The notes under the pieces: generated by a model
The model's input: the letters and a program-made list of their open reading frames with translations, nothing else
The model's database searches: none
Told to the model about the DNA's origin: nothing
Translations under genes and position numbers: made by a program
Source of the DNA: an uncultured bacterium
Lineage (GTDB): Bacteria; Bacillota_I; Bacilli_A; RFN20; CAG-826
Assembly: GCA_949291375.1 (NCBI GenBank)
Contig: CASEVI010000004.1
Span: 39,495-103,494 of the forward strand
Direction of reading: 5' to 3'
Length of the DNA: 64,000 nt
In this document: piece after piece, positions 1 through 64,000 of the stretch
How the letters are laid out: each line of letters starts with the position of its first letter
How positions within the stretch are numbered: position 1 is the stretch's first letter

Positions 1-490
1 TTGCTCGATAAAATCCTTCAATTCTTAAACTATTTTTAATATTTTCATCTATATTTAATACTCCTCCGACAATTGCTTCATAAATAAGAGGAAAAATAAC
101 AATATAAGAGATTATTATCGAAAAAATATTTGGTGAAAATATTGAAGAAATAATAAAGATAAAGCAAGGGATTGGGATAAATCTCATTAAATTTAAAAAT
201 GGAGTTAAAAATTTTCTGGATTTAATAAATAAGCCTGATAAAAGGCCAAAAATAATACCTAAAATAATTGAAATAATTATTGCAATTATTGTTCTTATAA
301 ATGTTAATCCAAAAGCTTCATAAGTGCTCTTTAAGCTTAATAAATTAATCAAAGCATTAAAAGTATCACTAATTGTAGGCAAATATATTTTATTTAATAA
401 CGATGAAGAAATTAACCAAATTAAAAGAATAGTTAAGATACCTAACCACTCAAAAGCGATATTCCAACTATTCTTATATTTTTCCTTCAT
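1..490 (-). CDS. ABC transporter permease, N-terminal part only; the gene runs off the window edge. The track does not list it because there is no stop in the window. Translation: MKEKYKNSWNIAFEWLGILTILLIWLI...
   Basis: I translated the minus strand from the ATG at 488-490. The product is hydrophobic and multi-helical, typical of a binding-protein-dependent permease. It lies 13 nt downstream of the lipoprotein gene, suggesting an operon. Confidence 0.5.
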   Translation of the reverse strand, partial: MKEKYKNSWNIAFEWLGILTILLIWLISSSLLNKIYLPTISDTFNALINLLSLKSTYEAFGLTFIRTIIAIIISIILGIIFGLLSGLFIKSRKFLTPFLNLMRFIPIPCFIFIISSIFSPNIFSIIISYIVIFPLIYEAIVGGVLNIDENIKNSLRIEGFYRA

Positions 491-503
491 TTATAATATT
501 TTA

Positions 504-1490
504 CTATTTATTTTGATTAACGATAGATAAAAATTGATTGATTATTGTTTCATCCATTTCTTCGTTTATTGAAGTAGGAACAATTCCAAAACCATTTTTA
601 CCATCTTTTTGAACATTTTTTATTAACGTTGAATTAAATCCAAATTTGCTTGTTTGCTCGTTTTGATCAGTAAATTTCTCATCGATAGTTTCGGCAACAT
701 TTTCTGGGTCATTAATAACATCATTAACTGCATTATCGATTCTTTCAATTACTTTTTTTACTACTTCTTCATTTTCTTCTTCATATTCTTTTCTTACAAA
801 TAAAGCAGCTTGAGGAACATAATCATAAGTATATTTGTCACTATTTGCTTCTTTAAATGCTTTTTGCAAATTAATATCTAAAATTTTAGAAGTATCAATT
901 CCATTTTGTGACCATTTAGTCATTAAATTTGTTAATTGAGGTTCACTTATTACAGCCCAATCAATATTTTCTCCGTCAATAGAAAAATTTGAGTCTAATT
1001 TTAGTAATTCAGTTTGTAAATTACCAACAGCATCAAAATAATTTTCTTCAGGAATAATATCTCCATAAATATTTACAAACATTTTATTTGCTGTACCTGC
1101 TTTTTGAAACGAATAAATATTTTCTCCTTCGTTTGGAAGAGAATCACTTTCTTTATTAAAACCTAAAAGGTGAAAATTACCACCTGTAAGCATAAGTTTA
1201 AATTCATATAATGGGTTTTCTTGTTGTTTTAAGATATTTACAACTTGTGTTGAATCAAATACTAAGAAATCATAATTTTCATTAGAAAATTCTGCAGTAA
1301 TTGTTGCTGGAGTTGATGTTGTTTCAACATTATCCTCCATTAAAATTTCCATATAAAGTGGTAAAGCAGGTGCCCCAACAGGCATTAATAATTTATAATT
1401 TAATTTTTCGTTATAAATATTTGTAGAAGCGTGACAACTAGTTAAAGTTGAAATTAAAAGTGCACTTAAAATTAAAAAACTTCTTTTCAT
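504..1490 (-). CDS. Putative ABC transporter substrate-binding lipoprotein, possibly NitT/TauT/NMT1-like.
   Basis: Lipoprotein signal peptide with lipobox LTSC (MKRSFLILSALLISTLTSCHAS). The size of 328 aa suits a substrate-binding protein, and a permease gene sits immediately downstream. The family assignment is tentative. Confidence 0.45.
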   Translation of the reverse strand: MKRSFLILSALLISTLTSCHASTNIYNEKLNYKLLMPVGAPALPLYMEILMEDNVETTSTPATITAEFSNENYDFLVFDSTQVVNILKQQENPLYEFKLMLTGGNFHLLGFNKESDSLPNEGENIYSFQKAGTANKMFVNIYGDIIPEENYFDAVGNLQTELLKLDSNFSIDGENIDWAVISEPQLTNLMTKWSQNGIDTSKILDINLQKAFKEANSDKYTYDYVPQAALFVRKEYEEENEEVVKKVIERIDNAVNDVINDPENVAETIDEKFTDQNEQTSKFGFNSTLIKNVQKDGKNGFGIVPTSINEEMDETIINQFLSIVNQNK

Positions 1491-1505
1491 TTTTTTACCT
1501 TCTTT

Positions 1506-2723
1506 CTAGTTAAGTAATTCTTCGATTGTTTTGCCAATCATCGAATCGTCTTTTTTAAGATTAAAATTAGTTAAAATTGTATCTCCAATATCAGCGAATG
1601 AATCTCTATCATCTAGCATTTTTCCGTTACTATATGAAGATGAATAGCATAATAATGGGACTTTTTCTCTTGTATGATCCGTTCCTTTCCAAATTGGATC
1701 ATTTCCATGATCGGCAGTAATCATTAATAAATCATCTTCATTTAAATAAGTAATTAATTCTTTTAATTGTTGGTCAAAAATTTCAATAGCTTTTCCATAA
1801 CCAATAGGATTTCTTCTATGACCATATTCACTATCGAATTCGACTAAATTAACAAAGCAGAATCCTTCATTGAAATCTTTTGATTTAATAATATCCATCG
1901 TTTTATTCATACCATCAATATTTGATGAAATATGAACTGTTGAAGTAACACCTACACCATTAAAAATATCATTAATTTTTCCAACGCAATTAACTTGATA
2001 TCCGTTATTTTTCAATATATCCATTGCCGTAATTCCACTTGGAGAAACAGCATAATCATGACGATTTGAAGTTCTTTTAAATGTATCTTTTGTTTTTCCA
2101 ATAAATGGTCTAGCAATAACTCTTCCTACAAACCATTCATCTTTCATACATAATTTACGAGCAATTTCACAAACTCGATAAAGTTCTTTTAAACCAACGA
2201 TTTCTTCGCTTGCACAAATTTGAAGGACGCTATCACTGGAAGTATAAATAATTAATGAATTGTTTTTAATAGATTCTTCCCCAAAATCTTTTAAAATTTC
2301 AGTTCCGCTAGCAGCATAATTACCGATGAATTTATAACCAGTTTCTTTTTCAAGTTCATCAATTAAATCTTTAGGAAAACCAGTTTCGGTAAATGTTTGA
2401 AATGGTTTTTTAGTTAAAATACCCATCATTTCCCAATGACCGGTCATAGTGTCTTTCCCATTACTAGCTTCATTTAAACGTAATGAGTAAGACTTTGGAT
2501 GAGATACTTTATTGCACCCTTTAATCTCATCTAAATCTCTTATTCCAAAAGAATTTAATGTAGGAATATTAAGACCGTTTTTAAAACTTTCACTAATATG
2601 TTTAAAAGTATTAGATCCAAAATCATTGACTTCTTTATTTTGATGAAAATTTATAGCATCTTTCGCATTACCGATTCCTAAACTATCAAGAACAATACAA
2701 ATAATTCTTTTAAATTTTTTCAT
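1506..2723 (-). CDS. deoB: Phosphopentomutase.
   Basis: N-terminus MKKFKRIICIVLDSLGIGNAKDA matches the DeoB/Drm metal-binding motif. The 405-aa length fits, as does the alkaline-phosphatase-like core. Confidence 0.85.
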   Translation of the reverse strand: MKKFKRIICIVLDSLGIGNAKDAINFHQNKEVNDFGSNTFKHISESFKNGLNIPTLNSFGIRDLDEIKGCNKVSHPKSYSLRLNEASNGKDTMTGHWEMMGILTKKPFQTFTETGFPKDLIDELEKETGYKFIGNYAASGTEILKDFGEESIKNNSLIIYTSSDSVLQICASEEIVGLKELYRVCEIARKLCMKDEWFVGRVIARPFIGKTKDTFKRTSNRHDYAVSPSGITAMDILKNNGYQVNCVGKINDIFNGVGVTSTVHISSNIDGMNKTMDIIKSKDFNEGFCFVNLVEFDSEYGHRRNPIGYGKAIEIFDQQLKELITYLNEDDLLMITADHGNDPIWKGTDHTREKVPLLCYSSSYSNGKMLDDRDSFADIGDTILTNFNLKKDDSMIGKTIEELLN

Positions 2724-2800
2724 AATCTTTACCTTGTTTAAAAATACTTTAATTATTATAACAATAATTAAGGTATAAATATAATAATTTGCTAACTTTT

Positions 2801-3685
2801 TTAGTTATTTTTGTTCCAAAATTTATCATATGCATTCATGATTTTTTCTTCTGCAACATGAGTATAGATTTGAGTCGTTTCAATATTTTCATGTCCTAAC
2901 ATTTCTTTTACTGTTTTTAAATCAGCACCTTTGGATAATAGATGGGTTGCAAAAGAATGCCTTAAAGTATGTGGAGAAATTTTTTTATTTAAATTTATAA
3001 TTTTTGCATGTCTCCTAATCATTTCAAAAATATATTGCCTAGTAAGTTTTTGTCCTTTTTTATTAACAAAAAGGGTCGTTTTATCTGTTGAAATAATCTT
3101 TTTTCGAACATTTTTTAAATATAAATCAATAAAGTATAAGGCTTCATTTCTAATTGGAACTTCCCTTTGTTTAAATCCTTTTCCAAGAACTTTAATTATT
3201 TTTTCTTGAACATTAACATCTTTAATTTTTAAATTAACGAGCTCAGAAACACGTAAACCAGAAGAATACATCGTTTCAATTATGGCTTTATCGCGTAATT
3301 CATCATCTTTAGAAATATCAAAAGAATTAATTAACGCATCGACCTCTTCAATTGTTAAATATTCTGGTAAATATTTTTCACTTTTTGGAGTATAAATTTT
3401 TCCGATAATATTTGAAGCGATACCTTCAGTTTCTAAAAAAATATAAAAATTTTTTATTGAAGATAATCTTCTTTTTATTGATGAAGTTTTTAAATTGTTT
3501 ATCGATAAATTATAATTAAATTCATTAATATCATCTTTTGTTAAATCAGATGTATCTTCAATATAAGGAAAATATTTTTTAAAAACTAAAAAATCTTCCT
3601 TATAATTTTCAATAGTTTGAGGAAGTAAATTTTTTTCGATTAATAAAAAATTTAAATATTTTTGAAAAGCTTGATTAATTTCCAT
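2801..3685 (-). CDS. xerD: Tyrosine site-specific recombinase of the XerC/XerD family.
   Basis: C-terminal catalytic motifs HTLRHSFATHLL and the Tyr box QIYTHV are present. The 294-aa length fits. The gene is adjacent to deoB, as ripX/xerD is in B. subtilis. Confidence 0.7.
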   Translation of the reverse strand: MEINQAFQKYLNFLLIEKNLLPQTIENYKEDFLVFKKYFPYIEDTSDLTKDDINEFNYNLSINNLKTSSIKRRLSSIKNFYIFLETEGIASNIIGKIYTPKSEKYLPEYLTIEEVDALINSFDISKDDELRDKAIIETMYSSGLRVSELVNLKIKDVNVQEKIIKVLGKGFKQREVPIRNEALYFIDLYLKNVRKKIISTDKTTLFVNKKGQKLTRQYIFEMIRRHAKIINLNKKISPHTLRHSFATHLLSKGADLKTVKEMLGHENIETTQIYTHVAEEKIMNAYDKFWNKNN

Positions 3686-4880
3686 TTTTATTTTTTAAAT
3701 CTGATACTCTTTTTAATACGTCTTTGTTAAATTTTCGATTTAATTCATTAATTAAAAGGAATGTTTCACTTTCTTTTTCATGGATCATATAATCATCAAA
3801 AGTCATTTGAGTTACAGCTTCGTTTCGATTTATTAAATTTTTAACACTAAATCCAATTAATCTAATTGTTTGATTTTTATACGAACTTTCAAAAAGTTTA
3901 ATTGCCGCATCTTTAATTTTAGCTTCGCTTTCAGTATAGTCACCAATTGTTTTTGAATAAGTTGATGTTTTAAAATCACCTGTTAAAGATGCTTCTTTTA
4001 AAGTTAGTTGAATCGTTTTTGTAAGTTTTCCTTCATTTTTCATATTTTTAATGATTCTATCAACTTCTTTTAAATAAAAATCACGTATTTCATCTCGAGA
4101 ATTGGAATCACTTAATAATGTTCTAGTTGTTCCGATTGATTTTTGCTCATCTGAAATCACATGAACTTCATCTGAAGATCGACCTTCTAAACAATCTAAA
4201 ATATAATTTTTTGATTCCATTAAAGTATCATTAACTTCAGGAATGTTTAGCTTAATTTTATAATATAAATCGCCAATTGTTTTAATTCCTAATTTATAAA
4301 GTTTTGGAGCTGTTTTCTTTCCAATTCCATAAAATGAATTTACATCTAAAGGAAACAGTATCTTTTTAATATCTTTTTTTCTTATAATTGTAATTCCCAT
4401 TGGTTTTTTATAATCTGAACCCATTTTTGCTAAAAATTTAGTAGGTCCAACACCAATAGAACATTTTAATTTTGTTTTTTTGTATAAAGAATTTTGAATA
4501 TCTTTTAAATACCAATAAATATTATTTTTACCATATTTTTTAAAAGATTCTGTTATATCAACATAACATTCATCACAAGAAATTTGTTCAATGATTTCAC
4601 TATATTTTCGAATATGAGAAATAAACTCTTTGCTTAAAAGTTCAATAAAATTAAAATCAGGAGGCAAAATTATTAAATCATTGCATAAAGCTTTTGCTTG
4701 AAACATCGGCATTCCTGAACTAACGCCATATTTTCTAGTTTCATATGAGCAAGTTGAAACTATACCAGCTCTTCCTTCTGCACCAATTGCAACTGGTTTA
4801 CCAATTAATGAAGGATTTTTAATTTCTTCACATCTAACAAAGAAAGTATTTAAATCAATATGGAGTATAATTTTACTCAT
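3675..4880 (-). CDS. dinB: DNA polymerase IV (Y-family).
   Basis: N-terminus IILHIDLNTFFVRCE...GKPVAIGA...GIVSTCSYETRKYGV and the LDE motif (SCDECYVDITE) align with DinB/UmuC. Confidence 0.85.
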   Translation of the reverse strand: MSKIILHIDLNTFFVRCEEIKNPSLIGKPVAIGAEGRAGIVSTCSYETRKYGVSSGMPMFQAKALCNDLIILPPDFNFIELLSKEFISHIRKYSEIIEQISCDECYVDITESFKKYGKNNIYWYLKDIQNSLYKKTKLKCSIGVGPTKFLAKMGSDYKKPMGITIIRKKDIKKILFPLDVNSFYGIGKKTAPKLYKLGIKTIGDLYYKIKLNIPEVNDTLMESKNYILDCLEGRSSDEVHVISDEQKSIGTTRTLLSDSNSRDEIRDFYLKEVDRIIKNMKNEGKLTKTIQLTLKEASLTGDFKTSTYSKTIGDYTESEAKIKDAAIKLFESSYKNQTIRLIGFSVKNLINRNEAVTQMTFDDYMIHEKESETFLLINELNRKFNKDVLKRVSDLKNKNGN

Positions 4881-4904
4881 AAAAATATACTAATAAAATA
4901 CTAT

Positions 4905-5093
4905 TTATTTACTAAATTCATTTATTTTTGCTTTTGCATTATCTAATGTTTCAGTTTCTTCTTTAATTAATTTTTGCGCTTCTTCATATAAAGAAAGCAT
5001 CTCATCTAAAGGAGCGTTTCCTTTATTCATTTTTTCAACAATTTCTTCTAAACGAGCTAATTTTTCTTCAAAAGTTAATTCTTTTTCTTCCAT
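4905..5093 (-). CDS. xseB: Exodeoxyribonuclease VII small subunit.
   Basis: A 62-aa helical protein. LARLEEIVEKM...PLDE is the XseB signature. It lies immediately downstream of xseA. Confidence 0.85.
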   Translation of the reverse strand: MEEKELTFEEKLARLEEIVEKMNKGNAPLDEMLSLYEEAQKLIKEETETLDNAKAKINEFSK

Positions 5094-5096
5094 AAA

Positions 5097-6332
5097 TTAT
5101 TTCTCCTTTTTAATGATTGTTACGTCTACTTCTTTATCTTTAAAAATTATTTTACTATTATTTTCTTTTTTTAATAATTTGGATTCATAAACTATCGAAC
5201 CATTTTCGTCTTTAATAATACAATAACCTTTATTTAAAATGTTATAAGGATTAGATGAATCAGCTAAAAGTTTATATTTATTTAATTTATTTTCTAAATT
5301 TAAAATAAAATTAGAAAATAAATTGTTTATTTTTATCTCATAATTATTAATCTTTTCATAATATGCATCATAAATTTTATCTAAATTAGTTAATGATTTG
5401 TTAGTTTTTAAAATAGTTATTTTATGAAGATAATTTGCTAAATAATTATTCATTAAAGTATTTATATATTCTTTATTTTGCTTTAAATCAGTTAAAACAT
5501 CATCTTTATTAGGAACAACAATTTCAGCCGCTCCAGTTGGAGTTGAAACGTATTTATCAGCAATAAAATCAGTAATTGATCGATTTATTTCGTGACCAAC
5601 CGCACTAATTAAAGGAGTTTTTATTTTAGAAATTGTTCGAATTAATGTTTCATCATCAAATGCTGATAAATCTTCAATACTTCCACCACCTCGAGCAATA
5701 ATCAAAACATCATTATGATCATTATCAGCTTTAATAATATTTTTAATTAAATCTAAAGGAGCTTCTTTTCCTTGAACTAAACTATAATAAAAATTAATTT
5801 CAACAAGTGGCCAACGACGAATAATATTAGTTTCTAAATCTTTACTAGCAGCACTATTTTTTCCAACGATTATTCCGATTTTATAAGGGAAAGAAGGTAT
5901 TTTTTTCTTTCTAGAATTATCAAATAGTCCTTCTTTAGATAATTTTTCAATTAATTTTTGTTTTTTTAATAAAATATCTCCTTCACCTTCTCTAGAAATA
6001 TTTTTAACAATTAATTGATAATATCCACCTATAGCATAAACTGATAATGAACAAGTTAAAATTACTTCATCACCATCTTTAAAATCTTCTTTTAAAGAAA
6101 ATGTGTCATATTTAAACATGACACATTTTATAGTGCTTGTAGAATCTTTTAATGAAAAATAAATATGACCAGAAATATTTTTCCCTTTCCAATTTGAAAT
6201 TTCGCCCCTTACTTTAAGCGATTTAAAAATTGGAGAAGTATCGAATATTTCTTTAACTAAACTATTAATTTCTAAAACACTAAAGGTATGATTTTTAATA
6301 TTATTATTTAATTCTTCTTCGAAATTATTCAT
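5097..6332 (-). CDS. xseA: Exodeoxyribonuclease VII large subunit.
   Basis: OB-fold N-terminus and the catalytic motif ARGGGSIEDLSAFDDE are present. The 411-aa length fits. Confidence 0.85.
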   Translation of the reverse strand: MNNFEEELNNNIKNHTFSVLEINSLVKEIFDTSPIFKSLKVRGEISNWKGKNISGHIYFSLKDSTSTIKCVMFKYDTFSLKEDFKDGDEVILTCSLSVYAIGGYYQLIVKNISREGEGDILLKKQKLIEKLSKEGLFDNSRKKKIPSFPYKIGIIVGKNSAASKDLETNIIRRWPLVEINFYYSLVQGKEAPLDLIKNIIKADNDHNDVLIIARGGGSIEDLSAFDDETLIRTISKIKTPLISAVGHEINRSITDFIADKYVSTPTGAAEIVVPNKDDVLTDLKQNKEYINTLMNNYLANYLHKITILKTNKSLTNLDKIYDAYYEKINNYEIKINNLFSNFILNLENKLNKYKLLADSSNPYNILNKGYCIIKDENGSIVYESKLLKKENNSKIIFKDKEVDVTIIKKEK

Positions 6333-6741
6333 TTTTTAAACAGTTATCTAAAATAGCATTAACAAATTTATAATCATCTTTTTCACCATATTTTTTAGCT
6401 AATTCTACCGCTATATTAATTGCGATATTTTTATTCATTCCTTCGATATATTTAAAATTTGTTACCGCTAAAATTAAAATGGCTTTAATACAAGTATTAA
6501 GTCGAGAAAATTTCCGGTTTTTTAAATATTGAGAAATTAAAGAGATTGTTTCTTTTTCGTATTTTAAAGCTTTAATTATAATTTCTTTTAAAAATATCGG
6601 TGTATCTTCATAACTCATATTTAAAAAATCTTCGAATGTTTGTTCGATATTTATAACAATTCCTTCATCCTGACAAATTAAAAAAGAAGAGAGGATTTGC
6701 ATTGCGATTTCTTGAGTTTTATTTCTACTAATTTCTTCCAT
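6325..6741 (-). CDS. nusB: Transcription antitermination factor NusB. The start is ambiguous; the track ORF extends to 6816 with a GTG start, and ATG candidates lie at 6777 and 6741.
   Basis: The helical ~135-aa protein (AINIAVELAKKYGEKDDYKFVNAILD...) is NusB-like. Its position in the conserved Asp23-nusB-xseA-xseB order supports the call. Confidence 0.7.
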   Translation of the reverse strand: MEEISRNKTQEIAMQILSSFLICQDEGIVINIEQTFEDFLNMSYEDTPIFLKEIIIKALKYEKETISLISQYLKNRKFSRLNTCIKAILILAVTNFKYIEGMNKNIAINIAVELAKKYGEKDDYKFVNAILDNCLKNE

Positions 6742-6760
6742 ATCTATATTTTTTAAAGCT

Positions 6761-7093
6761 TTATTTTGTTTTTGCATCGCTGAATGAAAAAGAAATATCA
6801 AAAGGAATAGCTTCACATTGATTTAATAAATTAACATTTAAATTTTTAGTTACTTCTTCTTCAATAATTTCTTTACTAATATCTTTTTCAACAAGAAGGT
6901 TAAATTTATAAGAAATTTTATTTCCTCTAATAATTGCAACAACGCTTGGCTTAGATTTTTCTAATTTCTCATCTTTTTTTAAAATTCCAACGACATCTTT
7001 TAAAGATTCTTTTCCAATAGTAACAAAAACCTTTTTACTCATGGCCAATTTGCCATTTTTATTAAATTTATTTAAATAAATGTAATTTGCCAT
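6761..7093 (-). CDS. Asp23/Gls24-family alkaline shock protein (YqhY-like).
   Basis: The 110-aa product and its position upstream of nusB match B. subtilis yqhY. Reading the minus strand, a Shine-Dalgarno GAAGGAGAG lies 9 nt upstream of the ATG at 7093, overlapping the tkt stop. Confidence 0.65.
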   Translation of the reverse strand: MANYIYLNKFNKNGKLAMSKKVFVTIGKESLKDVVGILKKDEKLEKSKPSVVAIIRGNKISYKFNLLVEKDISKEIIEEEVTKNLNVNLLNQCEAIPFDISFSFSDAKTK

Positions 7094-7094
7094 A

Positions 7095-9089
7095 TTAATT
7101 ACTCTCCTTCATAAAATCAAGGATAAATTTAGTTAAATAAGGTTCTTCAAATTTGAAATGAGAAATAAGATCATGAGCACTTCCACTAGCTCCAAAACAA
7201 TCAATTCCATAAGGATGAGCGCTATATTTATACCATCCAAATGTTGAAGCCATTTCAACAGAGAAAGTTTTTTCTCTTGAAGATCTTAAAACACTTGATT
7301 TATATTTATCATCTTGAAGTTCAAAGCTATTATATGAAGGCATTGAAACTACGTCAAAATCAAAACCTTCATTAAGTAATTTTTTCTTCGTTTCAATTGC
7401 TAATGAAACTTCACTACCTGTTGCAATAATTGTACCATCAGGTATTTCTTTAACAGCTTTATCGATAATATAGGCACCTTTTTCAAAATCACCATCATAT
7501 TTCGAATTTTCAAGTAATGGTAAATTTTGACGAGATAGAATTATTGCAGTTGGAGTTACTTTACTTTTTAAAGCAGCTCTATATGCACCATAAGTTTCTT
7601 TAGCATCACATGGTCTAATTAAATTAAAGTTAGGAATAGATCTAAGCATTGCAAATTGTTCAATTGGTTGATGGGTTGGACCATCTTCACCAACAGCAAT
7701 AGAATCATGTGATAATAAATAAATTTGAGGAATTTTCATTAAAGAAGACATTCTAATCGCACTTTTAGCATAATCACTAAACACAAAGAATGAACCTACA
7801 TAACTTCTTAACCCGCCATGTAATAAAATTCCATTTGAAGCAGCACACATTAAAAATTCACGTATTCCCCAATTAATATTGGTTCCATTTGGTGTTAAAG
7901 GAGTAAAAGTTACTCCGTTATTTAAATGAGTTTTAACGCTGCTTGCAACATCAGCACTTCCGCCAATAAGGAAAGGCAAATGTTCATGGAAATAATTTAA
8001 TAAAATTCCACTTGTGTTTCTTGTTGCATCGGTTTTTAAAGTAGAGATATCAAATTTTAAATTATCGATTAAATCATCGATATTATTATTAAATACTTTT
8101 TCTAAAACATTAATTTTTTCAGCATTTATTGCTTTTTGTTGTTGATAATAATTGTTATATTTTTCGTATTTATCATTAGCTCTAGCAATAAAAGTTTCTT
8201 TAAAATCATTATAAACTTCTTGGGGAATATCGAATGGTTCATAGGTATATCCATAACTTAATTTTGCATTTTTACCATCTTCTTCCCCTAAAGGAGAGCC
8301 ATGAACTTTACAAGTTCCTTGATTTTTTGAACCATATCCAATGATTGTTTTGAAAACAATTAAAGTTGGTTTTTCTTCTTCTTTTTTAGCTTTTGCTATT
8401 GCGTTACGAATTAATGTTAAATTATTTCCATCTTTTACATAAATAACATTCCATCTAGCACTTTCAAATCTTTTTTTAACATCATTTACATCAGATTGTG
8501 CTAATGGACCATCAAGCGTAACATCATTTGCATCATATAAAAGAATAAGTTTATTTAATTTATTTAAACCAGCAAAAGAAATTGCTTCTTGAGAAATTCC
8601 TTCTTCTAAACATCCATCACCACAAATGCAATAAGTATAATGATTGAATAAATGCTTAGAATATTGAGCAGAAAGCATCTTTTCAGCAACGGCAATTCCA
8701 ACTGCTTCAGCAATTCCTTGTCCTAAAGGACCACTAGAAGCATCAATTCCTTCAGTAACTCCTACTTCAGGATGTCCTGGAGTAATAGAACCGAATTTTC
8801 TAAATTTCTTTAAATCATCAATTGAAATATTATATCCACATAAATGAAGGATTGTATAAAGAAGCATTGAAGCATGTCCACAACTTAAAACAACTCTATC
8901 GCGGTTAATCCAATTTGGTTTAAATGGATTTGCAACAACAAAGTCACGATATAATATATACATAATTGGAGCAAGGGAAAGTGAAGCTCCTGGGTGACCA
9001 CTATTGGCAAGATTTATTCCGTCGATAGCTGTTGCTCTTAAAGCTGCGACACATAATTTTTGAGTTTTTCTAGATTGTGAACTTTGCAT
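7095..9089 (-). CDS. tkt: Transketolase.
   Basis: The 664-aa protein has the TPP-binding motifs GHPG, GDGCLEEG and HDSIAVGEDGPTHQ. Confidence 0.9.
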   Translation of the reverse strand: MQSSQSRKTQKLCVAALRATAIDGINLANSGHPGASLSLAPIMYILYRDFVVANPFKPNWINRDRVVLSCGHASMLLYTILHLCGYNISIDDLKKFRKFGSITPGHPEVGVTEGIDASSGPLGQGIAEAVGIAVAEKMLSAQYSKHLFNHYTYCICGDGCLEEGISQEAISFAGLNKLNKLILLYDANDVTLDGPLAQSDVNDVKKRFESARWNVIYVKDGNNLTLIRNAIAKAKKEEEKPTLIVFKTIIGYGSKNQGTCKVHGSPLGEEDGKNAKLSYGYTYEPFDIPQEVYNDFKETFIARANDKYEKYNNYYQQQKAINAEKINVLEKVFNNNIDDLIDNLKFDISTLKTDATRNTSGILLNYFHEHLPFLIGGSADVASSVKTHLNNGVTFTPLTPNGTNINWGIREFLMCAASNGILLHGGLRSYVGSFFVFSDYAKSAIRMSSLMKIPQIYLLSHDSIAVGEDGPTHQPIEQFAMLRSIPNFNLIRPCDAKETYGAYRAALKSKVTPTAIILSRQNLPLLENSKYDGDFEKGAYIIDKAVKEIPDGTIIATGSEVSLAIETKKKLLNEGFDFDVVSMPSYNSFELQDDKYKSSVLRSSREKTFSVEMASTFGWYKYSAHPYGIDCFGASGSAHDLISHFKFEEPYLTKFILDFMKESN

Positions 9090-9091
9090 AA

Positions 9092-10843
9092 CTAATCTTC
9101 CTCCTTCACAATTTTTATTCCGAGCTCAGCAAGTTGAGCATCATCAACACTTACAGGAGCATTTGTAACTGGGCAAACAGCACTCAAATTTTTAGGGAAA
9201 GCAATAACATCTCTGATATTATTAGTTTCACATAAAACCATTGTTAATCTTTCAAGACCGAAAGCCATTCCTCCATGTGGAGGTGTTCCATATTTAAGCG
9301 ATTCGACAAACCAACCGAATTTTCTTTGAATATCTTCTTCGTTAAATCCTAAAATTTTAAAAATTCTATCTTGAGTTTCTTGATCATAAATTCTTAAGCC
9401 GCCGCCGCCAGCTTCATAACCATTCATAATGATATCGTAAGTATAAGAATAAACATTATATGGCTCAGTTTCTAATTTATCTAAATCTTCATCAACTGGT
9501 CTAGTAAATGGATGGTGACATGGTGTAATTTCACCGGTTTCTTCACTTTTTTCAAAAAGTGGGAAATCAACAACCCATAAAACATCAAATGTATGAGGTT
9601 TGATTAAATGCAATTCTTCAGCTAAATCACTTCTTAAAGCACCAAGACCAAAATTAACATTTCTTAAAACATTTCCTTGAGCGATAAAAATAATATCATT
9701 ATCTTTTAATGCAAATCGTTCAATTAAACCAGCTTTTGTTTTTTCATCAAAAAATTTAACGATTGAACCAACTAATTCATTGTTCTCATATTTTACAACA
9801 AAATAGTTATTAAGTTTGAATTTTTTTGCTAAAAGATTATAAGTATCTTGTTTTTTTCTACTGCATTCTTTAGCAAAATTCTCCACTTTAATACCTTTAA
9901 TATATTTAGCGTTTTTAAATGTTTCAAATTCCGAATTAACAAATAAATCTTTAATATCAGTTAATTTTAAATCAAATCTTGTATCTGGTTTATCACTACC
10001 ATATATATTTGTTGCTTCATCATAAGACATTCTTCTTAAAGGTAATTTAATATCAACATTAATTACTTCTTTAAATACTTTTTGAATAAATCCTTCCATC
10101 AAAGTAAGGAATTGATCTTGTGTTAAAAATGAAGTTTCAATATCTATTTGAGTAAAATCAGGTTGACGATCAGCTCTTAAGTCTTCATCTCTAAAGCAAC
10201 GAGCAACTTGATAATATCTTTCAAAACCAGCAACCATTAACATTTGTTTATAAAGTTGAGGTGATTGAGGGAGAGCATAAAATTGGCCTTTATGAATTCT
10301 ACTAGGAACAAGATAATCTCTAGCTCCTTCAGGAGTTGAAGGTGCAAGATAAGGTGTTTCAACTTCAATAAAACCGTTTTGATCTAAATATTCATGAGCA
10401 ATTTTGACAATTTTTGCTCTAGTAATAAAATTCTTTAATAAATTTGGTCTTCTTAAATCTAAATAACGATATTTTAAACGAATATCTTCTAAAGCATCAG
10501 TTTTTTCAGCAATAATAAATGGAGGTTGTTTTGCTGTATTAACCAAGATAACCTCATTTGCTTCAATTTCAATTTCACCAGTTTTTAAATTTGGATTTGG
10601 AACATCTTTTTTATTTACTACACCAGTGATATTTAAAATATATTCATTACGAATGTCAGGAACATTGATTGAATCAGTTTTAATTAAAACTTGAATAATT
10701 CCACTTCTATCTCTTAAATCAACAAACATTAAACTGCCGAGATTTCTTTTTTTAGAAACCCAACCAACAACAGAAACAGTTTTATTTAAATCATTTAACG
10801 ATAATTCTCCGCAATAATTTGTTCTTTTGATTTCTTTTTCCAT
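9092..10843 (-). CDS. aspS: Aspartyl-tRNA synthetase.
   Basis: Class II motifs FRDEDLRADRQPDFTQID and GGGLRIYDQE are present in the 583-aa protein. It lies downstream of hisS, as in Bacillus. Confidence 0.9.
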   Translation of the reverse strand: MEKEIKRTNYCGELSLNDLNKTVSVVGWVSKKRNLGSLMFVDLRDRSGIIQVLIKTDSINVPDIRNEYILNITGVVNKKDVPNPNLKTGEIEIEANEVILVNTAKQPPFIIAEKTDALEDIRLKYRYLDLRRPNLLKNFITRAKIVKIAHEYLDQNGFIEVETPYLAPSTPEGARDYLVPSRIHKGQFYALPQSPQLYKQMLMVAGFERYYQVARCFRDEDLRADRQPDFTQIDIETSFLTQDQFLTLMEGFIQKVFKEVINVDIKLPLRRMSYDEATNIYGSDKPDTRFDLKLTDIKDLFVNSEFETFKNAKYIKGIKVENFAKECSRKKQDTYNLLAKKFKLNNYFVVKYENNELVGSIVKFFDEKTKAGLIERFALKDNDIIFIAQGNVLRNVNFGLGALRSDLAEELHLIKPHTFDVLWVVDFPLFEKSEETGEITPCHHPFTRPVDEDLDKLETEPYNVYSYTYDIIMNGYEAGGGGLRIYDQETQDRIFKILGFNEEDIQRKFGWFVESLKYGTPPHGGMAFGLERLTMVLCETNNIRDVIAFPKNLSAVCPVTNAPVSVDDAQLAELGIKIVKEED

Positions 10844-10848
10844 ATATT

Positions 10849-12156
10849 TTATTCCTCATGATGATGACAAGAGCATGAATGAGATTCATTTTCTTTTTCA
10901 TCTAAATAATCAATTAATTTGTCTAATTCAACACTTTCTTGAGTTTCTTTATTTAAATCTTTTACAACGATTGAATTATTTTTAATTTCGTCTTCACCTA
11001 AAATTAATGCATATTTAGAAGATAATTTGATGGCTTTTTTAAGCATCCCTTTTAAACCTTTTCCTTCTAAATTAACATCACTTTTAAATCCATTAAGTCT
11101 TAAAGATGTAGCAATTTCTAAGGCTTTATCTTGATATGAAACATCTAAAGGCATAATATAGCAATCTAAAGCATCATCAATTTCATCAAAAAGTGAATCA
11201 TCACTCATTACTGAAGCAATTCTTTCAATACCAATTGCGAATCCACACCCTTCAATATCTTTAGGACCACCTATTTCTTGAATAAGTTTATTATAGTGGC
11301 CTCCTCCACATAAAGCACCATAGTTAATACCTTTGGAAGAAACATAATGAAATTCGAAAACTACATCACTATAGTAATCAAGTCCTCTAACAAGATTTCT
11401 AGTAATTTCATATTCGATTCCTAATTCATCTAAACTTTTTAATACTTTATTAAAATTATCTTTAGATTTTTCGGTTAAATAATCTTCGATTTTTGGAGCA
11501 TTTTTGACGATTTCTTGATCATTTGGATCTTTACAATCTAAAATTCTTAAAACATTGAGTGTAAATCTTTCTTTACAATCTCCACACATCGAATCGAGGT
11601 GTTTTTCAAAATAACTTCTTAAAACATCTTTATAATTATTTCTTGATTCATCATCACCTAAACAATTAATAACAAGTTTTAAAGATTTAAAACCAAGCAT
11701 TTTTAAAGCAAAATAACATAAAGAAATTACTTCAACGTCTCTATAAGGAGAAATAACACCAACGCATTCAACACCAAATTGATTAAATTGACGATATCTT
11801 CCTTGTTGAGGTCTTTCATATCTAAAACATGGACCAACATAATAAGCTTTAACTGGAATATCTCCTAAAGCTAAAAGTTTATTATTAACAATACTTCTAA
11901 TTACTCCAGCAGTTAACTCAGGACGTAAAGTGATACTTCTATCACCTTTATCTAAAAATGTATACATTTCTTTTCTAACAATATCGCTACTATCTCCAAC
12001 TGAACGTTGAAAAAGTTCGCTATATTCCATAATTGGAGTTCTAAATTCTTTATAATTAAAATATTCAGCAACTTGAATTAAAGTTTGCTCAATATATGAA
12101 TATTTATCGGCCTCACTTAAAATTACATCGTGGGTACCTTTAACTAAATTAAACAT
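10849..12156 (-). CDS. hisS: Histidyl-tRNA synthetase, with an unusual His/Cys-rich C-terminal tail (...ESHSCSCHHHEE).
   Basis: Class II core with GCGFAIGIERI and an anticodon-binding domain. The 435-aa length fits. Confidence 0.9.
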   Translation of the reverse strand: MFNLVKGTHDVILSEADKYSYIEQTLIQVAEYFNYKEFRTPIMEYSELFQRSVGDSSDIVRKEMYTFLDKGDRSITLRPELTAGVIRSIVNNKLLALGDIPVKAYYVGPCFRYERPQQGRYRQFNQFGVECVGVISPYRDVEVISLCYFALKMLGFKSLKLVINCLGDDESRNNYKDVLRSYFEKHLDSMCGDCKERFTLNVLRILDCKDPNDQEIVKNAPKIEDYLTEKSKDNFNKVLKSLDELGIEYEITRNLVRGLDYYSDVVFEFHYVSSKGINYGALCGGGHYNKLIQEIGGPKDIEGCGFAIGIERIASVMSDDSLFDEIDDALDCYIMPLDVSYQDKALEIATSLRLNGFKSDVNLEGKGLKGMLKKAIKLSSKYALILGEDEIKNNSIVVKDLNKETQESVELDKLIDYLDEKENESHSCSCHHHEE

Positions 12157-12218
12157 AAATCTTTTCCCTCTAAATAGAATGAAATAATTATATATAATTA
12201 TTTCTATATATTCAAAAA

Positions 12219-14516
12219 TTAATGAATTACTCTTTTAACTTCATAAACATCTTTAACATTTTTTATAAGTTGAAATGCTTTATTTAATTCATTAATATCC
12301 TTAACATAAATTTGTGTTGAAATAGTACATGTAAAATTTTCACTATGAAGTTTAGCACTTATTTCAGTACATTTAATTCTTGCTCCAGCAAGAGTAGATA
12401 AAATATCAGCGATTAAATTATTACGATCATTGCATTCAATTGATAAATCAACTGGATAAGATTCATCTCCTCTTTTTTCTTTCCATTTAACATCAATTAA
12501 ACGTGATTTTTCATTTAAAATATTTGGACACTCTTTACGATGAACTGTAACGCCATTTCCTTTAGTAACATATCCAATAATTTCATCTCCAGGAATTGGT
12601 GTACAACAATTTCCTAAAGTTATTTTTATTCCTTTACCATTTTCAATAGTAACCGGACATTTATCATCATCAAAATTTTCTTTTTTAGATAATGCTAAAT
12701 CATTATTTTTCTTTTTTAATCCTAAAAAGTTAGCAATTGCTCCTGGAGTAGGATTATGCATAGCAAGTCCTACATAAACATCATCGATAGTATCAAAATG
12801 GTAGAATTCTAGTAATTTTGGAGTATTTAACATTTGGATCATTTCTTTTTCGGTATAACCTCTATCTTTGAAAAAATCTAAACAAATAGTCTTTCCTCTA
12901 TTTATTTTTTCATCTCTAACAAGTTCGCTATTCTTTTTAAGTAAGAATTTTTTTATACGCGATTTAGCTGAAGAAGTTTTAACAATGTTAAGCCATGATT
13001 CATTTGGTCCTGGAGAAGTTTTTGATGTTTTAATTTCACAAACATCACCAGTTTTTAAAGGAGTATTTAAAGGAACTAAATTTCCATTAACAACTGCTCC
13101 TACTGCCGATTCGCCGACTTTAGTATGCACTTTAAAAGCTAGATCAAGTGGGGTTGATCCAGCTGGCAAATCAATAACTTTACCTTTTGGAGTAAAAACA
13201 TAAACATTTGCCTCAAAAATATCTTTAGATAATGTATCTAAATAATCTTGAGCATCTTCACCGCTTAAATCTTTATCTTTACTAATCGAAACAAAATCTC
13301 TAAACCAATGTAATTTTTCTTCGATTTCTTTTTGTTCTTGTTTGGCGCTATAATGAGTGCCTTCTTTATATCTCCAATGAGCAGCAACGCCACTTTCAGC
13401 AACTTCATCCATTTCTTTGGTTCTAATTTGGACTTCAAAAATATTCGAATTTCCATCAATAACTGACGTATGTAAAGATTGATACATATTTGGTTTTGGC
13501 ATTGCTATATAGTCCTTAAATCTTCCTGGAATCGGAGTGAAATTTTGGTGAATAATACCTAAAATTTCATAGCAATTTAACTCAGTTTCAGTAATTATTC
13601 TTAATGCTAAAACATCATAAATATCTTCAAATTTGTGGTTTTTTAAAAACATTTTTTTATAAATTGAATAAATTGATTTTACTCTAGCTTCAATTTCAAA
13701 TTTAAATCCTTGACGATATAAAATATCAGCGATTTTCTTTTTCAATTGATTAAGAGCATTTTTACGATTTTTAATCTTTTCATTTAAAAGTTCACTGATA
13801 TGTTGATATTCTTCAGGTTTTTCGATTTTTAAAGATAAATCTTCAAGTTCGCTTTCAACTCTATAAATACCTAAACGATGAGCAATTGGAGCAAAAACTT
13901 CTAAAGTTTCTTTTGCTAAAGCATGTTGTCTTTCTGGTTTTAAAGCTTCGATTGTCCTTAAATTATGAAGTCTATCAGCAAGTTTAATAATAATGACACG
14001 AACATCTTTAGCCATTCCTAAAAAGATTTTACGATGATCTTCAGCTTCAAATTCTTCTTGAGTTCTTTTTGATAATTTTAAACGTTGAATTTTAGTTAAT
14101 GAATCAACAATTCTTGCAGTTTCATCACCAAACATTTTTTCAATATCTTCAACAGTTGTATCAGTATCTTCTACAACATCATGTAAAAGTGCAGCTGCAA
14201 TTGTTACAGGACCCCCTTGAAGAGTTGCAACAATATAAGCGACTTCAATAAGATGATGAATATATGGTTCACCAGATTTTCTTAATATACCAGCATGTTT
14301 TTTTTCAACAAAATGATAAGCATCTTCGATCATTTTTTGATCAGCTTCATTATGAATATATAAAGAATAGGCGGCTTTTAAGTCGTCAAAAGTATGCATT
14401 GGATAGCCACCATTAGGTAATAATTTTCCAGTGCCTTCTTCAACTTTTGTTGTTACAACTTGTTCTCCAAGCCCATCTTTTTTTATTTCGTCAGTTAAAT
14501 TTATTTTTTCTGCCAT
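12219..14516 (-). CDS. rel: Bifunctional (p)ppGpp synthetase/hydrolase Rel.
   Basis: HD hydrolase motif HDVVEDT, a RelA/SpoT synthetase domain, and TGS and ACT C-terminal domains are present. The recJ-rel synteny supports the call. Confidence 0.9.
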   Translation of the reverse strand: MAEKINLTDEIKKDGLGEQVVTTKVEEGTGKLLPNGGYPMHTFDDLKAAYSLYIHNEADQKMIEDAYHFVEKKHAGILRKSGEPYIHHLIEVAYIVATLQGGPVTIAAALLHDVVEDTDTTVEDIEKMFGDETARIVDSLTKIQRLKLSKRTQEEFEAEDHRKIFLGMAKDVRVIIIKLADRLHNLRTIEALKPERQHALAKETLEVFAPIAHRLGIYRVESELEDLSLKIEKPEEYQHISELLNEKIKNRKNALNQLKKKIADILYRQGFKFEIEARVKSIYSIYKKMFLKNHKFEDIYDVLALRIITETELNCYEILGIIHQNFTPIPGRFKDYIAMPKPNMYQSLHTSVIDGNSNIFEVQIRTKEMDEVAESGVAAHWRYKEGTHYSAKQEQKEIEEKLHWFRDFVSISKDKDLSGEDAQDYLDTLSKDIFEANVYVFTPKGKVIDLPAGSTPLDLAFKVHTKVGESAVGAVVNGNLVPLNTPLKTGDVCEIKTSKTSPGPNESWLNIVKTSSAKSRIKKFLLKKNSELVRDEKINRGKTICLDFFKDRGYTEKEMIQMLNTPKLLEFYHFDTIDDVYVGLAMHNPTPGAIANFLGLKKKNNDLALSKKENFDDDKCPVTIENGKGIKITLGNCCTPIPGDEIIGYVTKGNGVTVHRKECPNILNEKSRLIDVKWKEKRGDESYPVDLSIECNDRNNLIADILSTLAGARIKCTEISAKLHSENFTCTISTQIYVKDINELNKAFQLIKNVKDVYEVKRVIH

Positions 14517-14551
14517 ACCTAAATATTTTACTATAATCTATATTTTTTTGC

Positions 14552-16138
14552 TTAATTTTCTCTGCTTTCTAAGGAATTTTCATAATCAATTGCTTTAAAT
14601 TGATAAGAAATATGTCCGTTAAATTTATTTATCGCTAAATATCCAAATAAATTTATTCTATTTTTATTTAGCATTTCACTAGGATAATTAAAATAAATAA
14701 GTGAAGAATCAAAAGAAATTCGAGTAATAATATGAGTTGTATCTTTAGAAAATTTTAAAGATAAAGTACTTATATCATTAATTTTTAATAAAGGTTTAGG
14801 AAAGTCTTTTCCAAAAGGGGCAAAATATGACATCAAATCATATGAATTTTTATTAATTTCGTTTAATTTAAATTCAACATACTTTTTTTCTTCTTTTATA
14901 AAACTATGTTTTAAAGAATAATTAAGTAATCTTTCTTTTAAAATATCTAGCTTTTCTAATTTTAATTCAAATCCTCCGGCAAACTCATGACCACCAAAAG
15001 CAATGAAAATATCACTATTGTCTTTTAAAAATGAAACGATATTAAACCCAAACTTACTTCGCACACTTCCTTTATATGTATTATTTTTTGTTTTTATTAA
15101 AATAAATGTTGGTTTATTTACTTTTTCTAAAAAACGATTAGCGAGTAAACCACTTATTCCTTCTTCAATATTTAAAATCAATAATAAATAAGGCAAAGAA
15201 TCATCGATTTTTATCTCGATATTTTCAAAATCAGCTAATAACTCTTTTCTATTGTCATTGACCGAATTTATATAATTTAAATAAAGATTAATGTTTTTAG
15301 CTTTATCAATTAAAAAATATCTTACAACATTAAATAAGGAATTGTCTTTAATTATTCTTCCTACTGAATTAACTTTTGGAACTAAATATAAAGAAATATC
15401 TTCTTCGTTGATATCTTGATATTTATTAATTAATAAGCAAATTTCATTAAATTTATTTTTATTTATTGCTTTTAAAGCTAATTTTACTATTTTATGATTA
15501 AAAAAAGATGAAAGAGGCATTAAATCAGAAATAATCGAAATCGCTCCTAAAGAGAGTAAATATTCATCTAGCTTTCCATTTAAATAAACATAAGAAAATA
15601 AAAAAGCTAGTCCTCCAGCTGAAATGTTTTCATTTATTTCTTCTATTTTTTCCCAATGAATTAAAGAAGTCGGAAAAGATTCTTTTTCTTTTATAATTTC
15701 ATGATGATCAATAACTATAACTTTAGCGCCTTTAGAAATAATATATTCGATATTATCTTTTAAAGTAATTCCATTATCAACAAGAATAAAAAGACGATAA
15801 TTAAGAGATAAAAACATATCGATATTTTCTTTTGTAATACCATAACCATCTTTTTCTCTAAAAGGAATATAAAAACCACATTTATAATTATCTTCTTTTT
15901 TTATTAAATTATAAATGATTGATGTTGCCATTATTCCATCACAATCATAATCACCATAAATAATGATTTTTTCATTATTTTTAATAGTTTCTTTAATTAC
16001 TTCTTTTGTTTTTAAAAAATCTTTATTTGAAAGTAAAAAAGAAAGAAAAGAATAGTCAATATTATCATCTTTAATTTTTAAATAATCTTCATATGTTAAA
16101 TTATAATATTTTAATAATCTATTTAATAAATCTTCCAT
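14552..16138 (-). CDS. recJ: Single-stranded-DNA-specific exonuclease RecJ (DHH/DHHA1 family).
   Basis: DHH motif YGDYDCDGIMAT... and DHHA1 motif GGHEFAGG are present. Its position between secDF and rel matches B. subtilis. Confidence 0.75.
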   Translation of the reverse strand: MEDLLNRLLKYYNLTYEDYLKIKDDNIDYSFLSFLLSNKDFLKTKEVIKETIKNNEKIIIYGDYDCDGIMATSIIYNLIKKEDNYKCGFYIPFREKDGYGITKENIDMFLSLNYRLFILVDNGITLKDNIEYIISKGAKVIVIDHHEIIKEKESFPTSLIHWEKIEEINENISAGGLAFLFSYVYLNGKLDEYLLSLGAISIISDLMPLSSFFNHKIVKLALKAINKNKFNEICLLINKYQDINEEDISLYLVPKVNSVGRIIKDNSLFNVVRYFLIDKAKNINLYLNYINSVNDNRKELLADFENIEIKIDDSLPYLLLILNIEEGISGLLANRFLEKVNKPTFILIKTKNNTYKGSVRSKFGFNIVSFLKDNSDIFIAFGGHEFAGGFELKLEKLDILKERLLNYSLKHSFIKEEKKYVEFKLNEINKNSYDLMSYFAPFGKDFPKPLLKINDISTLSLKFSKDTTHIITRISFDSSLIYFNYPSEMLNKNRINLFGYLAINKFNGHISYQFKAIDYENSLESREN

Positions 16139-16159
16139 AAATTTCGATATTTAAATCAT

Positions 16160-16184
16160 AAAAGTGGGAATAGTTCCCACTTTT
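16160..16184. terminator. Hairpin between secDF and recJ.
   Basis: Perfect inverted repeat AAAAGTGGGAA-tag-TTCCCACTTTT flanked by A and T runs. It could act as a terminator or attenuator in either orientation. Confidence 0.5.
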
Positions 16185-16190
16185 ATTCAA

Positions 16191-18974
16191 TTAATCATTA
16201 ATACCAACAAAGATTGCTTCTTCTGGTCCATCATCATTCTTCTTATTATTTTTAGAAGGATGTTTCTTCTTTCTTTCTTCAAATGATTTATTAATATTTG
16301 TTTTAATTTTATTAAAGAAAGATAAAAACATAAATTCAATAGGCAAAATAAGGAATCTAGTTGCAATAACTTCAATAATCATTCCTAATAAAATAAGAAT
16401 AAGTAAATATTGATTAATTCCATTTGCAAAGAATAATGAAATTACAATAAATGAAGAAATTAAAGTTAAATTAACAATACTAGGATAATATGAATTTAAT
16501 CGATATTCATATTGTTCTCTTCTTAATGATAAATCATCGCCAATTTCTTTTCTTTTCTCACGTAAAACTTCTTTTTCTTTATTAAAGTAAGCAATTAAAA
16601 TGATATAACCTAAAAGTGTTAATAATAATCCTCCAAGAGTGATAATTGAAGCAAATGAACCGTTTATTAAAGAGAAAATTCCAATTGTAACAGTTAAACT
16701 TCCTCCAACTAAAATAAGTGAAGTTAGTGTTTTAGAAATATTAAATCTAAATAACATATAAACACTACTTACTGCAACTCCAATTAAACAATAAAGCATA
16801 ACATAATAATTATTTGAATCATTATTAACGTTATAAACTTGATTTAATGTAATTGTTGGAGAACCTAAAACTGGTCTAAGTTGAATATCTAACGCTTCTT
16901 CAATTCTCATTTCAACAACATTTTGATCATTATCAAGAGTATAAATCATTGAATCTTGATTATATGCATTATCTAAAGAAACTATAAAATAATACTCCTT
17001 ATTAGTAACGTTATTAACGATATAAGAATAGTTATAAGATTCAATTTCAACATCGTTAAACATTAATGTATCTTGGTCTTCATAAAATTTTGTTAAGAAA
17101 ACATTTTTAATATTTTCTTGATATCTTTGAATATCACGAGAATCATCGCTAGAAACGTTTCTCCTATCAATTCTAATTACTACTTCACTATTTTGCTCAG
17201 ATGAAGTCGAATTATAAATATTTCCTCTTACAACTTGGAAAGTTGTCAATCCAATGATAGAAGCAATTAAAAGTAAAGAAGAAATAATTGTTAAAGCTAA
17301 ACCAGTTTTTTTATTATCTCTTTTCTTAAATTGATCAAAATATGTAGGTTTTTCATCCATTGAAAGATTTGGAACTTTCTTTTTATCAACTCCAATTAAA
17401 CTCAATTTATTAGCAACCGTTGAAGAGTTATAAATCAACCAAGAAAGTGCTCTTAGTACTATTCCATTTAAAACTATATTTAATATTGAACCAACAATAA
17501 GTAAAGAACCAAACGAAATTAAAATTGAATTAGGAATTAAATAAGAAGTAATACCTAAAATTAAAGTAATAATTGAGAAATCAATTTGAGAAGCTAAACT
17601 CTTTTTATTGCCGTCAATATAAGCTTTTTTGATATTCTTTCCTAAATAAATTTCATCTTTAATCTTCTTAAAATAAATTCCAGAAGAGAAGATTGTAAGC
17701 ATAACTAAAGTAATAAGGCCAATAATTGTACCAACATTAAATTCGCTTCCAAATGTATTAAATAATCCGATTGATGCAATAAACATTGCAACTGCATTTA
17801 AAATTGCACTAATTCCATTAATTCCATAATTAAGAATTAAGAATAATGAAACAACTATGGTTGCAATTAAAGTTGCAATAAATAAGCCATTTGACCAATT
17901 AATTGTATTCATGTAAACAAGGAAATCAGTAAATGGTTTGACTGTTGTTGTATAAGCATTATCGCCATTAACATTTAATAATGTGACATTAAAATCATAG
18001 GTAGAAGAATTAAATTTATGCATCCAAATGTTAGCTTTTTTATAAGCTAAAATTCTATCTCCTTCAACTGAGCCATAAAAAGAACTATCTTCACTTGAGG
18101 AAAGATTATATCCACCAAAATAAATTTCTTCATAAACTTTATTTTCTTGTTCATCGCTTGATAAACTTGAATCATAATCCCAATAAAAAGAAGATGGATT
18201 TGTTGAATCAAACGTGAATAAGATATGTTCTTTAATTTGATTTGCGCTTAAAAATTCATTCCCTTTATTTTCAATTAATGTTTCTATAGTTAACCCATCA
18301 ACCCAGTTATTTAAAACATAAATTAAATTTTGATTTGCGGTTGTTTCTTCTTCACTATCTTCACTAGAATCATCACTTGAATCATCGCTAGTATCTTCAT
18401 CAGCTTCTGCTTCACTTGCGGCTGTAACAATTGTTTTAAATTGTTCTGGATCAGAAAGAGAAATGACAACATAAGGATAATTATCACGATATTCAATTCT
18501 TGCTGAACCACTTTCAAAGAAATTAGCATCACCACTTAAAGAAGCGATTTCACTAGGAGTTTGTCCAGCGGTAGGATCGCCACTATATGTAGAAGCCATG
18601 AATGACCATGAAAAATTTAAATATGAAGAAATATCATCATATAAAGAATTATCAGCTTTAAAAGTGACTTTAATAGTATCAAGTCCGCTTGTTTCAAGAC
18701 GATAATCACTAATATCTGCATTATCGAGCCTAACTTTAAATTCATTAACAGCTTCATCTAAACGATCTTGCTTATCTTGATCAGAAATATTTCCATCATC
18801 AGTTGTTCCACCATTTGAAATATCGAATGTCTTTTCACTGATTTTATAGACATATGTTCTCATTGATTCATAATCGCCCGTCCCATTAACATTGATAAAT
18901 GAAGGAACTAAAGCGACTAATAAAGCGAGAAGTAATGATGCAACAACACTTATATATCCAACTATTCTTTTCAT
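16191..18974 (-). CDS. secDF: Protein translocase subunit SecDF (fused), carrying a large acidic low-complexity insertion in the first periplasmic domain.
   Basis: The 927-aa protein has two clusters of six TM helices separated by large extracytoplasmic domains. The TM regions align with B. subtilis SecDF. The ruvAB-secDF-recJ synteny supports the call. Confidence 0.75.
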   Translation of the reverse strand: MKRIVGYISVVASLLLALLVALVPSFINVNGTGDYESMRTYVYKISEKTFDISNGGTTDDGNISDQDKQDRLDEAVNEFKVRLDNADISDYRLETSGLDTIKVTFKADNSLYDDISSYLNFSWSFMASTYSGDPTAGQTPSEIASLSGDANFFESGSARIEYRDNYPYVVISLSDPEQFKTIVTAASEAEADEDTSDDSSDDSSEDSEEETTANQNLIYVLNNWVDGLTIETLIENKGNEFLSANQIKEHILFTFDSTNPSSFYWDYDSSLSSDEQENKVYEEIYFGGYNLSSSEDSSFYGSVEGDRILAYKKANIWMHKFNSSTYDFNVTLLNVNGDNAYTTTVKPFTDFLVYMNTINWSNGLFIATLIATIVVSLFLILNYGINGISAILNAVAMFIASIGLFNTFGSEFNVGTIIGLITLVMLTIFSSGIYFKKIKDEIYLGKNIKKAYIDGNKKSLASQIDFSIITLILGITSYLIPNSILISFGSLLIVGSILNIVLNGIVLRALSWLIYNSSTVANKLSLIGVDKKKVPNLSMDEKPTYFDQFKKRDNKKTGLALTIISSLLLIASIIGLTTFQVVRGNIYNSTSSEQNSEVVIRIDRRNVSSDDSRDIQRYQENIKNVFLTKFYEDQDTLMFNDVEIESYNYSYIVNNVTNKEYYFIVSLDNAYNQDSMIYTLDNDQNVVEMRIEEALDIQLRPVLGSPTITLNQVYNVNNDSNNYYVMLYCLIGVAVSSVYMLFRFNISKTLTSLILVGGSLTVTIGIFSLINGSFASIITLGGLLLTLLGYIILIAYFNKEKEVLREKRKEIGDDLSLRREQYEYRLNSYYPSIVNLTLISSFIVISLFFANGINQYLLILILLGMIIEVIATRFLILPIEFMFLSFFNKIKTNINKSFEERKKKHPSKNNKKNDDGPEEAIFVGIND

Positions 18975-19092
18975 ATATTAAAAATCCTCAGACTTTATAA
19001 ATATTTATATTTATAAACAATCGTTAATAATTATATATAAAAATAAGTTTAATAACAATAAAAAATAACTACCTAAAGGAAGTTAAAAAAGA

Positions 19093-20049
19093 TTATTTTT
19101 TATAAAATTCTTGGTAAATAACCTCCCCAAATTTAGTAAGTTTTCTTCCTTGTTTGGTTCTTTCAATTATTCCTTTACTAACTAAAAATGGTTCGTTAAT
19201 ATTTTTAATGTTATTCACATCATCATTTATTAATGCAGCAATTGCTTCTAAAGATGTTGGGCGAATAAATTTTTCTTTCATAATTTTAATGATTTCTATA
19301 TCTTCGCGTGTTAATCCATATTTATTTATTTTTAAAAAATTAAATGCGTTAAATAATTCATTTTTATCAAATATTTTAATTTTTTTATAAACCTTATAAT
19401 CATATAAACGCTTTAATAAATTATTTAAATAACGTGGGGTGTTTCGACTTCTTAAAGCGATTTCTTGATAGCAATCTTCAGATAAATTCAAATTAAATAT
19501 TTTTTCATTTTCTTTAATAATCTCAATAATTTCATCTTTTTTATAATAATCAAATTTAAAAATAATTGAAAAACGATCTCTTAAAGGAATTGATAAAGTT
19601 CCGGCGTTTGTCGTTGCACCTATTAAAGTAAATGGTGATAAGAAAAATGATAAAGCTTTGACATTTTCATCATTTTTATAAGTAGCATGAATTTTAAAAT
19701 CTTCCATTGCACTATATAAAATTTCCATAAATTCCCTTTTTAAACGATGGATTTCATCAATAAATAATATATCTCCAGGATTTAATTGACCTAAAATAGA
19801 TATTAATTCACTACTTTTATCAATCGATGAAGCAGTAATAGTTACGATATTTCCTTTCATTTCATTAGCGATGATATAAGCTAAAGTTGTTTTACCTAAA
19901 CCTGGAGGGCCATAAAATAAAATATGATCTAAAACTGTTTTTCTACTTTTTGCACTAAAAATAAATGCCCTTAGTTGAGAAACTATTTCTTTTTGACCAA
20001 AAAAAGAAGATAAAGATTTAGGACGAAGTGTATTATCAATATTACTCAT
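19093..20049 (-). CDS. ruvB: Holliday junction branch migration helicase RuvB.
   Basis: Walker A GPPGLGKTTLA and the AAA+ fold are present. The gene overlaps ruvA by 4 nt. Confidence 0.9.
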   Translation of the reverse strand: MSNIDNTLRPKSLSSFFGQKEIVSQLRAFIFSAKSRKTVLDHILFYGPPGLGKTTLAYIIANEMKGNIVTITASSIDKSSELISILGQLNPGDILFIDEIHRLKREFMEILYSAMEDFKIHATYKNDENVKALSFFLSPFTLIGATTNAGTLSIPLRDRFSIIFKFDYYKKDEIIEIIKENEKIFNLNLSEDCYQEIALRSRNTPRYLNNLLKRLYDYKVYKKIKIFDKNELFNAFNFLKINKYGLTREDIEIIKIMKEKFIRPTSLEAIAALINDDVNNIKNINEPFLVSKGIIERTKQGRKLTKFGEVIYQEFYKK

Positions 20050-20591
20050 TTTTTCATCCCTCTAATTGCTTCTTTTAAAGCTTCATCATCACTTAGTCCA
20101 TCTTTTAAAGAATATAAAGAAGAATTTATTTCGTTTTGAGAATACCCTAATGATTTTAATGCTAAATATACATTAGAATATTTTAATAAATTTTCATCAT
20201 TTTTATCGATATTATCCGCTAATTTTATAACAATTGATTCAGCATAAACGCCAATTCCTTTTATCTTCCTAAGTTCAGAGATTTTTCTAGTTTTAATTAA
20301 AAAAATCAGTTCTTCTACTTTTACATTACCTAAAATTTGTAAAGCTTTTTTAGGACCAATGCCATTTACTTCAATTAATTTTGTAAAAACTTCATACTCT
20401 TTAAAAGTTTTAAAACCACAAAGTAAAACTCTATCATCTTTTGTATAGTCATAGATGTAGATTTTATTTTCTTCGTTTAAAGTAAATTTTTCGTCAGGTT
20501 TTGTAAAAATTTCGTAACCGATTTTATTAATTTCTAAAATAATTTTATTAAATTTAATGTCTTTGATAGTTCCAAAAAAATATGAATACAT
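20046..20591 (-). CDS. ruvA: Holliday junction DNA helicase RuvA.
   Basis: The 181-aa protein has an OB fold and a helix-hairpin-helix domain (KGIGPKKA). It lies immediately upstream of ruvB. Confidence 0.85.
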   Translation of the reverse strand: MYSYFFGTIKDIKFNKIILEINKIGYEIFTKPDEKFTLNEENKIYIYDYTKDDRVLLCGFKTFKEYEVFTKLIEVNGIGPKKALQILGNVKVEELIFLIKTRKISELRKIKGIGVYAESIVIKLADNIDKNDENLLKYSNVYLALKSLGYSQNEINSSLYSLKDGLSDDEALKEAIRGMKK

Positions 20592-20619
20592 TAATTTTTA
20601 TATTTTTTTGATGAATAAA

Positions 20620-21882
20620 TTATTCAAAATATTCAAATTCGAATTCTTTAAGCTTAACTATATCGCCATCTTTAGCACCCATTTCTTTTAACCTTTCATC
20701 AACGCCAATTTTATTTAAATAGGTAATTAATCTCATCATACCTTCATCAGTAGAAATATTGATTAAATCATAAGTTCTTTCAACTCTTTCGCCTTTAATA
20801 ACAAATAAATGTTCTTTTTCTTTGACGATATCAAAGATTTCATCGCTTTCGTCAAGGTTAATAACAACTTCTTTTTCTTCTTCTTTATAAATTGGGAAAA
20901 CAGGAGCGTCTTTAAGTAAATCTTTACATTTATATAAAATTTCATCGATTCCATCATTAGTTAAACAAGAAAGGGGATAAACTTTTTTATTTATCTTTTT
21001 TTCAAATTCTTTTAGTTTCTCATTAGCACCTTCTTCATCCATTTTTGAAGCAATAATTACTTCTGGACGATCGATAAGATTCATTCCATATTCTTCTAAT
21101 TCTTTTCGAATAGTTAAATAATCTTGATATGGATTTTCTCTACTCATATCAACCATGTGAATTAAAACTCTTGTTCTTTCAATATGTCTTAAAAAAGCAA
21201 GACCTAATCCTTTTCCCAAATGAGCACCTTCAATTAATCCAGGCATATCAGCTAAAACAAATGAAGAACCATCTTTTAAATAAGTGACTCCTAAATTAGG
21301 AACAATAGTTGTAAAAGGATAATCTCCAATTTCGGCTTTTGAATTAGAAACACAACTAATAAATGTTGATTTACCTACGCTAGGAAGACCAATAATTCCT
21401 ACATCAGCCAAAAGCTTAAGTTCTAAAATTAGCCTTTTTGTTTCTCCAGGAAGTCCATTTTCAGCAATTTTTGGGGCTTTATTTCTTGCGTTCTTGAAGC
21501 AAGCATTTCCTCTTCCACCTCTTCCGCCTTTAGCGATTAAATACGTTTCGCCAACCTTATTTAAATCACAAATAAAACTATGATTAGATTCTAAATAAAC
21601 TACTGTTCCAACAGGTAAATCAATATAAATATCTTTAGCATCTTTACCATATTGAAGTTTATTACCACCATTTTCACCATTTTCAGCGATAAATACTTTG
21701 CTATGACGATAATTAACTAATGTTGTAGTTGAAGATGAACATCTTAAATAAATTGATCCACCTCTTCCTCCATTTCCTCCACTAGGACCACCTAAAGGAC
21801 GATTTTTTTCATGTAAAAAAGTAAGAGCACCATCTCCTCCCTTTCCGCTTCTAACTTCAATAATAGTACGATCAATAAACAT
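20620..21882 (-). CDS. obg: GTPase Obg/CgtA.
   Basis: Obg-fold glycine-rich N-terminus (GGDGALTFLHEKNRPLGGPSGGNGGRGGSIYL), a G domain (GLPSVGKST) and a TGS-like C-terminus are present. Confidence 0.9.
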   Translation of the reverse strand: MFIDRTIIEVRSGKGGDGALTFLHEKNRPLGGPSGGNGGRGGSIYLRCSSSTTTLVNYRHSKVFIAENGENGGNKLQYGKDAKDIYIDLPVGTVVYLESNHSFICDLNKVGETYLIAKGGRGGRGNACFKNARNKAPKIAENGLPGETKRLILELKLLADVGIIGLPSVGKSTFISCVSNSKAEIGDYPFTTIVPNLGVTYLKDGSSFVLADMPGLIEGAHLGKGLGLAFLRHIERTRVLIHMVDMSRENPYQDYLTIRKELEEYGMNLIDRPEVIIASKMDEEGANEKLKEFEKKINKKVYPLSCLTNDGIDEILYKCKDLLKDAPVFPIYKEEEKEVVINLDESDEIFDIVKEKEHLFVIKGERVERTYDLINISTDEGMMRLITYLNKIGVDERLKEMGAKDGDIVKLKEFEFEYFE

Positions 21883-21892
21883 AAGTTTTCCT

Positions 21893-21930
21893 TTTTTAAA
21901 AAAATTAAAACCATCTGCAAAGCAGATGGT
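21893..21930 (-). terminator. Rho-independent terminator downstream of rpmA.
   Basis: Perfect 9-bp stem ACCATCTGC-aaa-GCAGATGGT, followed on the minus strand by a U-rich tract. Confidence 0.55.
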
Positions 21931-21940
21931 TAATTAAATA

Positions 21941-22231
21941 TTAAGCAGCTTCGTAAACAGATACACGTTTTCTATTTTTGCCAACTCTTTCGTATTTAAC
22001 AATACCAGCTTTTGTTGCAAAAATTGTATCGTCTCCACCCTTTTTGGTATTTAACCCTGGATAGATTTTTGTTCCGCGTTGTCTATAAATAATTGCACCT
22101 GCTTTACAGAATTGTCCATCGCCTCTTTTAGCACCGAGTCTTCTACCAGCACTATCTCTTCCGTTTTTAGTAGAACCAACACCTTTGTGGGAAGCGAAGA
22201 GTTGTAAATCAAGTTTAAATCTTAATTCCAT
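21941..22231 (-). CDS. rpmA: 50S ribosomal protein L27, with the Firmicute-type N-terminal propeptide ([14 protein letters not shown]|HKG...).
   Basis: The motif [19 protein letters not shown] is present. I prefer the ATG at 22231 because the Shine-Dalgarno AAAGGA is correctly spaced from it. The track start is 22243. Confidence 0.85.
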
Positions 22232-22250
22232 AAATACTTCCATCCTTTCA

Positions 22251-22559
22251 TTACTTTTTAGTAATTTTAACGTAATCTTTATAACTATCTTCGATAGTTT
22301 TTAATTGAATTAGCATTGTTTTAAAAACTATTTTATCTATATTATTTTGTTTATCAGTTTTTAAAGCAATTTCAACTTTTCCATTTTCACTACTTACTTG
22401 ATAATCATCAATATTTTTAATAGCATTGAGTCCACCGATTATAATTGCACTAACTGCGCTACAAACAATATCTTTGCCTTTTATATCATAATTAGCATGA
22501 CCTTCACTTTTTAAATAAATTATTTGATCATTATTTTCTAAATAAGTAATTTTAATCAT
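22251..22559 (-). CDS. prp: Ribosomal-processing cysteine protease Prp, which cleaves the L27 propeptide.
   Basis: The 102-aa protein lies between rplU and rpmA. The conserved His and Cys (GHA...CSAVSA) are present. Confidence 0.8.
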
Positions 22560-22867
22560 TATAAGTTAATGCTTGTAACTGTTAAGCAAGTATATGGTTG
22601 TCTATGACCCATACTTCTACGATAATTGTTTTTTGCTTTGTATTTAAAGACATGAATCTTTTTGCCAAGGCCTTGTTTTTCAACTTTTGCAACAACTTTA
22701 GCGCCTTCAACAAAAGGGTTACCGGTTTTAATAGTTTTATCAGCAACTAATAAAACTTTATCAAAAGTATATTCTTTGCCAGCTTCAACATCTAATTTTT
22801 CAACGTAAATCTTTTGGCCAACTTCTACTTTTAATTGTTTTCCACCACTTAAAATTATAGCGTACAT
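22559..22867 (-). CDS. rplU: 50S ribosomal protein L21.
   Basis: [25 protein letters not shown] is a typical L21 N-terminus. Confidence 0.9.
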
Positions 22868-22953
22868 ATGTTTCCTCCTTTAATTAAATAATTACTCGCT
22901 TTGAAGGTATTTATTTTTATTGAAAATAAATTTAAGAAGACCTTTTTAATGCG

Positions 22954-22978
22954 GTTGTAGCTAATTAAGAGTTACAAC
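22954..22978 (-). promoter_or_regulatory. Stem-loop in the rplU 5' leader; a possible L21-leader-type autoregulatory element.
   Basis: A 9-bp stem GTTGTAGCT/AGAGTTACAAC with one G-T pair lies about 90 nt upstream of the rplU start, in an otherwise AT-rich leader. Low-GC Gram-positive bacteria have a known L21 leader structure. Confidence 0.3.
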
Positions 22979-23059
22979 GTTAAAAAATATATCATAAACT
23001 TTATTTAAAATCAACAAATAATCACGTTAAAATTGAAAGAATTTCTCTTATTTATCGAA

Positions 23060-23242
23060 TTAATTCCATGAAAATTGATATCCACCTGGAAGTTTAACTA
23101 TTCCATCGTTAGAAGTGAATAATTTATAAGCAGCAACAGCAATAATTGAAACAATCATAATTGCAATAATCGCCGCTAAAGTTATCGCTTCACCAGGTTT
23201 AATATTTTCAAGTTCTTTATCTGTTAAGATAACTTTATTCAT
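23060..23242 (-). CDS. Small hypothetical membrane protein of 60 aa (MNKVILTDKELENIKPGEAITLAAIIAIMIVSIIAVAAYKLF...).
   Basis: On the minus strand, a GGGAGG Shine-Dalgarno sequence lies 6 nt upstream of the ATG at 23242. There is one predicted TM helix. The track ORF extends to 23260. Confidence 0.5.
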   Translation of the reverse strand: MNKVILTDKELENIKPGEAITLAAIIAIMIVSIIAVAAYKLFTSNDGIVKLPGGYQFSWN

Positions 23243-23300
23243 CAAAAAACCTCCCTTCACAATACAAGAATGCTACGAGAGGTAAAAATTATTCATTTTT

Positions 23301-25880
23301 TTAAATATTTTTGATTTTTGCTTCTAATATTTCTTTTTGTTCTTTATATTTTTGATATTTTTCTTTTTCTTCATCAACCTTTTCTTTTTTAGCTTTCGTC
23401 AAGAATTTTTCATTATTTAATAAAGCTTCACTTCTTTTAATTTCTTTATTAATATTTTCAAGTTGAAGATTAAGCTTATTTAATTTCTCTTCTTTAGAAA
23501 TATTATCATCAATATAAATGATTCCATCATTAATGACTAAGGAAGTTAAATCATGATATTCATTATTTGTTAATTCAATATTTGAAGCGAATGTAAATCT
23601 TTCAATATAAGATAAAAGAGAAGAAATATTTTTATTTGTTTTAATTTTTAAAGATATTTTTTGATTTGGCGCTAAAGAATTATCAACTTTATATGCTCTT
23701 ATTTTTTCAATAACATTTTTAATAAATAAAACATTAGATTCATCAAAAGAAATATTTTCATCATTAACTGGATAAGATTCAAGCATAATTGAATCTTTAT
23801 GTTCACTTAATGAAAGATAAATCTCTTCACAAATAAATGGAGCAAATGGATAAATCATTAAAATTATTGATTTTAATGATTTAAATAATGCGTAATAAGT
23901 TGATTCTTTATTAAATGAGTCATTTTGTAAAGTAACTTTACACATCTCTAAATAGAAATCACAGAAATCATCATAAACAAACGAATGTAAAATTTGACAT
24001 GCAATACCAAATTCATATTTTTCCATTGCGGTTGTAACTTTTTTAATTGTTTCATTAAGTCGAGAAATAATAAATTTATCAACTTCATTTAATGAGTCAA
24101 ATTCCATTTCTTTAAATTTATAATCACTAGGAAGATTCATTAAAGCAAATCTAGCACTATTCCAAATTTTATTTAAATATGCATTAGAAGCTTGAACCTT
24201 TTCTTCACTATATCTCATATCAAGTCCAGGAGCAGCGGTTGTTGCAAGGAAATATCTAAGTGAATCAGTTCCATATTTATCAATAACTGCAACAGGATCA
24301 ACCCCATTTCCTAATGATTTAGACATTTTTCTTCCTAAAGAATCTCTAACAAGTCCATGAATTACAACGTCTTTAAAAGGAATTTTATTTGTAAAATGGA
24401 GAGATTGAAAAATCATTCTTGAGACCCAGAAGAATATAATATCATAACCTGTAACTAAGCAAGATGTAGGGAAATAACGTTTAAAATCTTCAGTTTCTTT
24501 TGGCCAACCTAAAGTTGCAAAAGGCCATAAAGCAGAAGAAAACCATGTATCTAAAACATCTTCATCTTGTTTCCATTCATCTTCTTTTCCTGGACAAGTT
24601 TTAGAAACAACCATCTCATCGCTATTTAATTTATACCAAACTGGAATACGATGTCCCCACCATAATTGACGAGATATACACCAATCATCAATATTAGAAA
24701 GCCATCTAGTTAAAACGTTTTCAAATCTTTCAGGATAAAATCTAACTTTATTTTCAGTTTTTTGATTTTCTAGAACTCTATCAGCAAGTGGCTTCATTTT
24801 AACAAACCGTTGCTTTGATAAAATTGGCTCAACTACTGCATCACTTCTTTCAGAATGTCCAACTTGGTGAGTGATTTCTTCAACTTTAATTAAGTCATCA
24901 TGTTCTTTAATATCTTTTAATAAAGCTTCACGACAAGCAAAACGATCCATTGAAGCATATTTGCCACAATTTTCATTCATTGTGCCATCAACATTCATAA
25001 TAATAGGATGTGGAAGGTTGTATTTTTGACCAATTATAAAGTCATTTGGATCATGTGCTGGAGTACATTTCATTGCACCAGTTCCAAATTCAATATCGAC
25101 ATATTCATCAGCAATTACTGGAATTACATCGTTATTTGCTGGATTTATTACTTTTTTACCAATTACATCTTTATATCTTTCATCATTTGGATTAACTACA
25201 ATACATGTATCACCAAACATTGTTTCAGGTCTAGTTGTAGCAATTTCTAAATATTTTGAAGGTTCATCAACAAAGCGATATTTAAAATAATAGAAATGCC
25301 CTTTATCTTCTTTATAAACAATTTCAATATTACTTAAAGCTGTTTTCATTTCGGGATCATAATTGACGATTCTTTCGCCTCTATAAATTAATCCTTCATC
25401 ATAAAGAGTTTTAAAAACTTTATAGACCGCATCTTGGAAACCTTCATCAAGAGTAAATCTTTCACGAGAATAATCAATCATTATTCCCATTTTTTCCCAT
25501 TGAGAATGGATTATATCACTCTTTTCTTCTTTCCATTTAAAAGCTTCTTTTAAGAAATTTTCTCTACCGATTTTAAAACGATCAGTTCCTTCTTCTTTTA
25601 ATTTAGCGTCAACTTTAGCTTGAGTAGCAATACCAGCATGATCTACTCCAGGAAGATAAAGTACATCAAAACCTTTTGCTTTTTTATAACGAGCAATAAT
25701 ATCTTGAAAAGTATTATCAATTGCATGGCCAATATGTAAAACACCAGTTACATTTGGAGGTGGAATAACCATTGAAAATGGTAATTTTGAAGTATCTCCA
25801 GCTTTAAAATAACCACTTTCTTTCCATTTTTTTACTTTTCCTTTTTCGATTTCTTTAAAATCATAACGTTTATCAAGCAT
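23301..25880 (-). CDS. valS: Valyl-tRNA synthetase.
   Basis: HIGH motif (LHIGHA), KMSKS, an editing domain and a C-terminal coiled coil are present. The 859-aa length fits. Confidence 0.9.
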   Translation of the reverse strand: MLDKRYDFKEIEKGKVKKWKESGYFKAGDTSKLPFSMVIPPPNVTGVLHIGHAIDNTFQDIIARYKKAKGFDVLYLPGVDHAGIATQAKVDAKLKEEGTDRFKIGRENFLKEAFKWKEEKSDIIHSQWEKMGIMIDYSRERFTLDEGFQDAVYKVFKTLYDEGLIYRGERIVNYDPEMKTALSNIEIVYKEDKGHFYYFKYRFVDEPSKYLEIATTRPETMFGDTCIVVNPNDERYKDVIGKKVINPANNDVIPVIADEYVDIEFGTGAMKCTPAHDPNDFIIGQKYNLPHPIIMNVDGTMNENCGKYASMDRFACREALLKDIKEHDDLIKVEEITHQVGHSERSDAVVEPILSKQRFVKMKPLADRVLENQKTENKVRFYPERFENVLTRWLSNIDDWCISRQLWWGHRIPVWYKLNSDEMVVSKTCPGKEDEWKQDEDVLDTWFSSALWPFATLGWPKETEDFKRYFPTSCLVTGYDIIFFWVSRMIFQSLHFTNKIPFKDVVIHGLVRDSLGRKMSKSLGNGVDPVAVIDKYGTDSLRYFLATTAAPGLDMRYSEEKVQASNAYLNKIWNSARFALMNLPSDYKFKEMEFDSLNEVDKFIISRLNETIKKVTTAMEKYEFGIACQILHSFVYDDFCDFYLEMCKVTLQNDSFNKESTYYALFKSLKSIILMIYPFAPFICEEIYLSLSEHKDSIMLESYPVNDENISFDESNVLFIKNVIEKIRAYKVDNSLAPNQKISLKIKTNKNISSLLSYIERFTFASNIELTNNEYHDLTSLVINDGIIYIDDNISKEEKLNKLNLQLENINKEIKRSEALLNNEKFLTKAKKEKVDEEKEKYQKYKEQKEILEAKIKNI

Positions 25881-25898
25881 ATTGTTACCTTCCTTTAG

Positions 25899-26492
25899 CT
25901 ATATTACACTATCGATTTTATCTTTTAACTTCATAAGTAAATGATAATTACTAACTGAAACTAAAAATAATTTATTTTCGTCAAAATCTTTAAATTTAGC
26001 TGATAAATTTTTCTTTATTTTTGCTTTCATTGACATATTAAGTTTATCAACCTTTGTTAAAGCAAAAATAAATGGAATATTATTATACATCAAATACTCA
26101 TAAAACAATAAATCGTCTTCATTAGGTTCATGACGTGAATCTAATAAAAAAATTACTAGTTTTAAATAACTATTATCATGAAAATATGAATCAATCATTT
26201 TTCCATACATTTCATAATCTAAATCTTTTTTTGATGAATAGCCATATCCGGGAGCATCAACAAAATAAAATTTATTATCTATTAAAAAATAATTAAGTAA
26301 ACGAGTCATACCAGGTTTTGAAGAGGTATAAGCAAGTTTTTTATTGTTTGTTAAAGCATTAATTAAAGATGATTTACCAACATTCGATTTACCGACAAAA
26401 AGCACCTCACTTAATCTTGGTGTAGGTGCTTGATTCATATCCGTAATGGATTTTATAAAGTTAGCTTTTTTATAATGGTAAACACTTTCCAT
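25899..26492 (-). CDS. engB: Ribosome biogenesis GTPase EngB/YsxC.
   Basis: G1 motif GKSNVGKSSLINAL. The 197-aa gene lies downstream of lon, as in Bacillus. Confidence 0.85.
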   Translation of the reverse strand: MESVYHYKKANFIKSITDMNQAPTPRLSEVLFVGKSNVGKSSLINALTNNKKLAYTSSKPGMTRLLNYFLIDNKFYFVDAPGYGYSSKKDLDYEMYGKMIDSYFHDNSYLKLVIFLLDSRHEPNEDDLLFYEYLMYNNIPFIFALTKVDKLNMSMKAKIKKNLSAKFKDFDENKLFLVSVSNYHLLMKLKDKIDSVI

Positions 26493-26493
26493 A

Positions 26494-28818
26494 TTAACGC
26501 AAGCAAACCTTTAAGGCATCATCGACGTTTTCCATATAAATAACATGTAAATTAGATGTTATCTCTTTAGGAAGTTCGTTTATATTCTTTTTATTTCCTT
26601 TTGGAACAATAATTGTTTTAATGCCACTTCTTAAAGCAGCTAAAGATTTTTCTCTTAATCCACCAATTGGAAGTGCATTGCCTCTTAAATTGACTTCCCC
26701 AGTCATCGCAACATCATTTGAAACAGGTTTATCAGTTAAAGCCGAGATAATTGCGGTAGTAATTGCAATTCCAGCACTTGGTCCATCTTTTGGGACTGCT
26801 CCTTCAGGAACATGAATATGGATATCATTTTTATTAAAGAAAGTTGGATCGATTCCATATTTTGTAGCATTAGCTTTAATATAATCTAAAGCGATTGAAC
26901 ATGATTCTTTCATAATATCGCCTAAATTACCTGTTAAAACTAATTTGCCACTTCCTTCGAAATGATTAACTTCAATAGGAAGAATATCTCCGCCATATTG
27001 AGTATATGCTAAACCAGTAACGATGCCGATTTGTTCTTTCTTCTCTTTATCAGTTGGATCAAACATTTCAATTCCTAAGAATTTTTTAACTTCTTTTACA
27101 CCAACCTTATAGACTTCATTTAAAGTATTTGTATTTAATTTTTCAACAATGACTTTACGAATAATTGTTCCAATTTTTCTTGATAATTCTCTAACTCCAG
27201 CTTCACGAGTATATCTTTCGATAATATGTTCGATTGCTTCTTTAGTGAATTTAATGCTTTTTGGATCGACTCCGTTTGCTTTTGCTTCTTTAGCAATCAA
27301 ATGATCTTCAGCAATTTTAACTTTTTCAATTAATGTATAAGAATCAATTGGAATAAGTTCAAGACGATCTCTTAAAGGTTCTGGAACATTTTCAAGATAA
27401 TTACAAGTACAAATGAATAAGACTTTTGATAAATCATAATCAATTTCAAGATAATTATCTCTAAAATGTGTATTTTGTTCAGGATCTAAGACCTCTAAAA
27501 GTGCGGCCGAAGGATCACCTTTAAAGCCATCATGAGAGAGTTTATCAATTTCATCAAGACAGAAAACTGGATTAATTGTGCCAGCTTTTTTGAGGAAAGT
27601 CATAATTCTTCCTGGTTTAGAACCAACATACGTTCTTCTATGTCCTCTTATTTCTGATTCATCAGAAATACCACCTAAAGAACATTTAACAAATTTTCTA
27701 CCTAAAGCTTTGGCTATAGAAATTGAAAGTGATGTTTTACCAGTTCCTGGAGGTCCATAGAAACATAAAACAGGAGCTTTTAAGTTTCCGTTTAATTTTT
27801 TAATAGCTAGATATTCAATGATTCTATCTTTTGCTTTTTCTAATCCATAATGATCATCATCTAAAATTTTTCTAGCACGAACTAAATCATCGTTATCTTC
27901 AGTTTCTTTATTAAAAGGAATGGCGAATAAAGTATCTAAATAATCTAAAATTAATGAATACTCGAGGGTACCTTGAGGAAGGTTTTTCATTCTTTTAAGT
28001 TCATCATGAACTTTATCAACTACTTCTTTAGGATAATTTCCTTTTTTTAATTTTTCTTCATAACTATCTTCACTGTTTTCACTGCCTTCGCCTAATTGTT
28101 GACGAATTGCTTTAAGTTGTTCACGAAGATAATATTCTTTTTGTTGTTTTTCGCTAGTTTGACGAATAGTGTTTTGTAAGTCTTGGTCAACTTTTATTCT
28201 GATTTTAATAATTTCAAAATCTTTAATTAAAAGTTCAAGTCTTTCATTAACACTTTTAGCTTCTAATAACTCTTGTTTCTTTTCTGGTTCGATATTTAAT
28301 TCGTTAGAAAAAAGATAGGATAAATCGGCTGAATTTAATCCTTTTTTAATAGTTGCATAAAAATTCTTTGGTTGCTTTCCAAAAAAATCTTCAATATTGT
28401 TATCATCAAAATATTTAATAATTTTATTGATATAAGCGACTTCAGCATTTTGATCAGAAGGTTCGTCTTTAAATAAATCACCTTCAATAAAGAAAGAACC
28501 TTCTTCAAAAGTTAAATTCTTATAAGAATATCTATCAATTCCTTGTAAAACAACTTTTATAATATCTTTTTGATCGACTTTATATAAAATTCGACACAAT
28601 GTACCGATTGTATAAATATCAGAAATAGAGCCAATTTTATCTAATGTTAAGTCTTTTTGAGAGACTATAAAAATTAAAGAGTTATAAAAATTAATACTTT
28701 CATTTATTGCTGCAACACTAAAATCTCTTTCAGCATAAAGATTAATTTCTTGTTTTGGAAATACGGTGGCTCCTCTAGTAATGAGAACAGGTAACTTGAT
28801 TTTTTCAATATCTGACAT
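26494..28818 (-). CDS. lon: ATP-dependent Lon protease.
   Basis: Lon N-domain, AAA+ Walker A GPPGTGKTS, and a proteolytic domain with the catalytic Ser in PKDGPSAG. Confidence 0.9.
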   Translation of the reverse strand: MSDIEKIKLPVLITRGATVFPKQEINLYAERDFSVAAINESINFYNSLIFIVSQKDLTLDKIGSISDIYTIGTLCRILYKVDQKDIIKVVLQGIDRYSYKNLTFEEGSFFIEGDLFKDEPSDQNAEVAYINKIIKYFDDNNIEDFFGKQPKNFYATIKKGLNSADLSYLFSNELNIEPEKKQELLEAKSVNERLELLIKDFEIIKIRIKVDQDLQNTIRQTSEKQQKEYYLREQLKAIRQQLGEGSENSEDSYEEKLKKGNYPKEVVDKVHDELKRMKNLPQGTLEYSLILDYLDTLFAIPFNKETEDNDDLVRARKILDDDHYGLEKAKDRIIEYLAIKKLNGNLKAPVLCFYGPPGTGKTSLSISIAKALGRKFVKCSLGGISDESEIRGHRRTYVGSKPGRIMTFLKKAGTINPVFCLDEIDKLSHDGFKGDPSAALLEVLDPEQNTHFRDNYLEIDYDLSKVLFICTCNYLENVPEPLRDRLELIPIDSYTLIEKVKIAEDHLIAKEAKANGVDPKSIKFTKEAIEHIIERYTREAGVRELSRKIGTIIRKVIVEKLNTNTLNEVYKVGVKEVKKFLGIEMFDPTDKEKKEQIGIVTGLAYTQYGGDILPIEVNHFEGSGKLVLTGNLGDIMKESCSIALDYIKANATKYGIDPTFFNKNDIHIHVPEGAVPKDGPSAGIAITTAIISALTDKPVSNDVAMTGEVNLRGNALPIGGLREKSLAALRSGIKTIIVPKGNKKNINELPKEITSNLHVIYMENVDDALKVCLR

Positions 28819-28849
28819 TGTTAAACAAGCCCTCCTTATATATTAAAAA

Positions 28850-30265
28850 CTATTCTTCAGTTTTTTCTTCTTTTTTTGTTGTTGTTTTTTTAGCTGTTGT
28901 TTTTTTAGCTGGAGTCTTTTCTTTTTTTGTATCTTCCTTAACTTCTTTTTCTTCTTTTTTACCATTTACTTCAGCTTTTTTATCTTCTAAATTGTTAGCA
29001 ATTAAGAATCTTTCAATCTTATTTTGGTAAAGATTTGAAATAATGTTTTGTTCATTTGGTGATAATGCTTTTTTAACATCTTCAAGTTTCATACCATATT
29101 GTTTTGCAACATTCTCATAGTATTGTTCAACTTCACTTCTTGTGATAGTTAAATGTTCAACTTGACCAATTTTATTTAAGATTAAATATTCTCTTAATCT
29201 TGTTAAAGCATTTTCTCTAAAATTGTTATCTAAAGTTTCATCACTCATACCAGTGATTTCTTTATATTGTTCATAAGTTAAACCATTTTGAGTGATTTGA
29301 TCGATTGTTTGTTGCTTTAATGAAGCAGCTTCAGATTGAATTAATCTTTCTGGGATTTCTAAAGTTGAATTTTCAATAACTTTATTTAAAAGATCAGTAA
29401 ATTGTTGATTTTTAGCTTCATTTGTTTTTCTAGCTAAAAGTGTAGCTGTTTCATGTTTTCTTAAATCTTCAACGGTATTAACTCCTTCAAGAGATAATGA
29501 TTTAACGAATTCATCATTTAATTCAGGAATAACTTTAGTTTTAACTTCATGGATAATACAAACGAATTTAGCTTCTTTTCCTGCTAAATCTTTAATATAT
29601 TGTTCTGGGAAAGTAACAATAACATCTTTTTTGCTTTCAGCAGTAACACCAACAAGTTGATCTTCAAATCCTGGAACAAATTGATTTGAACCTAAGACTA
29701 AAGAGTAATTATCAGCACTTCCGCCATCAAATTCTTTTCCATTAATATATCCTTTAAAATCAAAAACAACGGTATCACCCATTGCTGCTGGACCATCTTT
29801 TAATGTTAATTCAGCGTTATCTTCTAAAAGTTTATTAATAGCACCATCTGTTTCTTCTTTAGTAACAATTGCTTTTTTAAGAGGAATATTTAATTCCTTA
29901 TATTGTCCCAAAGTAACTTCTGGTTCAACAATGATTTTAAATGTTAATTCAATTTCATCTTCTTTATAACCTGTGCATTCGACATTTGGTTGAGCAATAG
30001 GTCTAATTTTATGTTCTTTTAAAACCGCTTGATAAGCAGGATTAATTGATTCATTAATTGTTTCATTAGCAAGTTGCATTGGTGAAATATGATCTTTAGC
30101 GATTTCAATTGGAGCTTTTCCTTTTCTAAAGCCTTTAATTTGAACCTTACTTGCTAAAGATTTTAAAGCCTTTTGTTTAGCTGTATTTAATTCATCACCT
30201 TTAACACAGTATTTAACTTCATATTCTGAGTTTCCGATTTTCTTTAAATTTGTTGCCATTTTCAT
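28850..30265 (-). CDS. tig: Trigger factor, with a Lys/Thr-rich C-terminal tail.
   Basis: Ribosome-binding N-terminus (GFRKGKAP) and an FKBP-type PPIase domain are present. The tig-lon-engB order is conserved. The tail ...KKTTAKKTTTKKEEKTEE is encoded by a tandem 16-nt repeat. Confidence 0.85.
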   Translation of the reverse strand: MKMATNLKKIGNSEYEVKYCVKGDELNTAKQKALKSLASKVQIKGFRKGKAPIEIAKDHISPMQLANETINESINPAYQAVLKEHKIRPIAQPNVECTGYKEDEIELTFKIIVEPEVTLGQYKELNIPLKKAIVTKEETDGAINKLLEDNAELTLKDGPAAMGDTVVFDFKGYINGKEFDGGSADNYSLVLGSNQFVPGFEDQLVGVTAESKKDVIVTFPEQYIKDLAGKEAKFVCIIHEVKTKVIPELNDEFVKSLSLEGVNTVEDLRKHETATLLARKTNEAKNQQFTDLLNKVIENSTLEIPERLIQSEAASLKQQTIDQITQNGLTYEQYKEITGMSDETLDNNFRENALTRLREYLILNKIGQVEHLTITRSEVEQYYENVAKQYGMKLEDVKKALSPNEQNIISNLYQNKIERFLIANNLEDKKAEVNGKKEEKEVKEDTKKEKTPAKKTTAKKTTTKKEEKTEE

Positions 30266-30331
30266 TTCTCCTTAACTTATTTTTATTCTCAAAAATTATA
30301 TACTAAGTAATAATAGTAGTAAATAATATTA

Positions 30332-30345
30332 CACTTTATAAAGTG
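30332..30345. promoter_or_regulatory. Perfect 14-bp palindrome CACTTTATAAAGTG in the tig upstream region.
   Basis: Seen directly in the sequence. It is a candidate operator or small hairpin. No regulator can be assigned. Confidence 0.3.
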
Positions 30346-30369
30346 CGGCCAAAAAATAATACCAAAAAA

Positions 30370-31281
30370 TTAAATATTATTAAATGAATTTTCGTATTCT
30401 TTTATTATTTTTTCATCGATTTTTAATTCTTTTACAATATTATCTTCGTTTATATCAGCACTTATATTCGTATAAGCTTTTCGAATGGCTAAATATAAAA
30501 TAGTTTCTAATTCATCATTATTAAAAAATGTGGGAATTTCATTATTTAAAAAAGAAATAAAATAATAACTTATGTCATCGATTAAATTAGTAACTTTTTC
30601 GTTTCTTTTAACAAATTTAATCATTTCATCAATCTTTTTTTCATAAGTTAAATATTGAACTTGATATTCTTTTGGATTGATATAATAAAATTTTCCGTTT
30701 TTAAAAAAGGAAATTTCTTTATCAAATCCTGTTTCTAAAAGTTCTAATAAAAGAAAATTTTTAGCTAAATCAAAGTTTTCTCTTTTTATAAATGCTTCAT
30801 AAAAAACAACACCATAACTATTAATTTTATCTTCAAAATTTTCATGAATATATTTAATTGCTCCAATTACATCATCAGAATTATCGCTATTTAATTCCTC
30901 AATAAAATTATAGTTTGTAGTAGAATTATCTTCGGTTGTAGCTTTTATTTTTCTATAATTTTTATCCAAATCTTGAATAAATTCTTCGGCTTCTTGAGAT
31001 ATATAAGGTAAAGATTTAATTCTTTCAAACTCTCTTTTAACTAATTCTTCATTATCTAATAAAGCAAGAATTAAAAGTAAATAATTCATCGATGCTAAAA
31101 AATCTGTTTTTTCTAAGATTTTTTCTCTTTTTTTATAAAATTCAAAAGCACCACCAACATTATTTAAAGAAATATAAGAAGATAAAACATAAAGTAAATC
31201 TTCATATTTAAAAGAGTCTTTAAAAATTTCAATAATTTGTTCAAATTCTTGTTTATCAAACATTTCAGCAATCTTTTTCAT
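30370..31281 (-). CDS. Hypothetical cytoplasmic protein of 303 aa, probably helical.
   Basis: A long ORF with AT-rich but coding-like composition ends 4 nt before uvrC on the same strand. No motif is recognisable. Confidence 0.5.
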   Translation of the reverse strand: MKKIAEMFDKQEFEQIIEIFKDSFKYEDLLYVLSSYISLNNVGGAFEFYKKREKILEKTDFLASMNYLLLILALLDNEELVKREFERIKSLPYISQEAEEFIQDLDKNYRKIKATTEDNSTTNYNFIEELNSDNSDDVIGAIKYIHENFEDKINSYGVVFYEAFIKRENFDLAKNFLLLELLETGFDKEISFFKNGKFYYINPKEYQVQYLTYEKKIDEMIKFVKRNEKVTNLIDDISYYFISFLNNEIPTFFNNDELETILYLAIRKAYTNISADINEDNIVKELKIDEKIIKEYENSFNNI

Positions 31282-31285
31282 TTTT

Positions 31286-33043
31286 TTATAACTCCTTTAA
31301 TTTATCCATTAATTCAACAGCACTTTCATTAGGTATAAATTGTTTAAGCTCTTCTAAACTTGCTTTTTTTAAATCAATTAATGTAGGAAATTGTTTTATT
31401 AAAAGTTCTCTTCTTTTTTTACCTATTCCTTTTATATCGTCAAAAATTGAATTAAACATGCTTTTATTTCTTTTCTTTATATGAGTAGAAATAGCATAAC
31501 GATGGACACTATCTTGCATCTTTGTTAAGAAAATAAATAAATTTTTATCATCTAAAGTGATTTCATTTAAATTTTCATCCATTAAAGCTCTAGTTCGATG
31601 CTTATCATCTTTTACTAAACCTGCTAAATTGATTTTAACCCCAACTTTTTTTAATGTTTCTTTAGCTGCCTCAATTTGAGTCATTCCTCCATCAACAATA
31701 ATTAAATCAGGAAATTTTTGATTTTCTTCTTTTAAACGAGAATATCTTCGATATATTACTTCTTTCATTGAAGAAATATCATCTTTTTTATTATATGACT
31801 CGATGTTAAATTTTCGATTCATTTTTTTATATTCTTCACCATTTATATAAGCAACCATTGCTCCAATAGCATTTGTTCCTTGAAGATGGGAATTATCGAA
31901 TAATTCAATATAGTAAGGAATAGGTATTTTTAATAATTTACCTAATTTTTCTAAAAGATCTTCATTGGTTTCTTTGTTTTGATTTGTTTGCAAATACGAA
32001 GAGAAATAATCTTGAGCATTTTGTGTAGCAATATTAACAATATCAATATTCTTTCCAATTTTAGGTAGAATTATAGTAGTATCTAAGTAGTTTTTTAGTA
32101 TATCACTAATTTCTTTTGATGAAATTATTATCTCTTTTGGAAGCATATTATATTGATAATATTGAATTAAAACATCACTAATAAAATCATCTAATTCTCC
32201 AATAAGTTCATAAAAAAACTTCTTCTTTCCAATCAATAAACCTTGACGATAAATTAAAATAACTATCGAAACATAATTTTCATTAGTATAAAATCCAATA
32301 AAGTCACGATCAATTTTATCTAAGAATTCAACATTTTGTTTTTCATTTATATATAAAATTGAATCTAGTCTTTTTTTATATTCTAAAGCATTCTCATAAT
32401 CAAGATTTAAAGAATATTCATTAATCTTTTCTTTTAATTTTTTTATAACTTCTTCATTATTTCCTCTTAAAAAACTTTCAATTTCATCGATAATTTTTTT
32501 ATATTGAGAATCTTCGATTTTATTAATACAAGGTCCTAAACATTGATGCATATGATAATAAAGGCAAGGAGATTTAGGTACGCTTGAGCATTTTCTTAAA
32601 GGATATAAAGAATTAATAATATTAATCACTTCATAGGCACTTGAAGAAGATGGATAAGGTCCAAAATAAGAGCTTTTTTTATTTTTCAAATTTCGAGCAA
32701 TTGAAATATACGGATCTTTAATACCTTTATGAAGCTCAATATATGGATAATGTTTATCGTCCATTAAAAGAATGTTATATCTTGGATGATGTTTTTGAAT
32801 TAAATTCATCTCCAAAATTAAAGCTTCTTTTTCACTTGAAGTAATTATAGTTTCAAAATGGTCAACGTGTGAAACCATTGCTGCCGTCTTTCCAGTATGT
32901 GGTCTTAAAAAATATTGTGAGACACGCTTTTTTAAATTCTTTGCCTTTCCAACATAAATAATGTTGTTATTTATATCAAACATCATATAACAACCAGGCA
33001 AATCTTTTAATAAATCTATTTCTTTTTTTAAAATCTCATTCAT
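31286..33043 (-). CDS. uvrC: Excinuclease ABC subunit C.
   Basis: GIY-YIG N-terminus (YMMFDINNNIIYVGKAKNLKKRVSQYF), a UvrBC-interaction region, an RNase H-like endonuclease domain and a C-terminal HhH. Confidence 0.9.
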   Translation of the reverse strand: MNEILKKEIDLLKDLPGCYMMFDINNNIIYVGKAKNLKKRVSQYFLRPHTGKTAAMVSHVDHFETIITSSEKEALILEMNLIQKHHPRYNILLMDDKHYPYIELHKGIKDPYISIARNLKNKKSSYFGPYPSSSSAYEVINIINSLYPLRKCSSVPKSPCLYYHMHQCLGPCINKIEDSQYKKIIDEIESFLRGNNEEVIKKLKEKINEYSLNLDYENALEYKKRLDSILYINEKQNVEFLDKIDRDFIGFYTNENYVSIVILIYRQGLLIGKKKFFYELIGELDDFISDVLIQYYQYNMLPKEIIISSKEISDILKNYLDTTIILPKIGKNIDIVNIATQNAQDYFSSYLQTNQNKETNEDLLEKLGKLLKIPIPYYIELFDNSHLQGTNAIGAMVAYINGEEYKKMNRKFNIESYNKKDDISSMKEVIYRRYSRLKEENQKFPDLIIVDGGMTQIEAAKETLKKVGVKINLAGLVKDDKHRTRALMDENLNEITLDDKNLFIFLTKMQDSVHRYAISTHIKKRNKSMFNSIFDDIKGIGKKRRELLIKQFPTLIDLKKASLEELKQFIPNESAVELMDKLKEL

Positions 33044-33044
33044 T

Positions 33045-35327
33045 TTATTTTAAATTTACTATTGTTGAACCACCATCAGGTCCTAAAGAAAAAGAAGAAA
33101 CATGTTTATTCTTTTTTAAAGCTTCCCATAAAGCTTGTCTAAGTCTTCCGCTACCAAAACCATGAATAACTTTAACGCTGCTCTTTTTATCAACGAGTGC
33201 TTTTGAGATATAGTCTTCCATCATTTCAACACCTTCATGAGTATGATAGCCGATTAAATTTAAACTTGATGAAACGGTGGTTTTATTTAAAATTTTATTA
33301 TCAATATCAAGATTGTTATCTAAAACTTTTTTTGGAGTTGGAATCTTTTTAAGGGAATCAAAAGTTGTTTCAAAACTAAATCCATCTGATGAATTTACAT
33401 TAATTTTATTCCCTTTAATTGAAGTAACTTGTCCTTTTACATCTAATCCTTTAATTAAAACATAGTCTCCGACGTTAATTGGTTCATTTTCACTTTCTTC
33501 AATATTTATTTTTAATAATTTATCCATTGCTTTTTTAGCGTTTTTATCTTTTATAAATTCAGTATAAATATCGTTAATTTCTTTATATTTAGCATCTAAA
33601 TATTTATCAAACTCTTCACTTTTATTTTGATTTAGTTTTTCTATTCTTATCTTAATTTTATTTTTTTCTTGATCAATTAAACTCTGCTCTTTATTTAATC
33701 TTTTTTCGTAATTTTTAAGTTTTTCTTCTTTAAAAGACAAAGCTCTTTCTTTATCTTCAATAATCTCAATACGCTTATCTTCTTCACTCAAATAATTTTT
33801 TTCATAAATTTGTTTTGCTTCATCAACTATTTCTTTATCAATTCCAAATTTATTAGCAATTGCAAAACCATATGATTTTCCACTAACATTTAATAACATT
33901 TTAAATGTAGGGCGAATCTTTTTTTCATCAAAAATAAAGGATGAACTTAAAATATTTTCGTTTTCTAATCCAAACTTTTTAAGTAAAGAATAGTGAGAAG
34001 AAATAACTGATAAACATTTTTTATTTAATAAATACTTAGTAATTGCAATTGAAAGAGCTTCTCCTTCTTTTGGATCGGTTCCATTACAAAGTTCATCAAA
34101 AATAACCAAATCTTTATTGGTTAAGCTTTTTAAAATTGAAGATACGTTTGAAATTTGAGAAGAAAAAGTAGATAAATTATTTTCTAATGATTGATTATCA
34201 CCAATATCTACAAAAATATTATTAAAAACAGCACATTCACTTCCTTCTTCTAATGTTAAAGGAAGAGCAAGTTTAACCATATAAGCTAATGTTCCAATTG
34301 TTTTTAAAGCAACCGTTTTTCCTCCGGCATTTGGGCCACTTATTAATAAAATTCTTTTATTTTCATCAAGTAGAAAATCATTGGGAACACAAATATTTTG
34401 ATCAAGTAAAGGATGTTTTGCTTTTTTAAATTTAAAAGAGTATTTTAAAGAAATTGTAGGAATAGCTGCGTGATATTCTTTCATAAATTTAACTTTAGAA
34501 GTTAAAAAATCAAGCTCTCCAATCGCTTCATTAGAAGAAATTAAATCATGTGAATAAAATAAAACATCTTGTCTAAAAGAAGATAAAATTTTACTTATTT
34601 CATCTCTTTCTTTTAATAAAAGTATATTTTTTTCATTTTCTAATTCAGCTATTTCATAAGGTTCAATAAATGTTGTTGCGCCACTATCAGAAATATCTAA
34701 AACGACTCCAAAAACAGAAGATTTTAAAGATGAAGAAATTGGAATAGCATAATGTCCATTTCTAAAAACATAATTATCACCATTCATCTTATCTTTATTT
34801 TTTTGCATAATTATAGATAAAGAAGAATGAATTCTTTTATCAATATTTCTTAAAGAATTACGAATATTTCCTAATTCTTTAGAAGCACTATCTAAAATAG
34901 AACCATCATTTCCAATGGATTTATTAATTTTATTATATAATTCACTACAAGGTTTAATTTTTGAAAATATTTCAAAAATTATCTTATAATCATCTTTATT
35001 TTTAATTTTTGTTAAAAATGAAGTTATTTCAAAAGAAGAATATATTTCATCTTTTAATAAATTAAGTTTTAATGGGTTTAATAATTTACCAGCTTTTAAA
35101 GAGTTAATTTCACTAGATAAAATTAGTTTAGAATAAATAGGAAGTTCACCATAATTTTCATATAACTTATACATTTCATCTAACTTTTTATATTCTCTAA
35201 TTACATACTTTTTTTCATTAGATAAAGCAAGATTATTAAAAATATCGATTCCTTTAATCGTTTTAGCATATTTTTTAAATAGATCGATAACTTTATTTAT
35301 TTCTAATATATAAAAACTTTTTTTCAT
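33045..35327 (-). CDS. mutS2: Endonuclease MutS2.
   Basis: Walker A GPNAGGKT and a C-terminal Smr domain (VIHGFGSGRLRQAL). The 760-aa length fits. Confidence 0.85.
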   Translation of the reverse strand: MKKSFYILEINKVIDLFKKYAKTIKGIDIFNNLALSNEKKYVIREYKKLDEMYKLYENYGELPIYSKLILSSEINSLKAGKLLNPLKLNLLKDEIYSSFEITSFLTKIKNKDDYKIIFEIFSKIKPCSELYNKINKSIGNDGSILDSASKELGNIRNSLRNIDKRIHSSLSIIMQKNKDKMNGDNYVFRNGHYAIPISSSLKSSVFGVVLDISDSGATTFIEPYEIAELENEKNILLLKERDEISKILSSFRQDVLFYSHDLISSNEAIGELDFLTSKVKFMKEYHAAIPTISLKYSFKFKKAKHPLLDQNICVPNDFLLDENKRILLISGPNAGGKTVALKTIGTLAYMVKLALPLTLEEGSECAVFNNIFVDIGDNQSLENNLSTFSSQISNVSSILKSLTNKDLVIFDELCNGTDPKEGEALSIAITKYLLNKKCLSVISSHYSLLKKFGLENENILSSSFIFDEKKIRPTFKMLLNVSGKSYGFAIANKFGIDKEIVDEAKQIYEKNYLSEEDKRIEIIEDKERALSFKEEKLKNYEKRLNKEQSLIDQEKNKIKIRIEKLNQNKSEEFDKYLDAKYKEINDIYTEFIKDKNAKKAMDKLLKINIEESENEPINVGDYVLIKGLDVKGQVTSIKGNKINVNSSDGFSFETTFDSLKKIPTPKKVLDNNLDIDNKILNKTTVSSSLNLIGYHTHEGVEMMEDYISKALVDKKSSVKVIHGFGSGRLRQALWEALKKNKHVSSFSLGPDGGSTIVNLK

Positions 35328-35480
35328 AAATTTAACTTATTTATAATACATTATTTTTCATTTCTTATAAATAAATATAAATATTCCTCATTTTTTTATT
35401 TTCTTTATCAATAAAAGAATATTATTTAAAAATAAAATATATTTTTTAATATTTTTTAACTAATATAAACTAAGAATTTA

Positions 35481-35492
35481 CGATAACTATCG
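35481..35492. promoter_or_regulatory. Perfect 12-bp palindrome CGATAACTATCG in the divergent mutS2/rnhC promoter region.
   Basis: Seen directly in the sequence. It shares the ATCGA half-site with the palindrome at 54266-54289. Confidence 0.25.
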
Positions 35493-35530
35493 AAAAAATC
35501 ATTATAAAAAATTTTAAATATGTTATAATT

Positions 35531-36463
35531 ATGACAATGGTAACGATTAAAGTTGATGTTGAAACATTAAATAAAATTAGAAACGATTTTAAAGAAAATA
35601 TCATTGGCGAAAATATTGGATATATTATTTTTGTTGCAAAAACACCTGATTATGTAGTTACAGCTTATGATAATAAAAAGAAAAATACTTTTAAAATTAC
35701 AATTCAAGGAAAGGATCCTCTTACTCTTGCTTTAAAATATAGTGATGAGCCACTTTCATTCCCTAAAAAGAAAGAAATTATAAAAGAATCTCCTTATTTT
35801 ATCGATGTAAATCCACAAATCGGTAGTGATGAAGTTGGAACTGGTGATTTTTTAGGACCGGTTGTTGTTTGTGCAGCTTATTGTGATAACGAAACAATGA
35901 AATTTATTAATGAATATGGTATTACCGATTCTAAAAAATTAAGTGATAAACAAATTTTATCAATCGTTCCTCTTTTAATTAAAAAAGTTTATTATGAAGC
36001 TAAAGTTTTAAGTATCGAAAAATATAATAATGCTAAATCAAAAGGTTTTAATTTAAATCAAATGAAAGCAATTTTACATAATTTCTGTCTTTTAAGATTA
36101 CATGCTCGTGTTCCTTATGTTAATAATGTTTATATGGATAAATTTGTCGATGAAGACAAATATTATGAATATTTAAAAGGAATGAGTAAAATCCAAAAAG
36201 GCATCATTTTTAAAGAAAAAGGTGAAACTTATTTTCCTAGCGTAGCTTTAGCTAGTTGTATCGCTCGTTATTTATTCCTTCAAGAAATTGATTTAATAAA
36301 TAAAAAATATAATGTTAGTGTTCCTTTAGGGGCTGGAGAAAAAGTAAATCTTTTCTCAAAATCGTTTATTCATAAATTTGGAATTGAGGAATTTAATAAA
36401 ATTGCTAAAAAGAGTTTTGCTAACTATAAAGAAGTTATAAATGAAACTACTTCTCTTCTTTAA
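35531..36463 (+). CDS. rnhC: Ribonuclease HIII.
   Basis: N-terminal TBP-like domain and the catalytic DEVGTGDFLGPVVV motif. The 310-aa length fits. A second ATG at 35537 is an alternative start. Confidence 0.85.
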   Translation: MTMVTIKVDVETLNKIRNDFKENIIGENIGYIIFVAKTPDYVVTAYDNKKKNTFKITIQGKDPLTLALKYSDEPLSFPKKKEIIKESPYFIDVNPQIGSDEVGTGDFLGPVVVCAAYCDNETMKFINEYGITDSKKLSDKQILSIVPLLIKKVYYEAKVLSIEKYNNAKSKGFNLNQMKAILHNFCLLRLHARVPYVNNVYMDKFVDEDKYYEYLKGMSKIQKGIIFKEKGETYFPSVALASCIARYLFLQEIDLINKKYNVSVPLGAGEKVNLFSKSFIHKFGIEEFNKIAKKSFANYKEVINETTSLL

Positions 36464-37370
36464 GTTTATTTAAAACTTCTAAAAAGTATGATGGTAAAGA
36501 GATTTCTAAAGAAATCTCTTTTTTTAATGTTGGATGAAAGAAGACTAATTTATATGCATGTAAAAGTTGACCGTTATTATAAATATGATTACTTCCTCCA
36601 TAAATTGTATCTCCAACTAAAGGATGCTTAATTGAAGAAAGATGAACTCTTATTTGATGAGTTCTTCCAGTTTCAAGTTCACATTTAATTAATGTATATT
36701 GATTTTTAAATCTATCTAAAACATGGACATGAGTAATCGCTTCTTTTCCATTTTTACTATCAATCGCCATTTTTAAACGATTAGTTTTATCTCGTCCAAT
36801 TTTTCCAACAATTTTTAAATCATTTTCTTCAATTATTCCATCTACTAAAGCAATATAACTTCTTTCCATTGAATGATCTTTTAATTCTTTAGCTATTTCA
36901 TTATGAGTATAATCATTTTTTGCAATTAAAAGTAAACCCGAAGTATCTTTATCAATACGGTGCACAATTCCTACTCTATTAAGTCCATTGACACTTGAAA
37001 GTTCAATTTTATTATAAATTAAAGCATTAACAAGCGTATCATCAATATGTCCACTTCCTGGATGGACTACTAATCCTTTAGGTTTATTAATAACTAATAA
37101 ATCATCATCTTGATAAACAATATCTAATTTAAATTCATAAGGTTTTAAATTTAAATTAGATTCTTTATCATCAAAATTAACGATTACTTCATCATTTTCT
37201 TTTACCTTATATGATGGAGAAACAATTTTTTTATTAACTAAAACATTGCCATGTTTAATTAAATATGAAAAATATTCTCTAGAATATTTTTCATTTAATA
37301 AAGTTAAAGCTTTATCTAATCTTAATGTCTCAATATTTTTATTAATTAGAAATTTCTTTTCCATTTTCAC
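36447..37370 (-). CDS. rluD: 23S rRNA pseudouridine synthase of the RluD/RluA family.
   Basis: S4 domain and the catalytic HRIDKDTSGLLL motif. It lies downstream of lspA, as in Bacillus. Confidence 0.85.
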   Translation of the reverse strand: MKMEKKFLINKNIETLRLDKALTLLNEKYSREYFSYLIKHGNVLVNKKIVSPSYKVKENDEVIVNFDDKESNLNLKPYEFKLDIVYQDDDLLVINKPKGLVVHPGSGHIDDTLVNALIYNKIELSSVNGLNRVGIVHRIDKDTSGLLLIAKNDYTHNEIAKELKDHSMERSYIALVDGIIEENDLKIVGKIGRDKTNRLKMAIDSKNGKEAITHVHVLDRFKNQYTLIKCELETGRTHQIRVHLSSIKHPLVGDTIYGGSNHIYNNGQLLHAYKLVFFHPTLKKEISLEISLPSYFLEVLNKLKEEK

Positions 37371-38085
37371 TATTATTTTCTTTATTTAAAGAATTATCAT
37401 TATTACTAATTTTATCATTATTTTCTACTAAATTATTACTATTAGTTTTATTTTCTTTAATATTCTTTAATTCTTCTTGTTCTTTCTTTTTATTATCTTC
37501 ACCTTTAAAAATATCAATAATTAAAGAAATTAATAAAATGATTACCCCAATAACAACAAAACTATCTGCAATATTAAATATTCCAAAATTAGGAATTAAA
37601 GGAGTAACATCGATAAAATCAATAACTCCACAAGGATTATCCCAATAAAACGTACGATCAATTAAATTACCAAAATTACCACCATAAATTAATATTAAGC
37701 ATAATAGATTTAAAATATTAAACTGGTGTTTATTCTTTTTATAATAATAAATTATAAAAATAGGTACTCCTAAAAATACTAACCAAGAAATAATAATAAA
37801 AATTACTCTTGCAATAATGGTGCCACTTCCCATTCCAAAAGCGGCACCATTATTAGTTAATAAAGTAAAATTTAATAATCCAGGAATAACTTCAACACTA
37901 TTTCCTTGTTGAAAAGGCAATTCATTTGAAGAAGGATAAGTAATTAAAGGACCTAAAAAATAAACAGCTAACCATTTAGTTAATTGATCAATCAAACATA
38001 AAAAAACGGATACTAAAAAGATAATTAAAAGTTGTTTTTTATATTCTTTCACTACTTTTTTAATACTTTTAAGCATCTTGGACAT
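37342..38085 (-). CDS. lspA: Lipoprotein signal peptidase II, with an ~80-aa N/K/E-rich low-complexity C-terminal tail.
   Basis: LspA motifs NNGAAFGMG and FNIADSFVVIGVI are present. The ileS-lspA-rluD synteny supports the call. Confidence 0.8.
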   Translation of the reverse strand: MSKMLKSIKKVVKEYKKQLLIIFLVSVFLCLIDQLTKWLAVYFLGPLITYPSSNELPFQQGNSVEVIPGLLNFTLLTNNGAAFGMGSGTIIARVIFIIISWLVFLGVPIFIIYYYKKNKHQFNILNLLCLILIYGGNFGNLIDRTFYWDNPCGVIDFIDVTPLIPNFGIFNIADSFVVIGVIILLISLIIDIFKGEDNKKKEQEELKNIKENKTNSNNLVENNDKISNNDNSLNKENNSENGKEISN

Positions 38086-40781
38086 ATATATTCTCCATCT
38101 ACTTCTTTAAGTTCATCTTTATCAAAATAATTCCAGCAACGTTTACATTTTTCACCTTCATGATGAATAACTTTAACATAAGCTACTTTTCCTTTATTTT
38201 CAGTTAATGAATCATCAAAAACAAGTGAAGAAACAATTAAAAGTTTAGTTAATTCACTATTAGAAACTTCTTTTAATAAATCTTTTAAAGAAGAATCAAA
38301 AACATTAACAAATACTTTTGCTTCTTGATTTGATTTAATTACACCTTCGTTTCTATTCTTTTCACATTCTTTAAAGACATCTTCTCTTAAAGAAAGTAAT
38401 AAATTATATTTATCTAATAAAGATTTATCATAATCATGAGATTCTTTTAACATTGGATAAAGTTGAACATTTTTTTTGCTTCTAAATGGATAATTTTGAT
38501 TAACTTCTTCCATTGTAAAAGGAAGGATTGAATTAAGTAAAACCATTAAAGAATATGTAATTTCATTTAAAACTTTAACGACTTGTTTTCTTCTTAATGA
38601 TGAAACATCTTCACAATATAAAATATCTTTTGTGATATCTAAATAGAATGAAGATAAATCACTTGACATAAAATTCATGATTTTAGTCATTGCATTAATA
38701 AAATCATAGTTTGTAAATGAGGCTAAATAATCATTTTTAACACTTTCAAATTTAGCTAAAACACATTTATCAATTAATTCAGTAATTTCAATATTTTCTT
38801 TAGGATCAAACGTAGAAATATTTCCTAATAAGAACTTAAATGTATTTCTAATTTTACGATATTGTTCGCTAATTGTTTTTATAATTCCTTCAGATAATCT
38901 AACATCTTGTTGATAATCAATTAATGAAGCCCAAAGTCTAAGAGTATCTGATCCATAAACTTCAATAATTTTAAGTGGATCAATACCATTTCCTTTAGAT
39001 TTAGACATTTTTTCCCATTTTTCATCCATAACGAAACCATGAGAAACTACTTCTTTATATGGAGCAACATCATTATTTGCAACGCTTAAAATAAGAGATG
39101 AATTAAACCAGCCTCTATATTGATCATTGCCTTCTAAATAAAGATCAGCTGGATATTTTAATCCTCTTTCTTTTAAAACTCCATTCCAAGAAGAACCACT
39201 ATCAAACCAAACATCCATAATATCTTTTTCTTTTCTAAATAAACCATTTGGAGAATGTGGATTTGTATAATTTTCAGGTAATAAGTCTTTTGCTTCTTTT
39301 TCATACCAAACATTAGAGCCGAATTCTCTAAATAATTTTTCAATATGATCGAATACTTCTTTTTCAATAATTGGAGTATTATCTTCGCAATAAATAATAG
39401 GAAGTGGAACACCCCAAATTCTTTGTCGACTAATACACCAATCATTACGATCTTTAATCATGTTGACCATTCTTGTTTCACCCCAAGAAGGTAGCCACCT
39501 AACACCATGAATTTTTTCAATTAATTCATCTCTAATTGGATCAATTGAACAGAACCATTGATCAGTTGCTCTAAAAATTACTGGTTTATGTGTACGCCAA
39601 TCATGTGGATAAGAGTGAACAATATCTTCTTCTTTTAATAACGAATGATTTTCTTCTAAGATTTTTAAAACTTCTTCATTAGCATCTTCATAGAACAAGC
39701 CTTCAAGTCTAGGACCAGCTTCTTTAGTCATTTTTCCATGTTCATCGACTGGACAATATGGTTTAATTCCATATTTTAAGCAAACTAAATAGTCGTCTTC
39801 ACCATGTCCAGGAGCAATATGAACAAGACCAGAACCACTATCAGCAGTAACATAATCCCCTAAAATTAAAACTGATTCACGATCATAGAAAGGATGTTTT
39901 GCCTTTAATCCTTCTAATTCGGTTCCTTTAAATTCTTTAATTAAATCACATTTTGTTAAATTAAGTTGTTCTTTTATAGAATTTTCTAGGTCTCTAAGGA
40001 AAACTAATTTTCCTAAATTAGTATCAAATAAACCATAAATAAAATCTGGGTTAGCACAAATTGCAAGGTTAGCAGGTAATGTCCAAGGAGTTGTTGTCCA
40101 AATAACAAATTTTGCATCATTAGGAATTAAATCTTTTCCATCTAAACAATCAAAAGCTACGAAAATAGTTTTAGCTTTTACGTCTTTATATTCAATTTCA
40201 GCTTCAGCTAAAGCTGATTCACTTGATGGAGACCAATAAACTGGTTTTAAACCTTTATAAATTAAGCCTTTTAAAGCCATAGAAGCAAAACAATGAATTT
40301 CATTTGCTTCAAATTCTTTATATAAAGTTAAATAAGGTTGATCATAATCGCCTAAACAGCCAAGACGAATAATATCGCTTTTTTGTTTTTCAACCTGTTC
40401 TAAAGCATAGTCATAACATTTTTTTCTAAATTCAACTACTGGTGTAGTTTTTCTATTTACTCCATTTTTAGTGACCATGTTTTCAATTGGAAGACCATGA
40501 GTATCCCACCCAAAAATAAATGGGGTGTTATATCCTTCCATATTTTTAAATCTAACAATAAAGTCTTTAAGTAAACGATTTAACATATGTCCACAATGCA
40601 TTGCACCATTAGCATATGGAGGACCATCATGAAGCATGAAAGTTAAATCTTTATTTTCGTTCATCTTTTTATAAATATCTTCATCTTGCCATTTTTTTAA
40701 ATAAACAGGTTCTTTTTTATTTAAATTACCTCTCATTTCAAAATTTGTTTTTGGCATTAATAGACTTGATTTTAAATCCAT
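38052..40781 (-). CDS. ileS: Isoleucyl-tRNA synthetase.
   Basis: HIGH motif (PYANGAMHCGH), KMSKS, and a C-terminal Zn finger CKRCWNYF...CPRC. A TAGGAGG Shine-Dalgarno sequence lies upstream of the ATG. Confidence 0.9.
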   Translation of the reverse strand: MDLKSSLLMPKTNFEMRGNLNKKEPVYLKKWQDEDIYKKMNENKDLTFMLHDGPPYANGAMHCGHMLNRLLKDFIVRFKNMEGYNTPFIFGWDTHGLPIENMVTKNGVNRKTTPVVEFRKKCYDYALEQVEKQKSDIIRLGCLGDYDQPYLTLYKEFEANEIHCFASMALKGLIYKGLKPVYWSPSSESALAEAEIEYKDVKAKTIFVAFDCLDGKDLIPNDAKFVIWTTTPWTLPANLAICANPDFIYGLFDTNLGKLVFLRDLENSIKEQLNLTKCDLIKEFKGTELEGLKAKHPFYDRESVLILGDYVTADSGSGLVHIAPGHGEDDYLVCLKYGIKPYCPVDEHGKMTKEAGPRLEGLFYEDANEEVLKILEENHSLLKEEDIVHSYPHDWRTHKPVIFRATDQWFCSIDPIRDELIEKIHGVRWLPSWGETRMVNMIKDRNDWCISRQRIWGVPLPIIYCEDNTPIIEKEVFDHIEKLFREFGSNVWYEKEAKDLLPENYTNPHSPNGLFRKEKDIMDVWFDSGSSWNGVLKERGLKYPADLYLEGNDQYRGWFNSSLILSVANNDVAPYKEVVSHGFVMDEKWEKMSKSKGNGIDPLKIIEVYGSDTLRLWASLIDYQQDVRLSEGIIKTISEQYRKIRNTFKFLLGNISTFDPKENIEITELIDKCVLAKFESVKNDYLASFTNYDFINAMTKIMNFMSSDLSSFYLDITKDILYCEDVSSLRRKQVVKVLNEITYSLMVLLNSILPFTMEEVNQNYPFRSKKNVQLYPMLKESHDYDKSLLDKYNLLLSLREDVFKECEKNRNEGVIKSNQEAKVFVNVFDSSLKDLLKEVSNSELTKLLIVSSLVFDDSLTENKGKVAYVKVIHHEGEKCKRCWNYFDKDELKEVDGEYICPRCLKVLKK

Positions 40782-40789
40782 AGTTTATT

Positions 40790-41127
40790 TTTTCCTCCTA
40801 CCATTTAAGTTAATAATAAAATAAAAAAATCCTTAGAAAATTTAAATTTTCTAAGGACGAATTACCGCGTTACCACCTTAGTTATTAATATAAATTTATT
40901 ATTAATAAAATTATATTAATCACTTAATTTATAGTTGTAGTTATAATTATTTTTTTAAAAAAATAATAAAGAATATAAAAGTGATATTTTTAAGGTTTAA
41001 TTGATATCTTTTCACCAAACTATATCTCGCTAATAATTAAATAATCTCAAAAACGTGTCTTTTACCTCTAAAAATATATAATAAATTAATAAAAAAGTCC
41101 ATAAAAATCGGATAAATGTTCAGCTTT
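40790..41127 (-). promoter_or_regulatory. T-box riboswitch leader of ileS.
   Basis: The minus strand reads ...CTAAGGTGGTAACGCGGTAATTCGTCCTTAGAAAATTTAAATTTTCTAAGGATTTTTTT. The T-box-like sequence AGGTGGTAACGCGG overlaps the 5' half of a terminator hairpin (40830-40857) that is followed by a U7 tract. Upstream lie AGAG and an AUCA element, a candidate Ile specifier. A -10-like TATAAT sits near 41135-41140. Confidence 0.65.
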
Positions 41128-41489
41128 TTTAATTATTATATATATTTTTTCATTGAATAAAATATTAATAAATATTTGCTATGAAAACCAGAATAAACAT
41201 TAAAAAATAATTCAAAAGTTTTTTTGTTAATCTTTATAACTATTAATAAAATTATAGAAAGAATTATTCAATTTATGAAATTATTTTTATTAAGAGTGAC
41301 AAAAAATAGTTTATCTATATTAATTTTAAAAACAGTTAAAAAATTTAACTTAAAAGTGAATATTTTTCTATATTAGAAGCATTCTTGTATGTTATACGGG
41401 TTGGGTGATCCTTTTTATATAAGAATCCCATTCTTATTTTATATATATGTATAAATAAGTTATTAGTTATATAAGATATATTAGTAATT

Positions 41490-41546
41490 ATTAAAATAAA
41501 AAGAAAAAATGCTTTAGCGTTTATTTTTTAATAAACCTAAAGCATT
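41490..41546 (-). terminator. Strong rho-independent terminator on the minus strand inside the non-coding gap.
   Basis: A ~17-bp stem with one bulge (AATGCTTTAGCGTTTATT-tttt-AATAAAC-CTAAAGCATT). On the minus strand it is followed by UUUUCUUUUUUAUUUU. Confidence 0.6.
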
Positions 41547-41829
41547 TAATATAAGAAATAATAACTTTTATATTTATTAATACATCACTTAAATTTAAAT
41601 TAGCAAACATAATAATATCTAACTCTTCTTTTTTCTACCTTTCAAAATATTTATATAAATCAATAACAACAATTCTTTATTTATTTAAACCTTCGTTAGT
41701 ATAAAGAAAAGATTTTATAAATAAAGAAAAAGATGAAAAAGAAACATTTATTACATTATTATTTTCATAAGCTATTTAAATAAAATATACGACAATTATC
41801 ACTGATTTAAAACTTCTATGAAAATAAAA

Positions 41830-41843
41830 TGAAAGTGCTTTCA
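41830..41843. promoter_or_regulatory. cre-like palindrome TGAAAGTGCTTTCA (TG instead of CG at the centre).
   Basis: The site fits TGWAANCGNTNWCA at all but the central C. A near-copy lies at 42365-42378, sharing a ~25-nt context AATGAAAGTGCTTwCAcA..TTATTTTTA. Confidence 0.35.
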
Positions 41844-41865
41844 CAATTTTTATTTAATTTCTTTA

Positions 41866-41902
41866 TCTTAAAGAAAAACGCTTTGAAAATATAATTCAAA
41901 GC
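41866..41902 (-). terminator. Rho-independent terminator on the minus strand downstream of the small ORF.
   Basis: A perfect 8-bp stem GCTTTGAA-aatataa-TTCAAAGC, followed on the minus strand by GUUUUUCUUU. Confidence 0.55.
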
Positions 41903-42017
41903 ATCTTCTTTAAGGAGAAATTAAATAATTTTTACATTACTTTATATAATAAAATTAGAAATTCTAATTTTATTAACGGATATTAAAACATTTATTAAGT
42001 ATATTTTTTAAGATTAA

Positions 42018-42167
42018 TTAGAAATCTCTTTCAACTTTAATAAAACCAGCAGAAGGAACATAATTTCCTAAAGCACTATAGAAATTACCAACGCCGACTA
42101 TTTCTACTTCTTTTTCGTTGTTATTTTCTTCTTCTCTATAATTGTATTCATATTTATCATTAAACAT
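42018..42167 (-). CDS. Small ORF of 49 aa with an acidic N-terminal half and a Gly/aromatic C-terminal half. The track does not list it. Sequence: MFNDKYEYNYREEENNNEKEVEIVGVGNFYSALGNYVPSAGFIKVERDF.
   Basis: An AGGAGG Shine-Dalgarno sequence lies 8 nt upstream of the ATG, and a perfect 8-bp hairpin sits in the 5' UTR at 42198-42222. A cre site lies upstream and a terminator 117 nt downstream. The ORF sits in an otherwise non-coding gap. Confidence 0.5.
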   Translation of the reverse strand: MFNDKYEYNYREEENNNEKEVEIVGVGNFYSALGNYVPSAGFIKVERDF

Positions 42168-42285
42168 AATTTTACGCCTCCTTTAAATATATAAGGTTTT
42201 ATCTTCAACTTCTTTGATTGAAGATGACATTATTGTAAATGATTTTTTTAAAATTAAATAATTTTTGAGCAAAAATTAAAAAAAA

Positions 42286-42299
42286 TGAAAACGTTTTCA
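42286..42299. promoter_or_regulatory. Perfect, perfectly palindromic cre site TGAAAACGTTTTCA, a CcpA-type catabolite-responsive element.
   Basis: It matches the cre consensus TGWAANCGNTNWCA at every position. It lies between the SGNH-operon terminator and the small ORF, about 120 nt upstream of that ORF's start. Confidence 0.55.
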
Positions 42300-42313
42300 A
42301 TAATTTTCATAAA

Positions 42314-42346
42314 TTAAAAAAGCCGATAATAATCGACTTTTTTTAA
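42314..42346. terminator. Bidirectional rho-independent terminator downstream of the SGNH esterase gene.
   Basis: The hairpin AGCCGAT-aata-ATCGACT is flanked by an A run and a T7 run. On the minus strand it reads AGUCGAUUAUUAUCGGCU followed by U6. Confidence 0.6.
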
Positions 42347-42364
42347 TTTTTATTTAGTTTCGAA

Positions 42365-42378
42365 TGAAAGTGCTTACA
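42365..42378. promoter_or_regulatory. cre-like palindrome TGAAAGTGCTTACA between the SGNH gene stop and its terminator.
   Basis: One central mismatch to the cre consensus. It is the repeat copy of the 41830 motif. Confidence 0.3.
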
Positions 42379-42393
42379 GTTATTTTTAAAAAT

Positions 42394-43182
42394 TTATTTA
42401 TAATTATTATTAACTAATCCAGTACCAATAAATGGAATCTTTCTAAAGTCATCAGGATATTTCCTTATAATATAATCAATATAATTGCCAAAAGCTAACG
42501 CTAAAGAATAATAACCTAAAGGATTTGGATGAAATCCCATAGCAATTTTATTTCTAGCCTCTTCATCATATAGAAAAAGATATTCTGTAAAATCAATCAA
42601 ATAAGTATAAGTAAAAAGTTTGACAACTTTTTTCATCTCTTCTCTAACTTCTCTTACTACTTTTGTTCTTTCTGGAGACAAATTGTCAATCTGGAGTGAT
42701 GTTAAAAAAATTCTCGAATCAGGTTCAATTAATTTTAATTTAGATATTACTTTTCCAAGATAACCAAAATAAGTGTCATTGTTTTTTGAAGAATCTTTTA
42801 TATTTATATCATCAATTGACCCAACCTTTTGATTATATACAAACAAATCATTATTACCTAAAAAAATAATATAGGCTTGTTCTTTTTTCCAAAAATTATT
42901 TTTATCAGCCCAAGTTTCATAAAACTCTTTGAATGTCATTCCACCGCGAGAAAAATTATCATATTTAGTTCCTGTAATTCTTTCAAGAATAGAAGGCCAG
43001 GAATATTCGTACATATCGTGATAAGTTATTTCACCTTTATCATTTGTTGATTCAAACTCACCACTGCTCAAAGAATCACCTATAACACCTATTTTTTTAA
43101 AAATAGAAGCGAATCCACAATTATCTTTAATTATATCAAGTGGTTTTTCTCCTTCTTGAAGTTCAAATATTTTTTTCATCAT
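42394..43182 (-). CDS. Cytoplasmic GDSL/SGNH-family esterase/lipase.
   Basis: GDSL motif VIGDSLSSG near the N-terminus, a GNND block and a C-terminal GFHPN (the DxxH region). There is no signal peptide. The start overlaps the upstream lipoprotein gene stop, which suggests translational coupling. Confidence 0.7.
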   Translation of the reverse strand: MMKKIFELQEGEKPLDIIKDNCGFASIFKKIGVIGDSLSSGEFESTNDKGEITYHDMYEYSWPSILERITGTKYDNFSRGGMTFKEFYETWADKNNFWKKEQAYIIFLGNNDLFVYNQKVGSIDDINIKDSSKNNDTYFGYLGKVISKLKLIEPDSRIFLTSLQIDNLSPERTKVVREVREEMKKVVKLFTYTYLIDFTEYLFLYDEEARNKIAMGFHPNPLGYYSLALAFGNYIDYIIRKYPDDFRKIPFIGTGLVNNNYK

Positions 43183-43901
43183 ATTGATGTCCTCTTATCT
43201 AATTCAATGTTATATTCGATTTTAATAGTATTTAATATTTTATCTTTTGTTTCAATTATTGTGCCATCATAATAATAATCTTTCAACATACCTTCCTTAG
43301 TTACAGTATAATCTGTATTAAAAATAGCGCCTTCATAAGTCATATCATTAATTAGTTGATATCTTAAAAGGCCGTCTTCACTAATAGAAAAATTTATATG
43401 CCATTTTTCAGCACTTATTTTTATTAAATCACCGTAATATAATCCGCCACGGTAATAATCATATGTTTTATCTTTATAAAAAAATGACGTGATAGAATCG
43501 TTAATTTTAGTTTTATCGACAGTTAAATCTTTTCGAACTCCATCAGTGATTTCACAACCATATGTTTTACTTTCGTCAATGTATTTAAGAACTTCTTTTT
43601 CTTTAACATCATCTTCTTGAACCAAGCTTCCTTCATATGTTCTATATAAATATAAATAAGGTAATTTTTCATTACTTCTATCAAATTCAAAATAGCAATA
43701 AGCTTTGCCAATTTCTTCTCCACTAGAGTTATATTCATAATTATAATATTCTAAAGAAGCTGTAAATATATTATCTAAGGCTTTATTAATTGAAAAACCT
43801 TCAATATAATCTCTTATCGGTCCTTCAGGAATCTTAGAATTACATGAACATAGTGTGAAAATTGAAATTAATAATAAAATTTTTAAATATCTCTTTTTCA
43901 T
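43179..43901 (-). CDS. Hypothetical lipoprotein of 240 aa, Tyr-rich.
   Basis: Lipoprotein signal MKKRYLKILLLISIFTLCSC with lipobox LCSC. Confidence 0.6.
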   Translation of the reverse strand: MKKRYLKILLLISIFTLCSCNSKIPEGPIRDYIEGFSINKALDNIFTASLEYYNYEYNSSGEEIGKAYCYFEFDRSNEKLPYLYLYRTYEGSLVQEDDVKEKEVLKYIDESKTYGCEITDGVRKDLTVDKTKINDSITSFFYKDKTYDYYRGGLYYGDLIKISAEKWHINFSISEDGLLRYQLINDMTYEGAIFNTDYTVTKEGMLKDYYYDGTIIETKDKILNTIKIEYNIELDKRTSI

Positions 43902-43902
43902 A

Positions 43903-43941
43903 ATTTTTTTAAAAATAATAAGGTTGGTTTATACCAACCTT
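43903..43941 (-). terminator. Hairpin with a U-tract between the two lipoprotein genes; a terminator or attenuator.
   Basis: A perfect 8-bp stem AAGGTTGG-tttata-CCAACCTT, followed on the minus strand by AUUAUUUUUAAAAAA. It ends only about 2 nt before the downstream gene's start codon. Confidence 0.45.
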
Positions 43942-43963
43942 ATTATAATACAATATTTACAAT

Positions 43964-44524
43964 TTAATTATATGAATAAGTACAATATCCATAAACTGAA
44001 TTTAAATAACTATCTGTTTGAGCATTTACAGATTCAAAGTTTTCTTTTATCAAATAGCCATTCGAATCATAAGTCAAATCTAAATTCCATTTAGCTGTAA
44101 TTTCCATTCCGAATCGTCTTATGATTAATCTTTTATTAATTGAGAATGTTTTAAAAGATAAACCATTTTCACTCGTTGAATAGCAATATACAGTATCAAT
44201 AGAGTCGGTAGTTGTAAATTTAGAAATAATCGAATTATATTGATCTTCTAAATTTTCACTATTTAACTTTAAAGGCAATCCTAAATAAAATGAAGTTTCT
44301 TCTGAATCAAATGTCTTATCTGTTCCGCTAGCAGCATATTCATCCCCAGTTAAGCCCTTACAATTAAATTCTCCTACGTAAGAATAGGTTTTGTAATCAA
44401 TATCTTTAAATGTTGAAGCAATATTTTCTATTTCTTCGTAAGATAAATAACCTTTAGGGGCGCCACATGCTGTCAAAACCATTGCTAATGAGCCCAAGAC
44501 TAACATTTTAAATTTATTTTTCAT
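43964..44524 (-). CDS. Hypothetical lipoprotein of 186 aa.
   Basis: Lipoprotein signal MKNKFKMLVLGSLAMVLTACG with lipobox LTAC. Confidence 0.6.
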   Translation of the reverse strand: MKNKFKMLVLGSLAMVLTACGAPKGYLSYEEIENIASTFKDIDYKTYSYVGEFNCKGLTGDEYAASGTDKTFDSEETSFYLGLPLKLNSENLEDQYNSIISKFTTTDSIDTVYCYSTSENGLSFKTFSINKRLIIRRFGMEITAKWNLDLTYDSNGYLIKENFESVNAQTDSYLNSVYGYCTYSYN

Positions 44525-44547
44525 GTTAACTTCTCCTTAACTCATTA

Positions 44548-47094
44548 TTAATAAATTCTTAAATTCATTGATTTCTCAGTAATATGTGTATCGATTAAAT
44601 CAAATGATAGGTGAATTTTTGTTCCGACTTGAATTTCTTCATTGTGTAAAACATAGAATTCATGAACACTTCCATCTTCTTCTGTTATATTGCAAATCAC
44701 AAACTTCTGATCTCCATAATTTAAGAAAGACGTGACAGTAGCTTCTATACCTTCATCTGAAACATAAATTTTATCATTAGGAATTTCGACTAAAAAATCT
44801 TTAACGAATACTTTTGTACCGAGACCTTGAATCATTTTATTAGAGATTAATTCTGGTGATTTATATAAATATCCATTAATTTTAAGGAAGAAAATTTGTC
44901 TAGCTTTACTTAAATTATTCTTTTTGTTTTGTTCTAATTTTTGTAATTCATTTTTTCTCTCTTTTTCCAAAACACTAAGGACATTATATTCATCTCTAAG
45001 TTTTTTAACAGCTTCCTTATAATTATTCTTTAGTATCTTCTTTTCTCTTTTATAAGGTGCTTTAATTTCATTTAAAGCAGATTCGTAATTTAAAGTTTCG
45101 CCATCAAGAGCCTTATTTATTAAATTTTCTCTTTCTTTTGGATAATTTTCTTTAAATTCTTCGTGTTCAGATTTTCTCTTATGATAAACATCCTTATCTT
45201 TGTTTGTTTTCAAGAATTTTTTATAAGAATCATATTCTTCTTTTTTAATTCTTTCTTGTTCTTCCTTAACTTTAGCGACAACAGATTTTTTATTAATTTT
45301 ATGTTGTTTTTTAACTTCAATAATATCATGTTTATACTTAGCATCTAATTCTTTTATTTTTTCTTTTGTAGAAATAGTTAATTCTTTAATTTTTGCTTCA
45401 TTAGTTAATTTAATAGCAGATAAGTCTTTAGATGAATTTTCTTCAATTAATTTATCATATTTTAAATTAATTTCATTAAGTCTATCTTTATAATCAGAAT
45501 TAACTTTTTCAATATTAGCATTCAAAATAGGTGTATATTTATTTTTTTCATTGCTATTAGCAGTGACAAAATTAATAAATGTCGCAGAAATTTCATTGAA
45601 TTGTTTTAAAGTAGAAACCAAGACATCGTCTCCATTTTTGATTGTAATTCGAGTAATGTCCACTAAAAGTTTTACATCATCACCAACCTTAATATTTTCA
45701 TTTTTGAGTGTTAGGAATAAAACTCTTTCGTTTAATTTTAGATAAACAACTTTAGTTCCTTCAACATCTTCAATATTTATAACATGTGCTTTTAAGTTTC
45801 CTTTTTCAGAAATAGACAAAGCATCACAAGGTATATAAAGTTGTCCATTTCCATCTTTTGTTTCAACTACTTTTGGCAACTCTAATGAATTTCCATCAAA
45901 CAAAACTGTATGTTCATGAATCGAACAAGAAATAACATTTAGTGAAGGAATACGTGGAACAATAGAAACTTCACTATCATAATCAAAGAAATGAGCTTTT
46001 TTAATATTAACACCAACTTTGACAATGTCTCCAGGTTTTAAACCATTAGAATTTAAAGCTTTAATAATAATTCGGGTTGATGATTCTTTAAACCCATCTC
46101 CATTCATATTAATATCGCCATAAACTAATGTTTCATTTCCTAATTCTTCAAAATGAGAAATTTTAACATTGAATAAATCTTTTGGATTAGAATTGGTAGT
46201 ATCTAAAGTTAAATCTTCACACCTAACACCAAACCAAACCTTATGTTTCCCATCAAAGTAATGAGGTTGAACTTTGATTAAATCATTTGCGTCAACATAT
46301 AATTTATTATCTGAATAATCTAAATCTACTTCAACAGTATCGCCATTTCTTAAAAGTGTTGCTTCAAAAAAATTCATTTGAGGTGTTCCAATAAATCCGG
46401 CAACAAATTTATTTTGAGGGTAATTATAAAGATTTTTTGGTGAATCTATTTGTTGAATTTCGCCTAATTTCATAACAACTACCCTGGTACCAAGTGTCAT
46501 AGCTTCAACTTGATCATGAGTAACATAAATAAATGTAGTTTTTAAATCTTGATGAAGTTTAGCAATTTCACTTCTCATTTGAGCTCTTAATTTAGCATCC
46601 AAGTTACTTAAAGGCTCGTCTAAAAGCATTACTTTTGGATTTCTTAAAATAGCTCTTCCTAAAGCAACTCTTTGTCTTTGTCCACCAGACATAGCCCTTG
46701 GCTTTCTATCTAAATAATCAGTTAATCCTAAAATATTTGCTGCCCATAAAACTCTTTCATGAATTTCTTCGGTTGGAACATGTCTTAATTGCAAACCAAA
46801 AGCCATATTTTCGTAAACAGTCATATGTGGATAAAGAGCATAGTTTTGAAAGACCATAGCTATATCTCTATCTTTTGGTTCGACATCGTTAACAATTTTA
46901 TCATCAATATATAATTCGCCAGCACTAATATCTTCAAGTCCAGCAATCATTCTTAAAGTTGTAGATTTTCCACAACCAGATGGGCCGACAAATACAATAA
47001 ATTCTTTGTCTTTAATATCCATTGTGAAATCTGATACGGCTTTAACACCGTTTGGGTAAACTTTATAGATGTGATCTAATTTAATGTTTGCCAT
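44548..47094 (-). CDS. msmK: Sugar ABC transporter ATP-binding protein of the MalK/MsmK family, with an unusual ~480-aa C-terminal extension. The extension holds extra TOBE-like beta domains and a Lys/Glu-rich coiled coil.
   Basis: Walker A GPSGCGKST, Q-loop, signature LSGGQRQR, Walker B MLLDEP and H-loop are present, followed by a MalK-type regulatory domain to about aa 375. The ORF then continues in frame to 848 aa. Confidence 0.8.
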   Translation of the reverse strand: MANIKLDHIYKVYPNGVKAVSDFTMDIKDKEFIVFVGPSGCGKSTTLRMIAGLEDISAGELYIDDKIVNDVEPKDRDIAMVFQNYALYPHMTVYENMAFGLQLRHVPTEEIHERVLWAANILGLTDYLDRKPRAMSGGQRQRVALGRAILRNPKVMLLDEPLSNLDAKLRAQMRSEIAKLHQDLKTTFIYVTHDQVEAMTLGTRVVVMKLGEIQQIDSPKNLYNYPQNKFVAGFIGTPQMNFFEATLLRNGDTVEVDLDYSDNKLYVDANDLIKVQPHYFDGKHKVWFGVRCEDLTLDTTNSNPKDLFNVKISHFEELGNETLVYGDINMNGDGFKESSTRIIIKALNSNGLKPGDIVKVGVNIKKAHFFDYDSEVSIVPRIPSLNVISCSIHEHTVLFDGNSLELPKVVETKDGNGQLYIPCDALSISEKGNLKAHVINIEDVEGTKVVYLKLNERVLFLTLKNENIKVGDDVKLLVDITRITIKNGDDVLVSTLKQFNEISATFINFVTANSNEKNKYTPILNANIEKVNSDYKDRLNEINLKYDKLIEENSSKDLSAIKLTNEAKIKELTISTKEKIKELDAKYKHDIIEVKKQHKINKKSVVAKVKEEQERIKKEEYDSYKKFLKTNKDKDVYHKRKSEHEEFKENYPKERENLINKALDGETLNYESALNEIKAPYKREKKILKNNYKEAVKKLRDEYNVLSVLEKERKNELQKLEQNKKNNLSKARQIFFLKINGYLYKSPELISNKMIQGLGTKVFVKDFLVEIPNDKIYVSDEGIEATVTSFLNYGDQKFVICNITEEDGSVHEFYVLHNEEIQVGTKIHLSFDLIDTHITEKSMNLRIY

Positions 47095-47117
47095 TTTTAA
47101 ATTCCTCCATTAAGTTT

Positions 47118-48728
47118 TTATTTAAATATCGCTATAGAATAAGGTGGTAAAATTATCGAACCATCTTTTAATTCACCGATAAATTTTACATTGTCAACAA
47201 CCAGTTGACCAACAACTTTTTTGTTGTTTATATCGCTCGTCGTAAGAATAATATTATCATTTTCTTTAAAATTTATAGCGATATCAATTTTTTCGTTAAG
47301 ATAATCTTTAGAAATTATCAATAATCCTTTATCTTTATCAGCAGTTAATAAAGATAATTTGCCTCTAGAAATTTCAGGAAATTTATTTCTTAAATAATTT
47401 GCTTTCTTATAATAATTCAAAATAGAATTTTCGTTTTCTAAATTCTCTTTAACAGTTCCATAAGGATAATCAACTGTAGTAACACCGCTTAATTGTACTG
47501 TGTCGTATTTTCCATCTTCTCCCCATTTAACCGATGTTCTAACGTTTTGATCCGGAGGATTATTACCTGACATTCCAACTTCATCTCCGTAATATGTAAA
47601 TGTAGTTCCATTAGTAATTGATAATAAACCAAAATAGAATTTTGTTTTTTCTGGAGAAGTTACTCTAACATATCTAGACATATCATGGTTATCAATGAAT
47701 GGTGCTGGAATCCCTTTATCAGAAGTTTTATTAATTTTTTCTAATCCTTCATAGAATGATTCTACCATCCTACCATCCATATTTGTTGAATTAATATATA
47801 AGCCATCAGGATATGCAGTTGAAGCAGGAAAGTAGAAGAAAGAATCGATGCCTGATTCATAATATCGTTGAATAATTTCAGCAGAACTCCAAGCCTCTCC
47901 AACAATATATGCTTTTGGATTTAAAGATTTTACATAATTATTAATCCATTTTAATGTTTCAATATTCTTTTCTGTATTATTAATAAAATAATACAAAACA
48001 GCATCTAATCTAAATCCATCAACCCCGAGATCAAGATAATATTTCATAATCTTTTCGAAATCTTCTCGAACGTATTCTGAATCTAAATTAAATTCAGGCA
48101 TCTCACTAGAAAAATTACCTTCATAATAAAAATTGTAATAAGGATTTTTATATAAAGTTTTTCCACGAGAATTAGGATCTTCTTTATTCTCAAAAAACGA
48201 ATAATAATCAACGTATCTTTTTTCGTTTTCATTTAACTCTTTATTATTAATAAATTTATTATAAGCATCACTTGCTAATTTAAATTCCTTTGTAAATAAA
48301 GAAGAATGATTAATTACAAGATCTAAAATAACCTTAATATTTTTTTCATGTGCTTTGTTAATAAGATTTTTTAAGTCATCAATATCACCATAAGATTTGT
48401 CGATTTCATAATAGTTTGAAACGTCATACTTGTGATAAGAAGGCGATGTGTTAATTGGCATCAGCCAAATCCCTGAGTATCCTAAATCAGATAAATAATC
48501 TAACTTTTCGGTAACGCCATTCAAATCACCAATCCCATCGCCATTAGAATCAGCGAATGAGCGAACAAAGATTTCATAATAATTTCTATAATTATCATCT
48601 ACGGGAATAACTTCTTCTGCTGTTTCGTCAATTTTATAGCCATATGTCTCATCATAAAATCTTTTTTGACCACATGAAGCAAAAAGTACTGGTAAAACAA
48701 GGAAAATTAATAATCTCTTTTTTATCAT
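47118..48728 (-). CDS. Extracellular GH13 alpha-amylase-family lipoprotein (amylase, pullulanase or maltodextrinase type).
   Basis: Lipobox LFASC. GH13 motifs GVDGFRLDAV, GEAW and FIDNHD are present. The 536-aa length fits. Confidence 0.8.
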   Translation of the reverse strand: MIKKRLLIFLVLPVLFASCGQKRFYDETYGYKIDETAEEVIPVDDNYRNYYEIFVRSFADSNGDGIGDLNGVTEKLDYLSDLGYSGIWLMPINTSPSYHKYDVSNYYEIDKSYGDIDDLKNLINKAHEKNIKVILDLVINHSSLFTKEFKLASDAYNKFINNKELNENEKRYVDYYSFFENKEDPNSRGKTLYKNPYYNFYYEGNFSSEMPEFNLDSEYVREDFEKIMKYYLDLGVDGFRLDAVLYYFINNTEKNIETLKWINNYVKSLNPKAYIVGEAWSSAEIIQRYYESGIDSFFYFPASTAYPDGLYINSTNMDGRMVESFYEGLEKINKTSDKGIPAPFIDNHDMSRYVRVTSPEKTKFYFGLLSITNGTTFTYYGDEVGMSGNNPPDQNVRTSVKWGEDGKYDTVQLSGVTTVDYPYGTVKENLENENSILNYYKKANYLRNKFPEISRGKLSLLTADKDKGLLIISKDYLNEKIDIAINFKENDNIILTTSDINNKKVVGQLVVDNVKFIGELKDGSIILPPYSIAIFK

Positions 48729-48733
48729 TTTTA

Positions 48734-49594
48734 TTAGCCTTTAACAGCTCCTCCTGTTACACCTTCAACATAATATCTTTGTAACCAGAAGAATAAAGCC
48801 ATAATACCTATGGAAACAAAAACACCACCGGCACAAAATTGAGGAAAATATTGAATGTCTCTTCCTTTAGACAACATTTGTTGTAAACCAACAGCAACAT
48901 TAAACAATTCTTGCTTACCTTGCGCAAGATAAGATGCCATCATATAATCTCCCCATGGAGCAGTAAAACTCATCAATATTGTATAAACAACAATAGGTTT
49001 AGATAATGGCAAAATAACTTTCCAGAAAACAGTGTTTTTATTTGCACCATCAATCATTGCAGCTTCATCTAATGAACGTGGTATAGTATCAAAAAAGCCC
49101 TTTGCAACATAATATCCCATTCCTGCGCCAGCACAATAAACAACGACCAAACCATAAATTGTACCTGATAGGCCAATCATTTGAAGCAAGAAATATGTAA
49201 CAATCATTCCTAAAAATGAAGGGAACATACCAATAACAAGAATAAGTTTCATAAAAGCTTGTCTTGCTCTAAATCTTAATCTTGAAAATGCATAAGCAGT
49301 CATTAATGTAATTATTGTCTGAAGAACAGCTGTTATAATCGCGATAATTAAAGTATTTAAATACCATGTACCGAAAGGATATATTTCATCAGTGAATAAA
49401 TTTATATAATTTTTAAATGTCCAAACTTCAGGGACAACATTCAACGGATCATAACTTTCCGAAAAAGATTGTAAGACTAGATAAACAAAAGGAACAAGCC
49501 AAACAATTGAAAGAACAACCAAAATTATATAAACTAAAGTCTTAGATGTTATATCTTTAATTTTCTTACTGTGATAACGTTCTAATTTAGCCAT
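48734..49594 (-). CDS. malG: Maltodextrin ABC transporter permease, MalG-like.
   Basis: Six TM helices and the EAA motif (LDEAAMIDGANKNTVFWKVILPLSKP). Confidence 0.8.
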   Translation of the reverse strand: MAKLERYHSKKIKDITSKTLVYIILVVLSIVWLVPFVYLVLQSFSESYDPLNVVPEVWTFKNYINLFTDEIYPFGTWYLNTLIIAIITAVLQTIITLMTAYAFSRLRFRARQAFMKLILVIGMFPSFLGMIVTYFLLQMIGLSGTIYGLVVVYCAGAGMGYYVAKGFFDTIPRSLDEAAMIDGANKNTVFWKVILPLSKPIVVYTILMSFTAPWGDYMMASYLAQGKQELFNVAVGLQQMLSKGRDIQYFPQFCAGGVFVSIGIMALFFWLQRYYVEGVTGGAVKG

Positions 49595-51135
49595 TATTGG
49601 AAATCCTCCTCGTTTTTTACAGAATTGCTCTTTCCATAGAATATTAAGGAGAAGAAAGCAACAACAACGAACACTACCATACCAATAACTGATGCTGTAC
49701 CGTAATCTTTAAATACTTCACCCATTGACATTTTGTAAAGCCATGTAATTAAAAGGTCAGATTGTCCGGCTCCAAACACTTGCGCAGTAATCATTTCTCC
49801 GTTAACACTTGAGAAAACAGGTCCACCATTAGATAAAAGATAAATAACATTAAAATTATTAATGTTACCAACAAATTGAGAAATCAAATATGGTGTAGTA
49901 ACAAATAACATATATGGTAATGTTATTTTCATATACATTTTATAAGGACTAGCACCATCAATTTTAGCAGATTCATATAAATCATCTGGAATGTTCATTA
50001 AGATGCCAGTACACATTAACATAGTATATGGTATACCAACCCACATATTAACCAAAATAATAGTAATCTTAACTAAAATACCATCACTTAAAAAACGAAT
50101 ATTTTGAGTAATTAAGCCTAATTCTCTAAGCACTGCATTAACAACGCCAGTATCAGTGTTGAGCATTTTTGACATTAAAAGTAAAGAAACAAATTGTGGA
50201 ACAGCAATGGTTGTAATTAGAATTGTTCTCCATAATTTTTTTAATTTAATGCCTTTTTTATTAATCATAATCGCAACAATCATCCCTAAGAAATAATTAG
50301 TAAATGTTGCAAAAAATGCCCAAATTAATGTCCAAATTAAAATTTGAACGAAAACTAAAGCGAATTGAGTTCCGTTTTGTCCACCGGCTACGCCTAATAA
50401 TTGTTGAAAATTACCTAAGCCAACCCAATCAAATAATTCTTTAGGATTCATATGATTTGAATTGTAATTTGTAAAACCGATTAGAACCATAAAAAATAAA
50501 GGAATAATAGTAAAAATTGCAATTCCTAGTGTAGGGATTGAAAGCATCACTTTATGATAATCTTTACCGACTAAACCATTTAAAGTTTCTTTATCAGATT
50601 TGTGCTTACCAATATATTTTAATTGTTGTAATTCATAAGAATCTCTAATACTTGTATACCAAAGAAATGCTAAAATTAAAATAACAATAATGGAAATGAC
50701 AGAATAAAGCAAAATTTTAAAACTATCATCTTGATACATATATCCAATAAATGGAGCTTCATCAGTTTCATATTGAACAGATGAAACATAACCAAATGTT
50801 GGTAGTTTTGTAAAGTTTGGTACACCAATTAAAACTATAAATATAACAGCAACAATTTCATAAAAAAGATTTAATAATCCTCTTAAAATTTGATGACGCG
50901 TAATTTGTCCTATTCCCATAACTAAAAAATTTAATCTAGTTAATAAATCACCATGAGCAAACCAATGGAACAAATTTATAATCGGATTAAAAATTTTTTT
51001 AAAAAATTCTTTTGTTTTTGAAGGAGTTTTTCTTAAAAAATTCCAAATTCCTATTGGGATACTTTTAAAAAAGTCACCAATCTTATAAAAAAATTTTTCA
51101 GGTTTTGTCAATGAATAATATTCTAAATTCGACAT
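49594..51135 (-). CDS. malF: Maltodextrin ABC transporter permease, MalF-like, with an N-terminal extension.
   Basis: EAA motif YESAKIDGASPYKMYMKITLPYM and multiple TM helices. I prefer the ATG at 51135 (MSNLEYY...), which has a GGAGG Shine-Dalgarno sequence 7 nt upstream. The track start is 51165. Confidence 0.75.
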   Translation of the reverse strand: MSNLEYYSLTKPEKFFYKIGDFFKSIPIGIWNFLRKTPSKTKEFFKKIFNPIINLFHWFAHGDLLTRLNFLVMGIGQITRHQILRGLLNLFYEIVAVIFIVLIGVPNFTKLPTFGYVSSVQYETDEAPFIGYMYQDDSFKILLYSVISIIVILILAFLWYTSIRDSYELQQLKYIGKHKSDKETLNGLVGKDYHKVMLSIPTLGIAIFTIIPLFFMVLIGFTNYNSNHMNPKELFDWVGLGNFQQLLGVAGGQNGTQFALVFVQILIWTLIWAFFATFTNYFLGMIVAIMINKKGIKLKKLWRTILITTIAVPQFVSLLLMSKMLNTDTGVVNAVLRELGLITQNIRFLSDGILVKITIILVNMWVGIPYTMLMCTGILMNIPDDLYESAKIDGASPYKMYMKITLPYMLFVTTPYLISQFVGNINNFNVIYLLSNGGPVFSSVNGEMITAQVFGAGQSDLLITWLYKMSMGEVFKDYGTASVIGMVVFVVVAFFSLIFYGKSNSVKNEEDFQ

Positions 51136-51195
51136 AAAAACCTCCAAAACAAACAAACTACACAAAAAGTGTAGTTTGTCGTTGTTTAATAATTA

Positions 51196-52488
51196 TTATG
51201 AGTTAATAACAGTTTCGTTATAAGTATCAACGGCAGCTTGTAAATTATCAAGTGTAATTGTACCTTCTTTCATACCATTGACTAAAACACCTGGAGCATT
51301 CCATACGTTTCCTGGAACAACTGTTTGAACGTGACACCATTCGCTTTGTTCCGTTAATGTTTGGAAGTTTGCATCATTTTTAATTTTATCTAACTCAGCA
51401 ACCTCAGTATTTGATGGACAAATATTGTATTCATCAAATCTCTTTTCTTGTGCTTCTGGTCCAGAAAGATATTGAGCTAATTCGAATGCAGCTGTCATTC
51501 TATCTGTATCGTTAGCACTTCTAATTGGGTTAACGCCATAAAGTTTAGCACCATTAAAGCAACCTAAATGAGCTGTATCTCCGTCAACTGTAACTGTTGG
51601 CATTGGTGCACATGCATAATTATCACCAAGTTGTGCTTTTGCAGCAGCAATATCCCAAGTTCCGTTAACAGCAATTTTAACATTTCCAGTTCCTGCTAAA
51701 ACATATTCATCAACCCATGTACCTTCACTTTGATGTTGAACAATGTTGTAAATAGCTTTAGCAGCTTTTAATCCTGCTTCACCATTAAAGTCAGCAGTAA
51801 TTTTATCAACTTGGTTATCTTCAGTAAATGTTACATTATAGTCTGCACCAAATGTAAACATAGCACCTTGTCCATAGAAACCTTCTTGTAATTTATATGC
51901 AAATTGAGTATTTGTTTCGGCACATTTTGCAAGAATTCCTTCAACAGAAGCAACGTCTTCCTCTGTAAAGACAGATTTATCATACATTAAATAATAGGTA
52001 TTATCTGCAGTATATGGGAATGCATATAAAGTGTCATTGAAAGTAGCACTATCAAGACCGACTTGATTAGTATTTTCTTCAACATAAGTTTTATAAGTAC
52101 TTCTTAATGCAGCTAAAGCACCTTTAGCAACTAAGCCTTGTGTTTTATCAGCACCAAAAGCATAAACATCTGGTCCTGTTGCCCAGTCAGTAATTTCAGA
52201 GTCGACTTTATCTTCTCCGTGAGCAACTTGTTCAATAACATAAGTATTTGGATCGCCGAGTGATTTTCTATATTCTTTGAAATCTTCGATTAATTCGGCA
52301 TCAAATTCAGCTTTATCAGCTGGACCAGAAAGAACAAGGTTAATTGTTTTTCCTTGAGGAGTTTCACCACCTGGGTTATCTGTTCCCCCCCCTGGGTTAT
52401 CTGTGTTTCCTTTGTCACCACAAGCAACTAAGCCTGCGAGTGAAATGCCTAAAACGGCAATAACACCAAATAATTTTGTTTTTTTCAT
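51196..52488 (-). CDS. malE: Maltodextrin-binding lipoprotein (MalE-like substrate-binding protein) with an N-terminal Gly/Pro-rich tandem-repeat linker.
   Basis: Lipobox LVACG. A family-1 sugar-binding fold. The 7-aa repeat TDNPGG(G) occurs twice, encoded by a 21-nt direct repeat plus a G8 run. Confidence 0.75.
   Translation of the reverse strand: MKKTKLFGVIAVLGISLAGLVACGDKGNTDNPGGGTDNPGGETPQGKTINLVLSGPADKAEFDAELIEDFKEYRKSLGDPNTYVIEQVAHGEDKVDSEITDWATGPDVYAFGADKTQGLVAKGALAALRSTYKTYVEENTNQVGLDSATFNDTLYAFPYTADNTYYLMYDKSVFTEEDVASVEGILAKCAETNTQFAYKLQEGFYGQGAMFTFGADYNVTFTEDNQVDKITADFNGEAGLKAAKAIYNIVQHQSEGTWVDEYVLAGTGNVKIAVNGTWDIAAAKAQLGDNYACAPMPTVTVDGDTAHLGCFNGAKLYGVNPIRSANDTDRMTAAFELAQYLSGPEAQEKRFDEYNICPSNTEVAELDKIKNDANFQTLTEQSEWCHVQTVVPGNVWNAPGVLVNGMKEGTITLDNLQAAVDTYNETVINS
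52370..52404. repeat. Tandem 21-nt repeat (cctgggttatctgt...) with an embedded C8/G8 homopolymer at 52385-52392, inside the malE linker region.
   Basis: Seen directly in the sequence. I found no other G/C run of 8 or more in the window by eye. Confidence 0.6.
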
Positions 52489-52586
52489 ATTATTTTTATT
52501 CCTCCTTAAATATGAATGTAAAAATTATTTTTTAAGTAATTTTATATATTATTAACTCTGTTACGAGCTTAATAACCTAAAATAAA

Positions 52587-54101
52587 TTAATCACCTCTTT
52601 GATAATTATCGTTCCATCTTAATAACATAGATGAAACTTCTTCTTTATTTTTTTCAAAGAGTTTTTTACTAATTCTCCAAGACCAATTTGAAGAACCGAG
52701 TGTTGAAGGGAAATTCATTCTTCCTTCTGCTCCAATTGCAAATAAATCTTGAAGAGGTAATATAGCAGCTTTTGTAGATGAAGCAATATTAAGTTCACAA
52801 ACCTTTAATGTTAATTCTTTATTAGATAAATCTTTAACAAAAGGAATTCTGAATCTCTTACATTCATCTTCCAATATTTCTAAAAACATTTTCTTTTCAT
52901 CTTTAGTTAAATCATCGATAAATTGACGACACGTTTTAGAATCATGAGTTCCGCTATATGAGAAGAAATTGTAAGTATAATTTGATGGCCTCCAAATATT
53001 TGTTTTATCTGGATTATCGAAACATTGAGTTACAATTTTCATTCCTGGATAACCACATTTATTAAAGAATTCAATAAAATCATCGTCTATCATTCCTAAA
53101 TCTTCAGCAACAATTGGATAATCTAATTTATCTTTAAATAAATCAAATCCAGGTCCTTTTACCCATCTTCCATTTTTAGCTGTTGTATCTTTAAATGGAA
53201 TTGAGTAATACCCACTAAATCCTCTAAAGTGATCAATTCTTAAATAATCAAAGAACTTTAATGCGTTATTTATTCTTTCATTCCACCATTTATAATTAGT
53301 TTCTTTATGATATTTCCAATTATATAAAGGATTGCCCCATAATTGACCATCAACTGAGAAACAATCTGGTGGACAACCAGCAACATTAACTGGATAGTGG
53401 TTGATATCTAATTCAAATAGTGAAGGATATTTCCGAACTTCTAATGAATCAAATGCAACATAAATTGGCAAATCGCCCATAATTTTTATCTTATTTTTAT
53501 GAGCATATTCTTTTAATGAATTATATTCATTTAAGAATTCATATTGGGTCCAAATATAAAATAGAATATCATCTTTATTATTTTGAATTAATTCTTTTTC
53601 TAATTCTAATGAGTATGTTTTATATTTGTTATCCCATTCATACCATGGTTTTAAATGATTAATATCTTTTAAAACCATGAATATAGCAAAATCTTTAAAT
53701 TGAGGATTGTTTTTAATAAATTCTTTAAACTCAAGACTAGTTTTATCAAATCTATTAAATGCTTTTCTTAATACTTTTAATCTATTATTGAAAAGTATTC
53801 CGTAATCAACTCTTTCTTCATTATTACCCCAATCAATTGAATTTACTTCTTCTTTTGTTAATAACTTTTTATTAATTAATGTATCTAAATCAATAAAATA
53901 ATAATTTAAACCATAATTTGAAGGAGATTGATAAGGTGAATCTCCAAATGAAGTTACATTAAGTGGTAAGATTTGCCAAATATTGCAATTAGATTTTTTT
54001 AAAAAATCAATAAATTCATAAGCTTCCTTCCCTAAACTCCCAATGCCATATTTTGAAGGGAGGGAAGAAATATGTAATAAAATTCCACTTTCTCTTTCTT
54101 T
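52587..54101 (-). CDS. malQ: 4-alpha-glucanotransferase (amylomaltase, GH77), paralog 1. The track start at 54140 would overlap the cre site; I prefer the ATG at 54101.
   Basis: N-terminus ESGILLHISSLPSKYGIGSLGKEAY... is characteristic of GH77. The protein is about 45% identical to the adjacent paralog. Confidence 0.8.
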   Translation of the reverse strand, partial: KERESGILLHISSLPSKYGIGSLGKEAYEFIDFLKKSNCNIWQILPLNVTSFGDSPYQSPSNYGLNYYFIDLDTLINKKLLTKEEVNSIDWGNNEERVDYGILFNNRLKVLRKAFNRFDKTSLEFKEFIKNNPQFKDFAIFMVLKDINHLKPWYEWDNKYKTYSLELEKELIQNNKDDILFYIWTQYEFLNEYNSLKEYAHKNKIKIMGDLPIYVAFDSLEVRKYPSLFELDINHYPVNVAGCPPDCFSVDGQLWGNPLYNWKYHKETNYKWWNERINNALKFFDYLRIDHFRGFSGYYSIPFKDTTAKNGRWVKGPGFDLFKDKLDYPIVAEDLGMIDDDFIEFFNKCGYPGMKIVTQCFDNPDKTNIWRPSNYTYNFFSYSGTHDSKTCRQFIDDLTKDEKKMFLEILEDECKRFRIPFVKDLSNKELTLKVCELNIASSTKAAILPLQDLFAIGAEGRMNFPSTLGSSNWSWRISKKLFEKNKEEVSSMLLRWNDNYQRGD

Positions 54102-54125
54102 CATAAATAAAATTGCTTCTTTGTT

Positions 54126-54139
54126 TGTAAGCGCTTTCA
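54126..54139. promoter_or_regulatory. Perfect cre site TGAAAGCGCTTACA at the start/5' UTR of malQ paralog 1.
   Basis: It matches TGWAANCGNTNWCA at all positions and overlaps the longest-ORF start codon of a maltodextrin gene. This is the classic position for CcpA repression. Confidence 0.6.
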
Positions 54140-54252
54140 TTATAATTTCAAATTTTTCTTGTGTAAAGAGTTAATTTTTCCCTTAATATTCATTAAATTC
54201 ATAAAAATTGTAAATAATTATTAAAATTTAAATATTTTAATATTGAAATTTA

Positions 54253-54289
54253 CATATAATTAAAAAATATTCGATGGTTATCGAATATT
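54253..54289. terminator. Palindrome AATATTCGAT-ggtt-ATCGAATATT between the two malQ genes; a terminator for malQ2 and/or an operator.
   Basis: A perfect 10-bp inverted repeat with a flanking A/T run, 60 nt downstream of the malQ2 stop. Confidence 0.45.
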
Positions 54290-54349
54290 TTACTAATTTT
54301 ATAAATATATAAAAAATTACCTAAATTATCATTACTTTAATTTTAAACC

Positions 54350-55882
54350 TCAATTTTTATTAAAATCAGTGTTTAAACGTCTATATTTCTCATTTAATGA
54401 AAAAATTTTATTTTTTAAGTCATTATTAAATTCAAATGGTAAAAAACGATATGTCCAGTTATCTTCTAAAAGTGTTGATGGACGATTCATTCTAGACTCT
54501 TTACCTTTAAAAAATAAATCTTGAAAGGTAAAAGAAACATGTTCTGCTTTTGAAGCAAAAATAAGTTCAATAAGTTTAAAAGCTATATCATAATTTGAAA
54601 AAGCATCTTCTAAATATGGCACATTTAATTTTTTGCATTCTTCTTTTATTTTATTTAAAAGTTCTTCTTTTTTTACTTCATTAATTTCATCTAATTTTAC
54701 TTTTATAGGAGTATTATCGTGATTTCCTAAATAAAAATATGTATTTTCATCAATTTCAGAGGGCAAAATTCTTCTAATGTCTTCAACATCATCAAAAAGA
54801 GTAGGAATTAAAGTAATATTATAAGGAATATCGCTATCTTTAATAAAATCTCTTATTTTTAAAGAAAAATTACCTAAACCAGAAGCGATTAAATTATTTT
54901 CTTCTTTAATTAAATTGATAAATTCAATTCCTGGTCCATCCATAAATACTCCTTTTTTAGGATTTTTACTTCTAAAAGGAATCGCATAAACTTCTTTAAA
55001 ACCTCTAAAGTGATTAAGTTTAACACGGTCATAAAGACTTGAAGCACGATAAAGTCTTCTTCTCCACCATTTGTAATTATTAAGTCTCATATATTCCCAA
55101 TCATAAAGAGGATAACCCCATTTTTGACCGCGAGAATTAAAATTATCAGCAGGATAACCAGCAACATAGGTAACTAAATTTCTTTTATCAACCATAAAAA
55201 GTTCAGGATTAAAATACATTTCATCACTATCAAATCCTAAAAAATGAGGAATATCACCGATTATTTCAATATTTTTACTTTTTGCATATTCATGTAATTT
55301 ATTCCATTGTTTAATAAAAATGAATTGTAAAAAAAATTGAAATTCAATTTCTTTGCTATGATGCTTTAAATAATGAACCATTACTTCTTCATCGTAATAT
55401 CTATCTTCTAATGAATAATCAAACCAAGCTTTATTATTGTTATTTAATTTTATCGTTTTGAATAAACAATATTTAAAAATTTGACTATCTTTTTTAAATT
55501 CAAGATATTCTTTATTTTCTAAATCAAATCTTTTAAATGCTTTTTTAAAAACAATATCTTTAGCCAAAGTAACTTTTTCAAAATCTACTTTTCTAGGATT
55601 TTTTCCAAAGTTTAAATTTTGTAAATCACGACTATTTACTAAGCCTTTTTCAATTAAATCATCAATATCAATTAATAAAGGATTTAATCCAAAAGCAGTA
55701 ATAACTTGGAAAGGTGAATTAGAAAATCCTACATCTTCTAAAGGTAAAATTTCCCAATATGAAAATCCACATTCTTTAATATAATCAATAAATTTATATG
55801 TTTCTTTACCTAAACCTCCAATACCATATTTTGATGGTAATGAAGTAATATGCATAATTACACCACTTTCTTTTTGTTTCAT
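54350..55882 (-). CDS. malQ: 4-alpha-glucanotransferase (GH77), paralog 2.
   Basis: N-terminus MKQKESGVIMHITSLPSKYGIGGLGKETY. The 510-aa length fits. Confidence 0.8.
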   Translation of the reverse strand: MKQKESGVIMHITSLPSKYGIGGLGKETYKFIDYIKECGFSYWEILPLEDVGFSNSPFQVITAFGLNPLLIDIDDLIEKGLVNSRDLQNLNFGKNPRKVDFEKVTLAKDIVFKKAFKRFDLENKEYLEFKKDSQIFKYCLFKTIKLNNNNKAWFDYSLEDRYYDEEVMVHYLKHHSKEIEFQFFLQFIFIKQWNKLHEYAKSKNIEIIGDIPHFLGFDSDEMYFNPELFMVDKRNLVTYVAGYPADNFNSRGQKWGYPLYDWEYMRLNNYKWWRRRLYRASSLYDRVKLNHFRGFKEVYAIPFRSKNPKKGVFMDGPGIEFINLIKEENNLIASGLGNFSLKIRDFIKDSDIPYNITLIPTLFDDVEDIRRILPSEIDENTYFYLGNHDNTPIKVKLDEINEVKKEELLNKIKEECKKLNVPYLEDAFSNYDIAFKLIELIFASKAEHVSFTFQDLFFKGKESRMNRPSTLLEDNWTYRFLPFEFNNDLKNKIFSLNEKYRRLNTDFNKN

Positions 55883-56040
55883 GTTTATAATTTTATATTA
55901 AGGAAATATTGTTTTCAAAATATTAAAGTTTTAAAAACGATATTTTTAATTAAGAAATTATACTTATTTTAATAATTTCTTTATAAATAGTGTCAAAAAA
56001 GATATTGTTTTTTTATTTCTTAAATATAAAATATTAGGGT

Positions 56041-57351
56041 ATGAAAAATGAATTAAAAAATAAAATTATATATCAAGTTTTTGTTAGAAACTTTACAAAA
56101 GAAGGTACATTTAATGCCTTAAAAGAAAAATTAGATTATATTAAATCTTTAGGAGTAGATATTCTTTATCTTTTACCTATTTCTCCTATTGGAAAAATAA
56201 ATAGAAAAGGAAGTTTAGGTTCACCATATTCAATTAGTGATTATATGAAAATTAATGAAGAGTTAGGGAATGAAGAAGATTTTATTTCATTAATTAATAA
56301 AACTCATGAAATGGGTATGAAAATCATGATTGATATTGTTTTTAATCACACTTCTAGAGATTCATTTATTTATAAAAACCATAATGAATGGATGTATAAA
56401 AATGAAAAAGGAGAATGTGCAAATAAGGTCGGAGATTGGAGTGATGTTTATGATCTTGATACAAAGAATGATGAATTAATCTCTTATCTTGTTGATGTTA
56501 TTCGTTATTACTCTTCTTTAGGTGTTGATGGATATCGTTTTGATGTTGCTTCTTTAATAGATAAGAAGTTTTATCAAGCATTAAAAACAATGCTTGACAA
56601 AGAATATCCTTCTACTATTTTACTTGCTGAATCTATTCATGCTTCTTTTTCTAATTATGTTAGAAGCATTGGTTTTAATGCTTTAAGTGATGCTGAACTT
56701 TATTCTTTAGGTTTTGATTTATGTTATATGTATAACAGCGTTGAACCATTTGATAAATATATAAAAGAAAAGAATAATCGCTATTTAGATATTTATAAAG
56801 TTTTATTAAATAATGAAGAAGCTTATAATCCTGCTTCTGCTTTAAGAATTAGAGGATTAGAAAATCATGATCAACCTCGTTTAATTGAATTAAGTAAAAA
56901 TAAAAGAGTAATGAGAAATTTGGCTGCTTTCCCAATCTTTATGAAAGGACCTATGTTTATTTATAATGGACTTGAAAGTAAAGCCAATCATCATCCTAGT
57001 TTATTTGATAAAGATTTAATTGATATGAGTATTGATAAAGAATGGTATGATTTTATTATTTCGTTAACTAATTTTAAAAAAGATAAATTAAATTTAGATG
57101 TTTTAACTAGTGAAGTTTTATTAACAAAAGGTGATAATCTTGCAATTATAAATCATTATAAAGATAATTCTTATTCTTATGGTTTATTTAATCTTTCTTC
57201 TTCAGTTAACGGAAGTTTAATTAAAGATGAAAAATTAATTAATGGAGCATATGTTGATTATTTCACTTCTAAAGTTGTTGTTATTGAAAATAATTCAATT
57301 CGTGTTAAAGAACCACTTTTCTTATTTAAAAGTGAAAATATTAATAAATAA
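56041..57351 (+). CDS. Cytoplasmic GH13-family alpha-glucosidase/amylase catalytic-domain protein.
   Basis: GH13 regions DIVFNHTS, GVDGYRFDVAS and LENHDQPR are present. There is no signal peptide. It is the only plus-strand gene in the locus, divergent from malQ2. Confidence 0.7.
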   Translation: MKNELKNKIIYQVFVRNFTKEGTFNALKEKLDYIKSLGVDILYLLPISPIGKINRKGSLGSPYSISDYMKINEELGNEEDFISLINKTHEMGMKIMIDIVFNHTSRDSFIYKNHNEWMYKNEKGECANKVGDWSDVYDLDTKNDELISYLVDVIRYYSSLGVDGYRFDVASLIDKKFYQALKTMLDKEYPSTILLAESIHASFSNYVRSIGFNALSDAELYSLGFDLCYMYNSVEPFDKYIKEKNNRYLDIYKVLLNNEEAYNPASALRIRGLENHDQPRLIELSKNKRVMRNLAAFPIFMKGPMFIYNGLESKANHHPSLFDKDLIDMSIDKEWYDFIISLTNFKKDKLNLDVLTSEVLLTKGDNLAIINHYKDNSYSYGLFNLSSSVNGSLIKDEKLINGAYVDYFTSKVVVIENNSIRVKEPLFLFKSENINK

Positions 57352-57383
57352 TATATAAATAAATTTAAATAAAGGAAAATAAT

Positions 57384-57818
57384 ATGTCGTTAAGAATTTA
57401 TCGAATTATTAGTTTAATATTTTCACTTCTTCAAATACCTATTCATGCTTTTTTATTATATTTAAATTTAGTTAATCAAGAAACTGATTCATTAATTGTT
57501 TTAGCTTCGACTCTTATTTGTTTATTTCTTTCAATTATTGAAACATTTGTTTCAATAAAAACTATTAAAAACGATAATAGTGCTTTATATAATTTAGCTT
57601 TTGAAAGAGATGGTAAGATAAATAAATTTGCTTTTTATGTTTCTATTGTTTTAGGAGTCATTGGGTTAGTTTTACTAATTTTTGGTATCTATTATTTAAT
57701 TATTTTAAATTATTTATTAGGAGTTTGTTTTACTTCAATTGGTGTATTTATTCTTTTTAATATAATTATTTATCTTTCTTACATAATTGTTGTTATTAAA
57801 ACTAGATATATTAGATAA
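57384..57818 (+). CDS. Hypothetical integral membrane protein of 144 aa with about 4 TM helices.
   Basis: The predicted helices are hydrophobic. It lies 32 nt downstream of the GH13 gene. Confidence 0.45.
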   Translation: MSLRIYRIISLIFSLLQIPIHAFLLYLNLVNQETDSLIVLASTLICLFLSIIETFVSIKTIKNDNSALYNLAFERDGKINKFAFYVSIVLGVIGLVLLIFGIYYLIILNYLLGVCFTSIGVFILFNIIIYLSYIIVVIKTRYIR

Positions 57819-57844
57819 ATTATTATTTAAAAACTTAATAACTT

Positions 57845-57870
57845 AAAAAGCCTCAATCTAGAGGCTTTTT
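57845..57870. terminator. Bidirectional rho-independent terminator between the convergent membrane-protein gene and ftsZ.
   Basis: AAAA-AGCCTC-aatcta-GAGGCT-TTTT. Confidence 0.6.
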
Positions 57871-57888
57871 AAGTTATATTCATTTTAA

Positions 57889-59052
57889 TTAGAAATCAGT
57901 ATCATTTAAGAATTCAGGAATAATTGAATCCTCTTCTTCTTTTTCTTTATTTGAAGCTTCTTCTTTATTTCTTTCATCAGCTTTAAGTTTAGATTGTTCA
58001 ACACTCTTTTCAAAAAGCATTTGTTGTTGTCTTTCTTTTTCTTCTCTTAATGCTGACAAATCAAGTTTTGTACCTGGATTAACTGAGAAATCAAATTCAG
58101 TATTAAAGTCTCCAGCAATAATAGAAACCATGATTTGATCATCAAGTTGATCATTAACACTAATACCAAATTTTAAATCAAGATTTCCTCCACAACTATA
58201 AACCATATGATCTACACAAGTTTGACAATCTAAAAGAGAAACTCTTGGTCCGCAAGTAATATGACATAATGCTTTTTGAGCTCCATCAATTGATTGTTCG
58301 ATTAATGGACAAGATAAAGCGTTTTCAGCAGCTTCAATAGCATTATTTGCTCCTTGTCCACTACCAAAACCAATTAAAGCAACACCACTATCTTTTAAAG
58401 TAGCTTTAACATCAGCAAAATCAAGGTTAATAAAAGAAGGCATTAAAATTAAATCAGTGACTGTTTTTACACTTTTTGCTAAAACATCATCAGCTAAAGA
58501 GAATGCTTCTCCAACAGGAAGATTACCACTACTCATTAATAATTTATCATTTGAAACAACGATTAATGAATCACAATTTTCTCTTAATTCATTTAATCCT
58601 TGAACACTTGCTTCAACTTTTTTTCTTCCTTCAAAAGTAAATGGACGAGTAACAATAGCAACAGTTAAAGCACCTTCTTCTTTTGCAATTCTAGAAATAA
58701 CAGGTGCAGCACCAGTTCCGGTTCCGCCCCCCATTCCAGCAGCGATAAATACCATATTAGCGCCTCTAACTATTTCACGAATATCTTCACTAGAAGCTTC
58801 AGCAGCTTCTTTTCCAGCAATAGGATCTCCTCCTACTCCAAGTCCACCAGTGACATTTTCTCCTAAAATAATTCTATTTGGAGCTTTTGATAAAGATAAA
58901 GCTTGTTTATCAGTATTTGCGACATAAAACTCGACATTTCTAATGTCTTCATCAATCATTCTATTTACAGAGTTATTTCCAGCTCCTCCAACACCAATAA
59001 CAATAATTCTTGCTACAGGTTCAAAGCCATCTAATTCATGTGCATCAATCAT
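57889..59052 (-). CDS. ftsZ: Cell division protein FtsZ.
   Basis: Tubulin signature GGGTGTGAAPVI. The C-terminal conserved peptide IPEFL is present. Confidence 0.9.
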   Translation of the reverse strand: MIDAHELDGFEPVARIIVIGVGGAGNNSVNRMIDEDIRNVEFYVANTDKQALSLSKAPNRIILGENVTGGLGVGGDPIAGKEAAEASSEDIREIVRGANMVFIAAGMGGGTGTGAAPVISRIAKEEGALTVAIVTRPFTFEGRKKVEASVQGLNELRENCDSLIVVSNDKLLMSSGNLPVGEAFSLADDVLAKSVKTVTDLILMPSFINLDFADVKATLKDSGVALIGFGSGQGANNAIEAAENALSCPLIEQSIDGAQKALCHITCGPRVSLLDCQTCVDHMVYSCGGNLDLKFGISVNDQLDDQIMVSIIAGDFNTEFDFSVNPGTKLDLSALREEKERQQQMLFEKSVEQSKLKADERNKEEASNKEKEEEDSIIPEFLNDTDF

Positions 59053-59106
59053 AGTTTTATCCTCGCTTTATCTTTATTTTTATCTATTTAATAAATAAAC
59101 ACTTTT

Positions 59107-60339
59107 TTATAATTCATCTTCATCTTCTCGATATTCATCAACCTTTCTTTCAATAGGTTTAATATCGATTTTTGTTTCATCTTCTAAAGAACCTTTATAA
59201 ACGGAAGTAAAGGCAATTGCTCCTAAAAGATTAACATCACCAGGTTCTAAAGCACCAATAGAATCGTTAGTAAAGAATTTAATTGGATTAGAAGAATGTA
59301 AACGATTAATAAATTCTTTAAAACCATTAAGTAAAGTTCCGTTTCCTATAAATACTAAAGGAATATCTTCTTTTAAATTTCCATAGTCTTTAAGTAAATA
59401 ATTTATAGAATTTGTAAATAATTTATCCCAGTTATTTAAACATTCATCAACAACTTGAACAAGTTCATTTTTATTATATTTTCTTTTAATTCCATCATCA
59501 CCTAAAACAGATAAAATTGGAGCATTAAATTTAGTTTCTCTTAAATCATGCCCATAAATTATCTTTAATTCTTCAGCTTTATCCATTGAAATTTCAAAAG
59601 AATTAGCAATTGCGTTAGTTATATCGTTTCCTCCATTAGGGAATGAAGTTGAATCATAAAGTCTTCCATTTCCAAAAAAGGAAACAGTTGTATTATCTTT
59701 GTTATAATCAACAAGTAAATATTTATCAAAAGATGACTTATTAATTTCTAAAAGAGAATTTACTCCTAAAGGAGCAATAACTACTCTTTTAATTAAAATT
59801 CCTGCATCAGTAATTGCTTTTTTAAAATTTTCTACCATAACTTTAGGGAGTGTAAAAATATGAGCACTTACTAAAAGTGAGTTTGAAAAATATCCTAAAG
59901 GTGGATCTTTATAAACTCGATTTCCTTCAAGCGAAAAAACATAAGGAATAATATCAACAATTTCATCATTTGGTTCATTAGTTCTTGCTTTTTTAATCAT
60001 GCTTAAAGCATTAGCAATATCAATTTTAGCAATTCTTCCATCACTAGAAATTGTATTAGTAGTTTTTTCATTTGAAAAAACTTTAAGACCAAAAGGAGGA
60101 AGAATTAAAACTACTTCATTAATATCAACTCTTAATCTCTTTTTTGGATCAGAAATTACTTTAATTTGTTTTAAATCTTCACTTAAAGAAGTTAAATCAA
60201 AAACGTCTCCATCTTTATTAGAGACTCTTAAAGGATATGTTCTTTTATAAAGAACATTTATTTTATTATCATATAAATAACCGATTAATAATTTAAAAGA
60301 TGTATTTTTTATTTCTACGGCCGCAACTGTTATATCCAT
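59107..60339 (-). CDS. ftsA: Cell division protein FtsA (actin-like). The C-terminus is acidic (...EYREDEDEL) and I see no obvious amphipathic membrane-targeting helix.
   Basis: Actin/Hsp70-fold SHS2 architecture. It lies immediately upstream of ftsZ. I prefer the ATG at 60339 (MDITVAAV...) over the track's TTG at 60378. Confidence 0.8.
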   Translation of the reverse strand: MDITVAAVEIKNTSFKLLIGYLYDNKINVLYKRTYPLRVSNKDGDVFDLTSLSEDLKQIKVISDPKKRLRVDINEVVLILPPFGLKVFSNEKTTNTISSDGRIAKIDIANALSMIKKARTNEPNDEIVDIIPYVFSLEGNRVYKDPPLGYFSNSLLVSAHIFTLPKVMVENFKKAITDAGILIKRVVIAPLGVNSLLEINKSSFDKYLLVDYNKDNTTVSFFGNGRLYDSTSFPNGGNDITNAIANSFEISMDKAEELKIIYGHDLRETKFNAPILSVLGDDGIKRKYNKNELVQVVDECLNNWDKLFTNSINYLLKDYGNLKEDIPLVFIGNGTLLNGFKEFINRLHSSNPIKFFTNDSIGALEPGDVNLLGAIAFTSVYKGSLEDETKIDIKPIERKVDEYREDEDEL

Positions 60340-60412
60340 ACTGCTTATAATTTTAATATTAAAATATATAAAATACAATTAATAATATATATATTATTAA
60401 TAGGGAATATGT

Positions 60413-62329
60413 CTAATTTTCTTTTAAAATTGGAATATTATCACCTGATAAATACCATTGATTTTTAAAATAACTATCCCCACTTTTAAAAGAATAAATA
60501 TCACTGCTATTTATAGGTAATTTATTGCTTTCAAAATATAAATTCATATTATCATTAAAATAAAATGAATAATCATTTAATCCGCTTATTCCATCTTTTA
60601 AAATAACGAATTCGATAGATATATTTCCGCATATTGCATATTTATCAATATTAGTTATTGAAGAAGGTAAAACAATACCTTTTAAAGAATTATTAATTAA
60701 ATTAATTGAATAAAATGAAATTTCTTTTAAAGACGAAGGGAAGATATAAATGTTTATATCTTTTAAAGGTATAAATGTATAAAGTATTTTTCTACCCTTT
60801 GAATATAAAGAATTATCAAAAACTTCAAAATAGTTATTATTATCATCTAAATAAATATTTAAATAAGAATAAGATAATGATGAATAAGAAATAATATTTC
60901 CATCTATTTCTTTTAAAAATAAAGGTAAATATAGCTCTTTTAATCTAGATAAATCATAAAAAGCATTTTCTTCTATTTTTAAAATATTGTTGTTTAAAGT
61001 TAATTTTTCGATATTAGAAAGTTTGAAAAATGAATATGATTTTATTATTTTCAAAGAATTCGCTCCATTAAAATCTATATTTTTAATAGTTGAAGAATAA
61101 TTAAATGAATAAGAAGAAATTACTTCAACACCTTGTCTTATTTTATAAACATTTTTAATATTTAAAAAAGCATAATAAAGTATTTTTTCATCCAATGAAA
61201 AAATACTATTATCAATAATTTTATATTTACTATTGCTATTATTTTCATTATCAAATTTAATAGTTGTTAATGAAGGAGTATTAATTAAAAACCCTTCTTC
61301 AATAGTTTCAATATTACTATTTAAAGTTAATGTTTTTAAAGAAGATAAATTATAAAAAGCGTTAGTTTCAATATAATAAATATTTTCAGATAAAGTTATT
61401 GATTCAATAAGAGAATTATTTGCAAAACAATAAGACTCAATAACGCTCACCTTTTTATCATTAACTATTGAAGGAATAGTAATATTTTTATTTTTTCCTT
61501 TATAAGAAATTAAATGATAACCATCTTCATTTAAAGTAAAAATGAAATTTGAAAGTTCTTCTTCATTAAAAGTATGGTTATCATATTTATCGTTTAACTC
61601 ATCATCAGAAGGTTTGTTATTTTCTCCATCATCCTTTATAGGTTTATCATCGTTATTATTTTCTTCATCTTTATTATCATCATCAACTATTAACTGATCA
61701 TTAGAACTATTTTTAACTGTTGGGATAATTATTGCTAATAAAGAAATTGCTAAAATTAAATTTATAACAACAGAAAGCGATAAAATTAAATTTAAATTTT
61801 TACTTTTTAAAAAGTTTCTTTTATTATCATTCTTTTTATTATTAAGTTCATTAACAATGATTTCAGTTTGATTTAACCCAAAATAAAAATAATCAATTTT
61901 TAAATTAAAAAATGTAGCTAATTTTAAAAATTCATCATAGGTAGGTAAACTTTTACCAGTTTCAATATTTGAATATCTTGATGATGAAATATTAATTTCT
62001 TCAATTAAAGTCTGCTGTTTTATATGCAAATCATTTCTAATGTTTTTTAAATTAAATGTAAATTTTGTATCATCAAAATCATATTTTTCTGCTAACCTAT
62101 TTTCGTAAGAATTAATTTTATAAAAATAACTACTAATATCGATTTTTAAAATTTTGCATAACTTACCTATTAAGTCAAAACTAACAACACATTCATCTTT
62201 TTCATATTTTGAAATAGTTTGCGGAGTAACATTTAAAAAAGAAGCTAAATCAGTTTGCAAAAGATTTAATTCGCTTCTTCTTTTTTTAATAAATTCACCA
62301 TATGTTAAATTTATTTCTTTTTTATTCAT
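60413..62329 (-). CDS. Membrane protein with two tandem N-terminal XRE-type HTH domains, one TM helix, an Asp/Asn/Glu-rich stalk and a C-terminal BspA-type leucine-rich-repeat ectodomain.
   Basis: HTH_3-like segments span about aa 9-65 and 95-150 (LQTDLASFLNVTPQTISKYE; LHIKQQTLIEEINISSSRYSNIETGK). The TM helix is LILSLSVVINLILAISLLAIIIPTV. The ectodomain repeats resemble BspA/LRR_5 repeats (IPSxV..I...AF..C..L..I.L). Confidence 0.7.
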   Translation of the reverse strand: MNKKEINLTYGEFIKKRRSELNLLQTDLASFLNVTPQTISKYEKDECVVSFDLIGKLCKILKIDISSYFYKINSYENRLAEKYDFDDTKFTFNLKNIRNDLHIKQQTLIEEINISSSRYSNIETGKSLPTYDEFLKLATFFNLKIDYFYFGLNQTEIIVNELNNKKNDNKRNFLKSKNLNLILSLSVVINLILAISLLAIIIPTVKNSSNDQLIVDDDNKDEENNNDDKPIKDDGENNKPSDDELNDKYDNHTFNEEELSNFIFTLNEDGYHLISYKGKNKNITIPSIVNDKKVSVIESYCFANNSLIESITLSENIYYIETNAFYNLSSLKTLTLNSNIETIEEGFLINTPSLTTIKFDNENNSNSKYKIIDNSIFSLDEKILYYAFLNIKNVYKIRQGVEVISSYSFNYSSTIKNIDFNGANSLKIIKSYSFFKLSNIEKLTLNNNILKIEENAFYDLSRLKELYLPLFLKEIDGNIISYSSLSYSYLNIYLDDNNNYFEVFDNSLYSKGRKILYTFIPLKDINIYIFPSSLKEISFYSINLINNSLKGIVLPSSITNIDKYAICGNISIEFVILKDGISGLNDYSFYFNDNMNLYFESNKLPINSSDIYSFKSGDSYFKNQWYLSGDNIPILKEN

Positions 62330-62336
62330 ACAAAAC

Positions 62337-64000
62337 TTAAATTAATGGTTTAGGAAAACCATTTACATATTCCCAATCATCGCAATAATAAACTTTTTGA
62401 TTTGCATTTTCTCGATTAAAAAAAGTTAAACTACTATTAGGAGGTAACTTTTCACATTCAAAATAAACAGAACTATTTTCACAATTAACTATCGATTGTC
62501 TTTGCAATCCTTTAGCACCATTTAAAAAGATAATTCCTTTTAACATTGGATTATTAAAAATTCCATCTTCGCTTAAAAATTCTAAAGTAGAAGGTAAAAC
62601 AATATATTCACATTCATCAAAAATAAAATTTATTGCGAGTTTTAATATTTTTTTAACTCCTTCTTTAATATGAACGATTTGATTTAATGAAGAATTTTTT
62701 AAAGAATAAAGAATCTTTCCATCTTTTGAATATAAAGAGCCGTCAATTTCTTTAAAATACTCATTATCTTCATCAACTTTATAACCGCCGAAATGATAGC
62801 AAGAAATAATAGGAGAATTATTAATTTTATTTATATTTTTTGGTATATAAAATTCTTTTAAATTATTCGAACCACAAATTACTCTTTCTTTTAATTCGGT
62901 TATTATATTGTTTAAATGTAGTTTTTCGAGATTATAGCAATCCATAATTGCTAAAGTTTCAATATTTTTAACACTATCTGGTAAATAAATTTCTTTTAAA
63001 TTATTGTTTCCTACAAAAGCATGAGTTTTTATAGTTTCAATTCCTTCAGGAACATAATAAATTGAAACTTCTTCTCTTTTTTCTAAACAAAGTATTAAAT
63101 TTTTACCATCATTAGAGCAAATGGAATTATTAATAAAAGTAAAATTTTCATTACCGTTAGGGAAAACTACTTCTTTTAAATTTGGATTTGTATGAAAAGC
63201 TTCCTCATCTATTCTTACTAGTGTTGAAGGCAATGATAAATATTCTAAATTTGAACATACTCCGAAAGCATTTTTTCCAATTTCAACTAAACCTTCTTCA
63301 ATAATAATCTTTTTACATGATAAAAATGATGAATTTGAGCTATGTTCAATTTTTTTGACCATATAAGAACCTACTTTTCCTGGAATTGTTATTGTTTCGT
63401 CATCTTTTTTAAATCCACTAATAGTTATTTCTTTTTTCGATGAAATACGGAAATAAAACTTTTTAGCTAACTCATCTAAAGCTTCTTGATCTATTTTATC
63501 TTCTTCACTATCCTCATCGTCTTCTAAAGGTTTATCATCTTCATCTATGCTTGGTTTATCATCGATTGATGGTTTATTATTATCGTTATTATTATCATTT
63601 TCTTCTTTATCACCGCTTGGATTAGATGGATTTTTGTTATCTTCTTCATCATTATTCATATCATCATTAATTTGACTATTATTAGAAGAAGATAAAATTA
63701 ATGGTAAAGAAATTGAACTAGTTAAAACAAAAATAAAAAGTAAAAGAATAACTGATAAAACTTTTTTATTTTTAAATATATCTTTAAAATCGTTTTTACT
63801 TATTTTAAATTCTTCGATTCTTTTTTTATTATTTATTTTATTTTCTTTATCTTTAATATATAAATTTTCTTCAGTTTCATCATATCCATAATAAAATGTT
63901 AGATAATCGAGATTATATAAATCAGCAATCACTTTAAATTCTTCAATAGTAGGTAATGAACCGTTTCTTTCAAAAGAAGATAATCTATTTTTATTAATAT
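62337..64000 (-). CDS. Paralog of the preceding gene with the same HTH_XRE - TM - acidic stalk - BspA-type LRR architecture. It is 5'-truncated by the window edge.
   Basis: I translated through 64000. The frame continues upstream of the track's ATG at 63932 (...NKNRLSSFERNGSLPTIEEFKVIADLYNLDY...), which is an HTH_XRE-like segment. The TM helix is VLSVILLLFIFVLTSSISLPLIL. The ectodomain has the same repeat type. Confidence 0.65.
   Translation of the reverse strand, partial: INKNRLSSFERNGSLPTIEEFKVIADLYNLDYLTFYYGYDETEENLYIKDKENKINNKKRIEEFKISKNDFKDIFKNKKVLSVILLLFIFVLTSSISLPLILSSSNNSQINDDMNNDEEDNKNPSNPSGDKEENDNNNDNNKPSIDDKPSIDEDDKPLEDDEDSEEDKIDQEALDELAKKFYFRISSKKEITISGFKKDDETITIPGKVGSYMVKKIEHSSNSSFLSCKKIIIEEGLVEIGKNAFGVCSNLEYLSLPSTLVRIDEEAFHTNPNLKEVVFPNGNENFTFINNSICSNDGKNLILCLEKREEVSIYYVPEGIETIKTHAFVGNNNLKEIYLPDSVKNIETLAIMDCYNLEKLHLNNIITELKERVICGSNNLKEFYIPKNINKINNSPIISCYHFGGYKVDEDNEYFKEIDGSLYSKDGKILYSLKNSSLNQIVHIKEGVKKILKLAINFIFDECEYIVLPSTLEFLSEDGIFNNPMLKGIIFLNGAKGLQRQSIVNCENSSVYFECEKLPPNSSLTFFNRENANQKVYYCDDWEYVNGFPKPLI

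Follow-up and report, generated by a model that had tools for sequence, protein, structure and literature searches.

A 49-codon gene and a conserved 3' RNA element share a predicted transcript beside the maltodextrin cluster of an uncultured member of the Bacilli

Comparison of six related lineages of uncultured, gut-type Bacilli indicates that one short predicted transcript carries two separately constrained units, a coding ORF of 49 codons and a 115-nt RNA at its 3' end. The locus may well be a self-contained transcription unit of ~355 nt, running on the minus strand roughly from 42225 to 41870 (predicted), and we tentatively read it as a catabolite-controlled small-protein mRNA that could double as a regulatory RNA for the adjacent maltodextrin uptake. 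Coordinates refer to the window, the whole 64-kb stretch of DNA that was analysed (26% G+C). Its source is an uncultured bacterium, an AT-rich representative of the Bacilli, and the nearest named relatives of its proteins belong to MAGs labelled Bacilli, Anaeroplasmataceae or Erysipelotrichales. The features of the locus are collected in Table 1.

Table 1. Features of the small-protein locus and its surroundings, with positions in the window
Feature	Position	Strand	Remarks
Second canonical cre, TGAAAGCGCTTACA	54126-54139		precedes the maltodextrin operon
Maltodextrin cluster genes	upstream	minus	two 4-alpha-glucanotransferases, solute-binding protein, two permeases, GH13 enzyme, 848-aa MalK-type ATPase, two lipoproteins, GDSL hydrolase
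Candidate trans target	52488-52519	minus	ribosome-binding region of the maltodextrin-binding protein gene
Maltodextrin-binding protein gene	51196-52488	minus	
Cre-like box A, TGTAAGCACTTTCA	42365-42378	minus	high-affinity cre consensus with G8 replaced by A
Hairpin AAAAAAGTCGAT-TATT-ATCGGCTTTTTT	42316-42343	minus	A-run on one side, T-run on the other; probably terminates the upstream operon
Canonical cre, TGAAAACGTTTTCA	42286-42299	minus	perfect palindrome, consensus match
Predicted -10 box, TACAAT	42232-42237	minus	conserved across lineages; no clear -35
5' stem-loop ATCTTCAA-N9-TTGAAGAT, 8 bp	42201-42225	minus	predicted 5' end of the transcript
Shine-Dalgarno, AGGAGG	42177-42182	minus	9 nt before the ATG
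Small-protein gene, 49 aa, MFNDKYEYNYREEENNNEKEVEIVGVGNFYSALGNYVPSAGFIKVERDF	42018-42167	minus	ATG start; orthologues in six lineages
Variable linker, stop codon to 3' element	41985-42017	minus	33 nt; 61% of columns vary, with indels (four close lineages)
Conserved 3' RNA element, starting with AATATCCG at 41984	41870-41984	minus	last 115 nt of the predicted transcript
SL1	41947-41975	minus	13-bp stem-loop
SL2	41923-41943	minus	7-bp stem-loop
Single-stranded CU-rich stretch, AAUUUCUCCUUAAAG	41908-41922	minus	anti-Shine-Dalgarno-like
Intrinsic terminator	41870-41902	minus	stem GCTTTGAA/TTCAAAGC at 41880-41902, tail GTTTTTCTTT to 41870
Second flanking cre-like box	41830-41843		A in place of the strongly conserved G8, as in box A
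Second conserved element, 120 nt	41352-41474		conserved among relatives
Acetyltransferase gene remnant, last 29 codons	41033-41119		rest of the gene deleted in the window
T-box leader of ileS	40850-41070		Rfam search, 35.7 bits; below the Rfam threshold, yet full length and correctly placed

Results

Coding evidence for the 49-codon ORF

The unannotated 49-aa ORF of the original prediction is present on the minus strand with the sequence given for it, and it bears the marks of codon-level selection in six lineages: the window, L001, L012 and L020 (the four close lineages), together with L025 and L026. Orthologues were sought by protein searches of 5.8 billion clusters and 1.84 billion representatives, followed by DNA and synteny searches; the protein searches returned the orthologues and two repeat proteins, and nothing else. 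The latter (P0003 and P0004), which appeared beside the orthologue P0002 in an exhaustive HMMER search, were discarded as artefacts of composition and repeats. Scanning the genome contig collection and the JGI metagenomes with the peptide pattern gave no match, and both the ORF and the 3' motif are absent from the distant relatives L030 and L031. The six products measure 49, 49, 49, 48, 50 and 52 aa, and their identities to that of the window are 90, 84, 81, about 65 and 39%.

Substitutions within the ORF respect its reading frame. Among the four close lineages, 6, 8 and 22 columns vary at codon positions 1, 2 and 3 (15% of the columns at the first two positions, 47% at the third), and dN/dS is 0.09-0.31 in frame against 0.45-1.4 in the two shifted frames; comparisons with L026 gave 0.23-0.33. 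When the substitutions separating the window from L001 were placed randomly, as many synonymous changes arose in 100 of 20,000 trials (p = 0.005). Divergence of the ORF (pS 0.34, pN 0.04) resembles that of ileS in the same genomes (pS 0.28, pN 0.03). All indels are in frame, amounting to one codon among the four close lineages, and the pattern E-[IL]-VGV-x2-F-x4-G-x2-[IV]-PS-x2-FIK is retained in L025 even though synonymous sites are saturated there. In the first 15 codons and in the last 9, the four close lineages carry no synonymous difference. Conservation of the reading frame in related genomes, which the original prediction had named as the feature to look for, was thus borne out over the 48-52 codons of six lineages, with an overall dN/dS of 0.09-0.33. 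Judged from these substitution patterns, the 49-codon ORF is almost certainly a real protein-coding gene under purifying selection. As regards the translated small ORF that characterizes a dual-function RNA, the locus offers a strong signature of coding selection, from which translation is predicted.

The ATG is conserved, as is the GGAGG of the Shine-Dalgarno sequence in all six lineages. The Shine-Dalgarno had been described as canonical, with an 8-nt spacer, and as the strongest of the region; the AGGAGG is indeed there, but it lies 9 nt from the start codon, and it is far from unique, with 10 copies on the same strand of the window, among them those ahead of ileS and of the sugar-binding protein gene.

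Genomic context of the ORF

As originally noted, the ORF adjoins a sugar locus: it lies directly after the maltodextrin cluster in all six lineages, with the cluster upstream on the same strand. The MalK-type ATPase of this cluster has an unusual tail of 470 residues. In L001, L012 and L020, a gene for a 523-aa protein, ldh and an acetyltransferase gene follow on the same strand, 410-430 nt past the ORF, and the stretch from the terminator to the 523-aa gene contains a promoter-like TATAAT as well as another, separate conserved element. These three genes are deleted in the window, where the ORF is still kept; the 523-aa gene is likewise missing from L025 and L026, which have different genes downstream of the ORF. 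On the other side, the GDSL gene is absent from L001 and L020, and again the ORF is still kept. Since the flanking genes differ between lineages, the 49-aa gene is retained for its own sake. The 523-aa gene of L020 looks broken by a local frameshifted stretch, the meaning of which is uncertain.

The 1.3-kb gap that houses the ORF had been taken to be otherwise non-coding. No further protein genes lie within it, but it is not empty, as it holds the T-box leader of ileS, the acetyltransferase remnant, the 120-nt conserved element and a 395-bp insert specific to the window. For the 120-nt element, Rfam searches with the region and two relatives returned no match, and RNAalifold found no convincing fold.

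The predicted product

The product, a predicted cytoplasmic protein, is acidic and hydrophilic (pI 4.4, GRAVY -0.84). Its sequence lacks a signal peptide and a GG leader, in agreement with the original prediction, and also a hydrophobic N-terminus, a membrane segment and a Cys-rich core. The peptide EVEIVGVGNFYSALGNYVPSAGFIK forms part of it. AlphaFold gave a weak model with three sequences and a better one with five; in the latter, the N-terminal 20 residues are disordered and residues 21-32 and 35-46 form a two-stranded beta-hairpin (pLDDT 86-92). The conserved part comprises the entire C-terminal 29 residues, and the N-terminal half is acidic and variable. The earlier comparison to leader-plus-core peptides of a signalling or bacteriocin-like kind did not hold up for this hydrophilic, acidic product, the C-terminal 29 residues of which are conserved as a predicted hairpin. 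A long hairpin that stands alone beside an acidic tail would suit, as far as the structural model goes, a protein that acts by binding a partner.

Searches of Pfam, NCBIfam and PDB sequences with the peptide and with profiles gave no significant match, and a Foldseek comparison with the PDB returned generic hairpins only (E > 1). TPR-like and Rex-like motif matches were at chance level and were set aside as not significant. A type I toxin was also rejected, the product being acidic and hydrophilic and having no membrane segment. By these searches, the small protein is an orphan family of narrow distribution, without a significant match in Pfam, NCBIfam, PDB or Rfam.

A conserved RNA element at the 3' end

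Set apart from the ORF by the variable linker, the 3' element points to a separate, RNA-level constraint in the transcript. Only 10.6% of its columns vary (113-115 nt), compared with 47% of third codon positions (Fisher p = 1e-6). The p-distance between the window and L001 or L012 is 0.06-0.07, against a pS of 0.27-0.28 for ileS, and L001 and L012 differ from each other at 1.7% of positions, against 18% of ileS synonymous sites; overall, substitution in the last 115 nt is 4-10 times slower than at the synonymous sites of ileS. The element is more stable than shuffled sequence (folding z-score -5.05) and carries the single-stranded motif UUUCUCCUU. RNAalifold detected no covariation, all stems being invariant and the variable sites lying in loops. 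Neither the Rfam searches (region and two relatives) nor a DNA scan of the JGI metagenomes with the 3' motif produced a match. This part of the transcript, the most conserved feature of the locus, did not figure in the original prediction.

The rho-independent terminator that had been predicted downstream is in place about 116 nt past the stop codon (41870-41902), as a GC-containing stem-loop followed by a U-run. L026 keeps the core formed by SL2 and the CU-rich stretch, UAAUGUAAAAAUUAUUAAAUUUCUCCAUUAAAGAAG, and the sequence of its terminator stem differs. L025 keeps the ORF; its 3' element is absent and a plain terminator is all that remains. In both lineages, hairpins of other sequence followed by a T-run occupy the terminator position. 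Because L025 retains the ORF and lacks both the 3' element and the cre, the ORF can apparently function without either. Taken on the comparative data, the conserved 3' RNA element is very probably real.

The cre box, promoter region and 5' end

The perfect palindromic cre that had been reported upstream of the ORF is present, and it fits both forms of the consensus, a 14-16-bp pseudo-palindrome, TGWAANCGNTNWCA or WTGNNARCGNWWWCAW, with G2, C7 and G8 (PMC3463425). Two consensus sites were found in the 64 kb, against 0.09 expected by chance. The site at 42286-42299 is kept in five of the six lineages, with changes at degenerate N/W positions only (A>C in L001, T>A in L026); in L025, TGAAAATTTTTTCA replaces it, a cre-like box without the CG. 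Among the four close lineages, 13 of its 14 positions are invariant, and 62% of the columns vary in the spacer between cre and -10 box. The other site (54126-54139) is kept in every examined relative having that part of the locus, the distant L031 included, and this persistence of the mal-operon cre over such a distance suggests selection on cre boxes in the clade. On balance, the cre at 42286-42299 is probably functional.

Box A occurs as TG[TA]AAGCACTTTCA in all six lineages, regardless of the upstream gene. The four close lineages agree at 13 of its 14 positions, and 45% of their columns vary in the DNA from box A to the cre; with one mismatch allowed, the window holds three matches, against 0.08 expected. 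The cre at 42286-42299 fits the canonical CcpA operators, from which the flanking boxes at 42365-42378 and 41830-41843 differ by an A for G8. Their candidate binder would be CcpA or another LacI-type protein. The stem of the hairpin at 42316-42343 is kept in the four close lineages and differs in sequence in L026, and its substitutions yield G-U wobbles on the minus-strand RNA only.

The proposal that the ORF has a cre-controlled promoter region of its own was sustained in part: a conserved cre and a -10-like hexamer are found, but the promoter scan performed at chance (25 promoter-like sites against 24.8 expected), so that the -10 assignment rests on cross-lineage conservation rather than on the scan. 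In the six lineages the hexamer reads TACAAT, TAAAAT, TAAGAT or TAATAT and always lies 5-7 nt before the 5' stem-loop. The cre is centred ~68 bp upstream of the predicted transcription start. A cre upstream of the -35 usually activates (ackA, pta, ilvB), and exceptions exist (PMC3463425); catabolite control at 42286-42299 may be either activation or repression. The 8-bp hairpin expected in the 5' UTR is also present, but at 42201-42225 instead of 42198-42222. A different stem takes its position in L025 (TTCAAAAC/GTTTTGAA) and in L026 (TGTCTTTAA/TTAAAGACA), and the loop length varies. Because these stem-loops differ in sequence, structure rather than sequence is kept at the predicted 5' end.

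A candidate target in trans

We compared the CU-rich region by RNAduplex with the -35 to +20 region of every window ORF of at least 100 aa. Among the local genes scanned, the ribosome-binding site of the maltodextrin-binding protein gene was the best partner of the 3' motif, ranking first of 47 in the window (-18.6 kcal/mol) and first of 16-18 in L001, L021 and L023 (-21.6 kcal/mol) and in L026 (-16.0 kcal/mol). It is the top partner in all five lineages having the motif, of which L001, L021 and L023 are identical in motif and ribosome-binding site and hence not independent; in L026, both have changed and the site is still top-ranked. Any CUCC motif pairs with any Shine-Dalgarno sequence. With the CUCC kept and its flanks shuffled, p was 0.006 for the window, 0.001 for the L001 type and 0.12 for L026, the pairing in L026 being no better than shuffled controls. 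The leader of the binding-protein gene is highly conserved on its own account, and it includes a 27-bp palindrome at 52549-52575. Second best in the window was the ribosome-binding site of a 186-aa lipoprotein gene (-18.4 kcal/mol), which was dismissed because its pairing is lost elsewhere (-6 to -11 kcal/mol in other lineages).

In the minimum-free-energy and centroid folds predicted for the full transcript, the Shine-Dalgarno is paired with the 3' CUCCUU. An extended self-pairing of the CUCCUU with the Shine-Dalgarno of the same transcript was rejected, since flank changes in L012/L020 and in L026 are uncompensated. That the 3' element acts in trans on the mRNA of the maltodextrin-binding protein is a hypothesis that we rate as rather unlikely and treat as a lead only.

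Discussion

Alternative explanations

The locus could be read as an ordinary small-protein gene, the 3' region of which works only in cis (as a terminator, in stability, in localisation or in anti-Shine-Dalgarno auto-regulation) and has no trans target. This is a serious possibility, if on the improbable side. The strong coding evidence agrees with it, as do the predicted full-transcript folds that pair the Shine-Dalgarno with the 3' CUCCUU, the modest target statistics from lineages that are not independent, and L025, which has the ORF with a plain terminator alone. However, a plain terminator needs no 115 near-invariant nucleotides, unpaired ones included, evolving 4-10 times below the synonymous rate, and the uncompensated flank changes in L012/L020 and L026 leave the extended intramolecular pairing of Shine-Dalgarno and anti-Shine-Dalgarno unsupported. 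At the other extreme, the transcript might be a non-coding regulatory RNA in which the ORF is incidental, seeing that conservation across the locus is highest in a non-coding part and that synonymous changes are missing from both ends of the ORF (first 15 and last 9 codons) in the four close lineages. We consider this very unlikely in view of the 6/8/22 codon-position pattern, a dN/dS of about 0.1-0.3 in frame only, the in-frame indels, the conserved GGAGG and ATG, and the peptide pattern that L025 retains at saturated dS.

Readings that tie the ORF to a neighbouring or larger gene fare no better. It is equally hard to credit that the ORF is a leader peptide and the downstream hairpins an attenuator of the 523-aa/ldh/acetyltransferase genes: their position on the same strand at 410-430 nt in L001, L012 and L020 would suit such a role, yet the module is intact in the window despite the deletion of those genes, and in L025 and L026, where other genes follow. 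Moreover, the whole amino-acid sequence is conserved (the C-terminal half entirely) rather than a few regulatory codons, 116 nt separate the stop codon from the terminator, and the promoter-like TATAAT and a conserved element intervene before the 523-aa gene. A precursor of a secreted or modified peptide (bacteriocin, RiPP or signalling) is a shade less credible still. The acidic, variable N-terminal half before a conserved C-terminal half recalls one, and an uncharacterised 523-aa gene adjoins the ORF in some lineages; against this stand a hydrophilic product without signal peptide, GG leader or Cys-rich core, and six genomic contexts in which no transporter, protease or modification gene is conserved alongside. 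The linked processing or export gene that the original prediction had envisaged was accordingly not found next to the ORF, the sole candidate, the 523-aa gene, being dispensable. Least credible of all, to the point of being negligible, is a decayed fragment of a larger gene, such as the Rossmann-fold start of a Rex-like regulator. It is suggested by a weak NCBIfam Rex match at residues 16-37 (E = 0.09, 11.9 bits) and by ldh nearby in relatives, but the match is not significant, PDB Rex chains are unmatched and the GxGxxG motif has Tyr in place of its third Gly; start, stop and length are under purifying selection in six lineages, and AlphaFold gives a beta-hairpin, not a beta-alpha-beta unit.

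Comparison with known dual-function and cre-linked RNAs

SgrS/SgrT, the dual-function RNA of the sugar-phosphate stress response in enterobacteria (PMC12612679), resembles the locus in several respects: a short transcript with an ORF of ~45 codons in its 5' part, a conserved base-pairing region (predicted here) and a terminator, and pairing (again predicted here) over the ribosome-binding site of a sugar-uptake gene. In both, ORF and RNA region are unequally conserved across relatives (PMC12612679). The two share no sequence similarity, and the host here is an AT-rich lineage of the Bacilli, of Gram-positive type. Control is predicted to run through a cre (CcpA) instead of SgrR, and the predicted target is the binding protein of an ABC transporter instead of a PTS permease.

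SR1/SR1P of Bacillus subtilis is likewise a dual-function RNA of a Firmicute, encoding a peptide of 39 aa. Catabolite control of SR1 transcription is exerted by CcpN and, more weakly, by CcpA, and the SR1P peptide is more conserved than the base-pairing part of SR1 (PMC3526287, PMC12612679). SR1 is repressed under glycolytic conditions, whereas the cre here precedes the promoter, and boxes so placed are more commonly associated with activation (PMC3463425). The two peptides have nothing in common, SR1P being Cys-rich and the product here a predicted acidic beta-hairpin, and SR1 targets ahrC and kinA rather than, as predicted here, a sugar-binding protein gene.

RsaI of Staphylococcus aureus is a cre-linked sRNA. 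The cre-linked sRNAs of L. lactis and staphylococci differ from the present locus in being non-coding, with a cre that overlaps the promoter and leads to repression; here, an ORF is conserved. L. lactis LLMGnc_147 is comparable in that this small RNA, too, has a cre in the promoter region and influences an operon for sugar uptake (PMC4829306), an effect that is predicted here. At the level of sequence, the locus has no relationship to SgrS/SgrT, SR1/SR1P or the L. lactis cre-linked sRNAs.

Proposed model

In the model of a catabolite-controlled mRNA that doubles as a regulatory RNA, CcpA with HPr-Ser-P would bind the cre centred near -68, upstream of the -35 region. Activation would be the usual outcome at this position, and transcription would then track the availability of preferred sugars. 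The 5'-terminal hairpin may stabilise the transcript, the CU-rich 3' region of which would pair across the ribosome-binding site of the maltodextrin-binding-protein mRNA; such pairing could tune maltodextrin uptake post-transcriptionally, in addition to the operon's own cre. The peptide would most likely bind a larger protein, plausibly of the same pathway, as SgrT does with PtsG. Extended to its full form, the model describes a Gram-positive counterpart of SgrS/SgrT, assembled from unrelated parts in a reduced, AT-rich, Mollicutes-like member of the Bacilli, in which the 3' anti-Shine-Dalgarno domain would block translation of the maltodextrin-binding protein and the beta-hairpin peptide would target that uptake system as well, the MalK-type ATPase with its long tail being one possible site of action. 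We regard this full form as speculative and improbable.

Small proteins and dual-function RNAs are systematically missed by annotation, above all in uncultured lineages. Here, one short predicted transcript combines two separately selected units with a catabolite-response box and adjoins a sugar-uptake operon that it possibly regulates. If the proposed action in trans is false, the locus would still present a new family of orphan small proteins with a clear signal for expression, together with a 115-nt RNA that needs explaining. If it is true, it would add a post-transcriptional layer to the catabolite control of ABC-type sugar uptake in Firmicutes, and it would represent a second, independently evolved case of the SgrS/SgrT design.

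Gene loss and retained elements in the small ORF-ileS interval

The interval that separates the 49-aa small ORF from ileS is occupied in relatives by a gene for a 523-aa protein of unknown family, by ldh and by a maltose O-acetyltransferase gene. Comparison with a related locus (L012:10577-14057) revealed that the first two, along with most of the third, were deleted in the window's lineage. Another relative, L020, carries the 523-aa gene in a disrupted form (L020:1-1068, minus strand), in which approximately 45 codons, flanked by in-frame parts, are out of frame and include five stops; this copy is possibly a pseudogene or the product of misassembly.

Relatives carry the second conserved non-coding element upstream of their 523-aa gene, and the window has kept the element despite the loss of that gene. 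It comprises a hairpin, ATAAGAAT-GGG-ATTCTTAT, followed further on by GGATCACCCAACCC and then by AAGAATGCTTCT...AAAATATTCAC. An Rfam search with this element returned no match, and no convincing consensus fold was obtained for it. Adjacent to it is a 395-bp stretch (41475-41869, minus strand) found in the window's lineage only. The third cre-like box, at the start of this stretch, is embedded in a weak copy of the region of box A, the cre-like box upstream of the small ORF (71% over 99 nt to the related L026).

Features of the small-ORF and maltodextrin locus (window coordinates unless prefixed)
Feature	Coordinates	Strand	Details
T-box terminator (ileS)	40829-40858	-	
T-box leader upstream of ileS	40850-41070	-	Rfam 35.7 bits, E = 1.7e-5; full-length match, yet below the gathering score
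Maltose O-acetyltransferase remnant	41033-41119	-	last 29 codons; 79% identity, versus L012:10577-14057
Second conserved element	41352-41474; L001:10311-10430; L020 about 1205-1300	-	preceded by TATAAT-like box
Bidirectional hairpin	41507-41547		strong; at end of 395-bp stretch
Third cre-like box	41830-41843	-	TGAAAGCACTTTCA
CCUU(AU)	42193-42196	-	10-12 nt 5' of the SD; conserved in five lineages
Inverted repeat	52549-52575		TTATTAAGCTC-GTAACA-GAGTTAATAA (palindrome), in solute-binding protein gene leader
Canonical cre	54126-54139		TGAAAGCGCTTACA; head of malQ/binding-protein operon

Leaders of the small ORF and the maltodextrin operon

When the 5' UTR of the small ORF is folded alone, the CCUU(AU) motif is predicted to pair with part of the Shine-Dalgarno sequence (SD), which may partially mask the ribosome-binding site. 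Within the maltodextrin cluster, the cre of the malQ/binding-protein operon has the same sequence in L021, L023, L025, L026 and the distant L031. The solute-binding protein gene has a leader (52489-52600, minus strand) that is nearly invariant across six lineages, while protein identity falls to 59-66%; the inverted repeat in this leader is possibly an operator. The MalK-type ABC ATPase (44548-47094, minus strand) bears a Lys/Glu-rich C-terminal extension of approximately 470 residues, present in all six lineages and in the more distant L030 (protein of 847-851 aa). The L031 protein has 374 aa and lacks it.

Mosaic relatedness of the locus

We compared window positions 42394-52488 with L001 and L012/L021. 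The ileS and malQ genes are 92-94% identical to L001 and L012 alike. The transporter genes are closer to L012 (80-89%, versus 67-76% to L001), and the small-ORF block is closer to L001 (87%, versus 79% to L012). These mosaic sequence identities suggest recombination within the maltodextrin/small-ORF locus.

Follow-up and report, generated by a model that had tools for sequence, protein, structure and literature searches.

Two membrane proteins with tandem HTH domains and an LRR ectodomain are brought next to ftsA-ftsZ by an accessory island in an uncultured Bacilli lineage

Architecture of the two paralogs

We analyzed a stretch of 64,000 nucleotides (the window) from a MAG of an uncultured low-GC Bacilli lineage. 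Rfam and tRNA scans of the window yielded no taxonomic marker. Two adjacent genes, designated A and B, lie upstream of ftsA and ftsZ on the same strand (Table 1). The coordinates given in the first-pass annotation were confirmed, as was the view that the two proteins are diverged paralogs. The full-length proteins share 32% identity, which is highest in the first HTH domain (52%) and 31% in the LRR region. The window covers the C-terminal 553 aa of A, from the end of HTH2 through the TM helix and the acidic stalk to the LRR_5 ectodomain. The first 111 aa, with HTH1 among them, are encoded past the window end. Full-length A (664 aa) is located at L001:7999-9993, and both A and B of L001 are 100% identical to those of the window.

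Table 1 Features of the A-B-ftsA-ftsZ region (positions in the window).
Feature	Position	Strand	Properties
ftsZ (context)	57889..59052	-	387 aa; TIGR00065, 370 bits
ftsA (context, outside the island)	59107..60339	-	410 aa; Pfam FtsA and SHS2_FTSA
Conserved 62-nt ftsA upstream region, presumed promoter/leader	60340..60401	-	Near-invariant across six loci, both island-bearing and island-free
Right-hand island junction	60402..60412	-	Between the stop codon of B and the conserved region 5' of ftsA; ~10 nt past the B stop
Paralog B	60413..62329	-	638 aa, complete ORF, stop codon 60413-60415; Pfam HTH_3 x2 and LRR_5
B LRR_5 ectodomain, BspA/PcpA type	60416..61543	-	aa 263-638; Pfam LRR_5 and AlphaFold2 solenoid
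B acidic D/E/N-rich stalk, predicted disordered	61544..61717	-	aa 205-262; 13 D, 7 E, 12 N; pLDDT <50
B single TM helix, signal anchor	61721..61792	-	aa ~180-203; sole 19-residue hydropathy peak in the protein (2.74)
B HTH_3 domain 2, predicted cytoplasmic	61886..62050	-	aa 94-148; Pfam HTH_3 profile positions 1-55 of 55
B HTH_3 domain 1, predicted cytoplasmic	62141..62302	-	aa 10-63; Pfam HTH_31/HTH_3 stretches; aligns to controller protein C.BclI
Paralog A	62337..64000 (to window end)	-	In-frame translation to base 63998; Pfam HTH_3 x2 and LRR_5

Pfam searches detected two HTH_3 stretches and LRR_5 in B (E = 2.4e-20 and 7.1e-27, respectively) and in full-length A (E = 5e-21 and 8.5e-23). The nearest solved sequences to the HTH modules were C.BclI and ImmR-type Xre proteins. 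An XRE-type HTH, a single TM helix, an acidic stalk and a BspA-type LRR had been proposed from the sequence, and Pfam, hydropathy and AlphaFold2 analyses bore this architecture out. The number of HTH domains, proposed as one or two, is two in both proteins.

Both paralogs are intact and are single-pass membrane proteins of type II (N-in/C-out). The sole hydrophobic segment spans aa ~180-203 of B and aa ~189-212 of A. The net charge is +4 (B) and +5 (A) before this segment and -7 (B) and -5 (A) after it. According to the positive-inside rule, this asymmetry predicts that the HTH domains are inside and the LRR is outside, in agreement with the topology first proposed. Neither a signal peptide nor a lipobox was found at the N-terminus of A or B, and the first hydrophobic segment (aa ~180-190) follows the two HTH domains; a plain BspA adhesin with a signal peptide is not encoded here. 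The stalk is 58 aa with a net charge of -14 in B and 78 aa with a net charge of -22 in A.

The AlphaFold2 model contained a confident solenoid at aa ~255-600 (pLDDT ~90). The N-terminal part was modeled with low confidence (pLDDT <50), because the alignment held three sequences only. The top Foldseek matches of the solenoid were PcpA (4cp6), 4gt6, 4h09 and 4fs7, and this group includes gut-bacterial BspA-type LRR surface proteins.

Substitution patterns indicate that both genes are functional and under purifying selection. The overall dN/dS was 0.13-0.15 for A and B (0.15 for B against its L006 ortholog). By segment, dN/dS ranged from 0.05 to 0.21 for the HTH domains and from 0.13 to 0.18 for the LRR, and the TM helix had a value of 0.00. 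In B compared with L006, HTH1 (0.08) and HTH2 (0.05) were strongly constrained, the TM helix was 100% conserved, and the stalk was the least constrained segment (0.43). The LRR beta-face showed no sign of diversifying selection, as substitutions in the strands were depleted (9 observed, 16.3 expected, p = 0.016).

The accessory island and the ftsA upstream region

An 11-gene accessory island of ~19 kb (~18.9-19.0 kb from record coordinates), which is dispensable and has all of its genes on one strand, ends with A and B. The genes encode, in order, a polytopic LRR_5 protein, an AAA_5 ATPase, a 496-aa protein, an AAA_5-like protein, two transglutaminase-like proteins, a 622-aa membrane protein, LemA, YccF, A and B. 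No integrase or transposase was found in the island, and plasmid and phage collections contained no relatives spanning the A/B architecture. Clusters of the island proteins at 90% identity had members from island-bearing contigs only. The left junction follows a 75-aa gene and its terminator (L019-L022 and L023, the latter on the same scaffold as L001). At the right junction, homology to island-free relatives begins at ATTAATAATATA..., and the alignments contained none upstream of that point.

In the island-free loci (L005/L010-12, L007/L013-15, L008 and L016/L017), the gene order is mraZ-rsmH-small TM gene (72-75 aa)-terminator-ftsA-ftsZ. The order HTH-LRR/ftsA/ftsZ is thus not conserved, and in none of these loci do A and B belong to the dcw cluster or hold a place beside ftsA. 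FtsA of these relatives is 91-99.5% identical to that of the window and has the same acidic tail; four FtsA clades lack the pair at ftsA. The island-free L016 and the island-bearing L006 are close relatives by dS (0.038 in ftsAZ; 0.02-0.045 in pheT and rsmH).

The order in the island-free relatives is that of the reduced dcw cluster of Mollicutes (mraZ-mraW/rsmH-ftsA-ftsZ), as described in bioRxiv 10.1101/2025.09.01.673419, plus the 72-75-aa TM gene. The remark in the first-pass annotation that the slot before ftsA normally holds the ftsQ/divIB-mur cluster does not apply to a lineage with this reduced, mollicute-type cluster. In the strain of the window, the cluster is split by the island, and the insertion site is the intergenic region bounded by the small TM gene and its terminator on one side and by the ftsA upstream region on the other.

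The gap between the B stop codon and the ftsA ATG (60339) is 73 nt, as first reported. Neither a hairpin nor a terminator-like site was found in this gap by folding (z = 0.16) or by a terminator scan. In the island-free loci, strong terminator hairpins (fold z -3.3 to -5.8) lie just 5' of the 62-nt ftsA region. The simple terminator scan overlooked these long-loop hairpins, and folding was used instead. A sigma-70 promoter scan gave 50 sites where 50.8 were expected and is uninformative at such base composition. The 62-nt region has been kept from the ancestral arrangement, and the adjacency of A and B to ftsA is a by-product of island insertion in some strains.

FtsA itself scored 89.6 bits against TIGR01174, under the cut-off, and is thus a diverged FtsA. 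Its C-terminus (...KVDEYREDEDEL) is acidic and without large hydrophobic residues, confirming the acidic tail noted earlier. The tail is conserved in all clades and is the same with or without the A-B pair.

Possible functions of A and B

The first-pass annotation had raised the possibility of a functional tie between the pair and ftsA/ftsZ, in which A and B, co-transcribed with ftsAZ, act as RodZ-like membrane partners that tether or regulate the divisome through the acid-tailed FtsA. The shared strand, the short terminator-free gap, the RodZ-like topology and the composition of the FtsA tail are all compatible with such a role. However, the pair is absent at ftsA in four FtsA clades and in a strain at an ftsAZ dS of only 0.038, with the FtsA tail unchanged. 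It arrived within the 19-kb island as a strain-specific insertion, an outcome named beforehand as speaking against the tie, and ftsA keeps its own upstream region, which follows a terminator in relatives. The resemblance to RodZ extends to topology but not to domain content: HTH_25 (PF13413) scored 17.6 bits in A, below the cut-off of 24.6, and gave no match in B at E <= 0.01, and DUF4115 (PF13464) matched neither protein, the C-terminal domain being LRR_5. The FtsA tail may also contain an amphipathic stretch of its own, as its hydrophobic moment was 0.71, compared with 0.78 for the E. coli membrane-targeting sequence, in a simple scan that does not discriminate. As the pair stands beside ftsA only because of island insertion, A and B are very unlikely to be division factors, and we regard a divisome-tethering role as highly improbable. 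In practical terms, the chief outcome is a negative one: the proposal of a new FtsA membrane partner or RodZ analogue finds no support, since a dispensable island accounts for the adjacency. The ancestral neighbor of ftsA is a conserved bitopic protein of 72-75 aa that occupies the ftsL slot, a better candidate than A or B for the membrane contact of the acid-tailed FtsA.

The best explanation, to which we assign a probability of about 0.6, is that A and B are accidental neighbors of ftsA that act as membrane-tethered one-component transcription regulators. The LRR domain would bind an external ligand on a host, dietary or microbial surface, and would also display a binding surface on the cell, which is probably wall-less. 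Ligand binding may alter the clustering, stability or cleavage of A and B, and this change would in turn affect how far an operator is occupied by the tandem HTH module; as a single chain, the module could contact an operator of two half-sites. Signaling through clustering or proteolysis is suggested because a disordered stalk of 58-78 aa is unable to pass on a conformational signal. The likely targets would be the genes of A and B themselves or other island genes. The window, L001 and L019 yielded no recurring operator. Upstream of A lies one perfect inverted repeat of 16 nt (L001:7890-7938); it was rejected as an operator, as its recurrence was no more than chance in the same three sequences, and it could be the yccF terminator.

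XRE-type HTH domains can bind proteins too, as in RodZ. A and B might be mainly adhesins or other binding proteins on the surface of a bacterium without a wall, with the HTH domains and TM helix as an anchor or protein-binding module and no transcriptional signaling. Structurally, the ectodomain best matches adhesins and surface proteins (PcpA, gut BspA-type proteins and TpLRR), and a spacer of this kind, long, disordered and acidic, is a typical feature of surface-displayed proteins. Beyond A and B, the island encodes one more LRR_5 membrane protein along with several other membrane proteins, and other proteins with a small cytoplasmic N-terminal domain, a TM helix and LRR_5 exist, namely P0191 (zinc ribbon-TM-LRR_5) and P0189. 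Against this, the HTH domains are constrained as strongly as the LRR or more so, HTH1 is the segment most conserved between the paralogs, and a plain anchor needs no two canonical XRE domains. Moreover, nearly all other LRR_5 homologs, including those of Anaeroplasmataceae and Bacilli MAGs, use signal peptides or lipoboxes, indicating that a simpler anchor was available. We consider a purely adhesive role unlikely, while giving it real weight. A defense or exclusion island, whose LRR ectodomains would be sensors or decoys of phage receptors and whose HTH modules would control the adjoining defense-like ATPases, is improbable. Two island AAA_5 proteins matched the PADLOC candidate PDC-M26A (E = 1.6e-42 and 1.2e-40), but the match was confined to the ATPase core (about positions 283-441 of 724). 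The HTH modules gave generic matches to defense-associated HTH models, but A and B themselves matched generic HTH models only. The presence/absence polymorphism of the island would suit an accessory defense locus; the lack of an integrase, a transposase and phage or plasmid relatives weighs on the other side.

Comparison with known systems

No other proteins of the A/B architecture were found by profile searches, in which weaker relatives could be missed. An exhaustive search of 1.84 billion representatives was swamped by giant multi-repeat LRR_5 proteins; within its best 150 matches, end-to-end alignments were limited to P0001 (B) and P0022 (A-type), and full-architecture relatives below ~440 bits could be missed. 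A search with the HTH-HTH-TM portion of B alone gave no match, B itself included, and is uninformative. A stalk-deleted profile found HTH_3 and LRR_5 together only in P0001 and P0002, but it overlooked the A-type proteins of its own query, so absence claims from such a search are weak. A metagenome scan yielded one unrelated high-GC locus encoding soluble tandem-HTH proteins. HTH-TM-LRR is a modestly novel domain combination in a narrow lineage of uncultured Bacilli.

The ectodomain of A and B shares its LRR_5 match and solenoid with BspA/PcpA-type surface proteins (Foldseek E = 5e-10 to 4e-5). The structures compared were PcpA (4cp6), FAEPRAA2165_01021 (4gt6), EUBVEN_01088 (4h09), BACOVA_04585 (4fs7) and TpLRR (6mlx). 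A signal peptide or lipobox stands at the start of these proteins and of nearly all retrieved homologs, and the first hydrophobic segment of the other LRR_5 homologs is at aa 1-12. In A and B, a cytoplasmic tandem-HTH module of ~180 aa and a signal-anchor helix are present instead. The topology is shared with RodZ (HTH_25-TM-DUF4115), in which the XRE-like HTH at the N-terminus is cytoplasmic and one TM helix separates it from the extracytoplasmic C-terminal domain. A and B differ from RodZ in their LRR ectodomain and in being encoded by accessory rather than core genes, absent from close relatives at this locus.

The LRR fold is otherwise known from adhesins and eukaryotic innate-immune receptors. 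BcrR of Enterococcus faecalis is an example of a transmembrane transcription regulator (TTR) with an XRE/HTH_3 domain. Demey et al. 2023 (PMC10269533) define a TTR as a protein in which a DNA-binding domain occurs along with one or more TM regions. With two HTH_3 domains, predicted to be cytoplasmic, and one TM helix, A and B fall under this operational definition, so that the first-pass proposal of membrane-anchored one-component regulators stands as to protein class, and their function as regulators is suggested by sequence features. HTH_3 is the fourth most frequent DNA-binding domain of TTRs (4,523 of 50,302), and the single-pass topology is the commonest form (PMC10269533). A and B resemble XRE/HTH_3 TTRs in that one polypeptide contains both a cytoplasmic HTH_3 and one or more TM helices, and are set apart from the catalogued TTRs by the tandem HTH_3 and the long acidic spacer. 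No LRR family (LRR_5, LRR_8 or any other) is listed in the complete non-DNA-binding domain table of the 50,302 TTRs (PMC10269533). We tentatively suggest, as a possibility short of even odds, that A and B are founders of an uncatalogued class of single-pass TTRs, in which a BspA-type LRR sensor and a membrane-tethered tandem XRE HTH output would couple recognition of host or microbial surface ligands directly to gene expression in a probably wall-less gut bacterium.

The logic of A and B is the same as that of ToxR/TcpP/CadC-type regulators, which have the DNA-binding domain inside, one TM helix and the sensor outside. These regulators act from the membrane or under proteolytic control, as described in PMC10269533, PMC11484849 and PMC11323476. 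They carry a winged-helix Trans_reg_C domain, for which Pfam gave no match in A or B, and periplasmic domains unrelated to LRRs, whereas A and B carry tandem HTH_3 domains. If A and B are regulators, they would offer a handle on surface sensing by uncultured, probably wall-less gut Bacilli. They would also add an LRR-type ectodomain to the bacterial one-component membrane sensors, and would represent a bacterial counterpart, in logic only, of the eukaryotic LRR receptors.

Domain architecture and predicted topology of A and B

Both A and B showed two HTH_3 stretches and an LRR_5 region in Pfam (B, E 2.4e-20 and 7.1e-27; A, E 5e-21 and 8.5e-23, respectively). The first-pass annotation had described these domains correctly, except that it allowed for one or two HTH domains where both proteins have two. 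The full-length sequence of A was obtained from metagenome contigs carrying an identical B, and the two paralogs shared 32% identity over their full length.

A single strongly hydrophobic segment was found in each protein (aa ~180-203 in B and aa ~189-212 in A). The charges flanking this segment were +4 (B) and +5 (A) on the N side and -7 (B) and -5 (A) on the C side; from these values the positive-inside rule predicts cytoplasmic HTH modules and an LRR outside the cell. Hydropathy and flank charges are thus in agreement with the topology proposed earlier (HTH inside, one TM helix, LRR outside). The TM helix is followed by a D/E/N-rich stretch of 58 aa (net charge -14) in B and 78 aa (net charge -22) in A. 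The AlphaFold2 model of B contained a confident solenoid at aa ~255-600 (pLDDT ~90), whereas the N-terminal third was modelled with low confidence, as the alignment contained only three rows. The best matches of this model in a Foldseek search against the PDB were PcpA and gut-bacterial BspA-type LRR surface proteins. A classical secreted BspA-type protein was rejected as the identity of A and B, since ~180 cytoplasmic residues precede the first hydrophobic segment in both.

Coordinates and descriptions of the features. Positions without a locus name are those of the window; L-numbers are related loci, of which L001 and L023 share one contig and L006 and L019 another.
Feature	Position	Strand	Description
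ftsZ	57889-59052	-	ORF in window
ftsA	59107-60339	-	410 aa from the true ATG
Region before ftsA ATG	60340-60401	-	62 nt
B	60413-62329	-	ORF, 638 aa
A	62337 onwards, off window end	-	open in frame to base 63998, no stop
A, full length	L001:7999-9993		664 aa
16-nt inverted repeat	L001:7890-7938		between yccF and A
72-75-aa bitopic protein	L008:9581-9799; L016:9587-9814; L019:10001-10228; L007:43-267		outside window
Island gene 1	L019:10439-12433; L023:8000-9985		polytopic LRR_5 protein, 664 aa (L019) or 661 aa (L023)
Island gene 2	L019:12449-13777		AAA_5 ATPase, 442 aa
Island gene 3			496-aa protein
Island gene 4	L019:15265-16638		AAA_5-like protein, 457 aa
Island genes 5-6			transglutaminase-like proteins, 712 and 1090 aa
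Island genes 7-9			622-aa membrane protein, LemA, YccF
Island genes 10-11			A and B, then ftsA directly
ileS leader	40850-41070	-	probable T-box, upstream of ileS
Interval from ileS leader to GDSL-lipase gene	41070-42394		~1.3 kb, no ORF of at least 51 aa
ORF between recJ and ruvB	16191-18974	-	927 aa, no Pfam match at E <= 1e-5
Maltodextrin-utilisation block	44548-57351		directly downstream of ftsZ
IS element	L008:1910-3373	-	DDE transposase adjoining pheS, in that one island-free relative only

An accessory island upstream of ftsA

When 185,579 species genomes were scanned with the FtsA of the window, four loci were found, all from 'uncultured Bacilli' MAGs, and extra contigs were collected by exact-protein look-ups of FtsA variants within the same 90% cluster. 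Among the loci compared, the A/B pair was located upstream of ftsA only in the window, L001, L002, L003, L006, and L018. The gene order of the pair-free loci was pheS-pheT-yceD-mraZ-rsmH-(72-75-aa bitopic protein)-ftsA-ftsZ. These loci were L005 and L010-L012 (FtsA 98.5% identical; 17 contigs), L007 and L013-L015 (92%; 17 contigs), L008 (91%), and L016 and L017 (99.5% identical to the FtsA of L006; 6 contigs). The island-free MAGs are CASEKC01, CALVMY01, CASGAB01, and the one from which L016 comes, whereas CALVYH01 carries the island.

The island was found by looking up the 75-aa protein variant on the 236,603-bp contig of L006, where a new gene block lies downstream of mraZ, rsmH, the 75-aa gene, and a hairpin (L019). 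Its gene order was completed with L006 and L001. The same island structure was present on scaffold_85 (L023 and L001), whose A and B are 100% identical to those of the window. The 75-aa gene and ftsA lie about 18.9-19.0 kb apart (~19.0 kb going by the record coordinates). When both junctions were aligned with L016, which lacks the island, the insertion was seen to separate the terminator (ending in ...CTGACTTTTTAATTTTG) from the conserved region before ftsA (beginning with ATTAATAATATATA...), with the right-hand junction ~10 nt after the B stop codon. As the junctions are present in many independent assemblies, a chimeric contig was ruled out. The GC content of the island was 23.2% compared with 24.5-27% in the flanks, no integrase or transposase was found in it, and the 90%-identity clusters of its proteins had members from island-bearing contigs only.

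The first island gene encodes a third LRR_5 protein with a Cys-rich C-terminus resembling a zinc ribbon, and its LRR shares only a weak relationship with the LRR of B (26% identical across 132 aa). Both AAA_5 proteins gave matches to PDC-M26A, a candidate defence model of PADLOC (E 1.6e-42 and 1.2e-40), in the ATPase core only, and together with the transglutaminase-like proteins they could form a MoxR-like or defence-like module.

The island is a presence/absence polymorphism, and one sample (ERZ17292901) contained both island-bearing (L002) and island-free (L014) populations. The dS of ftsA and ftsZ was 0.038 between L016 (no island) and L006 (island), and 0.237 between the window and L006, both of which carry the island; pheT and rsmH gave values of 0.02-0.045 when L016 was compared with L019, which covers the left flank on the contig of L006. 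Between the window and L006, the dS of the island genes was 0.17-0.44, indicating that the island diverged along with its flanks. L005, L013/L007, and L008 are island-free outgroups. The simplest history suggested by these sequences would be a single insertion in the common ancestor of the window and L006 lineages. L016 is much nearer to L006 than the window is, so in such a history it would have undergone secondary loss of the island, or recombination through the flanks would have replaced the allele.

Relationship of the pair to ftsA

The 73-nt spacing between B and ftsA and the lack of a terminator in it, both noted from the sequence at the outset, were borne out: the gap holds no hairpin and folds on par with shuffled sequence (z = 0.16). 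In the island-free loci, a strong hairpin with flanking A-/U-runs (z -3.3 to -5.8), whose stem sequence varies between clades, is located between the small gene and ftsA. The 62 nt before the ftsA ATG were almost invariant in all loci, with or without the pair, and across clades whose coding flanks differ by a dS of 0.2-0.4. This region, which lies directly 3' of a terminator in relatives and contains no Shine-Dalgarno sequence, may be a promoter whose transcript has a very short leader or none.

The first-pass annotation had likened A and B to RodZ in topology and had raised a membrane partner of the acid-tailed FtsA as a possibility. A near-identical ftsAZ locus works without the pair (L016), and FtsA has the same acidic tail in every clade (...EYREDEDEL or minor variants of it). 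The survey of the A/B-ftsA-ftsZ order showed that the pair is missing from the ftsA locus in close relatives, an outcome named beforehand as one that would refute a functional connection. As for RodZ, HTH_25 scored 17.6 bits in A (cut-off 24.6) and was absent in B, and DUF4115 was found in neither. A role of A and B as FtsA partner or RodZ analogue is not supported, and the division link, the most exciting element of the pair, falls away. The 72-75-aa protein is a more plausible membrane partner of FtsA than the HTH-LRR pair. It occupies the ftsL slot (mraZ-rsmH-X-ftsA) and is conserved in every relative. Its N-terminus is basic (MQMKDKIYRNNHSKAFYYFKK) and is followed by a single TM helix and a short acidic tail; Pfam gave no match for it. 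In island-bearing strains its gene is now 19 kb away from ftsA.

On the other side of ftsZ, the maltodextrin-utilisation block is conserved in all relatives and encodes two tandem GH77 4-alpha-glucanotransferase paralogs, two alpha-amylases, a sugar ABC transporter, and an unusually long ABC ATPase (848 aa). Elsewhere in the window, the leader of ileS matched the T-box model over its full length with 35.7 bits (gathering score 93, E 7.6e-6), and is probably a diverged, AT-rich T-box missed by the gathering threshold.

Selection on A and B and their possible function

Orthologs from a second species-level MAG (L006) served as the reference for dN/dS. The overall values of 0.15 for B and 0.13 for A indicate purifying selection on both genes (ftsA, 0.02; ftsZ, 0.01). 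By segment, dN/dS was 0.05-0.21 in the HTH domains, 0.00 in the TM helix, 0.13-0.18 in the LRR, and 0.43 in the stalk of B. Between A and B, HTH1 was best conserved (52%), compared with 31% for the LRR. Fewer LRR substitutions fell in beta-strands than expected (9 against 16.3, p = 0.016), which gives no indication that the concave face is under diversifying selection.

In the main rival explanation, A and B serve chiefly for adhesion, and their HTH module does something other than bind DNA. Purifying selection and the conservation of HTH1 argue that the cytoplasmic module is kept for a function and is no decayed remnant. It is plausible that A and B are putative membrane regulators with an LRR ectodomain. 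They would act as one-component regulators tethered to the membrane and would at the same time present an LRR surface for binding. Since the stalk is predicted to be disordered, ligand binding would have to signal through clustering, stabilisation, or proteolytic release of the protein, with no conformational relay. With its two HTH domains, one chain could fill both half-sites of an operator. Upstream of A lies a perfect 16-nt inverted repeat, AATTAAAGAGATATAA-N17-TTATATCTCTTTAATT, which has the same arms in L006 and L003 and a loop that differs by 2 nt; no recurrence was found elsewhere. This repeat may be a candidate operator for A or simply the yccF terminator.

Nearly all LRR_5 homologs retrieved, including those of Anaeroplasmataceae and Bacilli MAGs, start with a signal peptide or lipobox, whereas A and B do not. 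Transmembrane transcription regulators have been defined operationally by a DNA-binding domain and a TM region (Demey et al. 2023, PMC10269533), and A and B fall under this definition. HTH_3 is common among such regulators (4,523 of 50,302 proteins), and no LRR family appears in the full list of their partner domains, which extends to domains that occur once (Demey et al. 2023, PMC10269533). In our homolog and profile searches, which have known blind spots, the combination of HTH_3 and LRR_5 was seen only in the A and B clusters, and no relatives were found in JGI metagenomes, plasmids, or phages. As far as seen, the architecture is confined to a narrow lineage of uncultured, low-GC (~26%), code-11 Bacilli, and it is a new ectodomain type within the XRE-type transmembrane regulators.
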